Below, piece by piece: positions 1 through 64,000 of a stretch of 64,000 bases of DNA. The stretch comes from a virus (Duplodnaviria > Heunggongvirae > Uroviricota > Caudoviricetes), in the IMG/VR virus record IMGVR_UViG_2757320620_000001, positions 31,417 through 95,416 of that record; one strand, 5' to 3'. The translations under genes were made by a program, and so were the position numbers. How positions within the stretch are numbered: position 1 is the first letter of the stretch; each line of letters opens with the position of its first letter. The notes under the pieces were generated by a model. The model was not told the DNA's origin. It ran no database searches and saw only the letters and a list, made by a program, of their open reading frames with translations.

Positions 1-54
1 AACCGCGCAGCGATGACCGGCGACATGACCGCGGCCATCAACGCAGCAGCATAA
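1..54 (+). CDS. 3' end of an upstream gene (partial; ...NRAAMTGDMTAAINAAA*)
   Basis: Open frame from the window edge to a TAA at 52-54, with a consistent RBS and start for the next gene. No start is visible and there is too little sequence to assign a product. Confidence 0.3.
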   Translation, partial: NRAAMTGDMTAAINAAA

Positions 55-64
55 GGAGAAGACC

Positions 65-1606
65 TTGAACGCAACCGCAGCCCTTTCGCTTATTCGCGAA
101 ATCGCTAATTCGCCCGGCCGCCTGGATAAACAGGCCGGCCTCGATAAGCTGCTCGCCAGCGATCTCGGCAAGTTCATCCTCAAGTGGACCTACGATCCGT
201 TCATCACCTTTGGAATCACGGTGAAGAAGATGCCGGCTCACAATCCTCTGCCTGATGTGACGATCAATAATCCCTCGGTCGACGCCCATCTGATCGATCT
301 GTCCACACGCGCGCTGTCGGGCAACGCCGCAAAGGAAGCCACTGATTATCTCCTTTCGGTTCTTGACGAGCCTTCGCGCGAAATCCTCTTCCTGATCCTC
401 AACAAGGATCTGAAGGCCGGCATTGCCAACACGACGATCGAATCCGTGCTGCCGGGCTTCCTGCCGTCGTTCGGCGTCATGCGCGCTCACCCATACGAAG
501 ACAGCCGCGTCACGAAATTCCCGGTTCCGATCGAGCCGAAGCTCGACGGTTACCGCTGCACCTTCATCGCGAAGGAAGGGAAGGGCGCCTTTTTCACCAG
601 GTCGGGCAAAGCCATTCCGGCGTTCCAGGAGCTGGCCGAGCCGCTGCTTGAGGCAGCGAAGCACATTCGGCAAGAGGCGCGCAACGGCGACGTCGATGAT
701 CACTACCGCGACCTGGCGCTGATGCTGTTCGATGGCAACAACGTCGAGCCGACCTTTGTTCTCGACGGTGAAGCGCTCTACGGGCTCTTTGCGAACATGG
801 GCGCGATCAAGCGAAAGAACGGCCAGCTCTACGATGGTGAGCTGCACGCCTTCGATCTGCTGCCGCTCTCCGGCTTCCTCGGCAACACGCCCTATAAGGT
901 TCCCTACGAGAAGCGTCGCGAGCTGTTGTCGACCTTCGTCTCGGAGCTGCGCAGCGTGACCAATGCGCCGGTCTACCAGACGCCGACCTACGAGGCGAAC
1001 AGTCACGAGGAAATCCAGGAGATCTACGAGCGCCTGGTCAATCAGACGATCGCCAATTACCTCGCTCGCGGCGACAAGGCTCGCGAAGCCGAGCTGGCGA
1101 AGAACACGATCGACAAGGCAACCGGCAAGCTGAAGTGCCTCGAAGGCGCGATGGTGAAGAGCTACGAGGGGCCATACGAAAAGAAAAAGTCCTACACCTG
1201 GTTGAAAATCAAGCCCGAGGACACGATCGACCTCTTCGTCGTCGGCTTCTACAACGGCAAGGAAAACGACGAGAACGAGAACCGCCTGGGCGGCGTCATT
1301 GTCGACCATAAGGGCGTCGAGGTGCGCATCGGCGGTGGCTGGTCGAGCGATGACCGCGATCAGCTCTGGGAAGATTGGCAGCACGACGCCGCTCTGCTCG
1401 GAATCGACCCGAAGGTCGGCTACAAGAAAGGTCACTCGCTCGCGCCGGCCGACGTCCACGAGAAAGGCTACAAGCTCCTCGGTCGCATGCTCGAAATTGA
1501 GTTCAACGAGGTGACGCCCGACGGTTCGCTGCGCCACCCGCGCGCTGTGCGCTTCCGCGACGACAAGGCCGGCGAAGCGCTTGCCGAACTGAAGGCGGCC
1601 GCGTGA
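65..1606 (+). CDS. ATP-dependent DNA ligase
   Basis: TTG start 6 nt after an AAGGAGA RBS. Nucleotidyltransferase motif I K-x-D-G-x-R is present as EPKLDGYRCTF. Length of 513 aa fits phage/bacterial ATP ligases. Confidence 0.85.
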   Translation: MNATAALSLIREIANSPGRLDKQAGLDKLLASDLGKFILKWTYDPFITFGITVKKMPAHNPLPDVTINNPSVDAHLIDLSTRALSGNAAKEATDYLLSVLDEPSREILFLILNKDLKAGIANTTIESVLPGFLPSFGVMRAHPYEDSRVTKFPVPIEPKLDGYRCTFIAKEGKGAFFTRSGKAIPAFQELAEPLLEAAKHIRQEARNGDVDDHYRDLALMLFDGNNVEPTFVLDGEALYGLFANMGAIKRKNGQLYDGELHAFDLLPLSGFLGNTPYKVPYEKRRELLSTFVSELRSVTNAPVYQTPTYEANSHEEIQEIYERLVNQTIANYLARGDKAREAELAKNTIDKATGKLKCLEGAMVKSYEGPYEKKKSYTWLKIKPEDTIDLFVVGFYNGKENDENENRLGGVIVDHKGVEVRIGGGWSSDDRDQLWEDWQHDAALLGIDPKVGYKKGHSLAPADVHEKGYKLLGRMLEIEFNEVTPDGSLRHPRAVRFRDDKAGEALAELKAAA

Positions 1607-1818
1607 GCAAGTCACACAAGCTGCGCGCCGAATTGCGCGAGGCCTACAACTTGGTTGCACCGTCTGGCGCGACCAAAACCATCATCGGCAAGGCACTCTG
1701 GCTGCATCTGCGCAGACTGGGCGACGACATGCGCTGGTATGCAATCCGTCGCCCGTTGCCGGTCCCGAAAGATTTCACGATTTTTCGAAAAGCCGAGCAA
1801 AAACTGACTATTCTATAA
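1603..1818 (+). CDS. hypothetical protein (71 aa), coupled to the ligase stop
   Basis: GTGA start/stop overlap with the ligase gene. Basic and Trp-rich, with no recognisable motif. Confidence 0.3.
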   Translation: MSKSHKLRAELREAYNLVAPSGATKTIIGKALWLHLRRLGDDMRWYAIRRPLPVPKDFTIFRKAEQKLTIL

Positions 1819-1866
1819 TCACAGCGACGTTCCGTTCATTTCGTCATTGTGATCTCCTTTCCAACT

Positions 1867-1896
1867 GGGCAGCTCTCGCGGGCTGCCCTTTTTTTT
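1867..1896 (+). terminator. rho-independent terminator (GGGCAGC-loop-GCTGCCC + T8)
   Basis: 7 bp GC stem (1867-1873 / 1882-1888) followed by TTTTTTTT (1889-1896), placed after the ligase operon and abutting the end of repC on the other strand. Confidence 0.7.
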
Positions 1897-2998
1897 ATTG
1901 CCGTCGCCTGAGCTTCTGGATCTCCTCATCAAGGTTGACCTGGCCGGCACGGATCAACCGGCACATCGCCCGGAAGTAACCGCCGAAATTCTTGATCTGC
2001 TCGGCGCCGGCAGCCGGCCGCGCCTGCATCTGGATAACCCACACAAGGGTCGCAGCAGCCGGCACCGGGCCGATCTCGCGCCTGGCCTCCTCCCAGGCCG
2101 ACGCAGACACGCCGAACGCGCCCCGCATTCGCCCGGCAGCCGCGACAAGCTCGAGGTCGTGCCGGATCTCACCCATGAACTCCATCGCATCAGGGCAAGC
2201 CATCTTCAGGTCACGCAGATCCGTCTGCCGCGCCGGCGCCTCCTCCACATTTTCATGGCTGTTGTTACAAGACTGGTCAGGGGCATATTTGTTGCTGTCT
2301 TTGTGACGGCAGTTATTGCCGGCAGAGGCGGTATAATATCTGGATTCTGCCTCCTGCCGGAGTGCTTGCCACTGCCCGCGGAAAGGGTCGGCCGATCCCG
2401 CGCTCGACCTACGCGGCGTGACGCGCACGAGCTCCAGGGCGCGCGCCGTCAGATCTTCGATGTCGACGCTCGGGTAAACCTCTGCAAGCGTTCTGAGAGC
2501 TTCCTGGGCCGAACGCCGGTGAATGGTCAGCTCGTCGAAGGCAACGCTGCGCTCGCGCTCCATTTCCTTCAGCGCCTCGAGCCTGGCGGCAAACTCCGGC
2601 CGGCGCGCAAGGAGAGGGGAGAGGTCGAAGCCGAAGGCCCGGATGATCTGCCCGGCCGGCGAGCGCTGCGCAAACCGTTTGCCGTTCGGCGAATCCTTGG
2701 AGACGATGACGCCCTCTTCAATCAGCCGGGCGATCGCAAACCGAATGGACCGCTCCGGAATGCCGGTGCGCTCGCCGATGAACTCGTTCGACGGCCAGAC
2801 AAGGATTCGACCCTCGACCGGCTCGCCATTATAGACGCCGCAAAGCTGGTCGAGCACGAAGCGCGCCGACGCCGGCAGCCGAAGGACTCGAGCTGCCATC
2901 CTGGCTGTGTCGAAGAGGTCTTGCTTTTCAAGGCTATATGGGTCTTGGAGGGCCGGTGCTGGCCGCAGACTGCGCCACCCCGATGACTGCGCTGACAT
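1895..2998 (-). CDS. repC: RepC-like plasmid replication initiator (repABC-type RepC family)
   Basis: 367 aa minus-strand ORF. The N-terminal winged-helix region ...WPSNEFIGERTGIPERSIRFAIARLIEEGVIVSKDSPNGKRF... matches the conserved core of alpha-proteobacterial RepC as I recall it. The overlapping + strand ORF 1898..2986 is an antisense artefact. Confidence 0.6.
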   Translation of the reverse strand: MSAQSSGWRSLRPAPALQDPYSLEKQDLFDTARMAARVLRLPASARFVLDQLCGVYNGEPVEGRILVWPSNEFIGERTGIPERSIRFAIARLIEEGVIVSKDSPNGKRFAQRSPAGQIIRAFGFDLSPLLARRPEFAARLEALKEMERERSVAFDELTIHRRSAQEALRTLAEVYPSVDIEDLTARALELVRVTPRRSSAGSADPFRGQWQALRQEAESRYYTASAGNNCRHKDSNKYAPDQSCNNSHENVEEAPARQTDLRDLKMACPDAMEFMGEIRHDLELVAAAGRMRGAFGVSASAWEEARREIGPVPAAATLVWVIQMQARPAAGAEQIKNFGGYFRAMCRLIRAGQVNLDEEIQKLRRRQ

Positions 2999-3053
2999 TG
3001 ATTTCCCTTGCTTTTCAAGGGCAAAGCTTCGCCAGACACTTCGAAAAGAAATG

Positions 3054-3168
3054 TTGACAAATCAGCGGTGATTCGGGATAACCAAGGTGTGAAGCGAGGC
3101 GATCCAAAGTCGCTGAGTTAATTTCAAAGGCTCTGGGATTGCCGTCCTGGAGCCTTTTGCTTTGCCGA
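3054..3168 (+). ncRNA. candidate counter-transcribed (antisense) RNA across the repC leader: promoter-like TTGACA-N17-GATAAC plus a terminator hairpin
   Basis: TTGACA at 3054-3059, a GATAAC -10-like hexamer 17 bp downstream, and the hairpin GGCTC...GAGCC (3129-3133 / 3150-3154) followed by TTTTGCTTTG. All of this is antisense to the intergenic leader between the RHH gene and repC, the same architecture as the ctRNA of repABC replicons. Confidence 0.3.
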
Positions 3169-3170
3169 GT

Positions 3171-3377
3171 TTAGTTTCCTTTGCTCAATTCGAATTCCTT
3201 GATCGCTCGCGCAATCAGATCCGACCGGTTTTTGAACTGGCCCGCCGACATCATGTCGCCGAGTTTCGTCTGTAATTCCTGATCAAGCCAGACGGTGATC
3301 TGGCTTTCGCCGGCAGCCTCGCGTCGTTCCCGATACCTGGCCGCGGCACGCGCGTTAGCATTTCCTTCAGCGTTCAT
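3171..3377 (-). CDS. ribbon-helix-helix (CopG/Arc/MetJ-like) DNA-binding protein
   Basis: 68 aa. The pattern ITVWLDQELQTKLGDMM...NRSDLIARAIKEF is a typical beta-strand-helix-helix signature. It lies immediately upstream of repC and in the same orientation, so an operon is likely. Confidence 0.5.
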   Translation of the reverse strand: MNAEGNANARAAARYRERREAAGESQITVWLDQELQTKLGDMMSAGQFKNRSDLIARAIKEFELSKGN

Positions 3378-3776
3378 GGCTTAGAGACTCAGTTGACCGT
3401 GTCGATTACCAGTGATGCCACGATTCGACAGATGGTAAAACCCCAGTGATTTTCTCGCGCTTTGGTTACACAAAATTAACCTGCGCTCGCAAAAGTCGCA
3501 TAAGGTGGCTTATGGAACTTGCTGTCAACTCCCCAGATTTCACCTATTGAAAATTTTCTTTTCGCACCGTTTGCCCTCGAATCCTTGGTTTCGGGTGCGG
3601 CAAAATGGAATTGACTGCATTTTCTGAATCAATCGGTATTGACTTACAGGTTGAAACTTTGCCAAAAGAAATCACTGCAGCCCAACACCGATGTGCTATT
3701 TACTACAGCAGAAAACAAGAAAACGCTGTTAGTGACAAGTAAAACAGAGGTCTAGGAAGAAGGGTTATAAATTAAA
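3378..3776. promoter_or_regulatory. AT-rich divergent control region between the minus-strand RHH-repC unit and the + strand gene block
   Basis: About 400 bp with no convincing ORF and GC clearly below the window average. It contains TTGACT/TCAAT inverted elements (3611-3650) and the TTGACTTACAGG box also seen at 19146 and 38587. Confidence 0.4.
3626..3650. promoter_or_regulatory. motif variant AATCAA-TCGGTA-TTGACTTACAGG
   Basis: Inverted TCAAT/ATTGA halves with a longer spacer, in the divergent control region. Confidence 0.3.
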
Positions 3777-4178
3777 ATGTCCACTACTTATGTTCGTCCC
3801 TACGCTAACACGAAGGTTGCGCGTTTTCTCGACAAGCACATTGACCAGGTGGTCAACCGATCCCACCGCGAAATCGCTCAGGCGGCCGGCTGGACCCAGT
3901 CGAACATGGTCACGATGATCAAGAAGGGCGACGCCAAGTTGCCGCTCGATCGTGTTGCCGCGCTCGCCCGTGCGATTGACGTGGATCCGCTCTTTCTCTT
4001 CCGGATGGCCCTCGAGCAGTTCATGCCAGAGGATGCCGAAACCGCGCGGATGCTCGATTTCATCTGCACCGAAAACGAAGTCGAAATCCTCGGCGTGATC
4101 CGCGAGGCTTCCGGCAACAGCGATCCGAAGATCAACGATCGGCAGCGTGCTGCCGTTACCGAGGCCTTCGCGAAATAA
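3777..4178 (+). CDS. putative HTH (XRE/Cro-like) DNA-binding protein
   Basis: 133 aa. The segment HREIAQAAGWTQSNMVTMIKKGDAKLP looks like helix-turn-helix. It is the first gene of the + strand block, divergent from the RHH-repC unit. Confidence 0.45.
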   Translation: MSTTYVRPYANTKVARFLDKHIDQVVNRSHREIAQAAGWTQSNMVTMIKKGDAKLPLDRVAALARAIDVDPLFLFRMALEQFMPEDAETARMLDFICTENEVEILGVIREASGNSDPKINDRQRAAVTEAFAK

Positions 4179-4205
4179 CCGAGGGTTACCTCGGCTATAC
4201 CACCG

Positions 4206-4240
4206 GCGATCCGGCATAGGCACCGGATCGCTTTTTCTTT
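4206..4240 (+). terminator. rho-independent terminator (GCGATCCGG-loop-CCGGATCGC + TTTTTCTTT)
   Basis: Perfect 9 bp stem (4206-4214 / 4223-4231) followed by a T-run at 4232-4240, 28 bp after the stop of the HTH gene. Confidence 0.65.
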
Positions 4241-4252
4241 CGCTAGCTCCAT

Positions 4253-4269
4253 CAGTAAATATTGACTGA
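4253..4269. promoter_or_regulatory. recurrent palindromic motif copy (CAGTAAATATTGACTGA)
   Basis: 28 bp upstream of ORF 4298. Confidence 0.5.
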
Positions 4270-4297
4270 TCGGTGTTGACATGACAAAGGACGCATC

Positions 4298-4528
4298 ATG
4301 CAGAAACAGCAGCAGGCAATCACCAACTCCCACCTCGACGCCATCAAGGAGATTCCCTTCGATGTTGCCTGGGCTGAAGGTGCGAGATTGGTGAACGGCG
4401 TGCGAACAGACAAGGAAGGCGTGACGGTTCTCACCGGCACCCACCCGGAACACGGCAATATCCACATCATCATCCCTGCGGTCGGACAAGGGCTCCTGCT
4501 CTTCCCGTTTGTAGTCCAAGATTTTTGA
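4298..4528 (+). CDS. hypothetical protein (76 aa)
   Basis: ATG with an AAGGA RBS. It is preceded by a motif copy at 4253-4269. Confidence 0.4.
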   Translation: MQKQQQAITNSHLDAIKEIPFDVAWAEGARLVNGVRTDKEGVTVLTGTHPEHGNIHIIIPAVGQGLLLFPFVVQDF

Positions 4529-4535
4529 TGCGATA

Positions 4536-4560
4536 AATAATCAATCAAAATTGATTTAAC
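4536..4560. promoter_or_regulatory. motif variant (AATAATCAATCAAAATTGATTTAAC)
   Basis: 11 bp upstream of the cobT-like gene. Confidence 0.4.
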
Positions 4561-4570
4561 GGAGTGCGAC

Positions 4571-7081
4571 ATGAACAATGACATTGTGATCCTGCGCGAA
4601 GCGATCAAGAAGATCGTGCCGATGCTTGCTGGCAAAGGCCTGACCGTGACGCAAATGGGCACACAAGCCTATGTTCAGCCGCACCCCGTCACCGGTCTGC
4701 CCTGGCGCGTGAATATCCCTCTCCTGCCCGACAACGCCGAGCCGGAGTTTGTGTTCGCGATCCAGGGCTTCATCGACCATGAGGTCGCCCACGTCCTCTT
4801 CACCGACTTCCTGTTCAAGGCGCGCGACAAGTCGAAGCGCCTGCACAATTTGCATAACATCGTGGAAGACACGATGATCGAGCGGCTGATGAGCAACGAG
4901 TTCCCCGGCTCGAAGCGCAACATCTCCAAGCTCCGCGAATACTTCCTGCGCAACGTCACCGCGGCCGCGATCGCAAAGGCGCGCTCGAAGGAAGAAGAGT
5001 TCGGCTACCTGGTCGTCGTCTTGATGCGGGCGCTCGCCGGCCACGTCGAGTTCCAGGAATTCATGGACGACAACAATTACTGGGAGCATGAGCTGGTCAA
5101 GCCGTTCATGCAGCGCTTCCCGAAGGCGTCGCAAGACAAGATGCCGCTGCTTCAGACGACCGAGCAGACCTATGACATCGCGGTCGAGATCGAAGCCATT
5201 CTCTACCCGCCACCGCCGCCCGCCCCGCCGCAGCCGCCCGAGCCTGAAGAGCAGGACGATCAGGATCAGGGTGAAGGTTCTGATGACCAGGAGCCGTCGG
5301 AAGGCGAAGACGACAAGGATCATTCCGACGAACAGCAGACCGGCGACGGCGAAGGTGACGGTGAGCGCGAGCACACCGAAGACAACGACGATGCGTCGGG
5401 CGGTGAAGGCGAAAGCGAAGAGGAGAAGGATGACGATGCCGGCGACGGTGAAGACGAAGGTTCCGGCGCAGGCGAAGAAAAAGCCGACGATGAGGAAGGC
5501 GATGACGTCGCTCCCGGAACGAGCGCAGATGATGGCGACGACGATTCGGCTGACAAAGAAGATGCCAGCGACGAAGACAGCGATGGCTCGGCCGGTGAGC
5601 AGGACGACGCTGACGACGAGCCCCAGACCGGTAAGAGCTCCAGCTCGCCCAAAGAAGACGGCGATGATGATGCCGATGATCAGGGTGGTTCCGGCAACGG
5701 CGACGACGATGAGCATGACCAGGGCGAGGAAGGTTCTGATGAGCATGCTGACGCTGGGCAGGAAGCAGCGGATTCTGATGCAGAGGGTGAAGACCAGCCC
5801 GCTGAGATGGAAGATGGCGCCGATGAAAGCGGCGAGGCAGATCAGTCAGATGATGGCGAAAGCGGAAGCGACGCTGGAGGCTCTGGTTCCGATGATCAGT
5901 CCGAAGAAGATGGCGAAGACGACGAGGCGGGCGGCAACCCTCTGAACAACGTTGCCATCGAGGACGCCGGCAGCGATGAAGACGGTGAAGATGGCGAACC
6001 TGCCGAGGATGACGACACGCCGAGCGTCGAACTCGCCGGCATCGGCTACGATCCGAACCAGAACCCCTTCTCCGCAATGAGCGACGATGAGCTTGACGAG
6101 AAGGATATCTCGTCGGCGCTGGTCAAGATCATCGTCAAGGAAGCGATCTCGGCCTGCCGGGCTGCCGACTATTCGGTCTTCACCCGCGACTACGACATTA
6201 TCAAGCCGCTCGAGGTGCCGGAAAACTTCAGCAGCAAATATATCGTGGAGCTCGAGGAGCAGACCCGCGCGCTGACCGGCGTGATGCAGAAGGATATCGA
6301 GCGCATGATGGCCGCCCAGGCGCGCGTCTTCAATGTCGCCGGTCAACGCTCCGGTCGCCTCAACAGCGCCGGCCTGCATCGCCTGACGGCCGGCGACGCG
6401 CGCGTGTTCTCGCGCCGTGAGGAGATCCGCGCGAAAGATACGGCTGTGGCGCTTCTGTCCGACTGCTCCGGCTCGATGAAGGGTCGCCCAATGGCAACGG
6501 CGCTGTCGGCCGCATACGCGCTTGCCTCGGTGCTTGAGCGCTGCAATATCCCCTCCGAGTGCATGGGCTTCACGACCGCGCAATCATACGGCAGCGGCAG
6601 CGTCATGTCGGAAGACCGGGTCCGGCAGTTCAGCGCCGACCTTATGAATGAGACGCAGAAGTCCGGCGTGCGCTTCTCGCGCACCGTGCCGATCTACATG
6701 CCGATCTTCAAGGACTTCAACGAGCGCATCAACGCCGACGTCAAGAAGCGCTTCGCCTATCAGCGCAAGAACCAGCCCTTCATGGGCGCAAACGTCGACG
6801 GCGAGTCCCTCGAATACGCTGCGATGCGCCTGGCGCGCCGCAAGGAGAAGCGCAAGGTGATCATCGTTCTGTCCGACGGCTTTCCTGCCGGCGCCAGGAA
6901 CGACGACGAGCACCTGAAATACATGGTCGAGCGCCTGACCGGCATGGGTTACGACCTCGTCGGTATCGGCATCGAGTCCGACGCCGTCGAGCGCTTCTAC
7001 GACAACCATATCGTCCTGCAGTCGGTCGACGAGCTGCCGCGCGCCGTTATGGGCGAGCTGAAGAAAATCCTCATGAAATGA
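4571..7081 (+). CDS. CobT-like von Willebrand factor A domain protein with a roughly 270 aa Asp/Glu/Gly/Ser-rich linker
   Basis: N-terminal region resembles aerobic cobaltochelatase CobT. The C-terminal VWA/MIDAS motif D-x-S-x-S is present as LLSDCSGSMKG. A long acidic low-complexity insert occupies 5200-6060. Confidence 0.75.
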   Translation: MNNDIVILREAIKKIVPMLAGKGLTVTQMGTQAYVQPHPVTGLPWRVNIPLLPDNAEPEFVFAIQGFIDHEVAHVLFTDFLFKARDKSKRLHNLHNIVEDTMIERLMSNEFPGSKRNISKLREYFLRNVTAAAIAKARSKEEEFGYLVVVLMRALAGHVEFQEFMDDNNYWEHELVKPFMQRFPKASQDKMPLLQTTEQTYDIAVEIEAILYPPPPPAPPQPPEPEEQDDQDQGEGSDDQEPSEGEDDKDHSDEQQTGDGEGDGEREHTEDNDDASGGEGESEEEKDDDAGDGEDEGSGAGEEKADDEEGDDVAPGTSADDGDDDSADKEDASDEDSDGSAGEQDDADDEPQTGKSSSSPKEDGDDDADDQGGSGNGDDDEHDQGEEGSDEHADAGQEAADSDAEGEDQPAEMEDGADESGEADQSDDGESGSDAGGSGSDDQSEEDGEDDEAGGNPLNNVAIEDAGSDEDGEDGEPAEDDDTPSVELAGIGYDPNQNPFSAMSDDELDEKDISSALVKIIVKEAISACRAADYSVFTRDYDIIKPLEVPENFSSKYIVELEEQTRALTGVMQKDIERMMAAQARVFNVAGQRSGRLNSAGLHRLTAGDARVFSRREEIRAKDTAVALLSDCSGSMKGRPMATALSAAYALASVLERCNIPSECMGFTTAQSYGSGSVMSEDRVRQFSADLMNETQKSGVRFSRTVPIYMPIFKDFNERINADVKKRFAYQRKNQPFMGANVDGESLEYAAMRLARRKEKRKVIIVLSDGFPAGARNDDEHLKYMVERLTGMGYDLVGIGIESDAVERFYDNHIVLQSVDELPRAVMGELKKILMK

Positions 7082-7098
7082 TCGGGTAATGCAGTCGG

Positions 7099-7116
7099 TC
7101 AGTAAAAACTGATTGC
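7099..7116. promoter_or_regulatory. motif copy, upstream half of a bipartite module (TCAGTAAAAACTGATTGC)
   Basis: Followed by CATCCCATCGCTACGCTTGTTAG and the second copy at 7139-7158. Confidence 0.5.
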
Positions 7117-7138
7117 ATCCCATCGCTACGCTTGTTAG

Positions 7139-7158
7139 TAAGTAAATATTGATTGAGA
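7139..7158. promoter_or_regulatory. motif copy (TAAGTAAATATTGATTGA), upstream of the cobS-like gene
   Basis: 35 bp upstream of ATG 7193. Confidence 0.5.
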
Positions 7159-7192
7159 GCGACGATAGATCGCAAAATCGAACGGAGATAAA

Positions 7193-8413
7193 ATGAGCGA
7201 CGACATGATCACCTGCCAGATCGACGGCGGGAAAACACATTCCATCCGCATCTATCTCAGAGAGAACCATCCCGACTGGACGGTCGAGCGCTACAAGGAA
7301 GCCTATCCCGGCCAGCCGACGCTGTCTGAGCGTGGCAAGCGAGCCGCGCTGAAGGCCAAAGAGGCTGCTGATCGCAAGTCCGCTGCCGCATCCTTCCAGC
7401 CGGGCCAGGCTTTTGCCTTCGCAGAGCGCTCCCTCTCCGAAATCTTCGGCCTCGATGCGTCGACGGCGCTGTCATCGACCGGCAATCCGATCATGCTGCG
7501 CTGCCTGACCGAGCATCATCCCGAGGCTGACGCCTACGTCAACGACGTCGATGCCGACTACGTCTTCAATATCGACCTCGTCAAGAAAGTCTGCCTCGGC
7601 TTCGAGCTCGGCATGAACGTCTATCTCTGGGGCTATCACGGCACTGGCAAGACGACCGTGCTCGAGCAGTGCGCCGCCCGCACCGGCCGGCCGTTCTTGC
7701 GCGTCCAGCACACCGGCAACACCGAAGAGGCGCACATTCTCGGCCAGTATGTCGTCAAGTCCGTGCTCGTCGACGCTCAGGAGCTCGGCCCCGACGGCAA
7801 GCTCCACATCGTCAAGAAGCCGCAGACCGTCACCGAGTTTCAGTATGGTCCGCTGGCGATGGCGATGAAATACGGCATGGTCTACTGCGCTGACGAATAC
7901 GACTTCGCCATGCCGTCGGTGATCGCGCTCTATCAGCCGGTGCTCGAGGGCAAGCCGCTCGTCATCAAGGATGCGCCGATCGATCAGCGCGTCATTCATC
8001 CGCATCCCGACTTCCGCTTCGTTGCGACCGGCAACACCAACGGCGTCGGCGACGAGACGGGCCTCTACCAAGGCACGATGATCCAGAACGCAGCCTCCTA
8101 CTCGCGCTTCCACATCACCGAAGAGGTGAAATACATGGACGCCAAGCAGGAAAGCCTGGTGCTGCGCTCGAAGGCCGGGCTCGGCAAGGCCGACGCCGAC
8201 AAGTTCGTCAAGGTCGCGAATTCGATCCGCGAGAGCTTCACCAAGGGCGAAATGTCGATGACGATCTCGCCGCGCGAGCTGATCACGGCAGCGTCGCTGA
8301 CGATCGTCTTCGGTAACAATCCGACGCTCGGCTTCAAGCTCGCATTCGCCAACCGCTGCTCCCGCGTCGACCAGGTGACGGTCGAGCAAGTGCTGCAGAG
8401 GCACTTCGCATGA
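7193..8413 (+). CDS. CobS-like / MoxR-family AAA+ ATPase
   Basis: Walker A GYHGTGKTT and Walker B-like VYCADEYD. At 406 aa and immediately after the CobT-like VWA gene, this is the classical CobS/CobT pairing. Confidence 0.75.
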   Translation: MSDDMITCQIDGGKTHSIRIYLRENHPDWTVERYKEAYPGQPTLSERGKRAALKAKEAADRKSAAASFQPGQAFAFAERSLSEIFGLDASTALSSTGNPIMLRCLTEHHPEADAYVNDVDADYVFNIDLVKKVCLGFELGMNVYLWGYHGTGKTTVLEQCAARTGRPFLRVQHTGNTEEAHILGQYVVKSVLVDAQELGPDGKLHIVKKPQTVTEFQYGPLAMAMKYGMVYCADEYDFAMPSVIALYQPVLEGKPLVIKDAPIDQRVIHPHPDFRFVATGNTNGVGDETGLYQGTMIQNAASYSRFHITEEVKYMDAKQESLVLRSKAGLGKADADKFVKVANSIRESFTKGEMSMTISPRELITAASLTIVFGNNPTLGFKLAFANRCSRVDQVTVEQVLQRHFA

Positions 8414-9045
8414 CGATCGACCACAAGGAGAGCGTCGATCTGATCCGGCGTCTGTCCTGGTCGATCGCAAGAAAGCTTCATGGCAACGGCGCAACGTCGC
8501 TCAGCCATGAAGACGTCGAGCAGGAGCTTTGGCTCGTCTGGTGCCGCGCACGCGACACGTTCGATCCGACGCTCGGCGTGCCCTTCAAGGCCTATCTGAT
8601 CGAGGGCATTCGCCGGTCGAAGCTTGCGATCAATCGCCAGATGTTCAAGCGCATCGGCGAGGAGCGCGCCCAGCGGCTCGACGCCCCGGTTGGCAACGAC
8701 GGCGAAGGTGACAACCTGATCGACCTGATGCCCTCGAGCGCACCCTTGCCGGATGCGCAGGTGGATGAAGCCACCCACATCGCATGGGCGCTGAAGAAGC
8801 TGTCAGAGCGCACCGCGCTGTTCCTGAAGCTCCTCTACGAGCAGCCGCCCGAGCTCCTGGAGCAGATGCGTCTGCTGAAGGCGCGCGCTGAATACGCCAA
8901 GTCGATCGGCGCGCAGAACATTCTGATCAGCCACATAACGACGTCCTTCGTGTTTCGCCTGATGGACGCCGATCGCCCGGAACGCACGAAGATCCTCGCC
9001 GAGCTGCGCACGCTCTCCGAGAAGGTTCAAAGGACTGCCGCATGA
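8410..9045 (+). CDS. sigma-70 family (ECF-like) sigma factor
   Basis: Region-2-like segment DVEQELWLVWCRARDTFDPTLGVPFKAYLIEGIRRS. It has an ATGA overlap with the cobS-like gene. Region 4 is less clear. Confidence 0.5.
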   Translation: MTIDHKESVDLIRRLSWSIARKLHGNGATSLSHEDVEQELWLVWCRARDTFDPTLGVPFKAYLIEGIRRSKLAINRQMFKRIGEERAQRLDAPVGNDGEGDNLIDLMPSSAPLPDAQVDEATHIAWALKKLSERTALFLKLLYEQPPELLEQMRLLKARAEYAKSIGAQNILISHITTSFVFRLMDADRPERTKILAELRTLSEKVQRTAA

Positions 9046-9572
9046 ACGCATTTATTCCGTCATTCGCGCCTGGCTGCTTCGGCTCCGCACTCGCATTCGA
9101 GGAGACGGCGCCGGTGTGCGCGGTCTGCGTCTTTGCTGAGACCTGCCGGCCGCTGCACTTTACCAATCTCGAGATCCTGCGAGAGCGCGTCGGCGTGAAG
9201 GGCAAGGGCTCGAAGAAGGCCAAGAACCCGCTCGCTGAAAAGCCAGCGGCGCATCCCGCCGAGCTGACGGTGCCGAAGAAGGTCATGGCGCTGATCGAGA
9301 AGCTCGACAGCTCCAACCTGCGCGTGACCGAGAATTTCGCCAAAGGCGTCAACCCGTTCGCCGGCTCGTCGGGCTTCCTGAAGATCGCCGGGCATCTGCT
9401 GCTCAAGATGCGCCAGCCGCTCGATCGCCACACGCTCGCCTATGCCTTCACGACGAAGCTCGGCTGGACCGAGGGCACGGCTGACAGTCACGCGCGCATG
9501 ACGATCCAGGCGCTCACCCACATTGGCGCCGTCGACAATATCGACGGCCTGGTCACACTGAGGAGAGGCTGA
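9042..9572 (+). CDS. Cys-rich hypothetical protein, possible anti-sigma or zinc-binding partner
   Basis: N-terminal cluster C-x13-CAVC-x6-C. Translationally coupled (ATGA) to the sigma factor gene. Confidence 0.35.
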   Translation: MNAFIPSFAPGCFGSALAFEETAPVCAVCVFAETCRPLHFTNLEILRERVGVKGKGSKKAKNPLAEKPAAHPAELTVPKKVMALIEKLDSSNLRVTENFAKGVNPFAGSSGFLKIAGHLLLKMRQPLDRHTLAYAFTTKLGWTEGTADSHARMTIQALTHIGAVDNIDGLVTLRRG

Positions 9573-9838
9573 TGGCCGGCATTAGGGTGTTCTTCACCTG
9601 CGACTTCACCGAGCAAGGCCTGGTCGGCGCCGGCTACTTCGACATGGTGCTGGAGCATGAGCGCCGGCCCAGCCCCGATTTGCTGCAATATCTCGAGCGC
9701 ACCATTCAATCCGCCTGCCAGCACCCGGTGCTGGTTCACCGTTGGGAAATGACGCCCGCGGTCACCAAAAGCGACATTTATCTGACCCATTCCCAGGAGT
9801 TGCCTATCAATGCACGCCATTCTCGCAGCCCGAACTGA
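9572..9838 (+). CDS. hypothetical protein (88 aa)
   Basis: TGATG coupling to the upstream gene. It overlaps the dnaE start by 29 nt, so this is a weak call. Confidence 0.25.
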   Translation: MAGIRVFFTCDFTEQGLVGAGYFDMVLEHERRPSPDLLQYLERTIQSACQHPVLVHRWEMTPAVTKSDIYLTHSQELPINARHSRSPN

Positions 9839-12800
9839 CTTCTCACTCGGCGAAAGCATTCTCAACGCCGGGAAGCTGGTCGATATCGCCAAAGAGCAGG
9901 GCGCCAAAGCCGTCGCGATCACCGACACCATGAGCGTGACCGGCATGATCGACTTCTCCAACCGCGCCAAGAAGGCTGACGTCAAGCCGATCATCGGCGT
10001 GCGTCTGCGCCTGTCGGAAGATCCGGCCTGGCGTCCGGCCAAGGGTCAGAAGAAGAAGCACATGCCGCCCGAGCACTTCATCACCGCCTACGTGCTGACG
10101 GAGACCGGTCTGAAGGCGATCTACCGGCTGCTCAGCAAGGCCAATGCCGGCGACACCGAGGACGCGGCCGGCAACAAGGTGCCTGGGCGTTTCTACTATA
10201 CGGCCAAGCTCGGCTATGACGATCTCTGGGAAGAGTTCGAAAAGCTAGGCGCCGGCCACCTGGCTGTTCATCTCGGCGACACGCACGGCGTCATCATGCG
10301 CCCCGACGCCGAAGCGATCTGCGCCAAGCTCGTCGATTATCTGCATCCCGATTACGTGTTTGCGCCGCTGATCCCTGTCGATACGCCATATTTCGGCGCG
10401 CTCAACAAGCGCTCGCTGGATCTCGTCGCGCGTTTCAAGGCTCGCCCGCTCGTCGTGCGCCCCGCCTATTACGAGGCCGAGCAGGCTGACGCTCACGAAA
10501 TCATGTCGGCGATCTCCAACGGCAACAAGATTTCCGACGGCTGGCACAAGTCGAATTGGAATAGAGATTTCCACGTTCTGAAGGCAGCCGACCTCGGCGC
10601 TGAAGTCGTCAAGGCTGCAAAGCACGTTGCGCTGCGCGGTGTCGTCGGCGCCGGCGCTCACTTCAAGCAGGGTCTGGCAAACACCGACTGGCTGGTCGAT
10701 ACGGTCGAATACACCTGGTCGAAAGCGCCCGTCTCGCTGCCGGTCATGGCGCCGGACGAATTCGGCAAGCTGGTCGAGGAGTGCAAGCTCGGCTGGAAGG
10801 AGCGTTTCAGCCAGGAGAGCTTCGGGCACAAGCCGGCGCCGCAAGAGCTGGTCGATCTCTACAAGCCGCGCCTGGTCTATGAGCTCGAGGTGCTGAAGAA
10901 GCTGTCCTTTGCGGGCTACTTCCTTTTGGCGCAGGACGTCGTGCGCTTCGCCAAGTCGAACGGCATTCTCGTCGGCCCTGGTCGCGGTTCTGTCGGCGGC
11001 TCGCTCGTTGCGTATCTGATGGGCATTACCGATTGCGACCCGATCCGCTTCGGGCTGCTCTTTGAGCGCTTCATCAACCCTGAGCGTCTCGACCTTCCCG
11101 ACGCCGACCTCGACTTCATGTCGACACGCCGGCACGAGGTCGTCGATTACCTCATCCAGAAGTTCGGCGAGAAGCGCGTCGCCGGCGTTTCGAACTTCGG
11201 CACGCTCGCTGCTGCATCCTCGATCCGCGACGTCGGCCGCGCCTTCGAGATCCCGGAGAAGGAATATTCGATCTCCAAGCTGGTGCCGAAGAAGCACGGC
11301 GCCAACGTCAAGCTGCCGGTGTGCCGCGAGGAAGTCGCCGAGATTGACGAGTTCGCCGGCAAGTATCCCGGCCACTGGGATATCATGGAGCGCATCGAAG
11401 GCACGATCCGCAATATGAGCCAGCACGCGTCCGGCATCGTCGTCGGTGGCGTCGATCTCGAGGAGCGCGCCGTCATCGAGCGCCGCAAAGGCGACAGCGC
11501 CGTCGTCTGCTGGGATAAGCGCATCGTCGAGGATCAAGGCCTGGTCAAGCTCGATATCCTCGGCCTATCCACGCTCGATCTGATCGCGCTGGTGCTGCGC
11601 TACATCTTCGAGCGCCACGCCAAGAAGATCAATTTGATGAAGGTGCCGCTCGACGACCAGGCGGTGCTGAAGAATTTCGCCGCAGGGCTCACCACCGGCG
11701 TCTTCCAGTTCGAAAGCGCTGGCATGCGCAAGCTGCTGCGCGAGCTTGGCGCCGACGGCACCATCACCTTCGACGATATCACCGCGGCGACCGCCCTCTA
11801 CCGCCCTGGCCCGATGGAGTCAGGCATGATGGACAGCTACTATCGGCGCAAGCAGGGCAACGAGACGGTCGATTACGACCACCCGCTGATGGAAGCGGTG
11901 CTGAAGGACACTTTCGGCGTCATCGTCTACCAGGAGCAGGTCATGAAGATCTCGCAGGTGATCTGCGGATATTCCGGCGCCGACGCTGACAAGCTCCGCA
12001 AGATCATGGGTAAGAAATTGCCCGAGGAGATGAAAAAGGAGCGCGGCAAGTTCTGCGACGGCGCGGTCAAGACGATCGGCTGCACCGAGGATTGGGCAGG
12101 CGCGCTGTTCGACAAGATCGAAGGCTTCGCCGGCTACGGCTTCAACAAGAGCCACTCGGTCGAATATTCGCTGATCTCCTGGCAGTCGATGTGGTTGAAG
12201 ACGCACTATCCGGTCGAGTTCTTCGCCGCAGCGCTGACGCAGATGGACGAGGACAAACTGCCGGCGCTGCTGCGCGATGCAGGGCGCTTTGGCATCGACG
12301 TCAACATGCCCGACATCAATATCTCCACCGATCGCTTCGAAATCGTCACCGACGTCCGGCTGGTCATGCCATTCCAGCGCATCAAGGGAATCTCGGGCAC
12401 GACCACCACCGCGATCCTGGCCGCGCGCACAGCCGTCGACGAGAAGACAGGCAAGCCGGTCGGTCCCTTCCAGAATAAGGCCGACTTCCTGGCGCGGGTC
12501 AACAAGACCAGGTGCAACAAGCGGCACCAGGAGAACCTCGATCTCGTCGGCGCATTCTCGCGCATCGAGCCTGGGCAGCTCGGCCCGAACGACCCAAGCC
12601 GCATCCGCGACCAGCTCGAGCTCCTGCCCGGCCTGGTGACGGCGACCGTGCCGGTGCCTCGATCGATGGAGAACGACAAGGCGACAAAGGAAGCGATCGC
12701 CGAGGTGATCGACGATTACAAGGCGGATCTGTCGGAAGACGGCATTATGGTGCAGCCGCATTTCGGCAAGCAAGCGCAGTTCATGATCATCACGGATGCG

Positions 12801-13223
12801 CCGAACAATCCGGAAGAGCAGGAAGGCATGATGTCGATCGGCAAGGCCTCGGCGCCGGTCATCGATGCGCTGATGAACCATCAGCTCGACCGCAAATCCT
12901 TCTATTGGACGGCGCTGCTCAAGCGACCGAAGGCGGGCAAACAGATTTCGCCGGAAGAGATCCGCATGTATCTGCCCTACCTCGAGCGCGAGATCAACGT
13001 CCTGCGGCCGCCCATCATCGTGCTGCTCGGCACGAGCGTCGTTCGCCACTTCCTGCCCGACTTCAAGGGCAAGACCTCCGAGGCGGCCGGCAAGATCGTC
13101 TATCACAAGGAGCTCGATGCGAACCTGGTGATCGGCTTCAATCCTGGCGAAATCTACTATTCGCCCGAGAAGCAGGAGCTGATGGAGGACGTGTTTGCGT
13201 CCGTCATCGATCTCCTCGACTGA
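9810..13223 (+). CDS. dnaE: DNA polymerase III alpha subunit (DnaE-type replicative polymerase)
   Basis: 1137 aa. N-terminal PHP domain, DnaE fingers/palm signatures (GRGSVGGSLVAYLMGITDCDPIRFGLLFERFINPER, GVIVYQEQVMKI) and a characteristic C-terminal region. Confidence 0.9.
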   Translation: MHAILAARTDFSLGESILNAGKLVDIAKEQGAKAVAITDTMSVTGMIDFSNRAKKADVKPIIGVRLRLSEDPAWRPAKGQKKKHMPPEHFITAYVLTETGLKAIYRLLSKANAGDTEDAAGNKVPGRFYYTAKLGYDDLWEEFEKLGAGHLAVHLGDTHGVIMRPDAEAICAKLVDYLHPDYVFAPLIPVDTPYFGALNKRSLDLVARFKARPLVVRPAYYEAEQADAHEIMSAISNGNKISDGWHKSNWNRDFHVLKAADLGAEVVKAAKHVALRGVVGAGAHFKQGLANTDWLVDTVEYTWSKAPVSLPVMAPDEFGKLVEECKLGWKERFSQESFGHKPAPQELVDLYKPRLVYELEVLKKLSFAGYFLLAQDVVRFAKSNGILVGPGRGSVGGSLVAYLMGITDCDPIRFGLLFERFINPERLDLPDADLDFMSTRRHEVVDYLIQKFGEKRVAGVSNFGTLAAASSIRDVGRAFEIPEKEYSISKLVPKKHGANVKLPVCREEVAEIDEFAGKYPGHWDIMERIEGTIRNMSQHASGIVVGGVDLEERAVIERRKGDSAVVCWDKRIVEDQGLVKLDILGLSTLDLIALVLRYIFERHAKKINLMKVPLDDQAVLKNFAAGLTTGVFQFESAGMRKLLRELGADGTITFDDITAATALYRPGPMESGMMDSYYRRKQGNETVDYDHPLMEAVLKDTFGVIVYQEQVMKISQVICGYSGADADKLRKIMGKKLPEEMKKERGKFCDGAVKTIGCTEDWAGALFDKIEGFAGYGFNKSHSVEYSLISWQSMWLKTHYPVEFFAAALTQMDEDKLPALLRDAGRFGIDVNMPDINISTDRFEIVTDVRLVMPFQRIKGISGTTTTAILAARTAVDEKTGKPVGPFQNKADFLARVNKTRCNKRHQENLDLVGAFSRIEPGQLGPNDPSRIRDQLELLPGLVTATVPVPRSMENDKATKEAIAEVIDDYKADLSEDGIMVQPHFGKQAQFMIITDAPNNPEEQEGMMSIGKASAPVIDALMNHQLDRKSFYWTALLKRPKAGKQISPEEIRMYLPYLEREINVLRPPIIVLLGTSVVRHFLPDFKGKTSEAAGKIVYHKELDANLVIGFNPGEIYYSPEKQELMEDVFASVIDLLD

Positions 13224-13282
13224 CCACCCGCAAACCGCGCTGACAAGCGCTATTCTAGTGCAGCAGATCAAAGGAAACGATC

Positions 13283-13822
13283 ATGAGCGAAGAAACGGAA
13301 GAGAAGAAGGCGCACAACAAGATCACGGTGCGCAACTATGTCGAAACGGCCAAGCTCAAGGAGGATCTCGGCTATTCGCTGGTCGACCTCTCCGGCGCCC
13401 AGGCCCAGCAGGCGCAGCTCTTTGCCCATTACGGCGTCCAGGCAGCCAAAGCCGCGCGCCAGGTGGACAACATCAAGCTGCTGCTCGAAAACACCGAGGC
13501 GGCCGTCTACCGCGTCATTCGCGACCAGGCGGTGAAGGCCGGCGAGAAGGTCACGGAAGCCCTGCTTGACAAGCTGGTGACGCGCCATGAGCGTGTGACG
13601 GCCGTCAAGAAGGCGCTGAACGAGGCCAAACAGATCGAGGCGATCGCCAAGACTGCGGTTGAAGCCTTCCGACATCGCAGAGACATGCTTGTCCAGCACG
13701 GCGCCACCGAGCGCGAGGAAATGAAGGGCGAGCTCGTCACCAAGCTGCGCTCCGGCCGCGAGGAAGACCTGTCCAATCTCAAGGCCGGCTATCTCGAGCG
13801 GATCAAGCAGAACGCCGCATAA
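13283..13822 (+). CDS. hypothetical protein (179 aa, coiled-coil-like)
   Basis: ATG with an AAAGGAAACG RBS. No recognisable motif. Confidence 0.45.
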   Translation: MSEETEEKKAHNKITVRNYVETAKLKEDLGYSLVDLSGAQAQQAQLFAHYGVQAAKAARQVDNIKLLLENTEAAVYRVIRDQAVKAGEKVTEALLDKLVTRHERVTAVKKALNEAKQIEAIAKTAVEAFRHRRDMLVQHGATEREEMKGELVTKLRSGREEDLSNLKAGYLERIKQNAA

Positions 13823-13856
13823 ATTTTTCGTCATCCGACGATTTTTCGTCTATCTA

Positions 13857-13880
13857 ACAGTCAGTCAATATTGACTGACT
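13857..13880. promoter_or_regulatory. motif copy, perfect 18 bp palindrome TCAGTCAATATTGACTGA
   Basis: 20 bp upstream of ORF 13900. Confidence 0.55.
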
Positions 13881-13899
13881 TCAACCGCGGAGCCCTCGC

Positions 13900-14151
13900 A
13901 TGAAATTCTCTCTTGAAGACTTCCTCGCCTCCCTGCGCAAGCTGTTTGGTCGCGAGCAGTCCGTCGACAATATCCTGAAGCCGATCACGAAGATCACCAA
14001 CAAGCTCGCCAAGCACGAGCGCGTCCAGAACCGCGAGCGCACTCGCCGCCTGGAAGCTGCCGAGCGTGCCCGCAACGCCGCGATCGCCGCTGAAGCAGCC
14101 GCTCGCCGTGCTGCTGAAAAGCGCTCGAAGATCCTCGACACCTTCGCCTGA
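13900..14151 (+). CDS. hypothetical basic coiled-coil protein (83 aa)
   Basis: Preceded by the perfect palindrome TCAGTCAATATTGACTGA at 13861-13878. Confidence 0.4.
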   Translation: MKFSLEDFLASLRKLFGREQSVDNILKPITKITNKLAKHERVQNRERTRRLEAAERARNAAIAAEAAARRAAEKRSKILDTFA

Positions 14152-14202
14152 AAAATCTTCGATTTTTCTAACGCAACCCGACCGAAAACTGTCTATTCTT
14201 AC

Positions 14203-14230
14203 TTAGCGATTTAGCGATTTCGCTAATAGC
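14203..14230. promoter_or_regulatory. second palindrome family: TTAGCGATTTAGCGATTTCGCTAATAGC, whose core TTAGCGATTTCGCTAA is a perfect 16 bp palindrome
   Basis: 55 bp upstream of the gp32-like SSB gene. A related perfect palindrome TCGCTAATTAGCGA lies at 18180-18193, upstream of the ASCH gene. Confidence 0.45.
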
Positions 14231-14284
14231 AAGCACGAACCGACAAAGCACCAAGCTCACAGCCTCGAAAAAGGAAAACTCGAA

Positions 14285-15226
14285 ATGGCTCTCTCTCCCG
14301 CACTGCAGAAGCTCGTCGCCAATGGCGCCAACAAGTATCAGCGCTCCACTGGCGAGCGCATCAAGCCGAAGGAAGGTATCAACCGCTACCGCATCCTCGT
14401 GCCCGACGTGAACGCGCAGTTCTGGGCCGACCTCGGCGTTCACTGGATCAAGCCGGAAGTTGATGGCAAGGGCAAGCCCATCGCCGTCGTTGGCTGCTCC
14501 GACGTCTGCTTCGGCCAGCCCTGCGAAATCGACACGGCGATCAACGCGGCGCTCTCCGGCGCGATCGACGAAGACTCCAAGAAGCTCTACGAAAGCTGGC
14601 GCGCTCGCAAGACCGTCCTGCTCAACGTTCTCGACCGTTCGAAGGGCTCGACCGATCCCGACAAGGTGCAGATCCTCGAGATCACGACCGGCACCTTCGG
14701 CGCCATCCTGAACATCGTCCAGCAGTATGCCGAAGAAGGCGAAGACATTCTCGACGCGACCGTCGGCATGGATATCTCGATCAGCCGCAGCGGCAAGGGT
14801 CTGCAGACCGAATACACGGTCAACGTCGCGCCCGGCAAGTCCCAGCCGGTCACGAAGGCTCACCTGAAGGACGTTCACAACCTGACCGACCACATCAACA
14901 AGGAATTCTTCCGCGGTGATGAGCAGAAGGCGCTGAACTTCATCGGTCAGGTCGCCCAGGTCAACCTCCCGCGCCTCGGCAACAAGACGCCGACCGCAGC
15001 ACTCACCTCGAAGGCCGCCCAGGTCGATCCGGACGTTGATGCCGATGCACTGGCTGACGCTGCCGATCTCGACGACGCCCCGCCGTTCGACACCGAAGAA
15101 ACGGCACCGGTCACCAAGGCCGCTGCCCGCACTGCTCCGTCCAAGCCGGCTGTTGTCGAAGAAGATGCCGTCGTCCTCGACGACAATGACATCGACGACG
15201 TCCTCGCTGACCTGGACTCCATCTAA
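14285..15226 (+). CDS. gp32-like single-stranded DNA-binding protein with an acidic C-terminal tail
   Basis: Collinear with T4 gp32: RYRILVPD corresponds to AVIRFLPS, the zinc-site segment GCSDVCFGQPCE corresponds to the CSSTHGDYDSCPVCQ region, and KTVLLNVLD corresponds to SYWANILVV. It ends in an acidic tail DDNDIDDVLADLDSI. Confidence 0.55.
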   Translation: MALSPALQKLVANGANKYQRSTGERIKPKEGINRYRILVPDVNAQFWADLGVHWIKPEVDGKGKPIAVVGCSDVCFGQPCEIDTAINAALSGAIDEDSKKLYESWRARKTVLLNVLDRSKGSTDPDKVQILEITTGTFGAILNIVQQYAEEGEDILDATVGMDISISRSGKGLQTEYTVNVAPGKSQPVTKAHLKDVHNLTDHINKEFFRGDEQKALNFIGQVAQVNLPRLGNKTPTAALTSKAAQVDPDVDADALADAADLDDAPPFDTEETAPVTKAAARTAPSKPAVVEEDAVVLDDNDIDDVLADLDSI

Positions 15227-15230
15227 GTCG

Positions 15231-15342
15231 TCACTGCGCCGCGCGTTCACGCGCAGTGATCTCTGGCCCGGCACGTCGCGCTGCCGGGCCTGTTCGTCAG
15301 GAGGTTGCACCCCTGTCTCCCGTTGTTCGCTCGCAACCTCCT
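15231..15342 (+). promoter_or_regulatory. three consecutive stable hairpins downstream of the gp32-like gene
   Basis: TCACTGCGC/GCGCAGTGA (15231-15259), GGCCCGGCA/TGCCGGGCC (15265-15290) and AGGAGGTTGC/GCAACCTCCT (15299-15342). None has a clean U-tract. Confidence 0.35.
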
Positions 15343-15373
15343 GACGCCCCTTCCCCGAGATAAAGGCTTAGAA

Positions 15374-16330
15374 ATGTCCCGCTATTTGCTGATCGACGGC
15401 ATGAATATTGCTCATGCGGCCAACAACGCCAAACCGCTGAAGGTGGGCGAGGTTCAGGTTCAAGCCATCTTTCACTTCGTCAAGATCGTCCGCAAGCTCG
15501 TTGCAGCCTACCCGACCGCGAAGCCCGCGGTGCTCTGGGATGGCGCCAGCTGGCGTTACATGGATTTCCCGGACTATAAGTCCGCCCGCAAGAAAGAAGA
15601 TACCGCGACCGCAATCAAGGCGGCCGAAATGAAGAAGATCGCTGAGAGCCAGATCCCGGCGATCAAGAAGGCGATGCAGCTGATCGGCATGCCCCAGGTG
15701 CGCGCGTCGAACATGGAGGCTGACGATCTCGCAGCAATCATGGGCGATCGCTACGCGGCCAAGGGCGGGCGCATCGTGCTCGTCTCCGGTGACAAGGACT
15801 GGGTGCAGCTCGTCAACGACCGCATCATCTGGCTCGATCCGATCAAAGATCGCAAGATCATGAAGCCGGCCGACATGGAGACGGCGATCGACGTCAAGCT
15901 CGACAGCTTCGAGCAGTTCGTGGAAATGAAGTGCCTGGCCGGCGACCAGGGCGACAGCGTGCCCGGCGTCGGCGGCATCGGTGAGAAAGGCGCGATCGAG
16001 TTTCTCAACACCTATGGCTCGACGTCGAATTTTTCCAACATGCTGATCGACAAGACGCTCGATCCGAAGAAGGTCTTGAAGAAGTTCCGCGACTTCGCCG
16101 AGAGCGAGGAAAAGCAGATGATCTTCCAGCGCAATCGCAAGCTGATGGATCTGCGCACGCCGCTGCGCCCCGAGCCGATCAATCTGCGCGTCGACGCCGG
16201 CGAGCCTGATCTCGAGCGCTTCCGGACCTTCTGCAACCGGCTGATGTTCCGCTCGATCGCCAGCGATCTGAAGAGCTGGATCTCGGTCTTCCCCGCATTT
16301 CACTATCTGCAAGAGGAGCTCGCAGCTTGA
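15374..16330 (+). CDS. 5'-3' exonuclease / flap endonuclease (phage RNase H-like, PIN domain)
   Basis: The N-terminal LLIDGMNIAHAANNA matches the FEN/5'-nuclease LLVDGxxLxxRA signature. Acidic metal-binding clusters and a helix-hairpin-helix-like region follow. Confidence 0.8.
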   Translation: MSRYLLIDGMNIAHAANNAKPLKVGEVQVQAIFHFVKIVRKLVAAYPTAKPAVLWDGASWRYMDFPDYKSARKKEDTATAIKAAEMKKIAESQIPAIKKAMQLIGMPQVRASNMEADDLAAIMGDRYAAKGGRIVLVSGDKDWVQLVNDRIIWLDPIKDRKIMKPADMETAIDVKLDSFEQFVEMKCLAGDQGDSVPGVGGIGEKGAIEFLNTYGSTSNFSNMLIDKTLDPKKVLKKFRDFAESEEKQMIFQRNRKLMDLRTPLRPEPINLRVDAGEPDLERFRTFCNRLMFRSIASDLKSWISVFPAFHYLQEELAA

Positions 16331-16530
16331 TCCCGACCTTTCTCATCTACTTCATCGCCGCCTGGCTCTACCTGGTCGGCGCCGTCGTGACGCTGTTCAT
16401 CGGCGCCGGCATCAAGAGCCTCTACCGCTGGCGCCTGGCGCTCGCCGCGCTCTTCTGGCCGCTCACCTGGGCCTATATCCTGATCGCCGCTGCGATCGAC
16501 ATGCTCAAGGATCGTCGGCATGCAAACTGA
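16327..16530 (+). CDS. small membrane protein (67 aa, two predicted TM segments)
   Basis: Hydrophobic sequence IYFIAAWLYLVGAVVTLFIGAGI...LFWPLTWAYILIAAAI. TTGA coupling to the upstream gene. Confidence 0.35.
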   Translation: MIPTFLIYFIAAWLYLVGAVVTLFIGAGIKSLYRWRLALAALFWPLTWAYILIAAAIDMLKDRRHAN

Positions 16531-17065
16531 AGCAAACCCCAAGGGCGAGCCGAAGCGGGCGCTCGAGCAGGCCATCAGCAAGATCGGCAAGGCTTACGGC
16601 GATCTGCTGCGCGTGGCTGAAAAGCACGGCCACGAAATCGGCCAGACGGACTACGACAAAGCCCGGTTCTTCCTCGACAGCACGATCGGCAAGATCTGGG
16701 AGAAGATCGACGTGGTGCGCGACGTTGCCAAGGCGACGAACGGCGATTTCTCGCTCGACAGCATCGAGCTGCCGGAGACCGAAACCCTGCAGATCAGGAC
16801 GGCGACCGGTGTGAAGGAATGGCAGGTGCCGAAAGGAGCGCCCTTCGCGACGCCGGCTGTTATGCCCGTTGTGCCGGCCGGCCCGATCGACGCCTCGAGA
16901 ATGGACGGCCGATCCCTGGCGCAGGCCATTGGCGGGCGCCTCACAAAGCAGGCTAAGGCCGCGATTCCGCGTCCGACGCAGTCAGTCAATACTGACTTAG
17001 ACGACGACCTTGGCCCAACAGATACGTCATTTGAGGATGACGGTGCAGACTTCATCGACGAATAG
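16520..17065 (+). CDS. hypothetical protein with an acidic C-terminal tail (181 aa)
   Basis: Ends in DDDLGPTDTSFEDDGADFIDE, an SSB-tail-like acidic patch. A motif copy at 16981-17000 lies inside its 3' end. Confidence 0.45.
   Translation: MQTEANPKGEPKRALEQAISKIGKAYGDLLRVAEKHGHEIGQTDYDKARFFLDSTIGKIWEKIDVVRDVAKATNGDFSLDSIELPETETLQIRTATGVKEWQVPKGAPFATPAVMPVVPAGPIDASRMDGRSLAQAIGGRLTKQAKAAIPRPTQSVNTDLDDDLGPTDTSFEDDGADFIDE
16981..17000. promoter_or_regulatory. motif copy (GTCAGTCAATACTGACTTAG) inside the 3' end of ORF 16520..17065, 76 bp upstream of the recA-like gene
   Basis: Seen directly. Confidence 0.45.
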
Positions 17066-17075
17066 GAGAAAAACG

Positions 17076-18179
17076 ATGGCATCAGCAGCAGATATCGCAG
17101 CGTCACTCGCAGGGGCGATCGGCGCAAACGACGAAGAGGTGACGGTCACGCAATTCCTGCCGTCCGGCTTCCCGCCGCTCGACCACGCATCCAATGCGAG
17201 CTGGGATCAGGGCGCTTTCCCCGTCGGCCGCATGATCGAGATCGCCGGCCCGCCCTCCTCCGGCAAGACCGCGCTCGCAACGGCAGCTATGGCCGGCGCC
17301 CAGGCAATGGGCGGTATTGCCGGCTTCATGGATCACGAGCGCTCGTTCTCGCTGAAGCTGGCGCCGAAGCTCGGCCTCGACGTTACGCCGGGACGCTTCA
17401 TTTTCAAGACACCGAAGACCTTCGAGGAAAGCCTGCAGATTTGCGTGGTTGCGGCCAACCATATCCGCAAGAACAAGCTGATCAAGAAGGACGCGCCGAT
17501 CTGCTGGGTGTTTGACTGCCTGGCCGCAATGGTGCCGCAGTCGGCCTATTACGAAATGAAGAACGGCAAGGTCGTCGGCGTCAAGTCGCTCGAGGATCGC
17601 AACATGAACGACAACACGGCGCTTGCCCGTGCCACGTCGAACGCCTTCCCTGCGTTCTCGCAGCATTGTGAAGAGCTCGGCATCTGCGCCATCTTCCTCA
17701 ACCAGATGCGCACCGATTTGAACGTCAAGTTCGGCGATCCGCGCAAGACGACGGGCGGCAACGCTCCGGCATTCTACTTCTCGCAGCGCCTTTGGCTGTC
17801 GGCCGCCCAGATCAAGAAGGGCACCGAGATCATCGGCATGGAAGTCACCGGCTCCTACAAGAAGAACAAGATCGCACGTCCGTTCCAGACGGCCGCCTGG
17901 CGCTTCATGTTCCAGGAAGACGGCACCGGCAAGTTCGACCGGCAGCGCTCGCTGGTGGAGTTCCTCGAGACGAACGGCTTCCTGCCGAAGGCCAAGCCCG
18001 GCTTCGTGACGTTCGACGGCAAGACGATCGCGAAGGAAACGCTCGCTCGGCAGATCGAAAGTGAAGGCGAAACTGGCTTCAAGCGGCTGATGGCGCTACT
18101 GCCGGCCAACTTCGAGCCGCCTGTCGTCGCCGAAATCGACGCCGACTTTGACGAGGACGCCGATCCTATCGCGGCGTAA
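17076..18179 (+). CDS. RecA/UvsX-family recombinase
   Basis: Walker A IEIAGPPSSGKTALA corresponds to the RecA EIYGPESSGKTT segment. Length is 368 aa. Strong GGAGAAAAACG RBS. Confidence 0.8.
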   Translation: MASAADIAASLAGAIGANDEEVTVTQFLPSGFPPLDHASNASWDQGAFPVGRMIEIAGPPSSGKTALATAAMAGAQAMGGIAGFMDHERSFSLKLAPKLGLDVTPGRFIFKTPKTFEESLQICVVAANHIRKNKLIKKDAPICWVFDCLAAMVPQSAYYEMKNGKVVGVKSLEDRNMNDNTALARATSNAFPAFSQHCEELGICAIFLNQMRTDLNVKFGDPRKTTGGNAPAFYFSQRLWLSAAQIKKGTEIIGMEVTGSYKKNKIARPFQTAAWRFMFQEDGTGKFDRQRSLVEFLETNGFLPKAKPGFVTFDGKTIAKETLARQIESEGETGFKRLMALLPANFEPPVVAEIDADFDEDADPIAA

Positions 18180-18255
18180 TCGCTAATTAGCGAAAATTGC
18201 CGTTCAACTCCGATGAATTCCAGTCTATTAAAGAAGCAAATCAGCGGAGACGAAC

Positions 18256-18765
18256 ATGAAGGTAATTTCGATCTGGCAGCCGTGGGCGACACTTATCGTC
18301 CACGGCTACAAAAGGTTTGAGACACGAACCTGGGCGCCGCCCAAATCAGTGATTGGTCAGCGCATCGGTATTGCCGCGACAAAGAACGTTCTGCCAAAGC
18401 AGCTCGAAGCCTTCAACGATCCGGAATTCCAGTTCTTTTGGGATTTGCTCGACGAAGATTGGCAGTTTGAGGATCTCAAGCGCGGCTATCTGCTCGGCAC
18501 GGTTCTGCTCGACAGCTTCGAGGAGATCACCGAGGAGTTCATCGCCGATATCACGCGCGAAGAGAAGGCATACGGCTGGTATCAGGGTGGTTTTGCCTGG
18601 CGCCTGAAAGAGCCGCAGCTCCTCGAGCACCCGATCCCGATCAAAGGCGCGCAAGGTCTTTATGAATGGAAGGGCTTTGAAAATGGCGCGCAAGCCGAAA
18701 GTGCCGACAACAATCGTCCGCCGCGGCCGACGAATCTACGGCCACATCTATCACTTTGCCAATAG
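18256..18765 (+). CDS. ASCH-domain protein
   Basis: ISIWQPWATLIVHGYKRFETRTW matches the ASCH beta-barrel signature G-x-K-x-x-E-x-R. Confidence 0.5.
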   Translation: MKVISIWQPWATLIVHGYKRFETRTWAPPKSVIGQRIGIAATKNVLPKQLEAFNDPEFQFFWDLLDEDWQFEDLKRGYLLGTVLLDSFEEITEEFIADITREEKAYGWYQGGFAWRLKEPQLLEHPIPIKGAQGLYEWKGFENGAQAESADNNRPPRPTNLRPHLSLCQ

Positions 18766-19081
18766 AGACGTTTACCTCGCCGCCCGGAAGCTCGATCAGA
18801 TCTTCCGGTTCGGCGAGAAGTGCAACTCGGATGCGCTGCGCAAGGACGTCGCGGCCTGGGCGCTGGATGAGGAAACTATCACCGAGCTGCGCCTGATGAA
18901 GATCGTCTGGGTTGGCGTTCGCGTAAAGCAGAACAACGACATCTACATCACCCGGATCGAAAACTTCTTTGACAGCAAGAAGACCAAGTTCCTGAACTTC
19001 GAACGCCGCGGCGGGGCCGCGCAGCGCTACCTTCCCCTGAAGCATTTCAAGCACATTCCCGGCGCCGTTAAAATCCGCTGA
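18683..19081 (+). CDS. hypothetical protein (about 132 aa)
   Basis: Overlaps the end of the ASCH gene in another frame. AT-richer codon usage makes this a weak call. Confidence 0.3.
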   Translation: MARKPKVPTTIVRRGRRIYGHIYHFANRDVYLAARKLDQIFRFGEKCNSDALRKDVAAWALDEETITELRLMKIVWVGVRVKQNNDIYITRIENFFDSKKTKFLNFERRGGAAQRYLPLKHFKHIPGAVKIR

Positions 19082-19084
19082 AGA

Positions 19085-19103
19085 GTCAGTAAAAACTGAT
19101 TGC
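19085..19103. promoter_or_regulatory. motif copy, upstream half of a bipartite module (GTCAGTAAAAACTGATTGC)
   Basis: Same architecture as 7099-7158. Confidence 0.5.
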
Positions 19104-19134
19104 GTCCCTATCTGCGACGCGCTATTCAAGCATT

Positions 19135-19155
19135 AGTCAGTCAATAATGACTTAC
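19135..19155. promoter_or_regulatory. motif copy (AGTCAGTCAATAATGACTTAC) followed by an AGGAG RBS
   Basis: 11 bp upstream of the small ORF at 19166. Confidence 0.5.
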
Positions 19156-19165
19156 AGGAGATTTA

Positions 19166-19342
19166 ATGTTTTACCGCATCATTTCGGCGGGCGGCGCGCT
19201 CGGTGTCGCCATTGCGATCGTCAATGTGGCGCCTGTCGCCTGGGCTGCAAATCAATGGGATACCTGCGTGGTTATCCTCGCCGCAAACCTCACCGTCTTG
19301 CGTTGGGTGCTCGATGCAATCGAGGGAGAGAAGAGCAAATGA
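19166..19342 (+). CDS. unlisted small hydrophobic protein (58 aa; MFYRIISAGGALGVAIAIVNVAPVAWAANQWDTCVVILAANLTVLRWVLDAIEGEKSK)
   Basis: ATG at 19166 lies 6 nt after an AGGAG RBS. Its stop overlaps the sbcD ATG (ATGA). It sits directly downstream of the bipartite motif module at 19085-19155 and is below the 60 aa cutoff of the ORF track. Confidence 0.4.
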   Translation: MFYRIISAGGALGVAIAIVNVAPVAWAANQWDTCVVILAANLTVLRWVLDAIEGEKSK

Positions 19343-20430
19343 GCTACGTCGTCATTTCGGACCTTCACGCGCACAAGTGGTCGACCTTCTCGACCTTCAC
19401 GACCAATGGCGTAAACAGCCGTCTGCAGATTATCCTCGACGAGCTGTTGCGCGCCGCGCAGGCCGCTAAAACGATTGGCGCCGAGTTCATCATCTGCGCC
19501 GGCGACATTCTGCACGTCCGCGGCTCGATCGACCCTGAAGTGCTCAATCCGCTCCAGGCTGTCATCAAAGAGATCCTCGACATGGGCCTCGATATCTACG
19601 CGATACCAGGCAATCACGACCTGGCCGGCAAGGACACGACGGCGCTCGGCAACGCGATCAACACGCTCGCCGAGACGAAGAGCGATCACGGTGACTTCCA
19701 TGTCTACAATGAGCCGAGGGGTGTCACGCGGAACAATCATCATGTGGCGATGGTCCCGTATCGCATGAAGACGGAGCTTCTGCTCGCTGATCTTGCCGAG
19801 CTCGCGAAGCACCCTCATAAAGCCGAAATGGACGTCTTCATTCACGCCGGCATTGATGGCGTCCTGCCTAACATGCCCGATCACGGGCTCACCGGCGAAA
19901 TGCTGGCTGACTTCGGCTTCCGCAACGTCCTTGCCGGCGACTATCACAATCACAAGCAGGTTGTGCCGGGCGTCTGGTCGATCGGCGCAACCACGCATCA
20001 GACCTGGGGCGACGTCGGCAGCAAAGCCGGCTTCCTATCGGTCGATGACAATGGCGCCGTTGCCTTCCATGCGACCCACGCGCCGCGCTTCGTCGATGTC
20101 AGCGGTATGGATGAGGCTGACATGGCGCTTGCGGCCGACGGCAACTATGTCCGCTTCTCCGGCCCAGAAATGACCTCGAGCGATATCGCCGAGCTGCGCA
20201 AGTTCCTCGAGGACGCCGGCGCCGAAGGTGTCGTTATTATGGCGCCGAAGAAGGTTACGGCGACCGCACGTAGCGGCACGCCCAAGACCGGCACCGTCAC
20301 CGTCGATGAGTCCGTCGCCAACTTCATCGACGAGGCCAAGGATATCTCGACGCTTGTCGACCGCGCCCGGCTGAAGGTCGAGTGCGCCGAGGTGCTCAAC
20401 GCTGCCAGAGCGGTCACTGAAGACGCCTGA
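19339..20430 (+). CDS. sbcD: SbcD/Mre11-family calcineurin-like phosphoesterase (nuclease subunit)
   Basis: Motif I ISDLHAH, GDILHVRG and the GNHD motif (IPGNHDLAG) identify the metallophosphatase fold. The ORF-track start at 19147 is trimmed to the ATG at 19339. Confidence 0.8.
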   Translation: MSYVVISDLHAHKWSTFSTFTTNGVNSRLQIILDELLRAAQAAKTIGAEFIICAGDILHVRGSIDPEVLNPLQAVIKEILDMGLDIYAIPGNHDLAGKDTTALGNAINTLAETKSDHGDFHVYNEPRGVTRNNHHVAMVPYRMKTELLLADLAELAKHPHKAEMDVFIHAGIDGVLPNMPDHGLTGEMLADFGFRNVLAGDYHNHKQVVPGVWSIGATTHQTWGDVGSKAGFLSVDDNGAVAFHATHAPRFVDVSGMDEADMALAADGNYVRFSGPEMTSSDIAELRKFLEDAGAEGVVIMAPKKVTATARSGTPKTGTVTVDESVANFIDEAKDISTLVDRARLKVECAEVLNAARAVTEDA

Positions 20431-20493
20431 AGATACCCTAGCGCAGACGCGCTAGTGTGTATCATGTCGTTGAAATAGCAGAGGAAATACATC

Positions 20494-20844
20494 ATGCAGC
20501 TTTACAGTATCACCTACGACCAGGTCACGCAGATTTCGACCTTCGACGGCAAGGGCAACAAGATCGGTGATCGTGAGGAGCGCATTCGCGTTTCCATGCA
20601 CGATCTGCCGCTCCAGACGGCGCAGATGTATCGCGGCAAGATGACCGGCTTGAACTTCGTCATGACCGCGCAGACGGCGATCTCGAATGAGCAGCCGCGC
20701 AGCCACAAGCGCGATCGGCGCGATTACAGCGCGTCCACGCAGAGCGCAGCGGCTCGTCCCGCCCAGCCTTCGAAACAGCAGCAGATCAACCAGGCCGCCG
20801 CAACCGGCGACCTGACGGCTGCGCTCAACAACAGGAGCAAGTGA
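20494..20844 (+). CDS. hypothetical protein (116 aa)
   Basis: ATG with a GAGGAAA RBS. Confidence 0.4.
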   Translation: MQLYSITYDQVTQISTFDGKGNKIGDREERIRVSMHDLPLQTAQMYRGKMTGLNFVMTAQTAISNEQPRSHKRDRRDYSASTQSAAARPAQPSKQQQINQAAATGDLTAALNNRSK

Positions 20845-21149
20845 TGGAGCTCAAGGAGCATCTTATCGCTGCCAGAGCACTGATCGCCGATGAGGGTGAT
20901 TGGGGCCAGGGTGAGGATCGTTGCCGCGCTTGCGCGCTCGACGCCCTTCGCATCGAAGAGGACATGACCGACGACGATCCGCGTGCGATCAAGGCGACCG
21001 AGGCACTTAGGCTCGCATTGCCGGCGTCCTTCACGGATGACCCGAATAACTGGAACCATCCGGTTGCCCAATTCAACGATCGTTCGGAGACGCGCCATGC
21101 GGACGTGCTGGCTCTTTACGACCGAGCGATCGAGATGGCCGGGGTTTAA
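20844..21149 (+). CDS. hypothetical protein (101 aa)
   Basis: Translationally coupled GTGATG start. Confidence 0.4.
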   Translation: MELKEHLIAARALIADEGDWGQGEDRCRACALDALRIEEDMTDDDPRAIKATEALRLALPASFTDDPNNWNHPVAQFNDRSETRHADVLALYDRAIEMAGV

Positions 21150-21152
21150 GTG

Positions 21153-21386
21153 ATGGCTGACTGGATCGTTCAGACGCGCGGCAAGTATCGCGGGCGCATT
21201 GGCGTTGTCGACCTCGATCTTGCCGATGAGGGTGGTTTCGTCACTGCTCGTTTTGGTTCTGACGGCCCGGTCGCGACGCTCGCACCTACCTCCATCCGCA
21301 AGGCAACCCAATCCGAGATCGCCGAGAAGCTTGGCTGTAAGCCGGCCGATCTGCCCGACTATTTGAAGAGGTCACACCCAGAATGA
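21153..21386 (+). CDS. hypothetical protein (77 aa)
   Basis: Coupled start after the upstream TAA. Confidence 0.35.
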   Translation: MADWIVQTRGKYRGRIGVVDLDLADEGGFVTARFGSDGPVATLAPTSIRKATQSEIAEKLGCKPADLPDYLKRSHPE

Positions 21387-23329
21387 AATTCACCTCCATA
21401 ACCATCGAGAACTTCATGGCGATCAGCAACGCCACGTTTGCTCTCAACGACCGCGGCCTGACGCTCATCCAGGGCGTCAATCTCGACGATACCTCGGCGA
21501 TGTCGAACGGCGCCGGCAAGTCCTCGATCTTCGATGCGCTCTGCTGGGCGCTGTTCGGCGTGACGGCGCGCGATGAGACTGGCGACGCTATCGTCAATGA
21601 GAAGGCCGGCAAGGGCACGCGGGTCGTGATCGAGATCAACGACAACGGCCACATGTTCCTGATCGCGCGCCATCGTAAGCACAAGCAGCACAAGAACGCC
21701 CTGATCGTCAGCCACCTGCCGCCGACGCTCGGCGCCGCCTGGGGCGATCTAACCAAAGGCACCGACAAGCTGACGCAGGAGGTGGTCGACAAGATCCTCG
21801 GCTGCTCGCTCGACGTCTTCATCGGCTCGATCTACGCCGGCCAGGAGCGCATGCCCGATCTGCCCGGCATGACCGACAAGCAGCTCAAGATCCTCATCGA
21901 GGAGGCGTCCGGAGTCACCGTGCTCGAGCAGGCCTACGCCGAGGCGCGTGAGCGTGCGCAGAAGAAGAAGCTCGCCGCGCAGGGCGTCATCCAGAGCCAC
22001 GAGACGACGACGGCCAGCAAGGCTGCGACCGAAGACAATCTGCGCAACGCCGAGGCGCAGCATAAGACCTGGGAGGATGAGCGCCAGGTGCGGATCACCC
22101 AGGAGACCGGCTATGCGCGCGACTATGTGCAGAAGGTTCGGGCGACCGAGGCGCTGATCCAGGCCGAGCCGACCAAAGCCGAGCTCGAGATGCGGATCAA
22201 GGATCTCGACGACAAGGTCGCAGCCGTCGGCCATGAGCAGCAGAAGCTCGCCGATCTCTCCAAGTTGGTCAATGACGCCGATCACGTCGCCTACCGGCTG
22301 GATGACCAAATGAAGACGGCGCACGCGAGCGCGCTGAAGCACAAGGCTGATCTGGAAGGGATCAACCACAAGGTCGGCTGCCCGTGTGACGGCTGCGGGC
22401 GCGAAATTACTGCTACGGAGATCTCCGCGGCCGCCGATGGGGTGAAGCGCGAGCTGACCGCGAAAGCGAACGAATACAAGACGCTCAAGTCTGCGCTGGA
22501 AGCTGCTCTCAAAGACACAGAGAAGCGCGCTGAAGAGCGGGACGCGTTCAAAGCGTCAATGACTGATCTCAGCGAAGCCACGACGCTCAGAAGCGAGCTG
22601 CAAGCGAAACTGAACGAGGTTAACCGCCTGCTGCAGCTGAAGGAGAACGACACGATCCGGGCGCGGCAGCACGCCGAGCGCGCGAAGGGTATCAAGACCG
22701 AGGTCAATCCGCACGATCGCACCATCGAGCGCTTCAAGGGACAGATCGAGGAGCTCGAGCAGCGGCTCACAGACCTCGCCGGCGAGAAGGAAAAGGCCGA
22801 TACCGACGTTGCGCACGCCGAAGCGGTTGTGAAGGTCTTCTCGCCGGCAGGGGTCCGCGCCCACATCATGGACGAAGTGACGCCGTTCCTCAACCAGCGC
22901 ACGGCGCATTATCTCGGCATCCTGTCCGACGGCAATATCAGCGCCACCTGGACGACGCTCGTGCCGAACGCCAAAGGCGAGCTGAAGGAGAAGTTCTCGA
23001 TCGAGGTCGAGAATAACCTGGGCGGCAAGCGGTTCGGCCTGCAGTCGGGAGGCGAGAAGCGCAAGGTCCGGATTGCATGTGCTCTTGCGCTGCAGGATCT
23101 CGTGGCGACCCGCGCGCAAAAGCCGATCGATCTCTTCCTCGGCGACGAGATTGACGACGCGCTCGACGAAGCCGGGCTCGAGCGGCTGATGCAGGTGCTT
23201 GAGGAGAAGGCCAAGGAGCGCGGCTCGGTCTTCGTGATCTCGCACCGGTCGCTGCGCGACTGGATTCCCCAGGTGATCGAAATCGAAAAGAAGGACGGCG
23301 AGACGACCGTCAGAGAGGTAGCGGCATGA
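21383..23329 (+). CDS. sbcC: SbcC/Rad50-family SMC-like ATPase with a CxxC zinc hook
   Basis: N-terminal Walker A (NGAGKSSIFDALCWALFG), central coiled coil, zinc hook GCPCDGCG, and C-terminal signature/Walker B LFLGDEID...D-loop. Confidence 0.8.
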   Translation: MKFTSITIENFMAISNATFALNDRGLTLIQGVNLDDTSAMSNGAGKSSIFDALCWALFGVTARDETGDAIVNEKAGKGTRVVIEINDNGHMFLIARHRKHKQHKNALIVSHLPPTLGAAWGDLTKGTDKLTQEVVDKILGCSLDVFIGSIYAGQERMPDLPGMTDKQLKILIEEASGVTVLEQAYAEARERAQKKKLAAQGVIQSHETTTASKAATEDNLRNAEAQHKTWEDERQVRITQETGYARDYVQKVRATEALIQAEPTKAELEMRIKDLDDKVAAVGHEQQKLADLSKLVNDADHVAYRLDDQMKTAHASALKHKADLEGINHKVGCPCDGCGREITATEISAAADGVKRELTAKANEYKTLKSALEAALKDTEKRAEERDAFKASMTDLSEATTLRSELQAKLNEVNRLLQLKENDTIRARQHAERAKGIKTEVNPHDRTIERFKGQIEELEQRLTDLAGEKEKADTDVAHAEAVVKVFSPAGVRAHIMDEVTPFLNQRTAHYLGILSDGNISATWTTLVPNAKGELKEKFSIEVENNLGGKRFGLQSGGEKRKVRIACALALQDLVATRAQKPIDLFLGDEIDDALDEAGLERLMQVLEEKAKERGSVFVISHRSLRDWIPQVIEIEKKDGETTVREVAA

Positions 23330-23490
23330 AGAAGGCTTGGCGCAGATTGTTGTCACTCTTGCGGATCGAACGAACCTGCAAGAGCGGACACGGCCACTCC
23401 TGGGAGTTCAACTGGGATATGCATCCGTCATTTTGCATTCGTTGTGGCCTTCGCCACGATGATCGCTTCAATCGTGAGGATGCAGCATGA
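23326..23490 (+). CDS. unlisted small zinc-ribbon-like protein (54 aa; C-x3-H-x-H ... C-x2-C)
   Basis: ATGA overlap with the sbcC stop, and its own stop overlaps the next ATG at 23487. Below the ORF-track size cutoff. Confidence 0.35.
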   Translation: MKKAWRRLLSLLRIERTCKSGHGHSWEFNWDMHPSFCIRCGLRHDDRFNREDAA

Positions 23491-23867
23491 TCAGGCTGAT
23501 GAACAATTGCGGCAAACACGCCGTCGAAGCCTTGCGTTACCTGTCAAAGCACGAGCGTCCGATCGGCGGCGAGCAGACGTTTAACGCCATCGACCTGCTC
23601 TATACCGCCGACTTTCTGGAGCGTGAGTTGACGCGCCTGGAAATCACCGACCAAATGGTCGAGCGCGCGGCAAAGGCGCTCGAGAAGAAGATCAAGCAAT
23701 CCAAATACGAATGGACTGACGAGCAATTCGAGATCTGGTGGAACAAAGATCCGTATTTTGTCAGCGCCGAAACGAGCTGGGGCGACGCGTTTGGGCGCGG
23801 CACCAGAAAGAATCGTGCGCTCTGGGAAGCCCGGATTATCCTTGAGACGGCGCTGGTGAAGGCATGA
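23487..23867 (+). CDS. hypothetical protein (126 aa)
   Basis: ATGA-coupled. Confidence 0.4.
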   Translation: MIRLMNNCGKHAVEALRYLSKHERPIGGEQTFNAIDLLYTADFLERELTRLEITDQMVERAAKALEKKIKQSKYEWTDEQFEIWWNKDPYFVSAETSWGDAFGRGTRKNRALWEARIILETALVKA

Positions 23868-24268
23868 CGGATATCATTGATGCCCTCGCCTATCGCTTCT
23901 GGTCGGTGCATCCCAAGGACATCGACGAGTGGGAGAAGACAGCACCCAAGATGCCCGAGGGCTACAAGGGCGGCATGCGCGCCTGGTTCTATGCTTGCGA
24001 GATCCGCAAGCTGGTCGAATTCGACAGCGACGTGGCGCCGGCCGGATCTGGCGACCTGGCCGAGCTGCTCAAGTTCGCTTTCGCGGCCGGCCTGGGTAAG
24101 CACCCGGTCGACATGAACACCAAAGAGCGGCTGCGGTTCAAGGATTTCACGCCCTGCCCGCGCAGCACGTTCCAGCGCGTCGAGGCTGCCGTCGAAGGTA
24201 ATGTTCTTTGGCGCTTTTGGAGGAAGCGGGCGGGCGAGCTGGCCGCAAAGAAGGGAGAGGCAGCATGA
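23864..24268 (+). CDS. hypothetical protein (134 aa)
   Basis: ATGA-coupled. Confidence 0.4.
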   Translation: MTDIIDALAYRFWSVHPKDIDEWEKTAPKMPEGYKGGMRAWFYACEIRKLVEFDSDVAPAGSGDLAELLKFAFAAGLGKHPVDMNTKERLRFKDFTPCPRSTFQRVEAAVEGNVLWRFWRKRAGELAAKKGEAA

Positions 24269-24636
24269 TCCCTCGTGAAATCACAACCCTCAAGCGGCGA
24301 CTGATCCGCGAAATCAAGGCAATCGTTCTCCCTCATCTTTGGGAGAGTGGTTACAGAACGCGCATTGATCCGAAAGGCGATCGTCTTTCCAAGGAGAACT
24401 CACGTCCTTGGAAGATTTGGTGTCCTCGTGACAAGAATGGAAAACCAAAAGAACAGGTTTTTCATTTGGGCGGCAGCATTCTGGACGAATTCGAGGGTCT
24501 TTCTGAGGACGGTCCCGTGAGCGAATTCTATGTCGGCGCGGTGTGGATTGGCTGGGGCGCATTGCCTGTGGAAGATCTCATCAAGCTCAAAGCTTGGTGC
24601 TTGAAAAGGTTCGCGGCCCAAAAGGTGGCAGCATGA
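24266..24636 (+). CDS. hypothetical protein (123 aa)
   Basis: ATGA-coupled start at 24266. Confidence 0.35.
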
Positions 24637-24803
24637 GCGGCAATCTCTACCAGCTCCAAACGACCGCTCGCCCAGGTCAGATCATGACCATCGCCGGCCC
24701 GTATGACACCTATGGTCGGGTGATCAAACTGCAGGACAGCGGCTTCCACCTGATCCGCGGCCTCGGGCACCAGAAGCCATCGGGATTGACGATCTCCAAG
24801 TAA
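24634..24803 (+). CDS. hypothetical protein (56 aa)
   Basis: ATGA-coupled. Confidence 0.3.
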
Positions 24804-24840
24804 CTTTTTCGAAATACCGAGGCCAAACTGACTATTCAGC

Positions 24841-24860
24841 AGTCAGTAAACATTGACTAA
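24841..24860. promoter_or_regulatory. motif copy (AGTCAGTAAACATTGACTAA)
   Basis: Upstream of ORF 24871. Confidence 0.5.
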
Positions 24861-24870
24861 CGAGGAATGA

Positions 24871-25377
24871 ATGCCGCCCAAACCCACCAAGACGCCGATC
24901 AGCGCCGAGGAAAAGGCTCTGACCGAGCGCGCCGGCAAGCGATTGCTGGAAGCGCTCAAGAACATCGACGAGCCTTTTGCCGTTGAAGGCATGCACACGC
25001 GCCCCGTCATGAAGCAGGACGCGACCGACCGTCCCGGCTATCGCCAAAAGCCGCTGCTGCCGAAGTCCGAGCACTTCCTGGCCGACTTCTATCTCGGCGC
25101 CAAGGGCCAGCTGATCTTCAAGGCGGTGCCGACCGAGACCAAGGAATATGATTGGGCTGATGTCGACGAAGCGTCGATGGACGCGGTCTTCCCCCTGGTC
25201 GGCTCGTCCCTGGCCGAGGCGCTCGATATCACCGAATGCGAGGACTTCCGCGCGATCGTCACGACGATGAAGGCGCGCATCCTCAAGGAAGATGCGGACG
25301 CAGCAGCCGCTGCGCTCGAGGAGAAGAAGGAGGCTTCGAAAGCCTATGAAACTAACCCCAATTTTGGAAGGTTCTGA
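24871..25377 (+). CDS. hypothetical protein ending in the C-terminal tail ...NPNFGRF
   Basis: 168 aa. Preceded by the motif at 24841-24860. Its C-terminal heptapeptide is shared with four other ORFs (see findings). Confidence 0.5.
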   Translation: MPPKPTKTPISAEEKALTERAGKRLLEALKNIDEPFAVEGMHTRPVMKQDATDRPGYRQKPLLPKSEHFLADFYLGAKGQLIFKAVPTETKEYDWADVDEASMDAVFPLVGSSLAEALDITECEDFRAIVTTMKARILKEDADAAAAALEEKKEASKAYETNPNFGRF

Positions 25378-25380
25378 CAC

Positions 25381-25953
25381 ATGAAGATCAAGATCGCCGG
25401 GCTCGACGGCTCGCTTCGCAATTTCGGCATCGCCAAGATGCTCTACGATGTCGACACCGCGGAGCTCTCGGTGCTCGATCTCAAGCTGATCGAGACGGAG
25501 AAGGAGCAGACCAAGAAGATGCGCGCATCTTCTGACACCTTCGAGCGCGCCAAGAAGCTCGCGGCTGAGGCCAACGAGTTCACCAAGGACTGCATCATCA
25601 CCTTCGCCGAAGTGCCGTTCGGCGGGAAGAGCTACGACGCCGTGCTCGGCTTCGGGATCGTGATCGGCGTCTATGCCGGCCTCGACGTCGTGCCGGAAGA
25701 AGTGGCGCCGGCGCAGACGAAGATTGCAGCTGTCGGCACCCGCACCGCCTCGAAGGAAGAAATGATCGATTGGGCGTTCCGGCTCTATCCGGACGCGCCG
25801 TGGCTGACGACGAAGCGCGGTGGCGTCATGGTGCCCACCCAGAAGAACGAACACCTGGCCGACGGCGTCGGTGTCGTGCATGCCGGTATCAAGCTGCCGA
25901 GCTTCCGGCAGGCTGTGCAGATCCTCGCGGCGAGCCAAAAGGCAGCGGCATAA
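25381..25953 (+). CDS. putative RuvC/YqgF-like Holliday junction resolvase
   Basis: N-terminal KIAGLDGSLRNFGIA resembles the RuvC/YqgF motif I (LGxDxGxxxxGxA). A conserved acidic/His region EHLADGVGVVHAG lies near the C-terminus. Confidence 0.4.
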   Translation: MKIKIAGLDGSLRNFGIAKMLYDVDTAELSVLDLKLIETEKEQTKKMRASSDTFERAKKLAAEANEFTKDCIITFAEVPFGGKSYDAVLGFGIVIGVYAGLDVVPEEVAPAQTKIAAVGTRTASKEEMIDWAFRLYPDAPWLTTKRGGVMVPTQKNEHLADGVGVVHAGIKLPSFRQAVQILAASQKAAA

Positions 25954-25975
25954 TCTGCGTAAAATTCAAGCCTAT

Positions 25976-25999
25976 GCAGTCAGTCAATATTGATTTAGC
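25976..25999. promoter_or_regulatory. motif copy (GCAGTCAGTCAATATTGATTTAGC) flanked by inverted CCTATGC/GCATAGG
   Basis: Upstream of nrdB. Confidence 0.5.
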
Positions 26000-26037
26000 A
26001 TAGGCACCCTTTCAAATCCAAGATCACGAGACACGCC

Positions 26038-27000
26038 ATGCTGTTTGAACGCCAGGTCGAGCGTTTGCCCGACCATTACCCGTGGACCCAGGACTACATC
26101 GAAGCGATGCAGGACGGCTTCTGGACCGCGAAGAAATTCACCTTCGACACCGACAAGACCGACTACGAGCTGAACCTCTCCGAGGCTGAGCGCCAGATGG
26201 TCACGCGCTGCCTCGCGGCAATCGCCCAGATCGAGGTCTCAGTGAAGGAGTTCTGGAAGCGCCTCGGCGATCATCTGCCGCATCCCTCGATCAAGGATCT
26301 GGGGATCACGATGGCCTATATCGAGGTCATCCACAACAACGCCTACGAGAAGCTCCTGAAGAAGCTCGGCCTGATCGACGTCTTTAAGGAGAACATGAAC
26401 GTTCCGGCCGTCGCCGGCCGCGTCGGCTATCTCAACAAGCACGGCGAGCGCGTCTATACCGACAATCGCAAGCAATACATCTACAGCCTGATCCTTTTCA
26501 CGATGTTCGTGGAAAATGTCAGCCTTTTCAGCCAGTTCTACGTGATCCTCTGGCTCAACCGCTTCCAAAACGTTCTGAAGGATGCCGCGCAGCAGGTGAA
26601 ATACACCCGCAACGAGGAGCTCCTGCACGCCCAGGCCGGCGCCAAGATCATCAACACGCTCCGCAAGGAATACCCGGAGCTGTTCGACGAGGAGATGGAA
26701 CGCAAGATCAAGCACGAATGCCACGTCGCGTTCGGCGCTGAATGCGAACTGATCAACTGGATGGTCGGCGACTACCAGGGCGACAAGCTCAATGCCGAGC
26801 TGATCAAGGGCTATGTCGCACAGCGCTTCAACGAGAGCCTCGAAATGGTCGGCTACGAGCCGGTTTTCCATGTCGATAGCGCCGTTCAGGAGGCGACCTT
26901 CTGGATGACCGAGGGGCTCTACGCTCCGTCGAAGGTCGATTTCTTCCACTCCGAGCCCACCGAATATGCGCAGGCCGACACTGCCGACGACGAATTTTAA
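26038..27000 (+). CDS. nrdB: ribonucleotide reductase small subunit (class I R2, ferritin-like)
   Basis: Two E-x-x-H iron-ligand motifs (YIEVIHNNAY and NEELLHAQAG) in a 320 aa protein. Adjacent to the large subunit. Confidence 0.8.
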   Translation: MLFERQVERLPDHYPWTQDYIEAMQDGFWTAKKFTFDTDKTDYELNLSEAERQMVTRCLAAIAQIEVSVKEFWKRLGDHLPHPSIKDLGITMAYIEVIHNNAYEKLLKKLGLIDVFKENMNVPAVAGRVGYLNKHGERVYTDNRKQYIYSLILFTMFVENVSLFSQFYVILWLNRFQNVLKDAAQQVKYTRNEELLHAQAGAKIINTLRKEYPELFDEEMERKIKHECHVAFGAECELINWMVGDYQGDKLNAELIKGYVAQRFNESLEMVGYEPVFHVDSAVQEATFWMTEGLYAPSKVDFFHSEPTEYAQADTADDEF

Positions 27001-27014
27001 CGAGGACTGAAAAC

Positions 27015-28697
27015 ATGCGAAACGATTATGCCTGGCTGAACCAGGTTGCCCTAACGACGCTCTCGCGCGGCTATCTGCGCGAGGGCATTGCGCCTGAAAA
27101 CCTCAAGGACGAGGCGATCGCCCGGATCAACGCCATCGTCGATCGCGCCGAAGAGATCCTCGGCTTCGAGTTGCCGACACTGCGCTACGGCATAAAGCGC
27201 GGCTGGGTCTCGCCCGCCTCTCCCATCTGGTCGAATTTCGGCGCCGGCCGCGGTCTGCCGATCAGCTGCAACGGCAGCTATATGGCCGACAACATGGATT
27301 CCATCCTGTTCAAGAATGCCGAGATCGGCATGATGACCAAGGAAGGCGCCGGCACGTCTGTCTACATGGGCGCTCTGCGCGCGTTCGGGAAGCCGATCTC
27401 GGGCGGTGGCCGCTCGGAAGGCCCGACGCACTTCGCCCGTCTGCCGCAGGAGCAGGTCACTGTCGTCTCGCAGGGCAACACCCGGCGCGGCAATGCGGCC
27501 GTCTATATCGATATCGAGCATGAGGACGCCGATCGCTGGCTGGACATGCGGTCGATCTCCGGTGGCGTGCATCACCCGATCCAGCACCTGTCGTTCGGCT
27601 TGGTTATCGGCGATGATTGGATGAACGCCATGCTCGCTGAAGAGAAGGGTGGCCCGAAGCGCAAGCTGATGGCGAAGATCCGCAACAAGCGGCGCGAGAC
27701 CGGCTTCCCCTACCTGATCTTCCGCGACAACGCCAACAACGCCCGGCCGGATGTGCTTAAGCGGCTTGGTCTGCTGATCTACGCGTCGAACCTCTGCACC
27801 GAGATCATGTTGCCGTCGGGACCGGATGAAAGCTTCGTCTGCGATCTGTCCTCGGTCAACCTGCTCTATTACGACGAATGGAAGGGCACGCCGTTCGTCC
27901 GCGAAATGATCTATCTGCTCGATGCGGTGATGTCCGAATACATCGAGAAGATCAAAGGCGTGCGGCTGCTGGCTGATGCGCTGCGGTTTGCGGAGCGCTG
28001 GCGCGCGCTCGGCCTTGGCGTTCTTGGCTGGCACTCGCTGCTTCAATCGCAGATGATCGCCATCGAAAGCGACGAGGCGCGGGCGCTGAATATCGAGATC
28101 AGCGAATACATCGCCACCGAGTCGCACGCCGCATCCCGCGACCTGGCTGAACGGCTGGGCGAACCGTCGGGCCTGAAGGGCACCGGCTACCGGAACCTGA
28201 CGGTCAATGCGATCGCGCCGACCACGTCCTCCTCGATCATCTGCGGCCAGGTTTCGCAGCAGCGCGAGCCGTGGACGGCAAACATCTTCGAGAACGACAA
28301 TGCCAAGGGCGTCTTCACGCAGCGCAACGTCTTCCTCGAGGAGCTGCTCGAAAGCAAGGGCCGCAACGACCAGCAGACCTGGCTCTCGATCCTGCAGAAC
28401 GCCGGCTCGGTGCAGCATCTGGACTTCCTGACGCAGCACGAGCGGAACGTCTTCAAGACCTTCGCCGAGATCGACCAGGCCGAGCTGATCCGCCAGACGG
28501 CAGACTGCCAGAAGTTCATCGACCAGGGTATCAGCCACAACATCATCCTGCCGCCTGACGCGACGATGAAGGAAGACATCGATCTGATCGTGCTGGCGTG
28601 GAAGAGCGGGCTGAAATCGCTCTACTATCGCAAGGGGCTCAACAAGGCGCAGGAGCTGGCTCGCCAGAACGCGTCCTGCGTGGCGTGCGAGGCATAA
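27015..28697 (+). CDS. nrdA: ribonucleotide reductase large (catalytic) subunit
   Basis: Active-site N-x-C-x-E is present as SNLCTEIM. A C-terminal Cys pair (CVACEA) is the redoxin shuttle. Short at 560 aa. Confidence 0.8.
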   Translation: MRNDYAWLNQVALTTLSRGYLREGIAPENLKDEAIARINAIVDRAEEILGFELPTLRYGIKRGWVSPASPIWSNFGAGRGLPISCNGSYMADNMDSILFKNAEIGMMTKEGAGTSVYMGALRAFGKPISGGGRSEGPTHFARLPQEQVTVVSQGNTRRGNAAVYIDIEHEDADRWLDMRSISGGVHHPIQHLSFGLVIGDDWMNAMLAEEKGGPKRKLMAKIRNKRRETGFPYLIFRDNANNARPDVLKRLGLLIYASNLCTEIMLPSGPDESFVCDLSSVNLLYYDEWKGTPFVREMIYLLDAVMSEYIEKIKGVRLLADALRFAERWRALGLGVLGWHSLLQSQMIAIESDEARALNIEISEYIATESHAASRDLAERLGEPSGLKGTGYRNLTVNAIAPTTSSSIICGQVSQQREPWTANIFENDNAKGVFTQRNVFLEELLESKGRNDQQTWLSILQNAGSVQHLDFLTQHERNVFKTFAEIDQAELIRQTADCQKFIDQGISHNIILPPDATMKEDIDLIVLAWKSGLKSLYYRKGLNKAQELARQNASCVACEA

Positions 28698-28699
28698 GG

Positions 28700-28948
28700 A
28701 TGGGTATTCACGTTCTCGTCCGGACTACGCCGCCCTGCGGCTACTGCGTCAAGACCAAGGCTCTGCTCGACATGAAGGGTCTTGCCTACACGACCGAGGA
28801 TCACGAGACGCCGGAGAGGGTCGAGGCCTTCAAGAACGCCGGGCACCGCTCCTTTCCGCGCGTCTTCATCGATGACGAGCTGATCGGTGGTTTCGACGAG
28901 CTGCAGGCGCACCTTCAGGACAAGTCGTCGGGAGATGATGATTTCTGA
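28700..28948 (+). CDS. glutaredoxin (NrdH-like)
   Basis: The motif C-G-Y-C in TTPPCGYCVKTKALL is the glutaredoxin CxxC active site. The gene is 82 aa and sits directly after the RNR genes. Confidence 0.7.
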   Translation: MGIHVLVRTTPPCGYCVKTKALLDMKGLAYTTEDHETPERVEAFKNAGHRSFPRVFIDDELIGGFDELQAHLQDKSSGDDDF

Positions 28949-28980
28949 AAATAACTGTTGAGTCCCATCGCTGCGCTTGC

Positions 28981-29003
28981 TAGTAAGTAAATGTTGATTG
29001 AAC
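28981..29003. promoter_or_regulatory. motif copy (TAGTAAGTAAATGTTGATTGAAC) in the loop of an 11 bp hairpin (CGCTGCGCTTG/CAAGCGCAGCG), part of the third bipartite module
   Basis: The stretch 28974-29012 is 36/39 identical to 7120-7158. Confidence 0.5.
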
Positions 29004-29120
29004 ACAAGCGCAGCGAAATCAAACAGCGAGGTGAACATGAAGCGCCTTTAGGTGACCGTCGGAACAAGTCCAAAATTGATTAGCCCAAGACGAGCCGGGA
29101 TCGTCAGAAAATAAGCCCGG

Positions 29121-29225
29121 CCCTTATGCGAAGTGCGTGACGGCCCACGCGATATGGGTCGGTCACAGTAGGAAGTGGCGAGAGGGGTGTTCCTACCATT
29201 CTTCGATCCGCACTTCGCATAAGGG
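29121..29225. other. 105 nt element bounded by 17 bp perfect inverted arms (CCCTTATGCGAAGTGCG ... CGCACTTCGCATAAGGG) with an internal 7 bp hairpin
   Basis: Arms at 29121-29137 and 29209-29225 are exact reverse complements. The internal hairpin is GTAGGAA/TTCCTAC (29168-29196). It lies 66 nt upstream of tRNA-Cys in a 355 bp ORF-free gap. Confidence 0.5.
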
Positions 29226-29291
29226 ATGGATGACAGTTAGAGCGTAATCGCTGCTGAAAGTCGGCTCACACCGATCATCCCTTTTCAGACT

Positions 29292-29366
29292 GAGCTGGTG
29301 CCGGAATTGGTCACGGGACGGATTGCAAATCCGTTCATGCGGGTTCGAGTCCCGTCTAGCTCTCCA
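29292..29366 (+). tRNA. tRNA-Cys (anticodon GCA), CCA encoded
   Basis: Hand-folded cloverleaf: acceptor GAGCTGG/CTAGCTC (two G-U pairs), 3 bp D stem, anticodon stem ACGGA/TCCGT with loop TTGCAAA, 4 nt variable loop, T arm GCGGG-TTCGAGT-CCCGT, discriminator T and a 3' CCA. Confidence 0.8.
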
Positions 29367-29367
29367 T

Positions 29368-29386
29368 AAGTAAACTTTGATTGAGG
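29368..29386. promoter_or_regulatory. motif copy (AAGTAAACTTTGATTGAGG) immediately 3' of tRNA-Cys
   Basis: 8 bp upstream of ORF 29394. Confidence 0.45.
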
Positions 29387-29393
29387 AGACAGC

Positions 29394-29666
29394 ATGTCAG
29401 CCGCAATTCTTCAATTCCCGGTGCGCCAGAAGGCAGCGCCGACACCGGCCAAAATCGACATCACCGAGCAGGAATGCCGGCTGCTCGATAGCACCAAGAC
29501 CATCCTCGATCGCGTCCTTGACGTCGTGAACACCGACCAGAAGCTCATTCGCAGCTTCCTCGCCGGCGACAAGATGATCCAAGCCGCCTTCAAACACCTC
29601 GGCGTCGAATACAACGTCCGTGTCTCCCTCGAGGAAGCACACGACAACGGCCCGAGGTTCGCATGA
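29394..29666 (+). CDS. hypothetical protein (90 aa)
   Basis: ATG with a GAGGAGAC RBS, directly after the motif at 29368-29386. Confidence 0.4.
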   Translation: MSAAILQFPVRQKAAPTPAKIDITEQECRLLDSTKTILDRVLDVVNTDQKLIRSFLAGDKMIQAAFKHLGVEYNVRVSLEEAHDNGPRFA

Positions 29667-29851
29667 GCCAGGTGATCGTTCCTAATCTAAGGCCCCTCCT
29701 CCCGGCCGACTTGAAGGAAACGATCACCTGGCTGCGCGAGGACGCAACCAGACAATTCATCAACGGCAATGTCCGCGGCTCGAGCTATCGGCACGCGCTC
29801 GCGGGCGAACTTGAAAGGAGCATCCGTGAGCGAACGTCGGATCACGACTAA
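29663..29851 (+). CDS. hypothetical protein (62 aa)
   Basis: ATGA-coupled. Confidence 0.3.
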   Translation: MSQVIVPNLRPLLPADLKETITWLREDATRQFINGNVRGSSYRHALAGELERSIRERTSDHD

Positions 29852-30050
29852 CGAAGATCGGCACACGCCGAAACTGAAGACCATCGCCGGCCTTATCCAG
29901 GGTCTCACCTACCGCGAAATGAACGAGCTCACCGAGCTCCTCGCGCAGGAAATGCCCGGCGCACGTCCGGATGCGCTCGTCGAGGCGATGCTTAACGTCA
30001 CGGATAAGCTTCTCGCCCCGCCCGCTGCCCCGCAGCCCAAATTCCGTTAA
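29826..30050 (+). CDS. hypothetical protein (about 74 aa; GTG start after an AGGAG RBS)
   Basis: The frame of ORF 29769..30050 is trimmed to GTG 29826. Weak call. Confidence 0.25.
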
Positions 30051-30150
30051 CCCAAGGATTTTCGCTTTGAATATCGCACAAAAAGACCGCGTGACCAAGA
30101 TCACCGGCGATTACAGCTTCGACGGCACCATCGTCGCTGCTTTCGACAAG

Positions 30151-31083
30151 ATGGACGGCAAGCAGCGCTTTGTGGTCGAGGACGATCGCGGTGCTCTGCA
30201 TATCTACAGTGAGCAGAACCTGCGTCCGATCGGCAACATGGCTGATCACCAGTATCTGCGCATTCTCAACAAGCTTGTGCGGCACGGCGTCTATCGCGAG
30301 GGCCGCAACGGTGGCACCTACGGCCTGTTTGGCGAGCAGATGCGCTTCGACCTGGCCGAAGGCTTCCCGCTGCTGACGACCAAGAAGGTCCATTTTCACT
30401 CGATCATGGTCGAGCTGCTCTGGTTCCTGCGCGGCGACACCAATATCAAGTTCCTGAAGGATCACAACGTCTCGATCTGGGACGAATGGGCTGACAAGGA
30501 CGGCGAGCTCGGCCCGGTCTACGGCAAGCAGTGGCGTAACTTTGTCGGCGCCAAGAAGGTCGTCTACGATCGGACGTCCGGCGCCTCGGAATATCAGCCG
30601 GTCTTCGTCGACCAGATCAAGAACGTGATCGCCGGACTGAAGAGAGATCCGCACGGTCGCCGACACATTGTCTCGGCCTGGAATCCGGCCGAAGTCGACC
30701 AAATGGCGCTTCCGCCCTGCCACACGATGTTCCAGTTCCACGTCGCGAACGGCAAGCTTTCGTGTCATCTTTATCAGCGTTCTGCAGATTGGTTCTTGGG
30801 CACGCCATTCAACGTCGCCTCGTATGCGCTGCTGACGCACCTCGTCGCCCGTGAAGTCGGCCTTGCCGTCGGTGATTTCGTTCACACGTTCGGCGATCTG
30901 CACCTCTACGCCAATCACGTCGACCAGGCGAAGCTGCAGTTGAGCCGCGAGCCGCGGTCACTCCCGAAATTGCTGATCAACCCGCTCGCCAAGCTCGTCG
31001 GCATTTTTGACCTGCTGCCGCGCGACATCGAGGTCGTGGATTACGATCCGCACCCGACGATCAAGGCTGACGTGTCCAAGTGA
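30151..31083 (+). CDS. thyA: thymidylate synthase (ThyA-type)
   Basis: Core ThyA motifs: RTGTG-like [24 protein letters not shown] (catalytic Cys, [10 protein letters not shown]) and HTFGDLHLY. The start is uncertain (ATG 30151 versus ATG 30238). Confidence 0.8.
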
Positions 31084-31191
31084 CCGATCGCGAACGTGAT
31101 CTGAGGCTGCATCGCCGCCTCGAGCTTCTCGGATACGCGCTGGCGATTGCCGGCGTGATCTGCCTCTTCCTCTAACCGCAAGGAGCATTTC

Positions 31192-31458
31192 GTGTTTCTC
31201 AGAAAGACCATTCTCGCCGGCGCCGCGGTTGTTAGCGTCGCCCTCCTGTCCTCCTGCCGCGTCGATCCCCAGGATGCACAGCGCATCCTCGCCGACAGCG
31301 GCATGAAGGATATCGAGCTCAAGGGCGGCTCGTGGTTCGGCTGCTCGAAGGGTGATACCTACAACACCGAATTCGTCGCAACCGGCCCGACCGGCCGGCG
31401 CGTCGAGGGCGTTATCTGCGGTGGCCTCCTGAAGGCCTACACCGTTCGCCTCTACTAA
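31192..31458 (+). CDS. lipoprotein (signal peptide with LLSSC lipobox)
   Basis: MFLRKTILAGAAVVSVALLSSC followed by a polar mature region. GTG start after an AAGGAGC RBS. Confidence 0.45.
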   Translation: MFLRKTILAGAAVVSVALLSSCRVDPQDAQRILADSGMKDIELKGGSWFGCSKGDTYNTEFVATGPTGRRVEGVICGGLLKAYTVRLY

Positions 31459-31469
31459 AGGAGGCGCTC

Positions 31470-31586
31470 ATGGTGCTGACCGTCCTCGGCGGCCTCTGCG
31501 CCGCAATCATCGTTTCGCTGGGCGTCATCAAGGCGCTCGAACTCATCCGCAATCGTGTGGATAACTCAAAAGGAGAAAAGAAATAA
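31470..31586 (+). CDS. unlisted small membrane protein (38 aa; MVLTVLGGLCAAIIVSLGVIKALELIRNRVDNSKGEKK)
   Basis: AAGGAGG RBS 5 nt upstream of the ATG. Its stop overlaps the SPFH gene ATG (TAATG). Confidence 0.4.
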   Translation: MVLTVLGGLCAAIIVSLGVIKALELIRNRVDNSKGEKK

Positions 31587-32440
31587 TGGGTAAGCTTGGT
31601 CTTATCATCGGCGGGATTGTCGCCGTTCTCGTGCTGTCGGTTCTCGGCGGCTCATTCTACACTGTCGATGAAGGCGAACGCGCCGTTGTCGTCAGCCAGG
31701 GCAAGATCGCCAACGTCGCCGGCCCCGGCTTCCACTGGAAGAAGCCTTTCCTCGACGATGCGCACGTCATCAGCGTCCGCACCCAGGCGCTCGAGTTCCC
31801 GGAAGAGCCCGTCTATACGGCCGATCGGCAGACTGCCACCGTGACCTTCTCCGTCAACTATGCGGCTGTGCCGGCCGACAAGGAGGTCGAGGCGCTCTAT
31901 CGCGACTTCCAGACCCTCGAAGGGCTCGAGACCCGAGCGTTGAAGCGGCAGATCCGCGAGCAGATCAAGAATGTCTTCGGCACGTTCACCGCTGACACGG
32001 CAATCCGGGAGCGCGGGCGTCTCAACACGGAAGTGGCTCGAGCGGTCGCTGACCTCGGCGTCGGCCTGGTCAAGGTCGAAGGCGTGAATATCGAGAACAT
32101 CAATTTCTCCGACGCAGTTGAGGCTGCGGCCGAACAGCGCGCCCAGGCTGAAATGAGGGTCCAGACGGAAAAACAAAACCTCGAGCGCGAAAAGGTTCTC
32201 GCCCAAACGAAGGTCACGCAGGCCCAGGCGGATGCCGATAGTCAGCTTGCCGTCGCAAAAGCCGGCGCCGAAGCCACCCGTCTTGCCGGTGAAGCTGAAG
32301 CAGCGGCGATTAAGGCCAAGTCGGAAGCTTTGCAGCAGTCGCCGAACCTGGTCGAACTGACGAAGGCCGAGCGCTGGGATGGTAAACTGCCCACGAGCTT
32401 CATTCCGGGCAGCGCAACTCCCTTTCTCAGCATCAAATAA
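31586..32440 (+). CDS. SPFH/band-7 (stomatin/prohibitin/HflKC-like) membrane protein
   Basis: N-terminal TM helix, then YTVDEGERAVVVSQGKI...GPGFHWKKPF...V..RTQ, the SPFH signature. A coiled-coil A/E/Q-rich C-terminus follows. Confidence 0.8.
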   Translation: MGKLGLIIGGIVAVLVLSVLGGSFYTVDEGERAVVVSQGKIANVAGPGFHWKKPFLDDAHVISVRTQALEFPEEPVYTADRQTATVTFSVNYAAVPADKEVEALYRDFQTLEGLETRALKRQIREQIKNVFGTFTADTAIRERGRLNTEVARAVADLGVGLVKVEGVNIENINFSDAVEAAAEQRAQAEMRVQTEKQNLEREKVLAQTKVTQAQADADSQLAVAKAGAEATRLAGEAEAAAIKAKSEALQQSPNLVELTKAERWDGKLPTSFIPGSATPFLSIK

Positions 32441-32468
32441 GCGCTAGCTTCCCGATTATTTTTAATTA

Positions 32469-32508
32469 GAGTGCTCAGTAAATATTGATTGAGCACTCTT
32501 TTTGTTTT
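32469..32508 (+). terminator. rho-independent terminator whose loop contains the recurrent motif (GAGTGCTCA-GTAAATATTGAT-TGAGCACTC + TTTTTGTTTT)
   Basis: Perfect 9 bp stem (32469-32477 / 32490-32498) followed by a T-run, 29 bp after the SPFH gene stop. Confidence 0.6.
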
Positions 32509-32519
32509 ATGGAGCATGT

Positions 32520-32727
32520 CATGGACAGCGTCGAGAACCTCATACTCAAGATCCACATCGATCACTATGTCGCGCAGGAAGCAGGCGTTGGCTACTACTA
32601 CGCCATCCACCCGTCGACCGAGCTCTACGGCCCGTTCGGAACTTCTGACGCGGCAAAGGATGCAGCGATCGAGGTGATCACGCAGTCCGTTGCCGAGGCT
32701 GCAATCCACGCCCTCTTTGGAGAATAA
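32520..32727 (+). CDS. hypothetical protein (68 aa)
   Basis: ATG 32520 with a GGAG RBS. The ORF-track start at 32485 would lie inside the terminator hairpin, so I trimmed it. Confidence 0.35.
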
Positions 32728-32728
32728 A

Positions 32729-33196
32729 ATGCGCATCAACTTCAAGAAACTCCACCCCGACGCCGTCATGCCGAGCTACGGCACACCCCACGCTGCCGGC
32801 GCCGACCTGGTCGCAAACCTCAAGGCGACCTTCGAGAATGAACCCATCGGCGATGACTACGGGTATGTCCTCTCGCCGGGCGAGAGCAAGTTGTTCAAGA
32901 CCGGCATCGCCGTCGAAATGCTAACCGGCATGTGGGCCGAGGTCCGCGGCCGCTCCGGGCTCGCCTACAAGAACGGCATTGCGATCCTCGGCGGTGTGAT
33001 CGACAGCGATTACCGCGGTGACATCGGCGTGATCCTGCACAACACGTCGGATAAGCCCTTCATCGTCAAGCACGGCGAGCGCATCGCCCAGCTCATCTTC
33101 GCGACCTATATTCCGGTGAATTTCATCGAGAAGAAGGAGCTGAGCAACACGGGCCGCGGCGAAAAAGGCTTCGGCTCGACTGGCATGGCCGCCTGA
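32729..33196 (+). CDS. dut: dUTP diphosphatase (trimeric dUTPase)
   Basis: Motifs AAGADL, GxRSGLA (RGRSGLAYKNGI), GVIDSDYRGDIGVIL and a C-terminal RGEKGFGSTG. Start at 32729 after a GGAGAATAAA RBS. Confidence 0.8.
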   Translation: MRINFKKLHPDAVMPSYGTPHAAGADLVANLKATFENEPIGDDYGYVLSPGESKLFKTGIAVEMLTGMWAEVRGRSGLAYKNGIAILGGVIDSDYRGDIGVILHNTSDKPFIVKHGERIAQLIFATYIPVNFIEKKELSNTGRGEKGFGSTGMAA

Positions 33197-33816
33197 TGCT
33201 GTATTGTTGCACCGGCACCCATCGCTCCGGCAAGACGACGACTGCGAAACTCCTTGCTGAACAGCTCGGCATCGAGTTTCTCGACTCCTCGTTCGACGTC
33301 GCCAAGAAGTTCGGCTTTAACCCGGTCGGCGAAATGAGCCTCACCGATCGCATGGCAATGCAGATCCTCGTTCTCGAGGATCACATCGAAAAACTAAAGG
33401 CAGCGCCGCGCCCGCTGATCACTGATCGCTGCCCGCTCGACTACTTCGCCTACACGCTGGCGCAGTTCGGCATGACCTCGCACAAGCAGACCGACGAGAA
33501 GACGATCCTGGCAGCGCATGCGTTCGCTGAGAAGTGCCTCGAGGAGACGAAGACCTATTACGACATGGTCTTCATCATGGATCCGCTCAAGGTCTACGAG
33601 GTCGATCTGACCAAAGCCACGCCGACGGCCAATCCCGCCTTCCAGCTGCACATACACGCCCTCATCCACGGCGCCGTGTCGCAGATCCACCAGGAGGTCA
33701 ACTACGCGATGGTGCCGTTTATGCCGGTCCAGGATCGCGTGGATTTCATCGCGCAAAACATCGTGGAGCGCATGAACGATATCGACGACCTTCGGAAGTC
33801 GGAAGGCATGCACTGA
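33196..33816 (+). CDS. P-loop (deoxy)nucleoside monophosphate kinase, T4 gp1-like
   Basis: Walker A CCTGTHRSGKTTTAKLL resembles T4 dNMP kinase GVKRSGKDTTA. TGATG coupling to dut. Confidence 0.5.
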   Translation: MLYCCTGTHRSGKTTTAKLLAEQLGIEFLDSSFDVAKKFGFNPVGEMSLTDRMAMQILVLEDHIEKLKAAPRPLITDRCPLDYFAYTLAQFGMTSHKQTDEKTILAAHAFAEKCLEETKTYYDMVFIMDPLKVYEVDLTKATPTANPAFQLHIHALIHGAVSQIHQEVNYAMVPFMPVQDRVDFIAQNIVERMNDIDDLRKSEGMH

Positions 33817-33858
33817 CTTCCTGATATAGCCACGCGCATCCCGTGTGCGCGTGTGCTA

Positions 33859-33880
33859 TTCAGTAAATATTGATTGATCG
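33859..33880. promoter_or_regulatory. motif copy (TTCAGTAAATATTGATTGATCG), upstream of the rIIA-like gene
   Basis: Preceded by the hairpin CACGCGCA/TGCGCGTG (33829-33853). Confidence 0.5.
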
Positions 33881-33909
33881 CAAACGATCGACACGAAAGG
33901 AAGACAGAA

Positions 33910-36273
33910 ATGGAAGTTTCGCAGGTAGCGGCGCTCGACACCCACGTAATCATCGGTGGTGGTGCGCCCGAGGCGTTCGGCATGGCCGATACCGCTGAAT
34001 TTTACGACGTCCTCTCCGACAACATCTACCGCGACAAGAAGCGCGCGGCGATGCGCGAGACCATTTGCAACGCCTGGGATGCGCATATCATGGTCGGTAA
34101 GACCGATGTGCCGGTCGAGATCACCGTCACCGACACCGAGATCGTCATTAAGGATTTCGGCCCAGGTATTCCGGATCATCTGATGCGGCCGATCTACTGC
34201 GTCTATGGCGCCTCGACGAAGGTGAAAGACGGCAAGCAGACAGGCGGTTTCGGTCTTGGCTCCAAATCGCCCTTCGCTGTCGGCGACCACTTCAACGTCG
34301 TCAACGAGCACGCCGGCTTCAAGACCGTATATGCCCTGTCGCGCGGTGGCGCCGCAACGCAAGGCAAGCCCGACATGCGCCCGATGGTGCGCGTGCCGTC
34401 CGTCAACACCGGCATTACCGTCACGATCCCGCTGAAGAACGTCAAAGATCGCCCCGAGTTCGAGGCCCATATCCGCGCAGTCGTGCGCCAGGGCGGCATG
34501 CTTGCCAATCTCAACGGTCAGCCGCTTTTCCGCAACGATTACACCGAGGCGCGCAAGACGGAATATTGCCTCATTCCGCAGACCGGTCTCTGGGAAGGCA
34601 AGGTCTATGTGCTTTACGGCACGGTGATCTATCCGCTGACAACCACCGACGAAGACTTGCTGGCGCTCGCCCACAAGGCCGGAAGCTATACCTGCCGCGA
34701 ATCCATTCTGCTGCTCTGCGCACCGCCGAACTCGATCGGTGTCACGCCCAGCCGCGAGTCCCTCTCCTATTCCGACACAACGACCGAGACGCTGACGCGC
34801 CTTTTGCAGAAGGCCTGTCGGCAGATCAACGCGGCGATCCCAGCCGCTATCAAGCGCGTTGCCCACGCCAGGCTCGAGAGATGGGGTGTAAAGGCGTTCG
34901 ATCGCAGCTTTGACGCCGAACGTCGAACCTGCGGCATTCTCTCGACGCCGGCGATGATCGCTGACCACGCGGTCGCCACCAACTCCGCTCACATGTCGGC
35001 CAAGCAGGCTAGACGCACGATGCTCAAGGTCGCCGCACCGATGTTCCGCGACGACCGGCGCTGGTATCGGCGTGCTGTTCACGAGCATTACTCCAACGAC
35101 GAGCTTAATTTCAGGCGCACTTCGATGCCGGCCATTCGCATTGCCTCGCAGATGGGCTTGCTGAAGGATCTGATGCTGTTCGATCTGCATCGCAACCGCC
35201 TGGCCCTGCCTGGCCCGAAGACCCAGCCGATCGCCAAATATCACCGGATCGGCCACGTTCACGCCGTTCTTTGTGTGGCGCGCAATCTGCGCGATCTGCG
35301 CCCGACGCTGAATGCCACCTCCGGAAGGTTCCGCAACGAGGAGCATAGCTACGTTCCCGGCGTCGTGATGCGTCAATGGACGGAAAAGAACCTCAAGGCC
35401 CTGCGCGAACTCTGCTCGCGGTTCAAGATTGAGCTGGTCGAGTTCGATTACGAGGAAGAGAAGGAGCGTCGCGCGAGCCAGGCGAAGCGGGTGAAGACCG
35501 AGGAGAAATACCTGACCCTCGAGGACTACATCAAAAGCGGCTATCGCGCCGACCCCACCTGCAATGAGCCGGCCTTCTACATGATGACCTGGCAGCGCGA
35601 CGAGATCCCGCGCACGCCGTTCGACACTCATCTTGTGAAGGCGATCGTCGAGAAGTTCCCCAACACGGCGCTGATCACGACGAAAGCCCAGGAGGAGAAA
35701 TTCAAGAAGCTCGGTATCCGCAACCTGGCCGAAGTCGCGGCCGCACGCCTGGTCGAGCTGACGAAGCTGCGCGAGGTCGTCTACGGCGAGCTCATCCGGC
35801 ACGACCGCATCGCCGCAGACAAAGACCGCTTCTATCACGGCTCCCTTGCCGACGCCGTGCTGAAGCTCGCCAAACTCGACGTGCGTATCGCCAAGATGCT
35901 CTTCCCGGACAGGTCGACGCCGGGCGAGGCCCACAGGGAGGCCGCACTGCTTTGGGACTTCCTCGTCAACGCCCAGTCGCTCTCCGAGGAGACTACAGCG
36001 ATCGTCAAAGCGGCGAAGAAGGGATTGCGCCGAGCCTGCGCCGAATTGTTCAAGCCGCTCACTGCGGATGAAGTGGACCGGCGCTTTGCATACCTCGAAG
36101 TTCTGCGTGGCGCCAACATCATCGGCTCCATGAACTACAGATCAACCTCGAAGGAGGCTGAGAACTTGATCGAGGTGATCAAGATTCTCCAGCGCCGCAG
36201 CAGTAAATCAAAATTGATTGCACACAACACCCAGGCCGCGAAGGTCACAACCGCCCACAAGGAGGCAGCATGA
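33910..36273 (+). CDS. rIIA: rIIA-like protein with an N-terminal GHKL (HATPase_c) ATPase domain
   Basis: Bergerat-fold motifs: N box ETICNAWDA, G1 box KDFGPGIP, G2 box TGGFGLGSKS. About 787 aa, immediately followed by and coupled (ATGA) to a clear rIIB homolog. Confidence 0.65.
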   Translation: MEVSQVAALDTHVIIGGGAPEAFGMADTAEFYDVLSDNIYRDKKRAAMRETICNAWDAHIMVGKTDVPVEITVTDTEIVIKDFGPGIPDHLMRPIYCVYGASTKVKDGKQTGGFGLGSKSPFAVGDHFNVVNEHAGFKTVYALSRGGAATQGKPDMRPMVRVPSVNTGITVTIPLKNVKDRPEFEAHIRAVVRQGGMLANLNGQPLFRNDYTEARKTEYCLIPQTGLWEGKVYVLYGTVIYPLTTTDEDLLALAHKAGSYTCRESILLLCAPPNSIGVTPSRESLSYSDTTTETLTRLLQKACRQINAAIPAAIKRVAHARLERWGVKAFDRSFDAERRTCGILSTPAMIADHAVATNSAHMSAKQARRTMLKVAAPMFRDDRRWYRRAVHEHYSNDELNFRRTSMPAIRIASQMGLLKDLMLFDLHRNRLALPGPKTQPIAKYHRIGHVHAVLCVARNLRDLRPTLNATSGRFRNEEHSYVPGVVMRQWTEKNLKALRELCSRFKIELVEFDYEEEKERRASQAKRVKTEEKYLTLEDYIKSGYRADPTCNEPAFYMMTWQRDEIPRTPFDTHLVKAIVEKFPNTALITTKAQEEKFKKLGIRNLAEVAAARLVELTKLREVVYGELIRHDRIAADKDRFYHGSLADAVLKLAKLDVRIAKMLFPDRSTPGEAHREAALLWDFLVNAQSLSEETTAIVKAAKKGLRRACAELFKPLTADEVDRRFAYLEVLRGANIIGSMNYRSTSKEAENLIEVIKILQRRSSKSKLIAHNTQAAKVTTAHKEAA
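36201..36223. promoter_or_regulatory. motif copy (CAGTAAATCAAAATTGATTGCAC) inside the 3' end of the rIIA-like CDS, upstream of rIIB
   Basis: Seen directly. Confidence 0.4.
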
Positions 36274-37745
36274 GCAAGGTCCGCATTATCAGCGCGATTG
36301 CGTCGGATTCCGGCGTCACGCTTTATCTCGAAACAGGCAATGAGCTGAACTTGAAGAAGGATTCGGCGCGCACAAAGGAGATCCTCGAGAAGACGATCGA
36401 GGCTTTGAAGCGCGGCGAGCACATGGAGATCGACACCGCCGACTTCTCGATCCACCAGACGATCGAGGAAAAGACCAACGGCGTCGTGAAGTTTGTCCGC
36501 GGGCGGTTCTCGCAACTCAAGGCGCTGTTCGGTGGCGAGGTTGAGCAGCCGAAAATGGTCACGGTCGAACTTGGTTCCGTGAAGCCAGTTCGCGCGATGC
36601 CGCGGCAGCCAGAACCGACACCGGCCGCAAAAGCTCCGGTGGCTGCTCCCGCAGTCTACGAGCCGGAAGAGCTGCACGCCGTCGTCAACAACACCGTCAT
36701 TCCCGATATCGATGCTCTGACGCCCTACATGGACGCGATCCATGCCGGCGAAGACGCCCTTGGTTTCCAGAAATTCATGGAGCGCATCGCGACCGTCGCC
36801 AACAAGCGATCGCATACGGTCAAGGAGCTTTTGAACTTCATGAGCAAGGGCGATCTGCCGATCGCCGAAGACGGTTGCATCATCGGCTACAAGGTGTTGA
36901 CGACGGCGCCTGGCAACAACGGCTTCGTCGATCGCCACTCGCGCAAGGTGCTGCAGAAGCTCGGCTCGTATGTCCAGATGGATGAAAAGCTCATCGACCC
37001 GGATCGTCGCAATGAGTGCTCGACCGGTCTGCACATCGCACGCCGAGGCTATCTGAAGGGCTTCGAAGGCAGCATCATCACCCTGGTCAAGGTCGCGCCC
37101 GAAGATGTCATTGCGGTTCCGCCTGGCGAGCCCGACAAGATGCGCGCGAAGGCATATCACATTGTCGCTGTGCTGCCCGCAGACGTCCATGCAATCCTTC
37201 GCAGCAATATGCCGATGACTGGCAACGAAAAGGCCGCGAAGCTTCTGGCTGACGTCGTGAAGGGCAATCACACGCCTGTCCTCGAGATCGTCAATATCGG
37301 CGCAGCGAAGGGCGGCAACGTCACCATCACGCCGGTCGATGGCGCCAAGAAGATCCGCCGCGCGGTTGTCGGCACGTCCGGCGAAGCCAAAGCGCTTGAT
37401 GATCGCCCCGTGGCGCCTGGAGAAGAGACGGTTCCGGTCTCGCTCAAGGAGCTTCGCGCTAAGGCCGCTGATCTTGATATCAGCAAGGCTGCAGCTGCCG
37501 GCGACATGAGCGCTGCGATCAACGCGACGCCGCAGAAAATGAGCCGCATCAAGAAGACCGAGCCGAAGCCCACGCCGGTCGTTGTTGATCACGCAGCCTC
37601 GGCGGCTCCCGCCGACAAGAAGGCGCAGGCGCTCATCTTGCACGGCGAAGGCAAGTCGAACCGCGCGATCGAGGCCGAGCTGCACATCTGCCGCAAGACC
37701 CTCAAGAAGCTCTTCGACAAGCATGGCCTGAAGCCCAACGGCTGA
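36270..37745 (+). CDS. rIIB: rIIB-like protein
   Basis: The C-terminal half is collinear with T4 rIIB as I recall it: IAEDGCIIGYKVL corresponds to ITEDGYFYAWKVV, ECSTGLHIARRGYLKGFEGS...TLVKVAPEDVIAVP corresponds to TCSRGLHVCSKSYIRHFGSS...VKVKVHPRDVVSIP, and KMRAKAYHIV corresponds to KMRTCQYEVV. It carries an extra C-terminal HTH-like tail. Confidence 0.7.
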   Translation: MSKVRIISAIASDSGVTLYLETGNELNLKKDSARTKEILEKTIEALKRGEHMEIDTADFSIHQTIEEKTNGVVKFVRGRFSQLKALFGGEVEQPKMVTVELGSVKPVRAMPRQPEPTPAAKAPVAAPAVYEPEELHAVVNNTVIPDIDALTPYMDAIHAGEDALGFQKFMERIATVANKRSHTVKELLNFMSKGDLPIAEDGCIIGYKVLTTAPGNNGFVDRHSRKVLQKLGSYVQMDEKLIDPDRRNECSTGLHIARRGYLKGFEGSIITLVKVAPEDVIAVPPGEPDKMRAKAYHIVAVLPADVHAILRSNMPMTGNEKAAKLLADVVKGNHTPVLEIVNIGAAKGGNVTITPVDGAKKIRRAVVGTSGEAKALDDRPVAPGEETVPVSLKELRAKAADLDISKAAAAGDMSAAINATPQKMSRIKKTEPKPTPVVVDHAASAAPADKKAQALILHGEGKSNRAIEAELHICRKTLKKLFDKHGLKPNG

Positions 37746-37801
37746 TCCCAGGCGCAACGAGGGGCGACAATTGTGCCGCTCCTCAAACCCAAGAGGAAAG
37801 C

Positions 37802-37909
37802 ATGAGTAACTATCGCCGCATCGCCAGCCGTCGCCGTCGTTCGGGCACCGTTGGTATTGTCTTTCTGGCCGCTGCCGCAATTCTGCTGCTGCTCCAACAC
37901 GTTCTCTAA
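37802..37909 (+). CDS. unlisted small membrane protein (35 aa; MSNYRRIASRRRRSGTVGIVFLAAAAILLLLQHVL)
   Basis: GAGGAAAGC RBS. Arg-rich N-terminus followed by one TM helix. Below the ORF-track cutoff. Confidence 0.3.
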   Translation: MSNYRRIASRRRRSGTVGIVFLAAAAILLLLQHVL

Positions 37910-37919
37910 GGAGGCTCCA

Positions 37920-38570
37920 TTGATCGAGCTTGACAGCCAAGGTCGCCGCGCCAATCGCGGCCAATACATGCACTCGGCAAACGGCAAGAAGATCTATCTC
38001 TTCGATCCGCGGCCGGAGGAAATCAACATCGAGGTCGTGGCGCATCATCTGGCGACCAACAATCGCTGGAACGGCGCAACGCAGCACAAGCTGTTCCGCA
38101 GCCGCATCTCCTTCTCCGTGGCCGAGCATTCGGTCTATTGCGCCTGGTATGTGCGCGACGTGCTCCAAAAGCCGGAATACGAGCTCGAGGCGCTGCTGCA
38201 TGACGGCCCGGAATATGTCACCGGCGACATGATCCGCCCATTGAAGCACGAGCCGACGGTTCACCGCGTCTATGCGCCGATCGAGCTGAACTGGGAGCAG
38301 GCTTTTGCGAAGCGCTTCAACCTCGCCTTCCCGCTGCCCAAGGAAGTGAAGATGGCTGATGAAGCTGTCTGCGCGGCCGAGAGCCGGCAGATCGTGCCGA
38401 AAGACCCGAACGAGGAGTGGCGTTCCGGCATCATGCACGACGATTCCGCGGTGGCTCCCTACGAGATCGAAATGATGGGTGCGTTTCAGGCCAAGGAATT
38501 CTTTCTGCAGGCCTATGAAGATGCCATCCGGCGCCGCGCGAAATACGCTTCACTTCCAATCGCAGCGTGA
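37920..38570 (+). CDS. HD-domain phosphohydrolase (YfbR-like 5'-deoxynucleotidase)
   Basis: H...AEHS...LLHDGPEYVTGD is the HD-superfamily metal-binding pattern. TTG start 6 nt after a strong AAGGAGG RBS. Confidence 0.6.
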   Translation: MIELDSQGRRANRGQYMHSANGKKIYLFDPRPEEINIEVVAHHLATNNRWNGATQHKLFRSRISFSVAEHSVYCAWYVRDVLQKPEYELEALLHDGPEYVTGDMIRPLKHEPTVHRVYAPIELNWEQAFAKRFNLAFPLPKEVKMADEAVCAAESRQIVPKDPNEEWRSGIMHDDSAVAPYEIEMMGAFQAKEFFLQAYEDAIRRRAKYASLPIAA

Positions 38571-38571
38571 T

Positions 38572-38598
38572 TATAGTCAGTAAACATTGATTTACAGG
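38572..38598. promoter_or_regulatory. motif copy (TATAGTCAGTAAACATTGATTTACAGG) plus an AGGAG RBS
   Basis: Upstream of ORF 38607. Confidence 0.5.
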
Positions 38599-38606
38599 AG
38601 AACGAC

Positions 38607-38951
38607 ATGCAGCAGCCGCACATTGCCGAAGCGCCATCCTATCCGGTGACGATCCACATCGCCGGCGATCCGTTTAAGGCTCGCGTTGCCTGCGCAAGCT
38701 TTTGCGACAAGGTGGGGCTCTGCGTGACCGTTACCGATACCGACTATATTTACAGCTTCGGCTCTGAGGTCGGCGTTCGCGTCGGCCTCATCAATTACCC
38801 GCGCTTCCCGAAAACCGGCCCTGAAATTGAGGAGCTCGCCTACAAACTCGCGGTGCTTCTCCGCGAACAGCTCGACCAGCAGAGCTTCACCATCGAGTCT
38901 CCGGGCACAACGATGTGGTTCTCCTGGCGCGAGCAGGACGTCGCCAAGTGA
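38607..38951 (+). CDS. hypothetical protein (114 aa)
   Basis: Motif at 38572-38598 followed by an AGGAG RBS and ATG. Confidence 0.45.
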   Translation: MQQPHIAEAPSYPVTIHIAGDPFKARVACASFCDKVGLCVTVTDTDYIYSFGSEVGVRVGLINYPRFPKTGPEIEELAYKLAVLLREQLDQQSFTIESPGTTMWFSWREQDVAK

Positions 38952-39196
38952 GCGGCGTCACCCCAGAAGCCGCTGAATGGCCGACGCACGTCGAGGAGCT
39001 GAGCCGCAAGCTCAATGAGCAGCTCAAGCGCCGCGTCGATGCTCACACCCGAGGCGTCATCAACGACAAGGAGCTCTATCTCCTTGTCAGCTTCGCCTGG
39101 GATCTCACGGCCGGCCTCGTCTTCGAAAGCGACAGCCGCACGCTCGAGACCCTGCACACTGCGCTGCGCGCCACGCTGAAGGGGCAGAAGAAGTGA
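38948..39196 (+). CDS. hypothetical protein (about 82 aa, GTGA-coupled)
   Basis: ORF-track frame 38915..39196 trimmed to the coupled GTG start. Confidence 0.3.
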   Translation: MSGVTPEAAEWPTHVEELSRKLNEQLKRRVDAHTRGVINDKELYLLVSFAWDLTAGLVFESDSRTLETLHTALRATLKGQKK

Positions 39197-39768
39197 CCGA
39201 CAAATTTCCCAAAGATTTGTGGATCCTCGAGGCGATCAAGGTTCGCTACATCATCCCGAGGGAAGATGGCACGATCTGGCGCCGGAAGTGGATCGGCGCC
39301 GACCTCAAGAGCATGAGCAAAGAGGTCCACCCGATCAAATACCGGACGCACAAGGCGACCGGCCGGGTCTATTTCAACCTGACCTTCAAGGGCGTCACGA
39401 AGTCCGTCCTCGTCAATCGCGTCATCGCACTGGCGTTCCTGCCCAACCCGCTCAAGCTGCCGCAGGTCAATCACATCGACGGCGACAAGAGCCATAATTA
39501 CCTGCGGCAGCCGACACCGGAGCTGATCGCCAAATGGGGCGAATATCAGCTTGAATGGTCGACCGGCCGCGACAACGAGAAGCACGCCCATGCCAACGGC
39601 CTGAAGACCGGGCGCGGCTCGCAGAATTCGAACGCCAAGCTGACAGCACCCGAGGTCGCCGAGATCCGCGCATCGACGGAGAGTCCCTCGGTGCTGGCGA
39701 AGAAGCACGGCGTCGCCCGATCCACCATTGTTAACGTCCTGGAGAAGAAAACATGGTTACACGTCTGA
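39193..39768 (+). CDS. HNH homing endonuclease (HNH_3/AP2-like with a C-terminal HTH)
   Basis: YFNLTFKGVTKSVLVNRVIALAF...VNHIDGDKSHN is the HNH motif. The C-terminal VLAKKHGVARSTIVNVL is a NUMOD-like HTH. Confidence 0.7.
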   Translation: MTDKFPKDLWILEAIKVRYIIPREDGTIWRRKWIGADLKSMSKEVHPIKYRTHKATGRVYFNLTFKGVTKSVLVNRVIALAFLPNPLKLPQVNHIDGDKSHNYLRQPTPELIAKWGEYQLEWSTGRDNEKHAHANGLKTGRGSQNSNAKLTAPEVAEIRASTESPSVLAKKHGVARSTIVNVLEKKTWLHV

Positions 39769-39878
39769 GAACACCGCGGCACACGAAAGAGTGCCGGCTG
39801 ATCCTGTGGGGCTCGATCTTCGTGGCCTTTGTCATCTATTCCGGCATCATGTTCGGTCTGTCGGTGATGGCGCCATGA
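39753..39878 (+). CDS. unlisted small membrane protein (41 aa)
   Basis: MVTRLRTPRHTKECRLILWGSIFVAFVIYSGIMFGLSVMAP. Its stop overlaps the next ATG at 39875 (ATGA). Confidence 0.3.
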   Translation: MVTRLRTPRHTKECRLILWGSIFVAFVIYSGIMFGLSVMAP

Positions 39879-40177
39879 AGATGGAATTGTCCCGGCATAT
39901 CGATTTCGCTGAGCTCGAGTGGAGAACGGCCTGGCTCGGCGGCTCGCCGACCGACAAACGCATCGAGGCTTCTTTCGAGGAGATTGGCGAGGACGGTGGG
40001 ATACCGTTCTATGTCAACAACGGTGGTTGGAATGGCACGCTCTACCAGGAGCCGATCGAGGGCGCGCTGCACATTATCGATGCGCGCGGTGTTCGGCACG
40101 ACGCGGTCTATATCGTGGAGTTGGTCGAGAATGCACTTGAGCAGGCCGAAACCGATGAAGATAGGATTCCCTACTGA
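39875..40177 (+). CDS. hypothetical protein (100 aa)
   Basis: ORF-track frame 39728..40177 trimmed to the coupled ATG. Confidence 0.4.
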   Translation: MKMELSRHIDFAELEWRTAWLGGSPTDKRIEASFEEIGEDGGIPFYVNNGGWNGTLYQEPIEGALHIIDARGVRHDAVYIVELVENALEQAETDEDRIPY

Positions 40178-40470
40178 TGGCCTGGGGAGCACGCCAAGAG
40201 GAAGACGGCAGCTGGAGACTCTGTGAGCGTCGTGGGCGCACGATCACCCAATTGTCGCGTCAGCTATCGCCCGAGGTCGAAATACGTTTCCCTGGGCGCG
40301 CTATGGCCGAGCAATGCGCCCACGCGATGAACGACCACTGGGCCGAATACGATCGCACCAACCGGCGCCACCCGAACGCCTGGGCAATCGTCGATATCAT
40401 AGTTGCACACAAGGGCATCAGCCCCGCCGATCTGCAACGAGTAAAGGAATGGAAAAATGCAACATCTTGA
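40177..40470 (+). CDS. hypothetical protein (97 aa)
   Basis: TGATG-coupled. Confidence 0.4.
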   Translation: MAWGARQEEDGSWRLCERRGRTITQLSRQLSPEVEIRFPGRAMAEQCAHAMNDHWAEYDRTNRRHPNAWAIVDIIVAHKGISPADLQRVKEWKNATS

Positions 40471-41026
40471 GCCTCTCGAGGCGGGCGTCGATATCGAGAC
40501 AACTGGCCTCGAGCGTGGCGATCACCGCATCATCGAGGTCTATATCGGCCTCTATCGCGGCGACAAGCTGCTGAAGGAGTTCAATCAGCGGATCGATCCG
40601 CAGCGCTCGATCGCCAAGGAGGCGCAGGACGTCCACAAGATCAGTTCCGCCGATCTCGTTGGCATGCCGGTCTGGTCGGCGGTCGCTCCCACTGTCCACG
40701 CCTTTCTGAACAAGGCCGACAGCTGGGTGGCGCACAACGGCAATGACTTCGACTTCCCCTTCATCGCTTACGAGCTGAAGCGAGCCGGCCTGGTCATGCC
40801 GGAGAAGCCGACCGTGGACACGATGCATTTCAGCTGGGCGACGCCGGACGGCAAGAAGCCGAACCTGCGCGAGCTGTGCCTGGCCTGCGACGTGCCCTAT
40901 GACCCGAGCCTGGCGCACGCCGCGGACTACGACGTTCACAGAATGATGGAAAGCCTCTTTGCTGCGCGCCGGTTCGGCTATGTCGAGTGGCCGCAAGTCG
41001 CCGTCCAAATCCCTGCGGCTGCCTGA
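40457..41026 (+). CDS. DnaQ-like (DEDDh) 3'-5' exonuclease, Pol III epsilon-like proofreader
   Basis: Exo I DIETTGL, Exo II HNGNDFDFPFI, Exo III HAADYDVHRM. Confidence 0.75.
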   Translation: MQHLEPLEAGVDIETTGLERGDHRIIEVYIGLYRGDKLLKEFNQRIDPQRSIAKEAQDVHKISSADLVGMPVWSAVAPTVHAFLNKADSWVAHNGNDFDFPFIAYELKRAGLVMPEKPTVDTMHFSWATPDGKKPNLRELCLACDVPYDPSLAHAADYDVHRMMESLFAARRFGYVEWPQVAVQIPAAA

Positions 41027-41115
41027 ATTATCCTACCGAGTTCCAATAAATGACGCGCTATAAAGACAATGCAAGCGAAAACAACGACTTGAACGAACTC
41101 GAAAAGGAGACAGAA

Positions 41116-41910
41116 ATGGCGAAATTGCTCGCATCGACCTCTACCACCGCTCTCGCCGGCTCGACCGTAGCCGATCTCGAAAACCTCCTCGATGATCTGG
41201 AGCTCGATGGCCTTGCCGGCGACGAGATTTCCGACGAAATCGAAGAGGTCGTCGAAACCTCGGCAGCCGACGGCGACAGCGCGACCGTGACGGAAGAGGA
41301 TCTCGAAAACGTCAGCGTCGACGACCTCGAAATGTCCCTCGACCGTGAAGACGGCTACGCCGAACAGACGAGCGACACCGACGTCGCCGAAAAGCCGGCC
41401 GAAGCAGCCGCTGCCGCACGCAGCCAGCCGGCGACGACGCCCCGCGCGCCGCGTGCAGCTTCCACCCCGCGCACGCCGCGCGACATGGCCTCACTCGACG
41501 CGAAGGTCTTCGTGCTCGAAGGCGACGCGGCAAGCATGAGCGACGACGATCTCGCCGTGAACAAGACGGCCGTCATGGGCACGGTGCCGAGCCAGAAGAA
41601 GATCGCCGAGAAGTTCGAAAATCTCTTCGCCGCTCTCAACGCCGGCAAGCAGCCGTCGGTCTACGTCGTTCAGGCGTTCAAGCTCTTGGACGAGAAGAAG
41701 ACGCTCAGCGGCACGGACATCACGACGATGTTCAAGGCGAGCTACAAGCAGGGCACGGCGCAATCGCAGTCGGGCCAGGTCATGACGCTCTTCGAAGCGA
41801 CGAAGATCGCCACGCGCACCAAGAACACCTTGGTGCTTAATGAGAACTCGACCGTCGCCCAGCGGCTGCGCGAGATCCTCAAGGCGGCCAGCGCGCCGGC
41901 GACGGCCTGA
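41116..41910 (+). CDS. acidic low-complexity hypothetical protein
   Basis: Strong GAAAAGGAGACAGAA RBS before ATG 41116. D/E-rich N-terminal half and a PR/T-rich middle. Confidence 0.45.
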   Translation: MAKLLASTSTTALAGSTVADLENLLDDLELDGLAGDEISDEIEEVVETSAADGDSATVTEEDLENVSVDDLEMSLDREDGYAEQTSDTDVAEKPAEAAAAARSQPATTPRAPRAASTPRTPRDMASLDAKVFVLEGDAASMSDDDLAVNKTAVMGTVPSQKKIAEKFENLFAALNAGKQPSVYVVQAFKLLDEKKTLSGTDITTMFKASYKQGTAQSQSGQVMTLFEATKIATRTKNTLVLNENSTVAQRLREILKAASAPATA

Positions 41911-41918
41911 TTGCTCGC

Positions 41919-41952
41919 TGACCGACGGGAATAATTCTGTTCTCGTCGGTCA
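41919..41952 (+). terminator. hairpin (TGACCGACG/CGTCGGTCA, 9 bp) after the acidic protein gene, overlapping a motif copy
   Basis: Stem 41919-41927 / 41944-41952, followed by the A/T-rich ATCATTATT. No classic U-run. Confidence 0.35.
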
Positions 41953-41968
41953 ATCATTATTGACTTAC
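41948..41968. promoter_or_regulatory. motif copy (GGTCAATCATTATTGACTTAC)
   Basis: Upstream of the lipoprotein gene at 42022. Confidence 0.45.
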
Positions 41969-42021
41969 TCCGCGGCGCATCCCATAAGCGCCTTCGAAGT
42001 CTCAGCAGAAGGAAATCCAAC

Positions 42022-42303
42022 ATGAAGAACCTCGTCATCCTGACGGGCGTGGCTTTGCTCGCCGCTTCCTGCTCGAGCGTCTCGGAGCATGCCGCCTCGC
42101 CGGCATACAAGACGCTGAAGCGCAACGAATACCAGATCGCCGGCCATCCCTATAAGTCGGCCAATGACTGCGAGCGCACCGCACCCGTCGGCAAGTTCGA
42201 CCGGCGCTGCGATATCCCGGTTGTCGGCTTCCGCAATTTCAACGACCCGGCGATCGGCGTGCAGGCCGGCACACCGGGCGGCTTCGGCCTCGGCGGAATG
42301 TGA
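42022..42303 (+). CDS. lipoprotein (LAASC lipobox)
   Basis: MKNLVILTGVALLAASCSS, a signal peptidase II type signal. Confidence 0.5.
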   Translation: MKNLVILTGVALLAASCSSVSEHAASPAYKTLKRNEYQIAGHPYKSANDCERTAPVGKFDRRCDIPVVGFRNFNDPAIGVQAGTPGGFGLGGM

Positions 42304-42315
42304 GGAGGCACGATC

Positions 42316-42666
42316 ATGTGGATCCACCTCACCGACGCCGAGACCTCCCTGCTTCAGGAAGCGCTCCGCGGGAACTGCACGGATATTCCCGGTCACGAGA
42401 ATGACCACGATCGTCTGTTCGACAAGGTCGAGGCTGCTGCGGCCCGGCAGCGCGAGCCGGAAGCTATTCTTGTAAGCGGCACCATCGTCTACGGCGACGA
42501 TTGCTCCGGAGTTCAGAGCGTCGCCTTTGAGCGTTACGACGCCCTGACCGACGGCAATATCAACTATGACGCCAACACGATCATGTGCCGCGTAGACGAC
42601 GGCGCATACGTCATGGGTTGGATCTACGTCTCGAACATGGAGATCGAAGATGTGGATCAATCTTGA
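42316..42666 (+). CDS. hypothetical protein, paralog family MWI[HN]L (116 aa)
   Basis: Shares its N-terminus and a GWIYVSN/AWIWVRN box with the next ORF. Confidence 0.45.
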   Translation: MWIHLTDAETSLLQEALRGNCTDIPGHENDHDRLFDKVEAAAARQREPEAILVSGTIVYGDDCSGVQSVAFERYDALTDGNINYDANTIMCRVDDGAYVMGWIYVSNMEIEDVDQS

Positions 42667-43126
42667 CGACAAGCAGATGACCGGCGTGGAGTCGGCCCTT
42701 GCTTCGAGCATCAGCCGTTACCGCGAGGCGCTCGACACGCTGATGAACGGCAACCAGGCGCTGAATGCCAGCGCGATCAGCGATATCACCAAGGCCAAGG
42801 ATGAGCTGCAGGCGATCCTCGATCGCTTCGGCAAGGCCCGCGCTGAATTCGATCCGGCCGATCCCTACCGCGCCTACCTGCAGACCCAGGCCGACGATGA
42901 AATGGAAGTCGACGATGACGCCGTCGTTTCGCCTGGCAGTGATCCTGGCGCCTTTGTCCAGGCTTGGATCTGGGTGCGCAACGACGAGGCCGGCGTTCAG
43001 GACGAGGACGATGAAGATGCCTGTCGCGACTGCGGCGCGCACTACGAGGACGGTGGCGACGGTTACAACGGGCGCTGCCCGGACTGCGCCGACAAAGCAG
43101 AAGAGGAAGGACGCGCCGATGACTGA
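42650..43126 (+). CDS. hypothetical protein, paralog of 42316..42666, with a C-terminal CxxC...CxxC zinc ribbon
   Basis: CRDCGAHYEDGGDGYNGRCPDC. Confidence 0.45.
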   Translation: MWINLDDKQMTGVESALASSISRYREALDTLMNGNQALNASAISDITKAKDELQAILDRFGKARAEFDPADPYRAYLQTQADDEMEVDDDAVVSPGSDPGAFVQAWIWVRNDEAGVQDEDDEDACRDCGAHYEDGGDGYNGRCPDCADKAEEEGRADD

Positions 43127-43400
43127 GGCTGTCTTTCGCTACCGCTATTTACCGAGCGGCAACGCAGATGCCTTCCCGGAGATCGATGCTTTCCTGAAGG
43201 AGCGTCAAGTTAAGGCGCAGATTTCAGAGATCAACGGCGGGCGCATGTATCGCGTGCCTGTCGAGGATCTTTCCAAGATGCCCAGCGACGAGCACGGCCC
43301 CTACTTCGGGACCGAGGAGTCTGGCTGGAGCTTCCATCAGGACGATTGGGATTTCATGCGCGTCGCTTGGGGCGGCTCCGAATGGAAGGAGCTCGCATGA
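43119..43400 (+). CDS. hypothetical protein (93 aa)
   Basis: ATG 43119 overlapping the upstream stop. Confidence 0.35.
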   Translation: MTEAVFRYRYLPSGNADAFPEIDAFLKERQVKAQISEINGGRMYRVPVEDLSKMPSDEHGPYFGTEESGWSFHQDDWDFMRVAWGGSEWKELA

Positions 43401-43531
43401 CGGCAGTCGGCCAATACGACCCAAAGCTCGGGCGCGACCGCACCCATAGCGACGATTTTTACGATCACCGCAAACTGGTCCAGGAGCGCATCACTGACGC
43501 CCTGCGCCGTGAAAAGGAAGGAAAGAAGTGA
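43397..43531 (+). CDS. hypothetical protein (44 aa)
   Basis: ATGA-coupled. Confidence 0.25.
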   Translation: MTAVGQYDPKLGRDRTHSDDFYDHRKLVQERITDALRREKEGKK

Positions 43532-44985
43532 GCAATATCTCTGGGAAGACCCTCGTCGCGTGGGGCCTCGAGCCTGGCGCCTGGTTCAAGGACGCTCTGC
43601 CAGTCGCCAATGCGATGCGCGCCGAGGGCAAGACCGATCGCCAGATCATCGACCACCTCTTCACGCTGCGCGTCATGCCCAACGTGACTGAAGGCGTGCC
43701 GCTGCGCACGAACTCCATCCCGTTCGGTCGCTTCATCGAGCCGGAGAGCGAGGACGAGATCCTAAACACTGCGTCGGTCATTGCGCACATGGATGCGCTG
43801 CTGCGCACCCCGACGATCGTCAAGGGCGCGGTTATGCCTGACGCCTGCCCTTCCGGCAGCCAGATGGGCACGATTCCCGTCGGTGGCGTCGTGGCGACCA
43901 AAGACGCGATCCATCCGGGCTTCCACTCGGCCGATATCTGCTGCTCCGTCGCCATGAGCGTCTTCAAGCGCAACAACGACACCGGCAACGTCATGACCGC
44001 GGCGATGAAAGCGACCCACTTTGGTCCCGGCGCCCGGCCGGACAGCAAGGATATCCCGTCGGCCTTCACGCCGATCCTCGGCCAGATCATCGCCAAGTTC
44101 GACAGCAACCCGTTCCTGCGCGGCCTCGAGGATATCGCGGTCGAGCACTTCATGACCCAGGGTGACGGCAATCACTTCCTGTTCGTCGGCGAGCTGGAGA
44201 GCACGAAGCAGATGGCGATCGTCACGCATCACGGCTCGCGCGGCCTCGGCGCCCAGCTCTACAAGCGCGGCAAGCGGGTCGCAGAGAAGCACACGCGCAT
44301 CGTCGCGCCGCGCGTCCCGCTGCACAACGCCTGGATCGACGCCAACAGCGAAGACGGCCAGGCCTACTGGGACGCCTTGCAGATCATCCGGCTGTGGACG
44401 AAATACAATCACTTCGGCATCCACCAGCTGATCTCGCACTATCTCGGCAACGCGATTGTCGACCAGGTCTGGAACGAGCACAATTTCGTCTTCCGGCGCG
44501 CCGACGGGCTCTACTACCACGGCAAGGGCGCGACGCCCTCCTATGACGGCTTTGCCGCTGATGACCAGGGTCTGACGCTGATCCCGCTCAACATGGCGCA
44601 GCCGATCCTCGTCACCAAGCACGCCAACAACGAGGACGCGCTCGGCTTTGCCCCGCACGGCGCCGGCCGCAATCTGTCACGCACGGCGCACCTGAAGCGC
44701 CTGGCAGCTGCATACGGCTCTGACGACCGCGGCTTGAGCCCGCGCGACGTGTCGACCCAGATGGTCAAGGAGACGGCCGGCCTCGACGTGCGCTTCTACA
44801 CCGGCTTTGCCGACCCGTCGGAGTTCCCGTCTGCCTATAAGAGCGCCGACCAGGTGCAGGCGCAGATCAAGCAGCACGGCCTGGCCGAGGTTGTCGATCG
44901 CGTTCTGCCCAAGGGCTCGATCATGGCCGGCGAGATGAAGTGGCAGCGCGCCAAGAAAAAGAAGCCCGAGGTCGTCGCCTCGTAA
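43528..44985 (+). CDS. rtcB: RtcB-family RNA 3'-phosphate ligase
   Basis: Conserved RtcB metal- and GMP-binding residues in context: VMPDACPSG, DICCSV, HHGSRGLG, GDGNHFLF, APHGAGRN. Length 485 aa. Confidence 0.75.
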   Translation: MSNISGKTLVAWGLEPGAWFKDALPVANAMRAEGKTDRQIIDHLFTLRVMPNVTEGVPLRTNSIPFGRFIEPESEDEILNTASVIAHMDALLRTPTIVKGAVMPDACPSGSQMGTIPVGGVVATKDAIHPGFHSADICCSVAMSVFKRNNDTGNVMTAAMKATHFGPGARPDSKDIPSAFTPILGQIIAKFDSNPFLRGLEDIAVEHFMTQGDGNHFLFVGELESTKQMAIVTHHGSRGLGAQLYKRGKRVAEKHTRIVAPRVPLHNAWIDANSEDGQAYWDALQIIRLWTKYNHFGIHQLISHYLGNAIVDQVWNEHNFVFRRADGLYYHGKGATPSYDGFAADDQGLTLIPLNMAQPILVTKHANNEDALGFAPHGAGRNLSRTAHLKRLAAAYGSDDRGLSPRDVSTQMVKETAGLDVRFYTGFADPSEFPSAYKSADQVQAQIKQHGLAEVVDRVLPKGSIMAGEMKWQRAKKKKPEVVAS

Positions 44986-45015
44986 GGCGAGATATAACGT
45001 TTAAGCAACAGACCA

Positions 45016-45048
45016 AGGCGGCGCATCCCAGGCGCCGCCTTTCTCATG
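45016..45048 (+). terminator. rho-independent terminator after rtcB (AGGCGGCGC-loop-GCGCCGCCT + TTTCTCATGTT)
   Basis: 9 bp GC stem (45016-45024 / 45032-45040) followed by a T-rich tail. Confidence 0.55.
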
Positions 45049-45157
45049 TTCAGATAGCATTCATGCAATATGTTGCATATACCGCCGACGTGCTCCAGTA
45101 GAGCGCCTAGTAATAATGCGCGATAATTCTTCTGTTATTCAACGGAGAGCTTTGCGC

Positions 45158-45451
45158 ATGGCATTTATATACGATGAAAGCGTTCGCGGCAGCGCCAGCA
45201 ATATTTCCATCGACAAAATGGACGGCACAAAAGCGTATCTGCGCCACTATGAAAATAAGCTGACGCTGACGTTCTTTGCCGAGCGCGGATCGCGGCTCGA
45301 GCGTTGGCAGGCGGAAAAAGAGCTGGTGATATGTGAGCGCAAACTGAAGTTCTGGGAAAAACATCCTAACTTCGTGGGTGCTTTGGCGCGCGCAGGCATG
45401 GAGAAGCTCAACCATGACTGGAAAGGAAGGGGCGCTATGCCGCGCCCCTAG
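45158..45451 (+). CDS. hypothetical protein (97 aa), lower-GC codon usage
   Basis: ATG 45158 with an AACGGAGAG RBS. Lies in an AT-richer island. Confidence 0.4.
   Translation: MAFIYDESVRGSASNISIDKMDGTKAYLRHYENKLTLTFFAERGSRLERWQAEKELVICERKLKFWEKHPNFVGALARAGMEKLNHDWKGRGAMPRP
45429..45448. terminator. bidirectional hairpin between convergent genes (GGGGCGC-TATGCC-GCGCCCC)
   Basis: 7 bp GC stem between the 3' ends of 45158..45451 (+) and 45464..45694 (-). Confidence 0.35.
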
Positions 45452-45463
45452 CCTGCAGGGGTT

Positions 45464-45694
45464 TTAGGCGGCGATTGTGAGGTTGTCGGCGAGGCCTGAT
45501 TGCTGATAAGCGGGGGAAAGGTTCGCGCCGAAAATGACCAGCTCTCTCGTTGCATCCTCAAGGCCGAAGGACGATTGCGCCTCGTAGCCGGGTAAATCGA
45601 ATTCTATGCCGCGCTCTTCGAAGAACCGAGCCGCGTGCTCGAGGAGGGAGGCTTTTAGGTCATGCGCGATTTCGTCAAAGGCTCGCCGGGTCAT
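45464..45694 (-). CDS. hypothetical protein (76 aa), one of the few minus-strand genes
   Basis: Not shadowed by a + strand gene. Flanked by an AT-rich non-coding stretch (45695-45959). Confidence 0.4.
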   Translation of the reverse strand: MTRRAFDEIAHDLKASLLEHAARFFEERGIEFDLPGYEAQSSFGLEDATRELVIFGANLSPAYQQSGLADNLTIAA

Positions 45695-45959
45695 TCCTGT
45701 ATTTCCTTTTCATCATGTAACGCTCTTAGGACTTCATTCCTAAGCTACCATGGGGTGATCACGCAACCCAACATTTTCTCTTGTGTGGAGAGAGGCACAG
45801 AACTTGTGCAACCGTCAGATAGCCCAGGGCGAATCGGCACACAAGCAGAACCGCTAAAATTCTCATGCATCCCGATGTCTAACTAACTATTCTAACTTAG
45901 TCACTAAACAACTTTTAGGTAACACCATCCCTAAAAGTAATGAGTAGGAAAGGAATAAA

Positions 45960-46286
45960 ATGATCACCAACGCCCTGGAGAAAATGACGGCTGAAATCGG
46001 GCGGGAGCCCGCTGCACGGGCATTTCACCTCAACAATGGCGACTGTGGGTTGGTCATCCGTAAGGATGGAACGACCGAAATGTTCCAGCAAGGTTTTTGC
46101 ATAGCTGGTTTGCAGCAAACGCATAGCACAATGTCGGCAGAAGACAAACAGGCGCTGCTCAATGGACAGACGCTGATGGTGCTTAGCATTGTTGCTGCGT
46201 CGCCGGAACTGCAAAGTTCGATTCTCGCCGTCGCAATCAACCAGGGGGCGGTCGATATTCCCACCGCAAACGCCAATGCCGCATAG
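45960..46286 (+). CDS. hypothetical protein (108 aa)
   Basis: GGAAAGGAATAAA RBS. Confidence 0.45.
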   Translation: MITNALEKMTAEIGREPAARAFHLNNGDCGLVIRKDGTTEMFQQGFCIAGLQQTHSTMSAEDKQALLNGQTLMVLSIVAASPELQSSILAVAINQGAVDIPTANANAA

Positions 46287-46689
46287 GAAGCGCCTGCGGG
46301 ACCACCTCAACACGATACCGATCGAAGACCGCACCGGCGAGGCGATCATCGAGGCTATTCGGACCTGTCTCACCAAGTTCCCGGACCTGATCGAGGAGAT
46401 CCTGCCGGGCAAGCGCCTGGTCCGCGTCCGCATGACGCCGGCCGAGCGCACCAAGGTCGCCGCAAAGGCAGCAGCGGTCGCGTCCAAGATCGAGGCCGAT
46501 AAGCGGCACGCCCTGGTCCTGCCGATCATCGACAAGATCCTGAAGGACGATCCGGATGCCTCGCTTGCGGATATCAAGAAGGTGCTGGACAATAGTGACA
46601 TCACGCCTGTCCGGTCGGCCAAATGGAGCCGGGCGACGATCAACTACATCATGACGAAAGCCAACCTTCGTGCAAAAGATCAATCGTAA
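46277..46689 (+). CDS. hypothetical protein (about 137 aa)
   Basis: ATG 46277 overlaps the upstream stop by 10 nt. The ORF-track frame 46189..46689 is trimmed. Confidence 0.35.
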
Positions 46690-46918
46690 GCGCCTCGAGT
46701 TCGCCTGTAATGCGTTCCTCACCTCGATGACGCGGCAGTTCTTCGCGCTCAATCCTGACGCTACCGAGTGTCCGGTGAAGCCGCTGACCGAATACCCCGA
46801 GGATCAACGCAGCGCGCTGATGCGCTCGGTCGGCGCGGCGCTGAAAAGCACCGATACCGACGGCGATGCGGCTTTCGAAGCCTGGGTGGCGCAACAGCAG
46901 TCTGCCCAGGCCGCTTAG
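46670..46918 (+). CDS. hypothetical protein (82 aa)
   Basis: Alternative (GTG) start. Weak call. Confidence 0.3.
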   Translation: MQKINRKRLEFACNAFLTSMTRQFFALNPDATECPVKPLTEYPEDQRSALMRSVGAALKSTDTDGDAAFEAWVAQQQSAQAA

Positions 46919-46930
46919 TTTAGGCTGCAT

Positions 46931-46952
46931 GGTCAGTAAAAATTGATTGACC
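46931..46952. promoter_or_regulatory. motif copy (GGTCAGTAAAAATTGATTGACC), extended palindrome
   Basis: Upstream of ORF 46999. Confidence 0.5.
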
Positions 46953-46998
46953 GCGATCACGCGCCGCGCTATCAGCAGATCAACAACGGAGATTCCAC

Positions 46999-47550
46999 AT
47001 GGCTAACACCAGCCTGCCGGCGAAGCTTACCGACCTCCAGCAACACATGCTCTCGATGGTCGACCACATGCTGAAGCAATACGGCCAACCCGGCTCCACC
47101 TCGATCTTCTCGCCGGCGCGGCGCCACGGCAAGTCCCTGGCAATGAAGGCGATCACGACGAATGCAGTCGCGGGTCTCAACCCGACAATGATAACTGTCG
47201 ATGAGTGGACGAGCGTTTTCAACGAGCCTGTCAGCGCCAGCGAATTGACCTCGGTTTTGATACCTGAGTTCAAGGCCGTCGGCCCCGAGGTTACGCTCGA
47301 CGATCCGAAGTGGCCGGGCAGCCGGATCGAGATCTGGCGCAAGGAGACCGAGAAGCGCGATCCGCGCCACCCTAATCCGAAGGCCGGCCGGATCGTCCGC
47401 TACGAGATCCGCGGCGAGCACGCCGAGGGCGAAAGGGAACTCCATAGTCTCGATGTCGCCCGGCGCCGCGCCCAGATGCTGCACGAGCGCGCCATCAAGC
47501 GTATCCAGCGCCAGATGCAGGCAGCAAACCCGATGTTCGGCCGCTTCTAG
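46999..47550 (+). CDS. hypothetical protein ending in ...NPMFGRF
   Basis: Preceded by the motif at 46931-46952. Carries the C-terminal tail shared with four other ORFs. Confidence 0.5.
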   Translation: MANTSLPAKLTDLQQHMLSMVDHMLKQYGQPGSTSIFSPARRHGKSLAMKAITTNAVAGLNPTMITVDEWTSVFNEPVSASELTSVLIPEFKAVGPEVTLDDPKWPGSRIEIWRKETEKRDPRHPNPKAGRIVRYEIRGEHAEGERELHSLDVARRRAQMLHERAIKRIQRQMQAANPMFGRF

Positions 47551-47587
47551 CCACAACGATCCTACCGCGTTCCTGCGTGCGTTGTGC

Positions 47588-47612
47588 GATAAATAAACAT
47601 TGATTGATTATC
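47588..47612. promoter_or_regulatory. motif copy (GATAAATAAACATTGATTGATTATC)
   Basis: Upstream of the alarmone hydrolase gene. Confidence 0.45.
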
Positions 47613-47623
47613 AGGAGATCAGG

Positions 47624-48181
47624 ATGGTTTACTCGATCTATGGCGCGCAGATGATTGCGCGCGCCCAGGCCTTTGCGACTGCCGCGCATCATGCGATCGA
47701 CCAGCGCCGCAAATTCACCAACGAGCCCTATATCGTCCATCCTGGCGCCGTTGCCGCGATCATTCAGGCGCTGCCGGATCACACCTGGCAGCAGGTCGTT
47801 TGGGCTTGGCTGCACGACACGGTCGAGGACACGGCGATCACGCTCGATGTCGTCGAGAAGGCCTTCAACCACGAGATCCGCTATGGCCTCGAATACCTGA
47901 CCAATGTCGAGCGCGAGGCCGGCAACCGTAAGCATCGGCACCGGTTGAACGTCGACCGGCTGGCGCGCGCGCCTGCCCGCGTCCAGACCGTCAAGATCGC
48001 CGACATCAAGGACAACACCAAGAACATCGCCGCGCTCGGCGGTTCGTTCGGCCCGGTCTTCCTCGAGGAGAAGCTCGACGCGATGATCGCTCTCACCTTC
48101 GGCGACCAGGTGCTTTGGTCGCTGACGATGGATCAAATTCTCAAACAGAAAGAGGAGATCGCCCATGCCAAAGAAGCGTGA
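47624..48181 (+). CDS. small alarmone hydrolase (SpoT/Mesh1-like HD domain, (p)ppGpp hydrolase)
   Basis: H-x3-VA...LHDTVEDT is the (p)ppGpp-hydrolase HD signature. There is no synthetase domain. AGGAGATCAGG RBS. Preceded by the motif at 47588-47612. Confidence 0.6.
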   Translation: MVYSIYGAQMIARAQAFATAAHHAIDQRRKFTNEPYIVHPGAVAAIIQALPDHTWQQVVWAWLHDTVEDTAITLDVVEKAFNHEIRYGLEYLTNVEREAGNRKHRHRLNVDRLARAPARVQTVKIADIKDNTKNIAALGGSFGPVFLEEKLDAMIALTFGDQVLWSLTMDQILKQKEEIAHAKEA

Positions 48182-48377
48182 AGCGCCGACGTTCCGCAGC
48201 TATCTGCAATGCACCGACTGCGGCCACGTCACCACGGTCAACACCGTGCCGTTCTCCATCGTCAAGCCGAGCCGGCGTCTGGAGTGCAGCTGCGAGGACT
48301 ATAGCGTGCGCTCGATCTCGGAAGAGGAAGGCTTTGACGCGATTGTGCGCCAGCAGGTCGAGGGCGTTGCGGCATGA
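48165..48377 (+). CDS. small zinc-ribbon protein (CTDCG ... CSCED)
   Basis: 70 aa with two Cys pairs. Confidence 0.4.
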   Translation: MPKKREAPTFRSYLQCTDCGHVTTVNTVPFSIVKPSRRLECSCEDYSVRSISEEEGFDAIVRQQVEGVAA

Positions 48378-48739
48378 GTGTCTCGATCGTCACCCTCTCC
48401 TGCGGCTGCTTCATCGCCGGCCGGGATTTCCACTCATGCGCCGGCCACGAGAATAGCGAGCCGAACGGCATCGAGACCAAACAGGTCGAGATCCGCCTCG
48501 AAAATACCTGCGGCGCCTGCCCCGAGCAGTATGACGCCTTCTTCGGCGACGAGATGGTCGGCTATCTGCGTCTGCGGCATGGCTATTTTCGCGTCGAATA
48601 TCCGGACATCGGTGGTGACGTAATCCTCGACGGTCATCCCGTGGGCGACGGCTGCTTCGATCCGGACGAGCGCGACGAATGGCTGAACAGGGCGAAGACA
48701 GCGATCGCCGCCCGCCTGGTCAAGGAGGGAAAGGTCTGA
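48374..48739 (+). CDS. hypothetical Cys/His-rich protein (121 aa)
   Basis: ATGA-coupled. Clusters CGC...HSCAGH...CGACPE. Confidence 0.4.
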   Translation: MSVSIVTLSCGCFIAGRDFHSCAGHENSEPNGIETKQVEIRLENTCGACPEQYDAFFGDEMVGYLRLRHGYFRVEYPDIGGDVILDGHPVGDGCFDPDERDEWLNRAKTAIAARLVKEGKV

Positions 48740-48933
48740 TGAAGAAGCAGCACAACCGGCAACGCCCGAACCAGAAGAAACAGCGTCAGAAATCGACACA
48801 GCGAGTCACCAGCGCGATCCGTCGCAATGCGTGGCCGACAGCTTATCAATTCGGGAGCTCGCTTCAAATGGCTTCTCTCGCATTGGCTATGGGCTGGGTC
48901 GGTATCGACAGACTCCAGGAGCGGACGCGATGA
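48739..48933 (+). CDS. hypothetical basic protein (64 aa)
   Basis: TGATG-coupled. Confidence 0.3.
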   Translation: MKKQHNRQRPNQKKQRQKSTQRVTSAIRRNAWPTAYQFGSSLQMASLALAMGWVGIDRLQERTR

Positions 48934-49370
48934 ACTGGACCTCATCCAATGAGCACGAGCGTTTCAAGCACAAGGACTGGCAGTATCTGGTCCAGACCGA
49001 GCAACTGAAGCTCTCCTATCACGACTGGGTCGTCGCTCAGGTCGACGAATGGACGTCCGACGTCCGGGCGCTGAACGACAAGCTCCGGCGCGGGCAGACT
49101 AGCGGGACGATTGCGATCGCCGGCGCTCTGGCAAATGCGGAGCAAGAGGAGATCCTCGCCGCTGCGCGTCAGGTGATGGACTACGCCGCCTTCGACCCGA
49201 AGGACGATCCCCATAACGAGCACGACTTCGGCTCCTTTGAGATCGAGGGCCAGCGCTACATGTGGAAGATCGACTATTACGATCTGGCGATGGAGAACCT
49301 GTCGGAGAATCCGGCCGATCCCAAAGTGACGAACCGCGTGCTGACGATCTTCTACGCCGAGGATTACTGA
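48930..49370 (+). CDS. hypothetical protein (146 aa)
   Basis: ATGA-coupled. Confidence 0.4.
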   Translation: MNWTSSNEHERFKHKDWQYLVQTEQLKLSYHDWVVAQVDEWTSDVRALNDKLRRGQTSGTIAIAGALANAEQEEILAAARQVMDYAAFDPKDDPHNEHDFGSFEIEGQRYMWKIDYYDLAMENLSENPADPKVTNRVLTIFYAEDY

Positions 49371-49699
49371 TGATCCAGGAGGCGGTTCTCGATTCGCTCG
49401 AAGGCGATCGTTACATCGGCTTCCTGGTCGAACAGGAAGAGTGGCGCGATGTCATCAACAGCTATGGATTTGCCGAAACGAAGCTTGTCGGTAAGAATTG
49501 GATCTGGCGCATCACCGATCGCCTGACCGGCAACACCACGGAGGGACCGATTCCTTCAGGCACGGAAGCCGAGGTTCAAGCCTTCTTCGAAGAGACCTGG
49601 GCGCAGTTCAATAATAGCCCCTATCGGCCACCCGTGCCGGAAGTGCCGATCGTCCCCGTGGACCCTTACGCGAGCCACCCCAACTACGGGCGGTTCTAG
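49371..49699 (+). CDS. hypothetical protein ending in ...HPNYGRF
   Basis: TGATG-coupled. Carries the shared C-terminal tail. Confidence 0.45.
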
Positions 49700-49773
49700 C
49701 TACCGAACGCTCCCGAGTGCAGCCCTGACGCTCGCATGCAATAACAGAATGTAAACAGCAGCTTAGAGGTTAC

Positions 49774-50028
49774 ATGAAGCTTTTCAATTGCCTTTCGAAG
49801 AAGACGCAGGCCGCCCTTGAGAGCATAGGTGATTGCTGGCGCCTTGAGTTAGGCCGCAAGCATATTCGGATCTTCGTCCACGACACCCTAGCGGCGTCGG
49901 CACCGAGAAAGCTCCGCGGCGACGGCGACGGTGGTTACCGCGCGGAGCTCAACGTGGTTTCCCAGATTCGCCGCGCCGCTCGAGGAGAGGCAACGTCGCG
50001 GCGCACGGACTTGACGTCTGCCACATAA
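49774..50028 (+). CDS. hypothetical protein (84 aa)
   Basis: AGAGGTTAC RBS. Confidence 0.35.
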   Translation: MKLFNCLSKKTQAALESIGDCWRLELGRKHIRIFVHDTLAASAPRKLRGDGDGGYRAELNVVSQIRRAARGEATSRRTDLTSAT

Positions 50029-50065
50029 ATCCTGCCGCAATCCTTGTCGCATCGTGCGACATTTG

Positions 50066-50086
50066 ATAAGTCAACATTGATTGAGG
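50066..50086. promoter_or_regulatory. motif copy (ATAAGTCAACATTGATTGAGG)
   Basis: Upstream of ORF 50095. Preceded by the palindrome GTCGCATCGTGCGAC. Confidence 0.45.
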
Positions 50087-50094
50087 AAACGCAC

Positions 50095-50304
50095 ATGCCG
50101 AAGAACGCAGCGCAGAAGATCCAGCCGGTGGTCATAGACCTGAACGGCACCAACGAGAAGGGCGAGCCGACCTTCGCCGGCTACACCGTTTTCCAGGCGA
50201 CGCAGATCGCCTGCGAGAGCAGCAGCCCCAACGCCCTCGAGTGGCTCAAGGCCTGGTGGAATGCCGACCTGACCGCGATGAACACGACACCGGAGAGCTA
50301 CTGA
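50095..50304 (+). CDS. hypothetical protein (69 aa)
   Basis: Motif at 50066-50086, then a GAGGAAACGCAC RBS and ATG 50095. Confidence 0.4.
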   Translation: MPKNAAQKIQPVVIDLNGTNEKGEPTFAGYTVFQATQIACESSSPNALEWLKAWWNADLTAMNTTPESY

Positions 50305-50720
50305 TGCAGGTCACGACCCGCTACCTCAACTTCCCCGCCCTCCTCTACCGCGTCGGCCACGCCGACAGCTCGCAAGGGCTCTGGTATGACGGCGACGGCC
50401 AGGAGACCGGCATCATCCACTCGCTGAAGGACGGCGCTGCTGGTGCGCTGCCGATGGGGCCGCACGAGGTCTTTAAGGCTGACGGCCGGGCATGGATCAG
50501 CGCCACCGACAACCTGCCGGATCTCGGTCGCTGGTTCAGCCATGCCGACATGATCGAGCTGCTCGACCGTGGCTATCAGCTCGAGGAGATCGGCGTTCAC
50601 CGCTATCGCTATCTGCAGTTTGCCACCTACGGGCACCAGGTCTTCTGCGTGGAAGATGTGATCTTCCGGCGCGCCATCGACCCGATGCTGCCATATCAGC
50701 CGGTTCGGAGGGCAGCGTGA
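50304..50720 (+). CDS. hypothetical protein (138 aa)
   Basis: TGATG-coupled. Confidence 0.4.
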   Translation: MQVTTRYLNFPALLYRVGHADSSQGLWYDGDGQETGIIHSLKDGAAGALPMGPHEVFKADGRAWISATDNLPDLGRWFSHADMIELLDRGYQLEEIGVHRYRYLQFATYGHQVFCVEDVIFRRAIDPMLPYQPVRRAA

Positions 50721-50887
50721 GCGAAACCTTCATGAAGATCGTGATCGAGACCGCGCGGCCGCCCTCACCCGACGACCTCAAGCGCATCGAGTGGCAAGTC
50801 GCCGACGCCCTGAAGGCGCTCGAATACACCGGCGAGCCAGAGGGTAATCAAATCACCGGTGCTTTCGTCGTAAAGGAGAAGTCTTGA
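50717..50887 (+). CDS. hypothetical protein (about 56 aa)
   Basis: GTGA-coupled start. Alternative ATG at 50741. Confidence 0.25.
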   Translation: MSETFMKIVIETARPPSPDDLKRIEWQVADALKALEYTGEPEGNQITGAFVVKEKS

Positions 50888-51405
50888 TGGGCGCGCTCGG
50901 CAATCTAACCCGCAAGGTCAAGCGACGCGCTGATCCAGCCAAGTTTGCTCGGCAGGTGCTGCGCAAGGATAGAATCATCATGGATCACCTGGCACGCAGC
51001 GAGCGCCGGCCGGCGACCGGCTTCTATGCCGGCCTGACCGACGAGCAGAAGCGCCTGGTCATGGTGGCGAAGGATGGCTCCGTTCAACTCGACGTGGAAA
51101 TGAGCCGCGCCGAGCTCGAGGAGCGCTCGACCGTCGGCGAGATCCAGCCATCGCACCCGCAGCGATACGAGAGCCACGGCCACGAGACCAAGGGTCGCAT
51201 CTTCAATGGCGAGTGCAATCGATCGGCGTGCGACAACTGGCGCGCCACCTACTACAACGTCATGACCTATTCGTATTATTGCCGGCCGTGCGGCTGGGCG
51301 ATCAACGAAGCGCCGCAAGGCCGCGGCAAGCCGATCTGTATCGAGGTGACGGAGAATCTGACGCACGAGCGCATGGATTATCTCTATCAGGAGCAGTATC
51401 GATGA
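50887..51405 (+). CDS. hypothetical Cys-rich protein (172 aa)
   Basis: Coupled start. NGECNRSACDNW...YYCRPCGW. Confidence 0.4.
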   Translation: MGALGNLTRKVKRRADPAKFARQVLRKDRIIMDHLARSERRPATGFYAGLTDEQKRLVMVAKDGSVQLDVEMSRAELEERSTVGEIQPSHPQRYESHGHETKGRIFNGECNRSACDNWRATYYNVMTYSYYCRPCGWAINEAPQGRGKPICIEVTENLTHERMDYLYQEQYR

Positions 51406-51788
51406 GGGTCGTCCAGCGCATGCTCAACGACCTGCACAGCGACCTCGGGTGCGGCGGCTCCCGTGGCGACTTCACAAACGACATATGGACCGTGACCTGG
51501 CGCTTTGGCGTCAAGCGCATCGAAGATAAGGCGCGCGACAACGTCTTCTCGATCCACAATGTCACCTTGGCCGAGAGGCACCGCGGCCGCGGGTATTTCA
51601 CCGACCTGCTGCGGCGTCTGGATGAGCACCCGGAACTGGGCGGCCAGCGCTTCGATTGGATCTACCTCGAGCAGGTGAACTACCGGCTCGCCGGCCACCT
51701 CGAGCGCGAGCTCCACTACAAATCCGAGTTTGGCATGGTGATCGACTGCTGGCGCCGGGTAACCGGGCAATTGGAGATGAAGCTGTGA
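51402..51788 (+). CDS. putative GNAT-family acetyltransferase
   Basis: IHNVTLAERHRGRGYFTDLLRRL resembles the acetyl-CoA binding motif A (R/Q-x-x-G-x-G/A). ATGA-coupled. Confidence 0.35.
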   Translation: MRVVQRMLNDLHSDLGCGGSRGDFTNDIWTVTWRFGVKRIEDKARDNVFSIHNVTLAERHRGRGYFTDLLRRLDEHPELGGQRFDWIYLEQVNYRLAGHLERELHYKSEFGMVIDCWRRVTGQLEMKL

Positions 51789-52351
51789 TCGAGCCTGATT
51801 ACAATGAGAGCATCTGGACGCTGGATTCCCACACCGGCGACTATGCGCTCCTGACCCTCAATAAGGACGCTGGGCACGCCTGTGTCATCCGCTGCGTTGA
51901 CGGTGACTGGGAGACCAACGATAGCGGCACGCTCGAGGCGATGCGCCGGAAGTTCATGCGCGTGACCGGCAAGACCTTCCCACAAGGTCTCGGCCGCGAC
52001 TCTTTTGACGCAGCCTATCCGCCTGGCGAATGGGTTCAGGTGGACGCGCTCTTTCTCGATGGCTTCGACTATTATCTTTGGCAAGGCGGCCCCAACCCCA
52101 AAAGACCCCTTGGGGTCTGCGTGCGAGTTACCCAGCATAGCTTCCGCTGGGAGGTTCTTGATCAAGGTGAGTATCCAACGGTTCACCACACGATGACGGG
52201 TTTCAAAGCAACGGTAGGCGCGCAGCCGATTGAATGGACTCATGCCGGGCATCCGCCGCAGCACCGCTGCACTTGTAGCGCCTGCGCCGACGGCAGGGCG
52301 GAAGAGGCAACGCGAACCTATGCCGGCAACCCAAATTTCGGGCGGTTCTGA
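51785..52351 (+). CDS. hypothetical protein ending in ...NPNFGRF, paralog of the next gene
   Basis: Shares GLGRDSFDAAYPPGEWVQVDALF with GIGYDSFDKAFPHAEWEQLDAFT of 52351..52671. GTGA-coupled start. Confidence 0.45.
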   Translation: MIEPDYNESIWTLDSHTGDYALLTLNKDAGHACVIRCVDGDWETNDSGTLEAMRRKFMRVTGKTFPQGLGRDSFDAAYPPGEWVQVDALFLDGFDYYLWQGGPNPKRPLGVCVRVTQHSFRWEVLDQGEYPTVHHTMTGFKATVGAQPIEWTHAGHPPQHRCTCSACADGRAEEATRTYAGNPNFGRF

Positions 52352-52671
52352 TGCTCCAGAAAGGTATCGGCTACGACTCCTTCGACAAGGCCTTCCCGCA
52401 TGCCGAATGGGAGCAGCTCGACGCCTTCACGACCAAGAACGACATCGGCTACACGCTATGGAGAATGCGCGGCGTCCGCGGACCAAATCCACCCGCCTTT
52501 AGCTCGAGCTCGCACCTCGACATCGATGGCGATCTCGCCTGGCAGCAGGTCCACAAAGGGAATCTTTGGCGGGTGCAGGAGAGCTGGGATCGAGCCAAGG
52601 CGAACCTCGCATATGTGCCACCGCCGAAGGTCGACGAGTATGCCGCGCACCCCAACTTCGGGCGGTTCTGA
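52351..52671 (+). CDS. hypothetical protein ending in ...HPNFGRF, paralog of the previous gene
   Basis: TGATG-coupled. Carries the shared C-terminal tail. Confidence 0.45.
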   Translation: MLQKGIGYDSFDKAFPHAEWEQLDAFTTKNDIGYTLWRMRGVRGPNPPAFSSSSHLDIDGDLAWQQVHKGNLWRVQESWDRAKANLAYVPPPKVDEYAAHPNFGRF

Positions 52672-52767
52672 CAATCTATTTGGCATGTGAAAACAGCCAC
52701 TTACTACCAGATACTATGCCTAGATTTGTCGTTCTATGATTGATCATAGTCAACGCGAGGAAACATA

Positions 52768-53058
52768 ATGAAAACGCTCGACCAGCTTCTCAAGCACTGC
52801 GCGGACACCGGCATGATGATGGTCTGCTACTACGACGATCCGAGCGAGCCGGACTACAGAGGCACCGACCAGGCGCAAGCCAAGGAAGCGCTCGAGGCGT
52901 GCGACGAAATGCGCCTCATCATACTCGACGCCGACGGCAAACGCTGGGGCTGGGCGCACATCGTCAACGATCACGACCAGGATCCAGAAGAGCAGATTGC
53001 CGACCACACGACCGGCGACCAGCTCGACGCCTGGATGCAAGAGGGAGAACAGGCATGA
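52768..53058 (+). CDS. hypothetical acidic protein (96 aa)
   Basis: GGAAACATA RBS. Confidence 0.4.
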   Translation: MKTLDQLLKHCADTGMMMVCYYDDPSEPDYRGTDQAQAKEALEACDEMRLIILDADGKRWGWAHIVNDHDQDPEEQIADHTTGDQLDAWMQEGEQA

Positions 53059-53531
53059 GAACCGACGAACAGATCGTCATGGAAACGAACGACCTTGCCC
53101 GGCTGATGCTGGGCGAGCTGGTGGGCACGGGTTACGTGGCGCCGGACGGGCACAAGTTCTGGGAGGCGGCCGATCCGCGCTCGCAGAAGGCCTGGGCGGC
53201 TGCCGTCAAGGCGATGGAGCTGATCACCAAGACCGAGGTCGAGGATGCGCTCAACAACTATCTCGCTGACCTCGAGGCGAAGCCAAAGGTCTATCGATCA
53301 CCCACCGGCAATGTCATCGTCGGCACCGCGGAGACCGTGCTGGCGCTGGCGCAAATCATCGGCATCAACCAGGACGGCACGCCTGAATATGAAGGTGGAA
53401 CCACAATCCATTGGGATACTCAGCGGACGCTCACACGCGATGGTAAGATTCTCTTCACCGACGAGGCCGGCGAGGACTGGACTTTCGACCAGCTCACTGA
53501 AAACGAGGAGGATACCGATGGAGACCAGTGA
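53055..53531 (+). CDS. hypothetical protein (158 aa)
   Basis: ATGA-coupled. Confidence 0.4.
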   Translation: MRTDEQIVMETNDLARLMLGELVGTGYVAPDGHKFWEAADPRSQKAWAAAVKAMELITKTEVEDALNNYLADLEAKPKVYRSPTGNVIVGTAETVLALAQIIGINQDGTPEYEGGTTIHWDTQRTLTRDGKILFTDEAGEDWTFDQLTENEEDTDGDQ

Positions 53532-53946
53532 TATCTGGAAGAAGGTCAAGATCGATCCGGAGCTGGCGAAGCACGTCGTCCTCTCGCCCGCTGATGTTCT
53601 GCACCTTGCCGAGCTGGCCGCTTGTGCTGAAAATCCGGCCGAGTGGCTGTCTACCGAGCTGACCAACCGCGGTCAACAGCGCAAGAACCAGGTCGAGGCG
53701 CGGAAGATCCAGCGCATGAAGGAGGACGCAGCCCGGCTGCGCAACTTCGGCGCTTGGCCCGCTATTCCGGTGCTGGCGCTCAAAACGCAGCCCTGGGTCA
53801 CTGAGGCGGCCGGCACGATGCGCTTTGCGACCATCACGCGGATGACCATCGAGCGCGGCGCGCCTATTCTTGTCGTGGTCGATGATGGGCCAAACGAGAC
53901 CTTCGACAGCGTTGAGGATCTCGTCAAGGTGTGGAGCGTCGACTGA
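53518..53946 (+). CDS. hypothetical protein (142 aa)
   Basis: Overlaps the upstream gene by 14 nt in another frame. Confidence 0.35.
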   Translation: METSDIWKKVKIDPELAKHVVLSPADVLHLAELAACAENPAEWLSTELTNRGQQRKNQVEARKIQRMKEDAARLRNFGAWPAIPVLALKTQPWVTEAAGTMRFATITRMTIERGAPILVVVDDGPNETFDSVEDLVKVWSVD

Positions 53947-54338
53947 TGCAGCTCGCCTTCACCATCGCTGCTGCCGAAGAGACCGAGGAAGAGCCCGAGC
54001 GGATCGACCTCTCCTCACCTGAAGACGTGCTGATCGAGGTGATCATGCACGACCCGGCCGGCTCCAAGACCGACTGGGAAAATTTCGGCATCGAATCCAC
54101 GACCGTCATCAACGGTAAGGAAGGCATCACCGGCGCCGCTGAATACGAGCGCTGCTATGGCACCTCCCTCGACTACACGATCAAGGATCTCATCGATCCG
54201 CCAGGCGAAGGCTGGTTCGTGGTTCAGGGCGTGACCGCAAAATTCCACCGCGGCGACGGCTGGACGACCGATGACGACATGAGCTTCTGGCACGAGGCCG
54301 TGCGGCCGGCCACACCCGAGGAGATCGCAGAGGCATGA
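53946..54338 (+). CDS. hypothetical protein (130 aa)
   Basis: TGATG-coupled. Confidence 0.35.
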   Translation: MQLAFTIAAAEETEEEPERIDLSSPEDVLIEVIMHDPAGSKTDWENFGIESTTVINGKEGITGAAEYERCYGTSLDYTIKDLIDPPGEGWFVVQGVTAKFHRGDGWTTDDDMSFWHEAVRPATPEEIAEA

Positions 54339-54565
54339 CCAATCCCAAATATTTCGTCCTCAACGAGCACACGCTCGGCTACACGATCGAGGAGACGCCT
54401 GGCTGGTTTGGTATCCTGCACGCCAGCATCCTCAAGGGCAGCACCTACGATCGTCTGAGCGGACCAGTGGTGATCTCGCCGAGCGACACGCTCCGGCCGG
54501 CCACCAAGGCTGACTTCGACGAATACCGCGTCTCCTGGAAAGGACACCTCGATGAAAATAGTTGA
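54335..54565 (+). CDS. hypothetical protein (76 aa)
   Basis: ATGA-coupled. Confidence 0.35.
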   Translation: MTNPKYFVLNEHTLGYTIEETPGWFGILHASILKGSTYDRLSGPVVISPSDTLRPATKADFDEYRVSWKGHLDENS

Positions 54566-54725
54566 TCGCAAATGCCCGGAGTGCGGCGTTCCCTTCGACG
54601 AGCTGCCCTGGCAGGAATGCGAGACCCATCGCAGACACCAGGCGGACGAGCCGGAGCTCACCGAGGACGAACACGAGGTTTATAGAGAAGACGTTCTCGC
54701 CGAAGTCACCCAGGAGCAGTCATGA
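54552..54725 (+). CDS. unlisted small zinc-ribbon protein (57 aa; MKIVDRKCPECGVPFDELPWQECETHRRHQ...)
   Basis: ATG 54552. Its stop overlaps the ATG at 54722 (ATGA). Cys pair CPEC plus C/H cluster. Below the ORF-track cutoff. Confidence 0.35.
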   Translation: MKIVDRKCPECGVPFDELPWQECETHRRHQADEPELTEDEHEVYREDVLAEVTQEQS

Positions 54726-54919
54726 CCAAGCAAGTAAAGAACGAAATTGCGGTGCTCCGGCTCGCCCAGGCGCTCAAGGATTTCGACGACTGCAATCCTG
54801 ACGTCGGTATGGGGCCGTCCAACGACTATTTCATTGAGCAGGCTGCCCGACAGCTCAGCCTCGAAACCGCGGACTATGACGCCAAGCACGTCGAGGATCT
54901 GATGAGGGCGGCGCGGTAA
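54722..54919 (+). CDS. hypothetical protein (65 aa)
   Basis: ATGA-coupled. Confidence 0.35.
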   Translation: MTKQVKNEIAVLRLAQALKDFDDCNPDVGMGPSNDYFIEQAARQLSLETADYDAKHVEDLMRAAR

Positions 54920-55161
54920 TGGGCGTCTGGCGCTATTGCGAGTGTGGTCAAGGCACCTCCTTCCCTGACGCAGACGAGCACATACAGGGCTACCAGCGCT
55001 GCGCGGCATGTAACGCCGAGGTGCCGGTTAACGAAGACGAGCGCCGGCGTTTCTTCCTCGAAATGCACGAGCGCCTGCAGAAGGTCGAGCACCAGGTCGC
55101 CATGCTGATCAAAGCGACCAAGCTGCTCGCGCAGCCGCACAGGAGGGCAAACCAATCATGA
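54919..55161 (+). CDS. small zinc-ribbon protein (CECG ... CAAC)
   Basis: TAATG-coupled. Confidence 0.35.
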   Translation: MGVWRYCECGQGTSFPDADEHIQGYQRCAACNAEVPVNEDERRRFFLEMHERLQKVEHQVAMLIKATKLLAQPHRRANQS

Positions 55162-55343
55162 CGACCTACACCAACATGGGGCGGTTCGAGAACGACAGCG
55201 AGGCCACAGTTAAATTCATGTGCGACGGCTGCTCGCACGAGTATGTCGCCATCTGCCGCGAATGCTACGTTGAAAACCACCCCTACAGCTATTACGCGAC
55301 GAAATGCGCCAAATGCGGCACCTACAATCAAGAGGTTTCCTGA
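55158..55343 (+). CDS. small zinc-ribbon protein (CDGC ... CREC ... CAKCG)
   Basis: ATGA-coupled. 61 aa with three Cys pairs. Confidence 0.4.
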   Translation: MTTYTNMGRFENDSEATVKFMCDGCSHEYVAICRECYVENHPYSYYATKCAKCGTYNQEVS

Positions 55344-55538
55344 CCACCGATAATCAATAGTTATCGGAAGCGAGCCACGCCGCCCGCGAATCCCATGGCT
55401 GACGGAAGAGACGAGTCCAGCCGCTTCCGTTAACGTTTCATTAATCCTAAATATCAAGGTCTTATTAACCCTTCGGTTTTCGCCGATGGACTCCTTTTCG
55501 CCATGGGTATATCCATGGGAACGAAAGGAGAACGCGCA

Positions 55539-55811
55539 ATGAGAGATAGACCCAATTTTCAGGGCGACTGGTTTGTGCATGCGATCGATATCCAAGGACC
55601 GCACGACGAGAAGCCTCAGAAGGTAGGCGGGATAGATAACGCCGGCGCTGCCCAGGCCGCCTTCAAATACCTGGTGAGCTCCGAGCCGCCCGACCGGATC
55701 ATCACACTGCGCGACGGCGCCCGCGTCATGGACCGACAGAATGGACGTGCCGTCTGGGAGCCAACGATATCGCGCTGGGTCGAGGCGTCGGCCGAGCGAA
55801 ATGATCCGTAA
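55539..55811 (+). CDS. hypothetical protein (90 aa)
   Basis: GAAAGGAGAACGCGCA RBS before ATG 55539. Confidence 0.4.
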   Translation: MRDRPNFQGDWFVHAIDIQGPHDEKPQKVGGIDNAGAAQAAFKYLVSSEPPDRIITLRDGARVMDRQNGRAVWEPTISRWVEASAERNDP

Positions 55812-56246
55812 TCTTCCACCCGCTTTCCAAAGCGCAACGTGCGATAACAAATCATCGACAGAGAGAAAGCAGAAAGCGAGCAAACAGTGAGATCGCCATG
55901 TGAACGATGAGGGTAGCTACCTCGACCGCAAATAGCTCGGCTCCGATTAAGGCCGTCACGCTCATACGGTAGGCAGACCGCTAAATAGGAGATGGGCAAG
56001 AGGCTCTACCTCCCGGCTGCTGAGCCCGATAGTCGCCCACTCGTCAGAGATCCGGGGTGAAACCAACCTTCTGTATGCCGCAAACCAACGGCCCCGGCGC
56101 GCGCATTGTCACAGTGAAGCAACCGCTTGATTGCTCACGATCCACTCCTAGACCCGTATCCCGCGGCCTTCCCTGCCTGACACCCGGCATATGTGCAGTG
56201 ATGACGGTGCGGAGTGTGATCAATGAACAATCGATGGAGACGTGAG

Positions 56247-56438
56247 ATGGCAATTCTCGAGACCGAGGCCTCGCTGACCGAGGAGCTGAAAGCCTGGTGC
56301 GCCGACCAGAACCTCGAATGGCTGGAAGCCGAGGAGCTTCTGCTTAATCCGGATCTCTCCGCTACGCAGCGGCGATATCTCTCCAGCTTCCTTCTTCGCT
56401 GGGAAGCGGTCATGGCAGACGAGGACGCCGAGGCCTGA
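56247..56438 (+). CDS. hypothetical protein (63 aa)
   Basis: Weak call. Sits in a 1 kb stretch with little coding signal. Confidence 0.25.
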   Translation: MAILETEASLTEELKAWCADQNLEWLEAEELLLNPDLSATQRRYLSSFLLRWEAVMADEDAEA

Positions 56439-56799
56439 TATAAATCGGCGATTCGAGTGGTGGAAGCAGTAAGTGCCGGAGCCAGCCCGGCGCGCCGATG
56501 AAGATGGGCAACATCGGCATTGGCGAGTGCCTCGCCCTCGAAACGGAGGATGTCTATGTGGTGGATACCATTTAGCGTCACGTTCACGATAAGGAAAACC
56601 CGCACGAGCTGGCAAGCTACCGTGCGGGTCCAATTCCTGGCGTAAGCGTAAACGTTGGCAGGAGGTTCGCGCTTCCTGCCAACACTCCTGCAATATAGCC
56701 CGGCCGGCCATGGGCTTCAAGTGCCTCTCGCTGCCTGCCGCAATCCGCGTTGCGACATGCGAAAACAGATCATCGAAACGCAAGCGAGAGAGCGAAACG

Positions 56800-57246
56800 A
56801 TGATACAGCAGCCGCAAATCCACATCGAGCGCAACGCGGAATATTACGACGCGGGCTACAACGATCCAAGTCATTTCAGGGTCATAATCACGGTTCCGGG
56901 CGAGATCGGTCAGGTCATCGGCATGGCGTGCGTCGACTCGGCGAACAACGGCTACGGCGTTTTCAGCACGATCGGCGGTGAAATCGTCGACATCTACGGC
57001 AGCGAGTTCGAAAACGAGGAGCTGCAGTGGGCGCATTTCAGCTTCGGCAACGCCAATGCACGCATCAGCCGCAACGATGACGGCTCTTACGAGCTGAGCT
57101 TGGATTGTCAAAAACACGGCGAATACGAGGATGACTATCTCGACTATCTGGATTTCGGCTGGCGCATGGATAACGCGCTGCCGGATCTCTTCTGGATCGA
57201 GCCGGCGAACCTCATCCGCAAGTTGATCGCAGCAACAAAGCACTAA
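56800..57246 (+). CDS. hypothetical protein (148 aa)
   Basis: ATG 56800 after a GAGAGAGCGAAACG stretch. Confidence 0.4.
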   Translation: MIQQPQIHIERNAEYYDAGYNDPSHFRVIITVPGEIGQVIGMACVDSANNGYGVFSTIGGEIVDIYGSEFENEELQWAHFSFGNANARISRNDDGSYELSLDCQKHGEYEDDYLDYLDFGWRMDNALPDLFWIEPANLIRKLIAATKH

Positions 57247-57302
57247 GGCAAGTAGAGTGGCGCTTCTGGCGCCTTGTTTGCCGGCCGCTCCCATGGCGCT
57301 CT

Positions 57303-57323
57303 GGTAAATCAATATTTACTTAG
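57303..57323. promoter_or_regulatory. motif copy in reverse orientation (GGTAAATCAATATTTACTTAG; minus-strand reading TAAGTAAATATTGATTTACC)
   Basis: Between ORFs 56800..57246 and 57373..57642. Confidence 0.4.
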
Positions 57324-57372
57324 TTATCCATGCGGCTTACAATACTGCCTCAATCAATTGAGGATCAGCGCC

Positions 57373-57642
57373 ATGGCTAACCGTTTTACTTCCACGCTTG
57401 TCGAAGCTGCGAGCGCCGTCTGGTCGCCGGCTGGCGAATCCATTCTGCAACTCGACGCGCAAGACCCGAACGCCCAGGTCGAAATCATGGCGCGCGTCAG
57501 CAACACGGCTGCCTGGCACCGCGTCGGCCTGCTGGTGAACAACCGCGAGCACTTCGTCCGCCTGCCGAAATTCCCCTACCTGCAGGCGGTGATCGTCCGC
57601 AACACCGACGGCAAGACCATCACGGTCACTGACGACCAATGA
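57373..57642 (+). CDS. hypothetical protein, possibly tail-associated
   Basis: Sits upstream of the tail fiber. ATG 57373. Confidence 0.4.
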   Translation: MANRFTSTLVEAASAVWSPAGESILQLDAQDPNAQVEIMARVSNTAAWHRVGLLVNNREHFVRLPKFPYLQAVIVRNTDGKTITVTDDQ

Positions 57643-57956
57643 TCGTCACCATCCCGATAAAGCTGCCCGTGCGTGAGCCGCCGCGTCTGCGGCTGCTGCG
57701 TCGCCGTGGCCCGGTCGTCCCGCTGCCTGATCCCAGCGAGAGCGAAGCCGTGCTGCGCTTTACCGACGGAGCAATTGTCGCCCTCGCCGGCGATCAGGCT
57801 GCCTTTGACCTGGGCATCAATTCTGTCGGCGACCGCACGATCGGCGACCTCCCTATCCGCACCGAACTGTCCCTCACCGACCTGCTGCTTGTCCGCACGA
57901 GCGCCGGCTCGCGCAAGGTCACGCTCGGCGACCTCATCAACATTCTGGAGACCTAA
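57639..57956 (+). CDS. hypothetical protein, possibly tail-associated
   Basis: ATGA-coupled, and directly precedes the tail fiber gene. Confidence 0.4.
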   Translation: MIVTIPIKLPVREPPRLRLLRRRGPVVPLPDPSESEAVLRFTDGAIVALAGDQAAFDLGINSVGDRTIGDLPIRTELSLTDLLLVRTSAGSRKVTLGDLINILET

Positions 57957-60900
57957 ATGACTCGCCGCACCGTGAATGAACTGGCCGATGCATCGCCCGA
58001 GACCGTGGCGACCGGCTTTATGATCGTCGCCGATACCAACGGCAACGAGTATCGCGCTCCGACCTCGGTTCTGGGCGGCGCGCACATCTTCTTTACCGCC
58101 GAGGACAATCAGACGCCGTTCGTCTACGGCCGCCTGGTCAGCCCCGGTCATTCCGTCGTGGGCACACCCATCACGCTCACCGCAACGCCTATCCTGGGCG
58201 GCACGGCAGTCGTCAAGACAGCGACGACCGACGACCTGGGGGATTTCTCCTACGACTTCACCACCTCGCTGACGCGCGGCGTCACCTATATCATCGAGGC
58301 GCGCGCCGCTCTCTATCTGACGGCAACCACGGTCAAGCTGATCGCAGCCCTCGCGGCCCCGGTCAGCGGCGTCACCGCGACCTCGACCGGCAAGGTCGGT
58401 GATGTGATCGCCATCGACAATCCGGTCTTCAGCGGCAACCCGACGGCCTTCCGCTTCCGCTATCTGCGCGGCACGGCCTACGTCATTCCCGGCGCCGACC
58501 AGCAGAGCTACATGAGCCAGGCCGACGATGACGGCGACGTCATTACGGCGCAGGTCCAGGCGATCAATGCGGGCGGTGAAAGCCCCTGGTATAGCGCCAA
58601 CGCCATCGGCCCGATGACCAACAAGACGTCCGTGCTGCTGTCGAGCCCGGTGATTGCCGGCCCAACCACGCTCGGCGGCCGCATGACCGTCACCAGCCCC
58701 GGCGCTGCATCTCAGAACGCCATCATCAAGTCGGATGAGTGGCAGATCGACGGCGCCAAGATCCCCGCCCAGAAGGCACCAGCGACCCGCTATATGGCTG
58801 GCGCTGCCGGCACCGTGGCGCCGACCGCCTTCCCGGACGGCAGCAACCATCATGGCGTCGGGCTCAGCACCGCAACCTACACCGGCTCCAACACCTACAG
58901 CTACTCCGTCGGCATCAGCGCCACGGAGAACGACTACATCAACGTCGCCGTCGGTGCAGCCGGTGGCAACGAAGGCCCGCAGAAATACGACATCGCCATC
59001 AAGCACCTGAACTCCAACTCGGCGCTGCGCTTCCGCATGTATGCCGCAAAATACCGCGGTGGCGTGCTGGTCGAAGAAGTGCAGATGGCAAAGGTTGGCG
59101 TTTCCGGCGCCACGCAGTTCTCCCAGCTGGCCGTGTCCACGAACGCGCTCAGCCAGTGGACGATCACCTATGACTTCGGTGAATGGCTTGCCGGCGATAT
59201 CCTGGTTTTCCGGCAGAACGTGCTCAACACGTCCGCCTCGTCGGCCAACAGCTATCAGTGGGATGCTCGTGCCGGCGCCTCTTATGCGACGCTGCCGATC
59301 GGCGCGGTGCAGGATCTGCAGAAGACGCTGTCCGTCTTCACCACCCGTGGCGACATGGGCGGCAAGAAGGTGCGCCTCGCCCGGACCTTCACGAACAACA
59401 ACAACGAGATCGTCGCCTACTCCAACGAGATCACGCTCGAGGCCGCTGCAGGCCAGACCCTGGTGCCGGCAAACACGACCATGCCGGCGATCGTTGCCCG
59501 CTCCGACCGCTCCAACACGCCCTGGCAGATCGATCTCGGCGCCTGGAGCAATCAGCCGACCGGCTACACCGTCCAGTGGGTGGATAACGGCGTTGATATC
59601 GCCGGCGCCACGCTGATGAGCTACACGCCGACCACGGCGCAGGAAGGCCACACGATCACCTGCCGCGTCACGCCTTCCAACGCAATCGGCCCTGGTATTG
59701 CTCAGACCACGGCTGGGAAGGTCGTGCAGCCGGCTGCCATCTTCGCCAATGTTGCGACCGGCAATGACGGCAATGACGGCCTGACCGCTGAAACGGCCAA
59801 GCAGACGCTGGCGATCTCCGAGACGATCCCGACCGGCGCCACGCTGATCATGGCCGGTGACTTCGGCACCCGGCTGCGGGTTGGCAGCAACCGCAACTAT
59901 GAGGGCCTGGGGGCGGCGCTGACGTCGATCGGCGGCACCAATATCACCTATGCGATCGACCAATACACCGACGACGGCTCGCTCGGCCGCAGCTTCGTCA
60001 AGGTCTCCAAGATGACGATGCGCTCGGGTGACCGCGCCATCAACGCTCGCCAGGGCTCCAACTGGACGATCGAGGACGTCGTGCTGGCCGATGTCGGCTT
60101 CAGCCCGCTGGGCGGCATCGCAGAAAACGCCTCGGGCTTCATGTTCTATCGGGTCAACAGCCTGACGCTGACCCGTGTCGAGTTCAACCTGGTCAACTCG
60201 GACGCGCTCTTCTCCGACACCAACGACAGGGTGCTGATCCAGGACTGCAAATTCCTGCCGGTCGCCACGGTTGAAGGAGATACGATCCAGACCCGTGCCG
60301 ACCGCACGGTCAACAACGCGCCAGGTCCGCATCAGAAGGGCTTCATCCTGCGCGGCACGCTGCTGGACATGCATTCGCGCAAGACCTCGTCCGGCAAGGG
60401 CTGCCTGGTCACCAACATGCAGGACTACGCCTATATCCATGACAACGTCATGGACGGCAACAACTTCGTCCATGGCACCGACGAGGGCGACAACCAGGTC
60501 TTCTGCCGTAACGTCTCGCGGTATGCTCGCAAGAGCAGCTATTCGTTCGGCTATGCCATCGGTGGCTACGACAACCAACCGGCGTCGCACAATCACCAGA
60601 TCTACGACAACTCCTGGTATGACATGAACCGCGCCCTGTCGTTCACCGGGATCTCGGTCACGGGCTATACCGGCGAGAAGTCGGGTCGCGTCGATATCGT
60701 TGCGCATGACGAGACCATCGTGAAGTGCGCCAACGGCGTGCGTGTCGACCGGCCGACCTCGGGCCAGTTCCGCGGCTTTGTCTTCCACAACGTCACCAAG
60801 CCCCAGGACCGGACGCTGACCACGCTGCCGGCCGGTGGTGATATTCAGGCGTTCCTGTGGCAGGATCACTTCACCTATAACGGATCTGTCGCGGCTCCGC

Positions 60901-61574
60901 CTGCCGTTGTCACGCGTGCCGTCATCACGGGCGGCCGCAACTCCGGCGATACGCTGACCGGCCCCGACACCGTGTTCGATACCGCAGCCGTTCTCGCTGC
61001 CTTCCCGACTGCGGTGATCACCCGCTCCTACCAGTGGCGCCGGCACAAGCCGGCTATCCAGTGGGCGGGCTGGAGCGAGCACCTCGGCTATCAGTGCGAG
61101 TGGATCGCCGGCGCGACCGCGGCGAGCTACACGATCACCGACGCCGAGCAGGGCTGCCTGGTCAGCCGTGTCGATCGTATTCACCTGACCTTCACCGAGG
61201 GCGGCGTGTCGAAGACGGTCACGGCGCTGGCCTATGACGCGACCTATGCCACCTCGGCGCCGATCACCCGCACCGGTGACCTGGCTGTGCCGCTGCCGCT
61301 GATGCCGACCTCGGCGACGGTCTCCGCAGCCGCTGCAGAAGGCGCTCTGGTCGTTGATCTGCCGACCCTGCTGCCGGGCGCGTCGCGCACGCTACTGCAC
61401 CCCAGCCGGGCCTACGACCTCTATACCGGTGGTGCGGTTGCGATCGACGCCAACGGCGATCTGGTGCGTGGCACGGCCGCTCTGACGGCCGGCAGCACGT
61501 TCAGCGTCAAGATCCGACAGAGGCGCGGCATCGACGTGGTCGATACCTCGGTGTCCTTCACGGTCACGGCCTAA
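57957..61574 (+). CDS. tail fiber / tailspike protein with a right-handed parallel beta-helix (pectate-lyase-like) region
   Basis: 1205 aa, rich in Gly/Thr/Ser/Asn/Val. The segment NWTIEDVVLADVGFSPLGGIAENASGFMFYRVNSLTLTRVEFNLVNSDALFSDTNDRVLIQDCKF shows beta-helix repeat features. The antisense 1202 aa ORF 57576..61184 is a shadow. Confidence 0.65.
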   Translation: MTRRTVNELADASPETVATGFMIVADTNGNEYRAPTSVLGGAHIFFTAEDNQTPFVYGRLVSPGHSVVGTPITLTATPILGGTAVVKTATTDDLGDFSYDFTTSLTRGVTYIIEARAALYLTATTVKLIAALAAPVSGVTATSTGKVGDVIAIDNPVFSGNPTAFRFRYLRGTAYVIPGADQQSYMSQADDDGDVITAQVQAINAGGESPWYSANAIGPMTNKTSVLLSSPVIAGPTTLGGRMTVTSPGAASQNAIIKSDEWQIDGAKIPAQKAPATRYMAGAAGTVAPTAFPDGSNHHGVGLSTATYTGSNTYSYSVGISATENDYINVAVGAAGGNEGPQKYDIAIKHLNSNSALRFRMYAAKYRGGVLVEEVQMAKVGVSGATQFSQLAVSTNALSQWTITYDFGEWLAGDILVFRQNVLNTSASSANSYQWDARAGASYATLPIGAVQDLQKTLSVFTTRGDMGGKKVRLARTFTNNNNEIVAYSNEITLEAAAGQTLVPANTTMPAIVARSDRSNTPWQIDLGAWSNQPTGYTVQWVDNGVDIAGATLMSYTPTTAQEGHTITCRVTPSNAIGPGIAQTTAGKVVQPAAIFANVATGNDGNDGLTAETAKQTLAISETIPTGATLIMAGDFGTRLRVGSNRNYEGLGAALTSIGGTNITYAIDQYTDDGSLGRSFVKVSKMTMRSGDRAINARQGSNWTIEDVVLADVGFSPLGGIAENASGFMFYRVNSLTLTRVEFNLVNSDALFSDTNDRVLIQDCKFLPVATVEGDTIQTRADRTVNNAPGPHQKGFILRGTLLDMHSRKTSSGKGCLVTNMQDYAYIHDNVMDGNNFVHGTDEGDNQVFCRNVSRYARKSSYSFGYAIGGYDNQPASHNHQIYDNSWYDMNRALSFTGISVTGYTGEKSGRVDIVAHDETIVKCANGVRVDRPTSGQFRGFVFHNVTKPQDRTLTTLPAGGDIQAFLWQDHFTYNGSVAAPPAVVTRAVITGGRNSGDTLTGPDTVFDTAAVLAAFPTAVITRSYQWRRHKPAIQWAGWSEHLGYQCEWIAGATAASYTITDAEQGCLVSRVDRIHLTFTEGGVSKTVTALAYDATYATSAPITRTGDLAVPLPLMPTSATVSAAAAEGALVVDLPTLLPGASRTLLHPSRAYDLYTGGAVAIDANGDLVRGTAALTAGSTFSVKIRQRRGIDVVDTSVSFTVTA

Positions 61575-61669
61575 CAGACAACAGAGATGGCGCTTAACGG
61601 CGCCATTTCTTTTTCTTGCACGCCCATGGCTCGGGCTCTATTTGATCTCGGAAATAATCAGAGGTCATC

Positions 61670-61963
61670 ATGCGCTATTTCACCACCTTCGCTCTTCTCT
61701 TCCTCACCACGGCACCTGGAGCTCAGGCGCTCACCATCACCGACGAGACGCCAGCCAGGGCCATCACCATCGGCAAGCCAAGTGGCGATCTCAGCCGTCT
61801 GGTCGTGGCGCCAGAGGTGATCTCCATGAAGGAGTGCCGTGATGCGTTGCTCGAGAACGCCGAAGCGCTCAAAGAGAATTCCGTGGCGATGCTTTGCGTG
61901 CCCGCTGACATGACCGAGCCTGGCCGGCCGAGCGGCGATCTGCCCTTCATCGACCTGCAATAG
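61670..61963 (+). CDS. secreted protein (Sec signal peptide)
   Basis: MRYFTTFALLFLTTAPGAQA|LTI. Confidence 0.45.
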   Translation: MRYFTTFALLFLTTAPGAQALTITDETPARAITIGKPSGDLSRLVVAPEVISMKECRDALLENAEALKENSVAMLCVPADMTEPGRPSGDLPFIDLQ

Positions 61964-62029
61964 CCAGATTCTCATCCTACGCTCGCGCTGCTACAGTCAG
62001 ATCATCAAGCAGCAAGAGAAGGACAACCG

Positions 62030-62560
62030 ATGCATAGAGTGGAACGCCGCGTCATGGTGAGCACCTTTGCCCGCCTCGACCCTATCAAAGCTCGCGCTGA
62101 GTGCTGGAATCAGGTGGCGCTCAGCCGCGAGGAGAATTCGAACCTGGTGTTCGTCATGGACGAGGACACCTACCGCGGCCAGGGCGACTACTGGGCGCTT
62201 CAGAGCCACTACACCCCGGATAGCGCCGTTCTTCTCACGGCCGACCGCTATGTGATCCGCAAGGGCACTGAGGAGCGCGTGGTTAAGGATCGCTATCAGG
62301 ATATCTTCGGGCAGCCCAGCGGCGCCGAGAGGCTCACCCACACCTTCGTCAAGTTCGACAACGGCATGACCTTCTACGGCCCGATCGCAGCGGTGCAGGA
62401 GGCCATCACCGTCTACGTGGCGCACAAGGTGGCCGAGGACAGCGGCACGATGATCGTCGACGCCTCAAACGAGCTCGGCACCTTCCTGGTGGAGCTGATG
62501 CGCAAACACCCGCCCAAGCCGATCATCACCATTCCCTCGTTCATCGAACCCAAGCACTGA
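62030..62560 (+). CDS. hypothetical protein (176 aa)
   Basis: ATG with an ACAACCG upstream context. Confidence 0.4.
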   Translation: MHRVERRVMVSTFARLDPIKARAECWNQVALSREENSNLVFVMDEDTYRGQGDYWALQSHYTPDSAVLLTADRYVIRKGTEERVVKDRYQDIFGQPSGAERLTHTFVKFDNGMTFYGPIAAVQEAITVYVAHKVAEDSGTMIVDASNELGTFLVELMRKHPPKPIITIPSFIEPKH

Positions 62561-62569
62561 GGAGACACC

Positions 62570-62848
62570 ATGAAAGTCCAGGAACTGATCGAGCAGCTCA
62601 CTCAGCTGCCTGCAGACGCCGAGGTTGCCTACATCTATGACGGCATGCCCTATGGCCTGGCCGACAACGTCTGGCTGGCTCGTTCCGGCACCGTCATCGT
62701 GGCGAGCACCGATGAAAACGTCTATCGCACCGAGGATCGGCCTGCAGGCGCACCAACGAAAGACGAGGACAGATACTGGCACGCACCCGGCAAGAAGCGC
62801 GACTGGCAGACCTTCGAGCCCTATGGCGAGGAAGACGATAGTCTATGA
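62570..62848 (+). CDS. hypothetical protein (92 aa)
   Basis: GAGGAGACACC RBS. Confidence 0.4.
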   Translation: MKVQELIEQLTQLPADAEVAYIYDGMPYGLADNVWLARSGTVIVASTDENVYRTEDRPAGAPTKDEDRYWHAPGKKRDWQTFEPYGEEDDSL

Positions 62849-63357
62849 CCATCGGCAAAGGCGACCGGTTCGAGTTCAACGCCTATCCCTCGCATCTGAT
62901 CTCCGGGCGCAGCGGCGTGCGCATGATCGGCGTTACCGTGGAATGGAACGACGGCACCAATATTCACTACCGGCGAGACGACAACCCTTCCAAGGTCGAG
63001 CAGACGCCGATCGAGCGGTTCACCGAGGTAGCTAAGCCCCTTCCACGATCAATCACCGAGCAGATCCACAATCCTTTTCGACAGGATTTAATGCGCAGAC
63101 AATTCACAGCGCTCATCAAATCCTACGAAACCAAGAACCCGGATCTGATCCGGCCGGATGGCGCCAGGCACACTGGCAACTCCTGGGCGATACATTTCTG
63201 GTGGGGCTATGATAACTCTCTGCCGCAGCGCTACGACGACCGAGCCTCGAGAGACACCCTTGGATACGCCGCCTTCAAGGCCGGTCGTGCAGTAGCCGAA
63301 TGGGAAGCCAAGCGCCAGGCGCAACCACCCCTCGACAAGATTCCACCCATGCGGTAG
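62845..63357 (+). CDS. hypothetical protein (170 aa)
   Basis: ATGA-coupled. Confidence 0.4.
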   Translation: MTIGKGDRFEFNAYPSHLISGRSGVRMIGVTVEWNDGTNIHYRRDDNPSKVEQTPIERFTEVAKPLPRSITEQIHNPFRQDLMRRQFTALIKSYETKNPDLIRPDGARHTGNSWAIHFWWGYDNSLPQRYDDRASRDTLGYAAFKAGRAVAEWEAKRQAQPPLDKIPPMR

Positions 63358-63380
63358 GTCTAATGTTCCCATGAACGGAA

Positions 63381-63623
63381 GTGGAACAGGCCATGATCAC
63401 CGCACCCAAGCAGCTCGCACCCTACGCCGATCGCGACCTCGACTGCCAGGCCGCCTTAGAGAGCACCTTCAACCAGGTGCTGCTGCTCGCCGAGCAATAC
63501 GGCTGGAGCCGGTCCGAGACCGCCCAGGCACTCCAGGAGCTCGCCTTCAACCGCCTCGCCCAAGAGGAAGAGAACCGGCTAACCACGCTCACCATCGAGC
63601 AGCTGAGCTTCGCCCGGCATTGA
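63381..63623 (+). CDS. hypothetical protein (80 aa)
   Basis: GGAACAGGCC RBS. Confidence 0.35.
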   Translation: MEQAMITAPKQLAPYADRDLDCQAALESTFNQVLLLAEQYGWSRSETAQALQELAFNRLAQEEENRLTTLTIEQLSFARH

Positions 63624-63824
63624 CAACCCCGGTCCTGATGTTGACAGGCAGCCCATTCTGTCAACACAGCCACCCCAAAACTCCTCGCAGACCTACTGTC
63701 CATGTTGACAGCATTCCCACCCATTTTGTCCAATGACCATCTCAACAAGGCTTTGATGTTGACGTAAGTTAACCCTATGTTGACAGCCAAGCCCAATTTC
63801 AGCCTTTTCTCCAAGCCGTCAACA
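63619..63824. repeat. iteron-like cluster: four direct and two inverted copies of ATGTTGAC(A/G)
   Basis: Direct copies at 63637, 63701, 63755 and 63776. Inverted copies GTCAACA at 63659-63665 and GTCAACAT at 63817-63824. A partial TTGACAAC sits at 63619. No ORF overlaps. Confidence 0.55.
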
Positions 63825-64000
63825 TATCTCCCCAAATCAGCAGCAACCTGAAAACTCTCATAGCAGCGCACAGAATCGATCCATCAGCTCAAGAGCAGCG
63901 ACAGAGCAGACAACACGACAAAACGCGTCACAGCGAAAGCTCGACAGCTACAGACAGCACACCAACGCTATAGAGCAGAACGCAGACCACGCAGCGCTTA

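Follow-up and report, generated by a model that had tools for sequence, protein, structure and literature searches.

The three-step chemistry by which RtcB enzymes seal RNA is established for the family. RtcB enzymes also carry out programmed ligation, in tRNA splicing and in XBP1/HAC1 splicing, and the joining or capping of DNA 3'-phosphates in vitro has been ascribed to E. coli RtcB and Myxococcus RtcB3. In the RtcB2-PrfH module, an RtcB paralog repairs 16S rRNA that has been cut by colicin E3 (PMC9304027, PMC9223846). A system consisting of RtcB, a Band-7 protein and a b7a-tRNA was predicted by Burroughs and Aravind in 2016, as described in a preprint (bioRxiv 10.1101/312249). In phages, comparative genomics has read RtcB as repairing tRNA cut by RNases (Iyer et al. 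2021, PMC7824862). We found no experimental papers in the literature, and no activity, substrate or phenotype data, on any phage RtcB.

The window (the whole stretch of DNA that was analyzed, 64 kb) matches the genome of Rhizobium phage RHEph10 (JX483881.1 / NC_034248.1) with 100% identity, which confirms its phage context. The identity of the RtcB gene, gp146, was already known: the phage genome is published, RefSeq names the product "tRNA splicing ligase", and the family is catalogued as phrog_1075. A first-pass annotation made from the sequence had placed an RtcB gene here, and the open reading frame was exactly as claimed (Table 1). The four RtcB motifs that it quoted are present: MPDAC (residues 103-107), GDGNHFLF (212-219), HHGSRGLG (234-241) and HGAGRN (377-382). 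The enzyme call was borne out by the Pfam profile PF01139 (RtcB), which matched gp146 far better than chance would allow, at 99.7 bits (cut-off 27; E = 3e-28), and catalytic residues, fold and family all agree with it. The phrog_1075 profile ('tRNA splicing ligase') matched residues 2-485 with an E value of 2.4e-107, and the structures of P. horikoshii and human RtcB were matched by sequence with E values of ~1e-7.

Table 1. Positions in the window of gp146, its parts and other features discussed in the text.
Feature	Position	Strand	Evidence
gp146, RtcB-family 3'-phosphate RNA ligase; 485 aa, GTG start	43528..44985 (including stop codon)	+	ORF, Pfam, phrog_1075, RefSeq, AF2 model
gp146 N-terminal three-helix domain, aa 1-55	43528..43692	+	no counterpart in E. 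coli RtcB alignment; model helices
gp146 catalytic core: D105 (MPD), D136/C139, N215/H216, H234/R238, H318, H377/R381 (HGAGR nucleophile motif)	43834..44673	+	alignments with E. coli and P. horikoshii RtcB
gp146 R385, just past the catalytic core	44680-44682	+	alignment with E. coli RtcB
Shine-Dalgarno-like AAGGAAGGAAAG and GTGA overlap of gp147 stop and RtcB start	43511..43531	+	sequence read directly, gene coordinates
Terminator-like hairpin after gp152	41919..41952	+	terminator scan
tRNA-Cys(GCA), sole tRNA of the 115-kb phage genome	29292..29366	+	ARAGORN; Rfam tRNA 56.2 bits
gp165, Band-7/SPFH (prohibitin-family) protein	31586..32440	+	RefSeq annotation
gp139, stand-alone RelA/SpoT-type HD hydrolase (small-alarmone-hydrolase-like)	47600..48181	+	Pfam HD_4 E 2.9e-8; PDB matches

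All essential residues of E. coli RtcB are kept in gp146 on careful alignment. E. coli D75, C78, N167, H168 and H185 correspond to gp146 D136, C139, N215, H216 and H234, and E. coli R189, H281, H337, R341 and R345 correspond to gp146 R238, H318, H377, R381 and R385. Similarly, D65, D95, C98, H234 and Y451 of P. horikoshii RtcB align with D105, D136, C139, H234 and Y437. D105 and the ten gp146 residues aligned with those of E. coli were invariant in an alignment of 58 relatives, which had 81 invariant columns. These invariant columns, together with the retention of every catalytic residue, speak for an active enzyme kept under purifying selection. An AF2 model of gp146 (pLDDT 90.7) was most similar by Foldseek to P. 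horikoshii and human RtcB (best E 1e-23, TM 0.60, over ~465 columns), and all 16 PDB matches with E ≤ 0.001 were RtcB. The predicted structure shows the RtcB fold and, from the alignments, gp146 is judged to be a genuine RtcB RNA-repair ligase with intact catalytic residues.

The best-supported function for gp146 is the repair of RNA breaks that have 2',3'-cyclic-phosphate and 5'-OH ends. We infer, as rather probable, that gp146 is an active stand-alone RtcB ligase, and that it most likely reseals tRNA or other translation RNAs cut by metal-independent RNases. If gp146 follows the chemistry of its family, the 2',3'-cyclic phosphate would be opened to a 3'-phosphate beforehand. His377 would take GMP from GTP, with Mn2+ held by D105, D136, C139, H216, H234 and H318, and the GMP would then move from His377 to the RNA 3'-phosphate. 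Attack by the 5'-OH end would reseal the break. Candidate cutters are HEPN anticodon nucleases (PrrC/RloC type), colicin- or CDI-type tRNases and MazF-type toxins. By resealing RNA, gp146 could keep translation going in lytic growth and possibly in plasmid-like carriage. A proposed counter-defense role against host tRNA-cutting systems is plausible and is the standard reading. The first-pass annotation had also proposed VapC-like tRNases. Such PIN nucleases need metal ions and should in general produce 5'-P and 3'-OH ends, which are not joined by RtcB, and so they are an unsuitable class of target. It also counts against the repair reading that several recently described tRNA-cutting defenses use Toprim or PIN nucleases, which leave ends that RtcB cannot join.

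Repair partners were sought in the whole phage genome. The absence of RtcA and archease, noted previously for the window, holds for full RHEph10 by tblastn, Pfam scan and annotation. Neither gene is annotated, tblastn with E. coli RtcA gave nothing better than E = 0.56, and a Pfam scan of the 64 'hypothetical' proteins revealed no archease or other RNA-end enzyme (DUF3768 and WGR only). Ro60 and Rnl1 were not found in RHEph10 by tblastn, nor was Pnkp found there; RtcR is absent from its annotation, and no PrfH or release-factor-like gene is annotated. At the Rfam gathering threshold the genome has no YrlA/Y RNA or other structured RNA besides the tRNA, and near RtcB the window has no structured RNA at Rfam E values up to 1. 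We counted the lack of RtcA, archease, Ro60 and YrlA, the partners of many cellular RtcBs, against a repair role. PADLOC gave no match for RtcB, the Band-7 protein, the HD hydrolase or the neighboring genes. On the host side, and again counting against this role, no plasmid of host CFN42 was among the RtcB matches, and a sampled 50-kb stretch of host plasmid p42f contained DNA-directed, not tRNA-directed, defense genes.

gp146 belongs to a distinct alphaproteobacterial and phage subfamily of RtcB with an extra N-terminal helical domain. We found 439 phage records that encode a relative, 84 of them with query coverage of at least 80%; in sister Rhizobium phages the relative is annotated as an RNA-splicing ligase. 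The full-length form with the N-terminal domain occurs mainly in phages of Alphaproteobacteria and Bacteroidota (Cellulophaga, Tenacibaculum). RHEph10 RtcB falls in a phage-only clade of 14, and mycobacteriophage RtcBs have <30% identity to gp146. The nearest cellular relatives are ~50% identical and have the N-terminal domain too. In Rhizobium, Mesorhizobium, Shinella, Rhodobacterales and other bacteria their genes immediately follow Ro60 and a YrlA Y-RNA-like gene, and this Ro60 and YrlA RNA-repair operon context was present at 35 or more of 80 bacterial genome loci of the subfamily. In R. phaseoli, an Rnl1-type ligase is also nearby, and ~50 Rhizobium megaplasmids carry a Ro60/YrlA-linked copy.

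The N-terminal domain is modeled as three helices (residues 6-11, 20-32 and 37-54). Among the N-termini of the family, 12 of 32 matched positions ~103-133 of PF13735, the tail of class-II CCA-adding enzymes, in register and below threshold; the best score was 22.6 bits (cut-off 27), and the RHEph10 sequence itself had no match. The top Foldseek match of the domain was also a CCA-adding enzyme (1miv_A), with an E value of 1.6 that alone is not significant. A PDB profile search with the domain returned designed helical proteins only, which we judged spurious, and did not recover CCA enzymes. The predicted resemblance of the subfamily domain to the CCA-enzyme tail is below threshold but reproducible, and such a domain probably helps to hold tRNA or tRNA-like RNA.

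Among 80 viral loci, RtcB is a solo mobile accessory gene found in very different phage backbones. When ORFs within 10 kb were clustered across these loci, there was no universal RtcB neighbor, although gene order is shared within the RHEph10-like lineage. A 'gp148' family that seemed to occur at 13 loci just upstream of RtcB proved to be an artifact of out-of-frame overlap; the slot is occupied in relatives by an unrelated 116-aa phrog_2072 protein. tRNA genes were within 10 kb of RtcB at 19 of 60 viral loci (the first 60 scanned). In RHEph10, RtcB closes a run of small overlapping accessory genes, and through the GTGA overlap its translation is coupled to that of gp147. The hairpin after gp152 is weakly suggested as the upstream boundary of a transcription unit from gp151 to RtcB, because the number of such sites equals that expected from shuffled sequence. 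The promoter scan gave no sigma-70-like sites. The first-pass annotation had not included the Band-7 gene or the HD hydrolase, nor had it covered the N-terminal domain, the association of the subfamily with Ro60 and YrlA, or the phage-plasmid lifestyle.

That lifestyle bears on who might benefit from RtcB. RHEph10 encodes RepC, ParA and ParB and has a relative in the plasmid-prophage pLM21S1 (PMC5537653; PMC7969092). Two plasmids from complete genomes, one of Pararhizobium qamdonense (115,652 bp) and one of R. beringeri (119,417 bp), carry RtcB with 68-71% identity. The gene is also found in rhizobial assemblies on many contigs of ~115-120 kb; RHEph10-like elements thus occur also as ~115-kb plasmids. 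These observations are consistent with RtcB mainly benefiting the carrier cell and not the lytic cycle, as an immunity or fitness gene against resident toxin-antitoxin RNases or the tRNase or rRNase toxins of competitors (bacteriocins, contact-dependent or secreted effectors). The protection that cellular RtcB2-PrfH gives against colicin E3 (PMC9223846) points the same way. However, RHEph10 was obtained as a phage that forms plaques, and its RtcB belongs to a long block of genes on one strand, nucleotide-metabolism and rII genes among them, that is typical of lytic-cycle expression. The subfamily is also found in clearly lytic-type backbones such as T7-like Mesorhizobium phage Lo5R7ANS. We consider it unlikely that the carrier is the main beneficiary. 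In chemistry this reading overlaps with repair during phage growth, and the two differ only in who benefits and when.

The tRNA-Cys was correctly located by the first-pass annotation (the ARAGORN prediction and the Rfam match agree), which had suggested that RtcB and this tRNA together reflect adaptation to tRNA-targeting host defense or codon supply. We found no support for the pairing. The two genes belong to separate gene blocks at a distance of 14 kb, and Cys codons make up 0.72% of codons in annotated phage genes and 0.77% in the host plasmid sample (Fisher p = 0.59). Annotated genes were used for this comparison; self-called ORFs had taken in ~60 antisense shadow ORFs. Because Cys usage matches the host sample, a link between the tRNA and RtcB is without support, and we rejected codon supply. 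The tRNA looks canonical (U73, GCA anticodon, encoded CCA) and is uninterrupted. In two relatives tRNA-Cys is 87-88 nt long, and the extra 12 nt are in the variable arm, not in an intron, so that tRNA splicing was rejected as well.

A different role for the tRNA is conceivable if RtcB, gp165 and tRNA-Cys form a dispersed repair system of the b7a-tRNA type, in which the tRNA, beyond any part in decoding, would be an RNA cofactor, scaffold or decoy docked by the N-terminal domain of RtcB. A Band-7 gene is within 10 kb of subfamily RtcB on the same strand at 11 of 80 viral and 4 of 80 genome loci, often adjacent, and adjoins RtcB in several phage and Bradyrhizobium loci. In the Bradyrhizobium loci, tRNA-like genes with odd anticodon loops lie ~400 nt upstream of Band-7, and one viral locus (L046) has the order Band-7, tRNA-Gln, RtcB, tRNA-Pro. 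In RHEph10, tRNA-Cys is 2.2 kb upstream of gp165, and it is kept across RHEph10-like phages in spite of there being no Cys codon excess. Such a system has been predicted, although the same preprint describes the b7a-tRNA as never experimentally validated (bioRxiv 10.1101/312249). Against it, RtcB is 11 kb from gp165 and 14 kb from tRNA-Cys and not adjacent to either, the ordinary-looking tRNA-Cys is not homologous to the b7a-type genes of Bradyrhizobium, and a search of the gap between Band-7 and RtcB at three phage loci with adjacent genes (L020, L035, L047) revealed no tRNA-like element. Co-retention inside one phage lineage is weak evidence. We find the three-part system quite unlikely; gp165 may be a cofactor in a repair set of the RtcB-Band-7-tRNA type whose genes are dispersed in RHEph10.

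Downstream of RtcB by 2.6 kb is the HD hydrolase gp139, which matched Rel, SpoT and MESH1 hydrolase domains in the PDB with E values of 1e-10 to 1e-9. In Bradyrhizobium phage BDU-MI-1 an HD hydrolase gene is directly upstream of RtcB and overlaps it, and an HD hydrolase was within 10 kb of RtcB at 10 of 80 viral loci, indicating a loose association of SpoT-type HD hydrolases with RtcB among related phages. A speculative and rather improbable proposal would bring these genes together. The subfamily N-terminal domain would dock tRNA-shaped RNA (in bacteria, YrlA or Band-7-associated tRNA-like RNA; in RHEph10, tRNA-Cys), and RtcB, gp165 and gp139 would be a dispersed toolkit guarding tRNA against anticodon cuts and against 3'-end pyrophosphorylation by toxic alarmone synthetases.

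Instead of countering a nuclease of the host or of competitors, RtcB could also serve RNA processing internal to the phage, resealing collateral cuts made by a phage host-shut-off RNase or joining or circularizing phage RNA. Most neighboring genes have no known function, and RtcB enzymes carry out programmed ligation in other settings. However, neither the window nor the genome revealed a metal-independent endoribonuclease, a split or intron-bearing tRNA or a structured RNA, and the one tRNA present has no interruption. The patchy spread of RtcB among otherwise unrelated phages is more in keeping with an accessory conflict gene than with a core step of processing, and we regard internal processing as very improbable. 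That gp146 acts on DNA ends by joining or capping 3'-phosphates, as RtcB enzymes do in vitro and as a genome rich in DNA-repair genes might suggest, or that it is an inactive passenger gene, is extremely improbable given the retained catalytic residues and invariant columns and, for DNA ends, the RNA-repair context of the cellular subfamily (Ro60, YrlA, Rnl1) and the likeness of the N-terminal domain to a tRNA-enzyme module.

With gp146 read as a stand-alone ligase for cut translation RNAs, the gene as it stands is ordinary and matters little, as repair and counter-defense are the textbook interpretation for phage RNA ligases. The added value is modest and lies in the context: an extra domain like that of a tRNA enzyme, Ro60/Y-RNA or Band-7 partners in bacteria, and solo occurrence in rhizobial phages and phage-plasmids. 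A solo phage RtcB with a simple plaque phenotype is a possible entry point to the substrates of Ro/Y-RNA- or Band-7-linked RtcBs.

Compared with known cellular systems, gp146 has the Pfam family, the fold, all essential residues and presumably the GTP/Mn2+ three-step sealing in common with E. coli RtcB. It differs in having 26% identity, ~55 extra N-terminal residues and MPDAC in place of MPDVH. It also stands apart from the E. coli-type RtcBA/RtcR system (68.6 bits against the NF007153 equivalog, cut-off 407), and the phage lacks RtcA and RtcR. P. horikoshii PH1602 and human RTCB are the best structural matches, and their metal ligands, His nucleophile and guanine-stacking Tyr (Y451, Y437 in gp146) are present in gp146 too. 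Identity to archaeal and metazoan RtcBs is ~20%, and the phage is without archease, the other complex subunits and a tRNA intron. For the RtcB2-PrfH module, too, gp146 falls below the cut-off (46.9 bits against TIGR03073, cut-off 271.8), and the phage annotation contains no PrfH. The cellular relatives in Ro60 (Rsr)-YrlA-RtcB operons are of the same subfamily and have the same N-terminal domain as gp146, whereas RHEph10 lacks Ro60 and YrlA. As in the predicted RtcB-Band-7-b7a-tRNA system, genes for RtcB, a Band-7/SPFH protein and a tRNA are all present in RHEph10, and there they are 2-14 kb apart.

Among phages, T4 Pnkp and Rnl1, which act on PrrC-cut tRNA-Lys, follow the same proposed logic, phage resealing of 2',3'-cyclic-phosphate/5'-OH breaks made in tRNA by a host anticodon nuclease. 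The T4 enzymes are unrelated to gp146; they heal the ends before ATP-dependent sealing, whereas RtcB joins the ends directly with GTP. Repair of tRNA by T4 has been shown experimentally, whereas the role of gp146 is predicted. The other phage RtcBs (phrog_1075; mycobacteriophage, Listeria, Bacillus and jumbo phages) have, like gp146 here, been read as tRNA repair enzymes (PMC7824862).

The 20-kb stretch around rtcB was 100% identical to Rhizobium phage RHEph10 (JX483881.1 / NC_034248.1; 115,042 bp; host R. etli CFN42), in which the ligase is gp146 (YP_009352355.1). RefSeq names the product "tRNA splicing ligase", the original record carries the remark "uncharacterized protein family UPF0027", and copies in sister Rhizobium phages are annotated as RNA-splicing ligase or RNA-2',3'-PO4:RNA-5'-OH ligase. 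We found the reading frame and all four RtcB motifs as described in the first-pass annotation, and profile searches agreed: Pfam RtcB matched at 99.7 bits (cut-off 27; E 3e-28), phrog_1075 covered residues 2-485 (E 2.4e-107), and the P. horikoshii and human RtcB chains were matched at E of about 1e-7. The RtcB assignment is correct, and already public. The start call is sound because the gp147 stop codon overlaps the gp146 start (GTGA), AAGGAAGGAAAG is located before the GTG, and homologues share the initial MSNI(S/T)GKTL. An antisense ORF of 298 aa inside rtcB was rejected as a gene; such ORFs recur in relatives solely by shadowing the conserved GC-rich rtcB coding strand.

The active site of gp146 is intact. 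From the Shuman-lab literature we take the key residues of E. coli RtcB to be D75, C78, N167, H168, H185, R189, H281, H337, R341 and R345, with H337 as the GMP-accepting histidine. In an alignment with rtcB from MG1655, these map in order to gp146 D136, C139, N215, H216, H234, R238, H318, H377, R381 and R385; the P. horikoshii chain adds D65 (D105 in gp146) and the guanine-stacking Y451 (Y437). All mapped catalytic residues were invariant among 58 relatives. The sole deviation was MPDAC instead of MPDVH, and C107 varies in the subfamily, the alphaproteobacterial and phage RtcB group to which gp146 belongs, being Met in some members. The AlphaFold model (58 sequences; mean pLDDT 90.7) matched 16 PDB structures at E ≤0.001, all of them RtcB, the best at E 1e-23 with a TM-score of about 0.60 over about 465 columns. 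RtcB enzymes join RNA by guanylylation, transfer and attack. Given the intact active site, we infer that gp146 uses this chemistry: its histidine would be guanylylated, the GMP would be moved onto the RNA 3'-phosphate, and attack by the 5'-OH would complete joining.

Features of RHEph10 and of the compared loci. Subtracting 31,416 from a record position gives the window position; coordinates with an L number are local to that numbered locus.
Feature	Coordinates	Strand	Remarks
RepC	1895..2899	-	plasmid replication gene
tRNA-Cys(GCA)	29292..29366		called by ARAGORN and Rfam
gp165, Band-7/SPFH (prohibitin-family)	31586..32440	+	2.2 kb downstream of tRNA-Cys
gp153, DEDDh (RNase T/DnaQ-type) exonuclease	40457..41026	+	PADLOC PDC-S48, E 5e-26; CRISPR-associated DEDDh, E 3e-25
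gp150	42316..42666	+	RefSeq 'gamma-glutamylcyclotransferase'
gp149	42650..43126	+	
gp146, RtcB	43528..44985	+	485 aa, GTG start
Antisense ORF, rejected	43762..44658	-	inside rtcB
Low-GC island	45000..46200		directly downstream of RtcB
ORF, 76 aa	45464..45694	-	unannotated in RefSeq
gp144	45662..45886	+	RefSeq call in low-GC island region
gp139, stand-alone RelA/SpoT-type HD hydrolase	47600..48181	+	HD_4, E 3e-8
ParA/ParB	record 102538..103179 and 106243..106989		partition genes, outside window
Bradyrhizobium tRNA-like genes	L002 5531..5603, L094 3536..3609, L095 1652..1725		upstream of Band-7 that precedes RtcB
FVFGSNLAGxHGAGAA protein	L011 9420..9770; equivalents in L010, L012-L015, L019, L029, L030, L039		phrog_2072, function unassigned
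FVFGSNLAGxHGAGAA-DUF4326 fusion	L050 17060..17806, L068 12488..13249		two distant phages
Long tRNA-Cys(GCA)	L012 119..206, L030 262..348		two related phages
Lo5R7ANS RtcB	L009 5004..6199		two consecutive ORFs
Gene set on host plasmid p42f	L170 9773..20545 (record 109773..120545)		

Relatives of gp146 were encoded in 439 phage records, 84 of which cover ≥80% of the query. We took 80 IMG/VR loci, each with 10 kb on either side, and clustered all neighbouring ORFs. There was no universal partner gene of RtcB among these clusters, and the neighbours that recur simply belong to the backbone common to the RHEph10-like lineage; the most widely kept of them, gp153, was found in 17 related viral loci (18 with RHEph10). 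Among the first 60 viral loci, scanned for tRNA genes, 19 had at least one within 10 kb of RtcB. In a neighbour-joining tree, the 14-member clade containing the RHEph10 RtcB consists of phage proteins alone and is nested within a mixture of phage, solo bacterial and Ro-linked copies.

Several other features were observed around these genes. The slot just upstream of RtcB is filled in the RHEph10-like relatives L010-L013, L015, L019 and L030 by a 116-aa protein with the motif FVFGSNLAGxHGAGAA, which had no Pfam match and lies 3-5 kb away in L014, L029 and L039, relatives of the same kind; the RHEph10 slot holds the unrelated gp148. Membership of one homology cluster and a common MWI(H/N)L start suggest that gp150 and gp149 are paralogous. 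The C-terminal end of gp149 is zinc-ribbon-like (Pfam DZR, E 0.078, below threshold), and the Pfam GGACT match behind the RefSeq name of gp150 is sub-threshold (17.4 bits vs 22.8). The island after RtcB has 47-55% GC (vs 60%), and its minus-strand ORF has minus-strand homologues in eight related viral loci (nine with RHEph10). In the T7-like Mesorhizobium phage Lo5R7ANS the divided RtcB, which is without the first ~60 residues and has a tRNA-Leu 200 nt upstream, may be a frameshift or pseudogene.

The tRNA-Cys that the first-pass annotation had paired with RtcB was recovered by both tRNA searches, and there was no second tRNA in the RHEph10 genome. Its 7-bp acceptor stem, U73, seven-base anticodon loop with GCA and encoded CCA are those of an ordinary tRNA-Cys. 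The gene is 14 kb upstream of RtcB, flanked by ribonucleotide reductase/glutaredoxin genes and thymidylate synthase, and several RHEph10-like relatives keep it, at times with tRNA-Met or tRNA-Pro. We saw no specific link to RtcB, and the pairing is unsupported. Nor does codon demand, also suggested earlier, explain the tRNA: the share of Cys codons was 0.72% in the phage (83 annotated genes; 23,712 codons) and 0.77% in the host sample (10,869 codons, from the annotated genes on 50 kb of plasmid p42f), with Fisher p 0.59. The two related phages with an 87-88-nt tRNA-Cys(GCA) have a 12-nt insertion making a long variable arm, which is unusual for tRNA-Cys.

Homologues of the Band-7 protein gp165 adjoin the RtcB subfamily, occurring within 10 kb on the same strand, often adjacent, in 11 of 80 viral and 4 of 80 genome loci (the latter Bradyrhizobium). 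This echoes the RtcB-Band-7-"b7a-tRNA" repair system predicted by Burroughs and Aravind (2016), as summarised in bioRxiv 10.1101/312249, and RtcB, Band-7 and tRNA-Cys might be joined in a system of that type. The chromosomal Bradyrhizobium tRNA-like genes fit such a reading, with unusual anticodon loops and a position about 400 nt upstream of Band-7; two are mutually homologous but differ in their anticodon loops, which are partly abnormal, and these genes are likely 'band-7-associated tRNAs'. The tRNA-Cys of RHEph10, however, shares no homology with these genes, and the Band-7-RtcB gaps of three phage loci held no tRNA-like element. We consider this arrangement improbable for RHEph10.

The HD hydrolase gp139 matched Rel/SpoT/MESH1 structures (E 1e-10 to 1e-9) and, with HD and ED motifs intact, resembles small alarmone hydrolases and MESH1. 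Stand-alone enzymes of this type lie within 10 kb of RtcB in 10 of 80 viral loci, and in Bradyrhizobium phage BDU-MI-1 a homologue directly precedes RtcB and overlaps its start. The enzyme could remove (p)ppGpp/(p)ppApp, or 3'-pyrophosphate put on tRNA by toxic alarmone synthetases. In RHEph10, tblastn found no Ro60 or Rnl1, and there was no Rfam family, YrlA included, apart from the tRNA. As first noted, RtcA was not found, and there was no archease or other RNA-end enzyme among the 64 hypothetical proteins. PADLOC models matched none of RtcB, Band-7 and the HD hydrolase, and no neighbour other than gp153.

The most probable role of gp146, we think, would be to mend breaks that metal-independent ribonucleases make in tRNA or in other RNA of the translation apparatus. 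The subfamily's association with RNA repair is consistent with such a role, as is the conduct of the gene in phages, where it is accessory and mobile; the role also agrees with the prevailing interpretation of phage RtcB (PMC7824862). We met with no experimental work on a phage RtcB in the literature. Because the ends left by tRNases of the Toprim and PIN types are expected to be unsuitable for joining by RtcB, such nucleases are not candidate targets. Counter-defence, as proposed in the first-pass annotation, is a reasonable, standard idea for this enzyme and a putative role. RepC and ParA/ParB, close relatives present in complete genomes as plasmids of 115.6 kb (Pararhizobium) and 119.4 kb (Rhizobium), with RtcB at 68-71% identity, and RHEph10-like contigs of ~115-120 kb in many rhizobial assemblies indicate that RHEph10 belongs to a phage-plasmid lineage; it is also akin to the plasmid-prophage pLM21S1. 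Thus, the ligase could be of use to the cell that carries the element, and not in the lytic cycle alone. The p42f gene set (AIPR-family protein, PD-(D/E)XK protein, Z1-domain protein and ATPase), adjoining a cytosine methyltransferase and Vsr with a HigA antitoxin nearby, looks like a defence island.

There were at least 565 relatives in species-representative genomes, mainly Rhizobiales and Rhodobacterales. At least 35 of the 80 best loci, or 46 with ORF fragments included, had a same-strand Ro60 orthologue (vWA_Ro60, E 1e-19 to 1e-20, plus TROVE) directly upstream of RtcB. A YrlA Y-RNA-like gene was present in four of six loci scanned with Rfam (RF02553, 70-94 bits), between rsr and rtcB in the three where the Ro60 ORF was mapped, and an Rnl1-type ligase is encoded as well at the locus of R. 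phaseoli ATCC 14482. A 50%-identical Ro-type copy occurs on about 50 Rhizobium megaplasmids; no CFN42 plasmid was among the 55 strong matches. Y RNAs with tRNA-like domains adjoining Ro60 and RtcB are already described (PMC4201824; bioRxiv 10.1101/312249).

Members of the subfamily have in common an N-terminal three-helix domain, about 55 residues long, which is absent from E. coli RtcB. The RHEph10 N-terminus alone had no Pfam match. PF13735 (tRNA nucleotidyltransferase domain 2) was matched below threshold by 12 of 32 family N-termini (best 22.6 bits, E 1e-4), always pairing residues ~1-30 with profile positions ~103-133. Modelled separately (pLDDT 79), the domain had the B. stearothermophilus CCA-adding enzyme as top Foldseek match and T. 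maritima CCA enzymes further down, at E-values (1.6-8) not significant alone. These two weak, independent signals agree; homology to the CCA-enzyme tail is likely but unproven, and the domain may bind tRNA. This context (the N-terminal domain, Ro60/YrlA and Band-7 partners, HD hydrolase neighbour and phage-plasmid carriage) is a useful refinement and not a discovery. With only 26% identity to E. coli RtcB, and scores far under the cut-offs for NCBIfam equivalog NF007153 (68.6 vs 407) and PrfH-linked RtcB (TIGR03073; 46.9 vs 271.8), gp146 falls in an RtcB subfamily separate from both.

Follow-up and report, generated by a model that had tools for sequence, protein, structure and literature searches.

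A predicted stand-alone small alarmone hydrolase encoded in the genome of Rhizobium phage RHEph10

What does gene gp139 of Rhizobium phage RHEph10 (NC_034248) encode, and how would its product serve the phage? The protein carries the existing annotation "metal-dependent phosphohydrolase", and the initial annotation of the locus, made from the nucleotide sequence, proposed a stand-alone (p)ppGpp hydrolase. We analyzed the gene within a 64,000-nt stretch of the phage genome (the window); all coordinates below are window positions, each equal to the record position minus 31416. The gene is located as follows:

47624–48181, + strand: predicted small alarmone hydrolase (SAH) gene, RHEph10 gp139 (YP_009352362.1), 185 aa plus stop, with one RelA/SpoT-type HD hydrolase domain.

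The open reading frame runs on the + strand from an ATG at 47624 to a TGA whose last base is position 48181; the resulting 185-aa protein was 100% identical to YP_009352362.1. It is a real gene and not a chance ORF. G+C content by codon position was coding-like (0.65/0.37/0.82), and dN/dS against the orthologue of Rhizobium phage RHph_N1_10 was 0.23. At E ≤ 1e-5, 1827 homologues were found, the best 120 of which all contained PF13328. An antisense ORF at 47495–48166, longer at 223 aa, was rejected on its G+C by codon position (0.78/0.41/0.60). The TTG start at 47600 given in the mechanical ORF list (193 aa) was also rejected, on the position of the ribosome-binding site and the N-termini of orthologues: the ATG at 47624 is favored because AGGAG precedes it at 47613–47617 and because the orthologues, 183–186 aa in length, begin with M[IV]YSIYG. 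Two elements were found directly upstream of the start codon:

47589–47611, + strand: one occurrence of the motif that recurs in the phage, ATAAATAAACATTGATTGATTAT, an imperfect palindrome with a consensus of about GTCAGTAAATATTGATTGAC, ending 12 nt before the ATG.
47613–47617, + strand: Shine–Dalgarno sequence AGGAG, 6 nt 5' of the ATG, kept in the upstream region of the RHph_N1_10 orthologue.

The motif copy and the good ribosome-binding site described in the initial annotation are both real. With no more than one mismatch, the pattern A[AC]ATTGATTGA had 11 occurrences in the window, where 1.2 were expected, and 10 of the 11 were on the + strand. In a PWM scan of the whole phage genome, the motif appeared as an imperfect 20-bp palindrome with approximately 40 sites, the copy before gp139 scoring 33.8. 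The RHph_N1_10 orthologue has it upstream as well; the regions preceding the B1VFA and SSU5 homologues lack it. The palindrome is probably a regulatory site. Its interpretation as a sigma-70 promoter was rejected: a consensus promoter scan of positions 44000–52000 gave none, and the palindrome is distributed genome-wide in front of all gene classes. Since early, structural, and accessory genes are fronted by it alike, the motif is uninformative on the timing of gp139 expression.

Two small ORFs follow the gene on the same strand:

48165–48377, + strand: 70-aa ORF that shares 17 nt with the 3' end of the SAH gene and shows a CxxC...CxC pattern.
48374–48739, + strand: 121-aa ORF, joined to the 70-aa ORF by an ATGA overlap, with 73% identity to EVB77_144 of RHph_N1_10.

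The 70-aa ORF had 58% identity with an annotated gene of phage RHph_N1_10 (EVB77_143), had no match in Pfam, PHROG, or PADLOC, and is probably co-transcribed with gp139. The RefSeq annotation uses another frame at this position (48165–48377). The 121-aa ORF matched PHROG 21607, of unknown function (E = 2.9e-26). Judging from this anatomy, gp139 would be served by a strong ribosome-binding site of its own, which follows one of the palindromic control motifs spread over the genome, and it appears translationally coupled to the two downstream ORFs.

The only Pfam match in gp139 was HD_4 (PF13328), covering residues 15–127 with E = 2.6e-8 and a score of 34.2 bits, above the curated cut-off of 27.2 bits. 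Among the NCBIfam models, spoT_relA (TIGR00691) was matched with E = 2e-15 in positions 1–125 of its 687, i.e., in the hydrolase part only; therefore, gp139 lacks the synthetase domain. In Pfam and NCBIfam searches, neither synthetase nor TGS or ACT domains were found in the 185-aa protein. It also matched PHROG 990 (E = 2e-38). Judged by this predicted domain content, gp139 is a hydrolase-only RelA/SpoT homologue (RSH), namely an SAH. The residues on which hydrolysis depends in the characterized enzymes are encoded at three sites:

47738–47740, + strand: codon of H39, the first of the histidines that bind the metal; its segment EPYIVHP aligns with EPYIVHP and PYINHP of RelSeq and MESH1, and the residue is invariant.
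47810–47833, + strand: codons of L63-H64-D65-T66-V67-E68-D69-T70, the HDxxED motif, in which HD binds the metal and ED is the catalytic pair.
48002–48016, + strand: codons of the D127–N131 segment (A-D-I-K-D-N), with D127 as the last metal-binding aspartate and N131 as a conserved asparagine.

The segment LHDTVEDT of gp139 aligned with LHDVVEDT of RelSeq (1vj7) and with LHDTVEDT of human MESH1 (3nr1), and the D127–N131 segment aligned with VKLADRLHN and VKLADKLYN of the same two enzymes. Both parts of the signature reported in the initial annotation, HxxxVA (H39-P-G-A-V43-A44) and LHDTVEDT (L63 to T70), were recovered. Alignment with the RelSeq and MESH1 motifs showed a complete metal-binding set (H39, H64, D65, and D127); the corresponding H...HD...D ligands of MESH1 are H35, H61, D62, and D122. 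The catalytic pair E68–D69 and the substrate-positioning residues R29, Y36, and N131 were all present as well. Among 37–39 homologues, down to 32–38% identity, H22, Q27, R29, Y36, H39, H64, D65, E68, D69, D127, and N131 were invariant, as were V67, T70, and A126 in the motifs themselves.

The AlphaFold (AF2) model of gp139, built from an alignment that left out the SSU5 sequence, had a pLDDT of 97.3 and a pTM of 0.92 and consisted of eleven helices forming a single compact domain (residues 5–184). The modeled all-alpha HD fold superposes on solved RSH hydrolases. In a Foldseek search of the PDB, each of the top 17 matches was either MESH1 or an SAH from bacteria, and Rel/SpoT hydrolase domains came next. 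The 37 matches with E ≤ 0.001 were confined to MESH1, the SAHs of Pseudomonas aeruginosa (PaSAH) and L. levettii, RelH of C. glutamicum, lmo0812 of Listeria, the (p)ppApp hydrolase of B. caccae, and Rel/SpoT hydrolase domains. The Foldseek probability was 1.00 and the TM score 0.75–0.82 to MESH1, PaSAH, and RelH, with about 0.8 across the whole protein.

The best structural matches were complexes of human MESH1 with PAPS and NADPH (9chy, 5vxa), and MESH1 is a reported NADPH phosphatase; gp139 might share the fold and hydrolyze some other nucleotide phosphorylated at the 3' or 2' position, for example NADPH or PAPS as reported for MESH1, which would place it in nucleotide or cofactor metabolism rather than in alarmone control. 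An orphan bacterial SAH has been described as metabolically promiscuous (PMC9765508), and many nucleotide-metabolism genes are encoded in the genome of RHEph10. However, gp139 was most similar in sequence to the hydrolase domains of bacterial Rel enzymes (E about 1e-10) and to PaSpo, every residue used in (p)ppGpp hydrolysis was kept, and promiscuity would come on top of alarmone hydrolysis without excluding it. We consider a role confined to such other substrates very unlikely.

The preferred reading, which we hold to be likely, is that gp139 encodes an active stand-alone SAH of the RSH superfamily, apparently closest to the PaSpo type. Such an enzyme would very probably strip (p)ppGpp and other alarm nucleotides of their 3'-pyrophosphate. 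By analogy with the homologues, a divalent metal (Mn2+ in the characterized ones) would be held by H39, H64, D65, and D127, water would be activated by the E68–D69 pair, the nucleotide would be positioned by R29/K30, Y36, and N131, and the 3'-pyrophosphate would then be cleaved from (p)ppGpp. Like its tested relatives, the enzyme probably also acts on (p)ppApp and on the 3'-pyrophosphorylated CCA ends of tRNA. The authors of a study on another phage SAH state that substrate preference is not readable from sequence (PMC12846349); for gp139, we infer the activity, the substrate range ((p)ppGpp, (p)ppApp, pyrophosphorylated tRNA, and NADPH), and the benefit to the phage.

With respect to this benefit, gp139 would prevent 3'-pyrophosphates of the alarmone type from building up in Rhizobium cells during infection. 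[quoted passage not shown] With 3'-pyrophosphates held low, we propose that neither route would stop transcription, translation, or nucleotide supply during phage replication.

The surroundings of the gene were searched for a partner synthetase. A RelA/SpoT synthetase was found neither among the 172 annotated features of RHEph10 nor adjacent to three sampled bacterial homologues of gp139; the absence of a synthetase beside the gene indicates a stand-alone hydrolase and not a toxin–antitoxin pair. The initial annotation, which saw no synthetase domain in the protein and identified a stand-alone (p)ppGpp hydrolase, is supported in silico by the domain content, the invariant residues, the fold, and the missing synthetase. 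The possibility that gp139 is the type IV antitoxin of a toxSAS module (ATfaRel-like) was rejected, as neither the RHEph10 annotation, nor the neighboring ORFs, nor the sampled homologues showed a small alarmone synthetase gene forming a conserved two- or three-gene unit with the hydrolase. A conserved downstream partner was rejected as well: the overlapping downstream genes of SSU5 and B1VFA, both of about 180 aa, were unrelated to each other and to the 70-aa and 121-aa ORFs of RHEph10. Among ten neighboring ORFs, no Pfam match was obtained and the PHROG search gave just one PHROG, of unknown function. PADLOC matched neither the SAH nor any of three neighboring ORFs, a result that is neutral for gp139 because PADLOC lists defense and not anti-defense proteins. 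An RtcB RNA ligase gene (43528–44985) was located 2.6 kb upstream of gp139 in the same block.

The roles suggested in the initial annotation, among them the countering of toxSAS, match those published for such proteins. The SAHs of phages SSU5 (PaSpo) and PVP-SE1 (PbcSpo) neutralize all five toxSAS tested, i.e., FaRel, FaRel2, PhRel, PhRel2, and CapRel, and phage-borne SAHs were proposed to serve in bypassing alarmone-based defense (PMC7229694). Reportedly, PaSpo(SSU5) takes off the modification that FaRel2 puts on tRNA, and leaky expression of PaSpo is enough for FaRel2 neutralization (PMC11559606); MESH1 and ATfaRel restore the aminoacylation of pyrophosphorylated tRNA (bioRxiv 10.1101/2021.04.30.441581). 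It is possible, though we suggest it tentatively, that gp139 is dedicated to counter-defense, with (pp)pApp or 3'-pyrophosphorylated tRNA produced by host abortive-infection systems of the toxSAS/CapRel type as its main substrates. It would then be a trans-acting neutralizer resembling type IV antitoxins rather than a modulator of the ordinary stringent response. Its 38% identity to PaSpo and the nearby RtcB, another gene of the RNA-repair type, are consistent with such a role. On the other hand, no synthetase gene adjoined gp139 or the sampled homologues, and neutralization upon over-expression in E. coli need not reflect the natural target. As an extension, gp139 may chiefly remove the 3'-pyrophosphate put on the tRNA CCA end by toxSAS/CapRel-type abortive-infection enzymes while RtcB would reseal the cuts of anticodon nucleases; the two proteins as a joint tRNA-rescue toolkit, possibly with an additional role in the carried element, seem to us unlikely.

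The distribution of the gene bears on its possible role outside lytic infection. It was present in 10 of 10 related Rhizobium phage records, and homologues were found in rhizobial replicons of 115–122 kb. Plasmid records with homologues numbered 198, mostly enterobacterial, and 184 of them were non-mobilizable; among those listed, the enterobacterial plasmids were about 100–110 kb in size (SSU5-like) and the four rhizobial ones 115–119 kb. RepC, ParA, and ParB are encoded by RHEph10, which is homologous to the plasmid-prophage pLM21S1 (PMC4447125, PMC7969092). RHEph10 is a phage-plasmid-type element. The whole rhizobial lineage of this type has conserved the hydrolase, and SSU5-like phage-plasmids have conserved a related form, which suggests a lasting selective benefit for such elements.

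These plasmid features also suggest that the hydrolase could be expressed while an element of the RHEph10 type is carried by the cell. It would then either shield the carrier from toxins with (p)ppApp-synthetase activity that competitors deliver or adjust the (p)ppGpp physiology of the host, with effects on stress tolerance and symbiosis. Chromosomal SAH of P. aeruginosa and Aph1 are tied in the literature to (p)ppApp degradation and interbacterial antagonism, a point in favor of this reading. However, RHEph10 itself was obtained as an infecting phage (PMC4447125), and the palindromic motif, should it be the operator of a prophage repressor, would leave gp139 silent in the carried state. We therefore regard a function in the lysogen or plasmid state as rather improbable. 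R. etli depends on (p)ppGpp, made by its single Rsh, to survive stress and to establish an effective symbiosis, so a (p)ppGpp-degrading element, whether carried or infecting, could have ecological consequences. In the unlikely toolkit reading, gp139 of a carried element might lower rhizobial (p)ppGpp and thereby affect stress tolerance and nitrogen-fixing symbiosis.

With the stand-alone alarmone hydrolase as the preferred reading, gp139 is a well-supported alphaproteobacterial example of the phage-encoded SAHs, by which phages are believed to evade both growth arrest through alarmones and defense through RSH toxins, and its annotation can be upgraded from "metal-dependent phosphohydrolase" to SAH. 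The find is sound and fairly ordinary, because earlier work has described and tested phage enzymes of a comparable kind; publications of 2020–2024 cover the enzyme class, its occurrence in phages, and its effect against toxSAS, none of which is a surprise to the specialist.

Among known systems, the closest experimentally tested relative of gp139 is PaSpo(SSU5) (SSU5_099) of the Salmonella phage-plasmid SSU5. The identity noted above extends over residues 11–159, and the same catalytic residues align; the B1VFA orthologue shares 50% identity with PaSpo(SSU5). In a comparison covering these four sequences, gp139 had a pairwise E value of 3e-27 to PaSpo(SSU5), versus E values of 3e-10 to MESH1, 7e-6 to the L. 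levettii SAH, and 1.5e-4 to PaSAH. Both phage proteins have a single HD_4 domain, belong to siphoviruses of the phage-plasmid type, and stand alone with no adjacent synthetase gene. PaSpo(SSU5) differs from gp139 in its length of 213 aa, to which an additional insertion and a tail at the C terminus contribute, and in its gamma-proteobacterial host; its downstream neighbor SSU5_100 is unrelated to the downstream ORFs of RHEph10. PaSpo(SSU5) has been tested by experiment, whereas the function of gp139 is predicted from homologues.

The human and Drosophila MESH1 enzymes (3nr1, 5vxa, 9chy, 3nqw) were the best structural match, with TM scores of 0.77–0.82 over about 180 residues. They are single-domain proteins of the same size with 23–28% identity to gp139 (phmmer E = 3e-10) and aligned HD...ED...D motifs; in contrast to gp139, they are eukaryotic, lack a phage context, and have the reported NADPH phosphatase activity. 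The stand-alone SAH of P. aeruginosa (6yvc, 6z3n/o) has the same fold as the gp139 model (TM about 0.8) but only 21–22% identity with weak E values (1.5e-4 to 6e-4), and it is chromosomal; published work credits it with degrading both (p)ppGpp and (p)ppApp. Long RSH enzymes (RelSeq, 1vj7; M. tuberculosis Rel, 5xnx; SpoT, 7qpr) gave the best sequence E values in the PDB, about 1e-10, through their hydrolase domains, and their EPYIVHP, LHDxVEDT, and VKxADxxxN motifs are nearly identical to those of gp139; they add synthetase, TGS, and ACT domains, which regulate the hydrolase and are missing from gp139.

Aph1 (7smg) and Atd1 also degrade signaling nucleotides, and Atd1 has been cited as a phage alarmone-degrading factor. 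Membership of gp139 in the Aph1-type (p)ppApp-specific hydrolases was rejected on a marginal phmmer E value (0.29) and a partial fold match (TMq 0.59–0.64 over about 150 columns, below MESH1 and the SAHs); Atd1 is set apart by its description as MazG-like, i.e., as a member of an unrelated family. The Cellulomonas marina enzyme ATfaRel and the SAH of PVP-SE1 (PbcSpo subfamily), which neutralize toxSAS by hydrolysis, belong to an SAH subfamily that is apparently not that of gp139. ATfaRel adjoins its toxin gene as a type IV antitoxin, whereas gp139 has no partner synthetase; the PVP-SE1 SAH is, as predicted for gp139, a stand-alone phage enzyme.

The hydrolase gene of Rhizobium phage RHEph10 (gp139, YP_009352362.1) was deposited under the name "putative metal-dependent phosphohydrolase protein", and its orthologues are already labeled in database records as (p)ppGpp hydrolase-type proteins. 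By megablast, positions 40000–55000 of the window were 100% identical along their entire length to the RHEph10 genome (JX483881/NC_034248; 115,042 bp; host R. etli CFN42), and subtracting 31416 from a record coordinate gives the window coordinate. The gene and its immediate surroundings were as follows.

47589–47611: copy of the recurrent phage motif
47613–47617, + strand: ribosome-binding site AGGAG, 6 nt ahead of the ATG
47624–48181, + strand: hydrolase gene, ORF of 185 aa, from the ATG to the end of the TGA
48165–48377, + strand: ORF of 70 aa with a CxxC...CxC pattern, overlapping the hydrolase gene by 17 nt
48374–48739, + strand: ORF of 121 aa (PHROG 21607), with an ATGA overlap with the 70-aa ORF

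A TTG start at 47600, taken from a mechanical ORF list, was rejected because the AGGAG position and the N-termini of the orthologues favor the ATG at 47624; orthologues of 183–186 aa carry the M[IV]YSIYG N-terminus at the same start. GC content at codon positions 1/2/3 was 0.65/0.37/0.82, dN/dS against the 79%-identical orthologue from the related Rhizobium phage RHph_N1_10 was 0.23, and 1827 homologues were found at E ≤ 1e-5 in a large protein database; together, these data exclude an ORF that arose by chance from the high GC content of the genome. An antisense ORF longer than the gene (47495–48166, minus strand, 223 aa) had an atypical codon-position GC content of 0.78/0.41/0.60 and was dismissed as a shadow ORF of GC-rich sequence.

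The only Pfam family identified in gp139 was HD_4 (PF13328, RelA/SpoT-type HD domain; E = 2.6e-8, 34.2 bits), above the gathering score of 27.2 bits; the profile search proposed in the initial annotation was thus positive. The match to the NCBIfam spoT_relA model was confined to the first 125 of 687 positions, so the synthetase, TGS, and ACT parts are absent, in agreement with the earlier claim that the protein has no synthetase domain. PHROG 990 ("metal-dependent phosphohydrolase") also matched gp139 (E = 2e-38). The best matches among PDB sequences were M. tuberculosis Rel and RelSeq, both in their hydrolase domains, followed by human and fly MESH1, while bacterial small alarmone hydrolases (SAHs) scored weaker. 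Both signatures quoted in the initial annotation were found in the 185-aa protein, as H39-PGA-V43-A44 and L63-HDTVEDT-70.

Active-site motifs of the RHEph10 hydrolase, RelSeq, and MESH1
Motif 1: RHEph10 EPYIVHP; RelSeq EPYIVHP; MESH1 PYINHP
Motif 2: RHEph10 LHDTVEDT; RelSeq LHDVVEDT; MESH1 LHDTVEDT
Motif 3: RHEph10 VKIAD..DN; RelSeq VKLADRLHN; MESH1 VKLADKLYN

In an alignment of 37–39 homologues with identities down to 32–38%, the invariant columns included H22, Q27, R29, Y36, H39, H64, D65, E68, D69, D127, and N131, which we assign to metal binding, catalysis (the ED pair), and nucleotide positioning, following the established active-site description of RelSeq and MESH1. The AlphaFold2 model built from this alignment was a single all-helical domain (pLDDT 97.3, pTM 0.92). 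All 37 Foldseek matches in PDB at E ≤ 0.001 were MESH1, the SAHs of P. aeruginosa and L. levettii, C. glutamicum RelH, B. caccae (p)ppApp hydrolase, Listeria lmo0812, or Rel/SpoT hydrolase domains; TM values with the stand-alone hydrolases were 0.75–0.82 over nearly the whole protein length. By every in silico test of membership, gp139 belongs to the hydrolases of RelA/SpoT homologues (RSH) and to the SAHs: the gene is selected and conserved, and the protein is an RSH hydrolase of one domain that has the SAH fold and keeps its active site intact. Judging from these features, gp139 is very probably an active SAH-type 3'-pyrophosphohydrolase. That gp139 acts on a different substrate (NADPH or PAPS, for instance, both reported for MESH1) is improbable.

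None of the 10 ORFs around the hydrolase gene had a Pfam match, and only 1 of the 10 matched a PHROG, with function unassigned there. PADLOC detected nothing in the hydrolase or the three adjacent ORFs, and we failed to find a RelA/SpoT synthetase among the 172 annotated features of RHEph10. Nor was a synthetase adjacent to any of the three bacterial homologues sampled on long contigs. The overlapping genes located 3' of the homologues from Salmonella phage-plasmid SSU5 and from B1VFA, an orthologue-bearing source, were related neither to each other nor to the two small downstream ORFs of RHEph10. Therefore, the hydrolase is stand-alone, as initially supposed, and is not paired with a toxin as a type IV antitoxin would be. 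The three bacterial homologues (42–46% identity) were located on a Devosia enhydra contig (L008, 5001–5507) and two marine metagenome contigs (L010 and L011, 5001–5516), with neighboring genes for a resolvase, an ISL3 transposase, a Mrr-type nuclease, and a Schlafen/AlbA-type ATPase; these surroundings look like a mobile-element or defence-island context.

The overlaps of the hydrolase gene, the 70-aa ORF, and the 121-aa ORF suggest a small co-translated unit. The 70-aa and 121-aa ORFs were 58% and 73% identical to EVB77_143 and EVB77_144, respectively, annotated genes of RHph_N1_10, in which the arrangement is conserved. The RefSeq annotation directly 3' of the hydrolase (record positions 79594–79872 and 79970–80155) seems to be mis-framed: its frame gives an R/S/P/A-rich translation, and gp137 covers no more than the C-terminal portion of the longer, 121-aa ORF.

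The initial annotation also placed a phage motif and a good ribosome-binding site ahead of the gene, and both were recovered. A search of the window for A[AC]ATTGATTGA, allowing up to one mismatch, gave 11 hits, compared with an expectation of 1.2; 10 of the 11 were on the + strand. The motif is palindromic, though imperfectly, over about 20 bp, with a consensus near GTCAGTAAATATTGATTGAC, and a PWM scan gave about 40 sites across the 115-kb genome, mostly 10–50 nt 5' of a start codon, the better-scoring strand mostly agreeing with gene direction. Besides the copy ahead of the hydrolase gene, window copies of the palindrome were located, among others, at 4540, 7138, 29366, 32474, 33859, 36203, 38576, 46932, and 50066. 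Sites preceded the hydrolase and replication (DnaB-like), CobT/CobS, rIIA, tail, and portal genes, i.e., replication, metabolic, accessory, and structural classes; the motif is therefore uninformative on the timing class of the hydrolase. Some late-region copies were followed by GC-rich hairpin and T-run terminators. The motif was kept 5' of the RHph_N1_10 orthologue and absent 5' of the B1VFA and SSU5 homologues. Candidate functions are an RNA hairpin, a promoter used by the sigma factor of the phage, or an operator bound by a global repressor, as with the scattered C1 operators of P1. A sigma-70-family (region 2) factor (gp045; window 8410–9045, + strand; record 39826–40461) was encoded directly 3' of the CobT/CobS-like genes, which have upstream motif copies themselves, and may be what recognizes phage-specific promoters.

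The RHEph10 genome contained genes for plasmid replication and for partition.

Record 33311–34315 (window 1895–2899): RepC
Record 102538–103179, outside the window: ParA
Record 106243–106989, outside the window: ParB

Hydrolase orthologues (48–80% identity) were found on 115–122 kb contigs of Rhizobium, Ensifer, Pararhizobium, Agrobacterium, and Sinorhizobium; near-full-length RHEph10 relatives occurred as 115–122 kb replicons in assemblies of these genera and Shinella. The family was also present on 198 PLSDB plasmid records (184 non-mobilizable), most of them enterobacterial and, among the records listed, of about 100–110 kb, fitting SSU5-type phage-plasmids; four rhizobial records were 115–119 kb in length. 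Thus, the hydrolase gene is conserved in two phage-plasmid-type lineages, and a role in the carried state is therefore possible besides lytic growth; as the main explanation, carried-state or lysogen protection is unlikely. The only Rsh of the host is bifunctional, and the (p)ppGpp that it makes is required for stress tolerance and an effective symbiosis (PMC3188799).

Several other genes of the window may be mentioned here. An RtcB-type RNA ligase (43528–44985, + strand) was encoded 2.6 kb 5' of the hydrolase, both belonging to one block of small + strand genes, and the one tRNA-Cys(GCA) gene (29292–29366, + strand) had a motif copy directly 3'; together with the hydrolase, they could form a tRNA-repair or anti-tRNA-damage set. 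Genes resembling rIIA and rIIB ("protector from prophage-induced early lysis"; window 33910–37745, record 65326–69161), with a motif copy preceding rIIA, are a possible further counter-exclusion function.

By analogy with its homologues, gp139 would remove the 3'-pyrophosphate of (p)ppGpp in a metal-dependent reaction; (p)ppApp and pyrophosphorylated tRNA probably undergo the same reaction. This activity would keep the infected cell from being shut down by alarmones or RSH toxins, and the whole proposal, activity together with benefit to the phage, is likely. The phage SAHs of SSU5 (PaSpo) and PVP-SE1 (PbcSpo) neutralised all five toxSAS (toxic small alarmone synthetase) toxins tested, and hydrolase-encoding incoming phages were proposed to bypass alarmone-based abortive infection (Jimmy et al. 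2020, PMC7229694). The tRNA modification installed by FaRel2 is reportedly removed by PaSpo(SSU5), for which leaky expression is enough (PMC11559606), and 3'-pyrophosphorylated tRNA can be aminoacylated again after the action of MESH1 or ATfaRel (10.1101/2021.04.30.441581). That gp139 is a dedicated anti-toxSAS enzyme is a tentative reading, though less doubtful than the carried-state role or the different substrate; the three differ chiefly in the relevant substrate and life-cycle stage and overlap rather than exclude each other.

The generic gp139 annotation, phage SAHs, and their anti-toxSAS effect were already known, similar genes having been discussed in the same terms in other phage genome papers (PMC12846349), and the functional reading in the initial annotation is the published one for this protein class; modest interest is added by the way the gene is conserved among phage-plasmids and by its occurrence in a phage of rhizobia. 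The nearest characterised relative of gp139 is PaSpo, i.e., SSU5_099, with 38% identity over residues 11–159; SSU5_099 and the B1VFA orthologue of gp139 share 50% identity. From these similarities, gp139 likely belongs to the PaSpo subfamily.

Follow-up and report, generated by a model that had tools for sequence, protein, structure and literature searches.

A repeat array with lineage-specific boxes in RHEph10-type phage-plasmids, a candidate docking site for a dedicated DNA-binding protein

Introduction

Rhizobium phage RHEph10 carries an array of short direct and inverted repeats that, judged from sequence comparison, is most likely a protein-docking site, with about seven copies of a box of 8-10 bp and a candidate binder that is specific to the lineage. 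In more distant relatives the position and architecture of the array are constant while the box itself has wholly changed, which argues for a dedicated, co-evolving DNA-binding protein and not for -35 elements of the host. The array may serve as the recognition site of the small terminase subunit, a pac or cosB-like element, a reading to which we give a probability of roughly one in three (0.35).

RHEph10-type elements are phage-plasmids of ~117 kb that are widespread (Rhizobium, Ensifer/Sinorhizobium, Pararhizobium, Shinella, Methylobacterium) and barely studied. The array is the clearest candidate for a cis-acting site in them, being unique in the genome, fixed in position and composed of a box that varies between lineages. 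If it is a packaging site, it would define the genome ends and explain which DNA can be mobilised among nitrogen-fixing symbionts, restriction-modification islands included. If it is a master operator, it would mark the switch between plasmid carriage and lytic growth. Under both readings it offers a short and directly testable target.

The repeat array of RHEph10

The window, i.e. the whole stretch of 64,000 nucleotides that was analysed, belongs to Rhizobium phage RHEph10 (NC_034248.1, 115,042 bp) and covers positions 31,417-95,416 of that record; its last 2 kb are 100% identical to it. The end of the window lies in the interior of the RHEph10 genome and is not a genome terminus. The motif ATGTTGACR was found seven times in the window against 0.56 expected, a number reached in none of 100 shuffles, and five of the seven copies lie inside the array. 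Exact copies start at 63638, 63702, 63756 and 63777 on the + strand, and one copy occupies 63817-63825 on the - strand; a search with the 7-mer TGTTGAC adds an inverted copy at 63660-63666. The original prediction had counted four direct and two inverted copies in a non-coding stretch. Both numbers hold, and so do the spacings of 64, 54 and 21 bp between the direct copies, which were recomputed, while each of the direct starts had been placed one base too low. The stretch is indeed non-coding: gp105 stops at 63623 and non-coding DNA runs for about 630 bp past the window end, to record ~96,255. Genome-wide, TGTTGAC occurs 34 times in 115,042 bp, with six of the copies within the 206 bp that hold the array (Poisson P = 2e-11), and TGTTGACAG is present only four times in the whole 115-kb genome, each time in the array.

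Homologous loci from phages, plasmids and islands were compared in a five-way alignment (A1) and a nine-way alignment (A2). The aligned set consists of RHEph10, RHph_Y2_11, RHph_N1_15, one IMG/VR contig, a plasmid remnant of A. vitis, three islands and plasmid p5 of Pararhizobium qamdonense (115.6 kb). In these alignments the array is a discrete unit of ~190 bp, bounded on the left by GGTCC..ATGTTGAC and on the right by GTCAACAT. It contains four direct boxes, two clear inverted boxes, one partial inverted box and one TTAAC half-box (Table 1). The box logo, built from 39 copies in six homologous arrays, reads a-T-G-TTGAC-R-g; a G precedes TTGAC in 37 of the 39 copies and an A is found at -3 in 30 of them. 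Exact TTGACA is present in three of the four direct boxes. Boxes 3 and 4 together with the half-box form three direct pentamers, TTGAC-N5-TTAAC-N6-TTGAC, in a phase of 10-11 bp, and this TTGAC/TTAAC/TTGAC triple was also found in further metagenome loci. The phages and islands have kept the inverted repeat at box 1, whereas it is missing from Pararhizobium p5 and, in A. vitis, is degenerate. Outside the boxes, the CCCATTTTGTCCAATGACCATC block is the best-conserved part of the array (A1, A2).

Table 1 Features in and around the repeat array of RHEph10 (window positions unless stated otherwise)
Feature	Position	Strand	Basis or remark
gp105, 76 aa, acidic	63393..63623 (record 94,809-95,039)	+	annotation
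Additional TTGACA	63620-63625		overlaps the stop codon of the upstream gene (gp105)
Box 1 ATGTTGACAG and inverted partner CTGTCAACA	63638..63666	both orientations	perfect 9-bp inverted repeat, 10-bp spacer
Box 2 ATGTTGACAG	63702..63711	+	invariant in 9/9 aligned homologues
Non-box block CCCATTTTGTCCAATGACCATC, then partial inverted box TCAACAAGG (63742-63750)	63720..63750	+	alignments A1, A2
Box 3 ATGTTGACG, half-box TTAAC (63769-63773), box 4 ATGTTGACAG	63756..63786	+	invariant columns, A2
Conserved T-tract CTTTTCTCC, then terminal inverted box GTCAACAT	63804..63825		right edge of the unit shared by phage and islands
Start of strand-asymmetric A/C-rich stretch	63830..64000, running on beyond the window	+	composition, conservation

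Change of the box between lineages

A search with the 232-aa protein encoded to the right of the array (see below) yielded phage-plasmids of ~117 kb in Sinorhizobium (pLM21S1), Methylobacterium (two), Shinella and R. beringeri, as well as the phages B1VFA, V1VFA-S and X66. Contigs or plasmids of 115-122 kb with the RHEph10 gene set were also observed in assemblies of Rhizobium, Ensifer, Pararhizobium, Shinella and Methylobacterium, in agreement with a phage-plasmid family of wide distribution. In all relatives examined, 1.3-1.5 kb of non-coding DNA precede the 232-aa gene and start with a repeat array. Conservation of the repeat in relatives, which the original prediction had left to be checked, was found: relatives keep the array box by box, and more distant phage-plasmids have an array with another box in this position.

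The ATGTTGAC class of boxes is shared by RHEph10, Y2_11, N1_15 and Pararhizobium p5. The array of B1VFA (39,114-39,312) has CCTTTACA/TGTAAAGG boxes in the same layout as RHEph10, with the final inverted copy equally distant and with TTTAC-N6-TTTAC-N6-TTTAC as the counterpart of the phased triple; in the first 50 kb of the B1VFA genome, the part that was scanned, CTTTACA occurs six times, always in the array. A mix of ACCTTTAC and CCTTGAC (CCTTKAC) forms the array of pLM21S1. In Methylobacterium, pAMS5a has about eight ATGTCCCATGG-type units and M. oryzae has TGTCCCC repeated 4-5 times in tandem with a period of exactly 11 bp, besides inverted copies. The comparison supports the earlier notion of iteron-like sites bound by a protein; the RepC and centromere functions proposed along with it were not borne out (see below).

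The non-coding region and the probable boundary of the terminal repeat

The array is the left edge of a conserved non-coding region of ~1.2 kb (record 95,040 to ~96,255). In phage-type loci it is followed rightward by an A/C-rich stretch, a G/T-rich stretch, a GGGCGGCGCCGCGCC block and a hairpin with a T-tract, and then by CCATGG/CCACGG clusters, a 13-bp inverted repeat around an AT-rich loop and the first gene. The ~285 nt after the array (record 95246-95530) contain 37% A, 34% C and 10% T on the top strand, and the next ~95 nt (to record 95,625) are rich in G and T (44% G, 23% T). The hairpin, conserved and terminator-like, is located ~600 nt downstream of the array (record 95,796-95,829), and the AT-rich stretch flanked by the 13-bp inverted repeat ~850 bp from it. 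The cumulative GC skew is featureless at the array. Scanned against Rfam by E-value, five loci gave no family over the region, and folding of the 593 nt right of the array revealed no excess stability (z = -1.0 and +0.8 for the two strands); a large structured RNA to the right of the array is not supported. RefSeq places gp104 here (record 95,550-96,113). The homologues show frame-breaking indels in this frame (A1), the annotators of N1_15 left the region unannotated, and gp104 is probably not a gene.

Some motifs in this region behave differently from the array box. CTAGAGAG and yATAGAG, both located in the asymmetric stretch, are found again in all lineages (pLM21S1, pAMS5a), which the array box is not; in the Methylobacterium counterpart of the stretch the bias to A and C is replaced by one to A and G. 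The early intergenic spacers are filled with clusters of CCATGG/CCACGG hexamers (record 95,860-96,010, 97,100-97,230, 97,900-98,000 and 98,730-98,800), and B1VFA has CCTAGG where RHEph10 has these hexamers, a second set of short motifs that varies between lineages. The motif CCGGTCCGTCTC(C/T)CTTC followed by 35-45 bp of AT-rich DNA is found at record 96,030, at 110,604 (upstream of gp076) and at 23,826 (upstream of gp029). Two of these three modules are closed by an inverted repeat, and the three may act as terminator/promoter modules or as promoters read by the phage sigma factor gp045.

Fixed ends with a direct terminal repeat of 3,605 bp have been described for B1VFA, and a repeat of 3,939 bp for V1VFA-S, one of the two published lengths resting on coverage only (PMC12509600). 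Every B1VFA position was mapped to V1VFA-S and windows of 3,605 bp were sought whose counterpart measures 3,939 bp. Within +/- 4 bp, only windows starting at B1VFA 39,639-39,808 qualify (335 bp difference against 334 expected). The next-best classes of window starts are 39,113-39,638 (344-345 bp), 62,587-65,875 (320-327 bp, in structural genes) and 17,810-18,896 (382-384 bp). The qualifying window begins within the non-coding region, either at the GC-rich block or directly behind it, and its other end is intergenic (43,244-43,413). From the published lengths and the mapped coordinates we infer that the left boundary of the B1VFA terminal repeat lies 330-500 bp right of the array. Transferred by homology, the boundary in RHEph10 would fall at record ~95,600-95,740 (window-equivalent ~64184-64324), i.e. 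~180-320 bp past the window end, and the non-coding region probably contains the left boundary of the terminal repeat. No motif common to both putative boundaries of the B1VFA repeat was found. Contig ends in the assemblies gave no information on termini; the end of contig L014 resembles, by eye, the start of an insertion-sequence gene.

Neighbouring genes and candidate binders

Among the protein-coding genes, gp105 alone accompanies the array in both phages and islands (tblastn, island ORFs against phage). Its family was found only in Rhizobium and Rhizobium phages, and the AF2 model consists of two long helices in a hairpin (pLDDT 80) without a significant match in the PDB. gp105 was rejected as binder of the array: it has a net charge of about -5 and a predicted two-helix hairpin, and one plasmid has the gene without the array.

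On the right side, the RefSeq annotation of gp103 (96,170-97,060) uses a wrong frame. The ORF that is conserved (record 96,255-96,953; 4256-4954 of locus L001) encodes 232 aa, begins with MTKKNAST, shows an 82% match to N1_15 EVB78_010 and has a C-terminal winged helix in the model. The recognition helix of this winged-helix domain is invariant across lineages with different boxes, and gp103 was therefore discarded as binder or initiator. Further to the right, gp094 (record 101,179-101,559) has an Acb2/Tad1 hairpin domain (Pfam PF24729, E = 5e-13), which makes it likely that the genes right of the array form an early anti-defence block. Besides this domain, Pfam and PHROGs gave almost nothing on the neighbouring genes.

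RefSeq gp097, annotated on the + strand, is probably on the wrong strand. The minus strand has an ORF of 188 aa (record 99,198-99,761; L001 7199-7762) with a good ribosome-binding site, which matches minus-strand genes of relatives and is weakly similar to gp103 (pairwise E = 0.001). Upstream of this divergent ORF lies a TGTTGAC-N14-TGTTGAC pair (record 99,780-99,801) whose members are 21 bp apart, as are boxes 3 and 4. The inverted array box, GTCAACAAC, is also seen 15-25 nt upstream of several early start codons (record 96,234, 97,251, 98,451 and 99,780-99,801), and the motifs GCCAGAT and CGCTAAAT stand further upstream of it at early genes.

The candidate small terminase subunit, gp076, is encoded directly upstream of terL in a TerS-like layout and has an N-terminal helix-turn-helix. 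Two positions of this helix-turn-helix track the box class, with WRRF/HRRF accompanying ATGTTGAC boxes and SQRL/SSRF accompanying CCTTKAC boxes; the box classes are at the same time clades. This correlation, weak and confounded by phylogeny, is consistent with gp076 as the binder of the array.

Islands carrying the array

Chromosomes and plasmids of Rhizobium also contain islands of ~7-10 kb, located at tRNA-Ser(CGA), that hold the array and a gp105-like gene; they were found in pRL10 of R. ruizarguesonis, in Rhizobium sp. L43, in R. mulingense and in several contigs from metagenomes. R. ruizarguesonis RCAM1026 is among the strains with such an island. Their cargo comprises an integrase, a Rap1a-like gene, a resolvase and a ScaI-like restriction-modification pair. 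Homology between phage and islands ends at GTCAACAT, and the island sequence to its right is unrelated to the phage. When island ORFs were searched by tblastn, only the gp105-like gene and the array matched the phage and no other common protein was found, so that an array in need of a specific protein would have to be served in trans there. This recalls satellites that have captured the cos or pac sites, or the responsive promoters, of a helper, and we count it in favour of a terminase site.

A rather doubtful explanation is that the islands are hitchhikers on RHEph10-type phage-plasmids, having captured the array and the gp105-like gene; on infection by such a phage, its array-binding protein, a terminase or a regulator, would package or induce the island. 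If so, they would constitute a new satellite-helper pair in rhizobia, with the lineage-specific box as a compatibility code between phage and island. P4 with the P2 cos site and cos-type SaPIs are comparable in that integrase islands hold the unique cis site of a phage without the gene for its cognate protein. Unlike in these cases of piracy, the rhizobial islands have restriction-modification, resolvase and Rap1a-like genes and no recognisable satellite functions.

Possible functions of the array

A terminase site was among the options of the original prediction, and it gains indirect support from the putative repeat boundary in the relatives, 330-500 bp to the right of the array. In such a mechanism gp076 would assemble on the phased boxes and, once bound, would direct the large subunit to a cutting site a few hundred bp to the right; this cut would create the left end of a genome with direct terminal repeats. 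The array is a one-per-genome site of repeated boxes with a phage-specific sequence. Lambda cosB, SPP1 pac and P1 pac are terminase recognition sites with repeated boxes, and the short, phased boxes of the array in both orientations likewise fit wrapping around an oligomeric helix-turn-helix protein. Like the R sites of lambda cosB (IHF), SPP1 pacL/pacR and the P1 pac hexamers, the array is a unique site of ~150-250 bp with short boxes in both orientations, partly in helical phase, phage-specific and probably near a DNA end. Unlike them, it would lie 330-500 bp outside the putative repeat and 15 kb from terS. The long direct terminal repeats of the relatives (3.6-3.9 kb) represent a packaging type whose recognition sites are poorly known. 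In T7 and T3 the concatemer junction has the phiOR promoter and the short repeat arrays SRL and SRR, which flank the terminal repeat of 160 bp (T7), and T5 has a non-coding repeat region within its terminal repeat of 10 kb. As at these junctions, the RHEph10 region combines non-coding DNA rich in short repeats with a putative direct terminal repeat beside it; its promoter-like elements face the junction, and early genes are situated in or beside the repeat. It differs in that there is no sequence relationship, in the length of the repeat of its relatives and in the presumed use of the host RNA polymerase. Besides its distance from terS and its predicted place outside the repeat, several observations speak against a terminase site: the islands do not have the downstream region where the cut would fall, the boxes of the Rhizobium lineages equal the -35 consensus (TTGACA or TTTACA), a coincidence that the terminase model leaves unexplained, and the array is located where an operator of the early region would be expected.

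The array may alternatively be an operator/promoter complex for rightward transcription into the leader and the early anti-defence block, a reading that we hold to be doubtful but worth serious weight. A lineage-specific repressor or activator of the phage-plasmid would bind the boxes, box 2 and TCTAAT would be a SigA promoter, and the island copies of the region would drive genes in divergent orientation and react to infection by the phage. Its location fits: on one side a long + strand operon ends, and on the other follows a block of small genes, among them that of the Acb2/Tad1 protein, set apart by large intergenic gaps. The conserved terminator-like hairpin downstream fits as well, and so does the leftward Rap1a-like gene that abuts the array in Pararhizobium p5 and the islands. 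Box 2 and TCCAAT (TCTAAT in most relatives), 18 nt after the TTGACA of this box, form the one plausible promoter of SigA type within the array. A scan for consensus sigma-70 promoters gave no sites, the -10 candidate of box 2 being without the A at position 2, and a -10-like hexamer at 16-23 nt was found at box 2 only (other copies inspected manually). TTGACA-N18-TC(T/C)AAT is kept in eight of nine homologues, and its retention in most TTGAC-type arrays makes a transcriptional role possible. SigA of R. etli was reported to depend mainly on the -35 box (PMC4943231), and the missing -10 elements are therefore not decisive. On the other hand, the promoter spacing is broken in Pararhizobium p5 by a 10-bp insertion and absent in L014 and B1VFA, a regulator co-varying with the box was not found, and the adjacent gp103 keeps its recognition helix despite different boxes. 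The TGTTGAC pair upstream of the divergent 188-aa ORF would suit an operator, but in B1VFA the counterpart of site 99,780 contains no CTTTACA. Moreover, if the terminal repeat starts right of the array, the early-gene copy that enters the cell first would have no array upstream. Taken simply as a cluster of host SigA promoters, with each TTGACA a -35 element as in the tandem early promoters of T7 and T5, the array is hardly credible. The exact TTGACA in most direct boxes, the TTTACA of B1VFA and the reported tolerance of SigA for poor -10 boxes agree with such a cluster; the TGTCCCC and ATGTCCCATGG arrays at the homologous position in two Methylobacterium phage-plasmids, the weaker TTTACA in all six B1VFA copies, the conserved inverted copies and the conservation beyond the hexamer (G at -1, A at -3) do not. 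The earlier statement that the boxes are unlikely to be stacked sigma-70 promoters is thus upheld by the TGTCCCC box of Methylobacterium, which is no -35 element, while the missing -10 that had been given as its reason is weak by itself. As for host regulators, boxes of CtrA, PhoB, FixK and LexA were dismissed, as near-matches only were seen by eye and these are not conserved in relatives.

It is unlikely that the boxes are iterons of a lytic or plasmid origin, bound by an initiator other than RepC that opens nearby DNA. In favour of an origin, the short direct and inverted repeats are unique, conserved and lineage-specific in sequence, the octamers of P4 ori/crr behaving comparably, and the AT-rich stretch with its 13-bp inverted repeat is situated in the same non-coding region. 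However, this hairpin is remote from the array and copies of it also precede terS and gp029, whereas no AT-rich unwinding element adjoins the array (51% A+T, and 47% in the next 285 bp). The boxes, of 8-10 bp in mixed orientation and at irregular spacing, are not tandem iterons of 17-22 bp, no initiator gene co-varies with them (the gp103 recognition helix is invariant), and integrated islands without a replication gene carry the array. RepC, which the original prediction had named among the possible binders, is encoded by gp039, a protein of the repABC type (Pfam RP-C + RP-C_C; record 33311-34315). In repABC-type systems the origin lies inside the repC coding sequence and RepC acts in cis. 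TGTTGAC does not occur inside repC, its nearest copy being in the upstream spacer at record 34468, and the array is 61 kb away, so that this part of the prediction is not supported. The partition centromere that it had also named is very improbable. The phage does encode a small ParA and a ribbon-helix-helix ParG-like protein, and type Ib and type II centromeres likewise consist of short repeats in direct and inverted orientation, which in R1 parC follow an 11-bp phase. Such centromeres adjoin their par operon, mostly on its upstream side, and belong to elements that replicate autonomously. But the par operon (record 102263-103179) is 7 kb away with its own upstream non-coding region, and the same array is found in chromosomally integrated islands and in a 629-kb plasmid with maintenance systems of its own. 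With P1 oriR, P4 ori/crr and R1 parC the array shares direct and inverted short repeats that co-evolve with a dedicated protein, and the Methylobacterium arrays share the 11-bp phasing of the R1 parC repeats; unlike these systems, the RHEph10 array has no adjacent unwinding element, no co-varying initiator and no adjoining par operon, and it is present in integrated islands.

Other occurrences of the box

The spacer upstream of repC contains a single ATGTTGACA (window 3051-3059, record 34,467) and, near it, two copies of CTTGCTTTTCAAGG (window 2900-3200). The site may act as an operator of repC or of the small gene gp040.

An attachment site, an idea taken from a tRNA-adjacent match in rumen contigs, was rejected for the array: the annotation of RHEph10 lists no integrase, the array and the tRNA-Ser that flanks the islands have no run of 9 nt or more in common, and the neighbours of the metagenome matches are heterogeneous. 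pLM21S1 has likewise been reported to have no integrase. A res site was rejected on inspection, the orientation and spacing of the half-sites being at odds with the layout of resolvase res sites.

The triple in the form ATGTTGAC-N5-TTWAC-N5-GTTGACA was observed in unrelated metagenome contigs of 46-59% G+C (among L020/L024/L026/L031, L022, L025, L035 and L036). Four low-GC metagenome matches look coding and are probably coincidental. In one family of metagenome loci the triple stands between a tRNA 3' end and a large ORF, in another it stands beside a resolvase gene, and L035 and L036 have the entire array-like layout.
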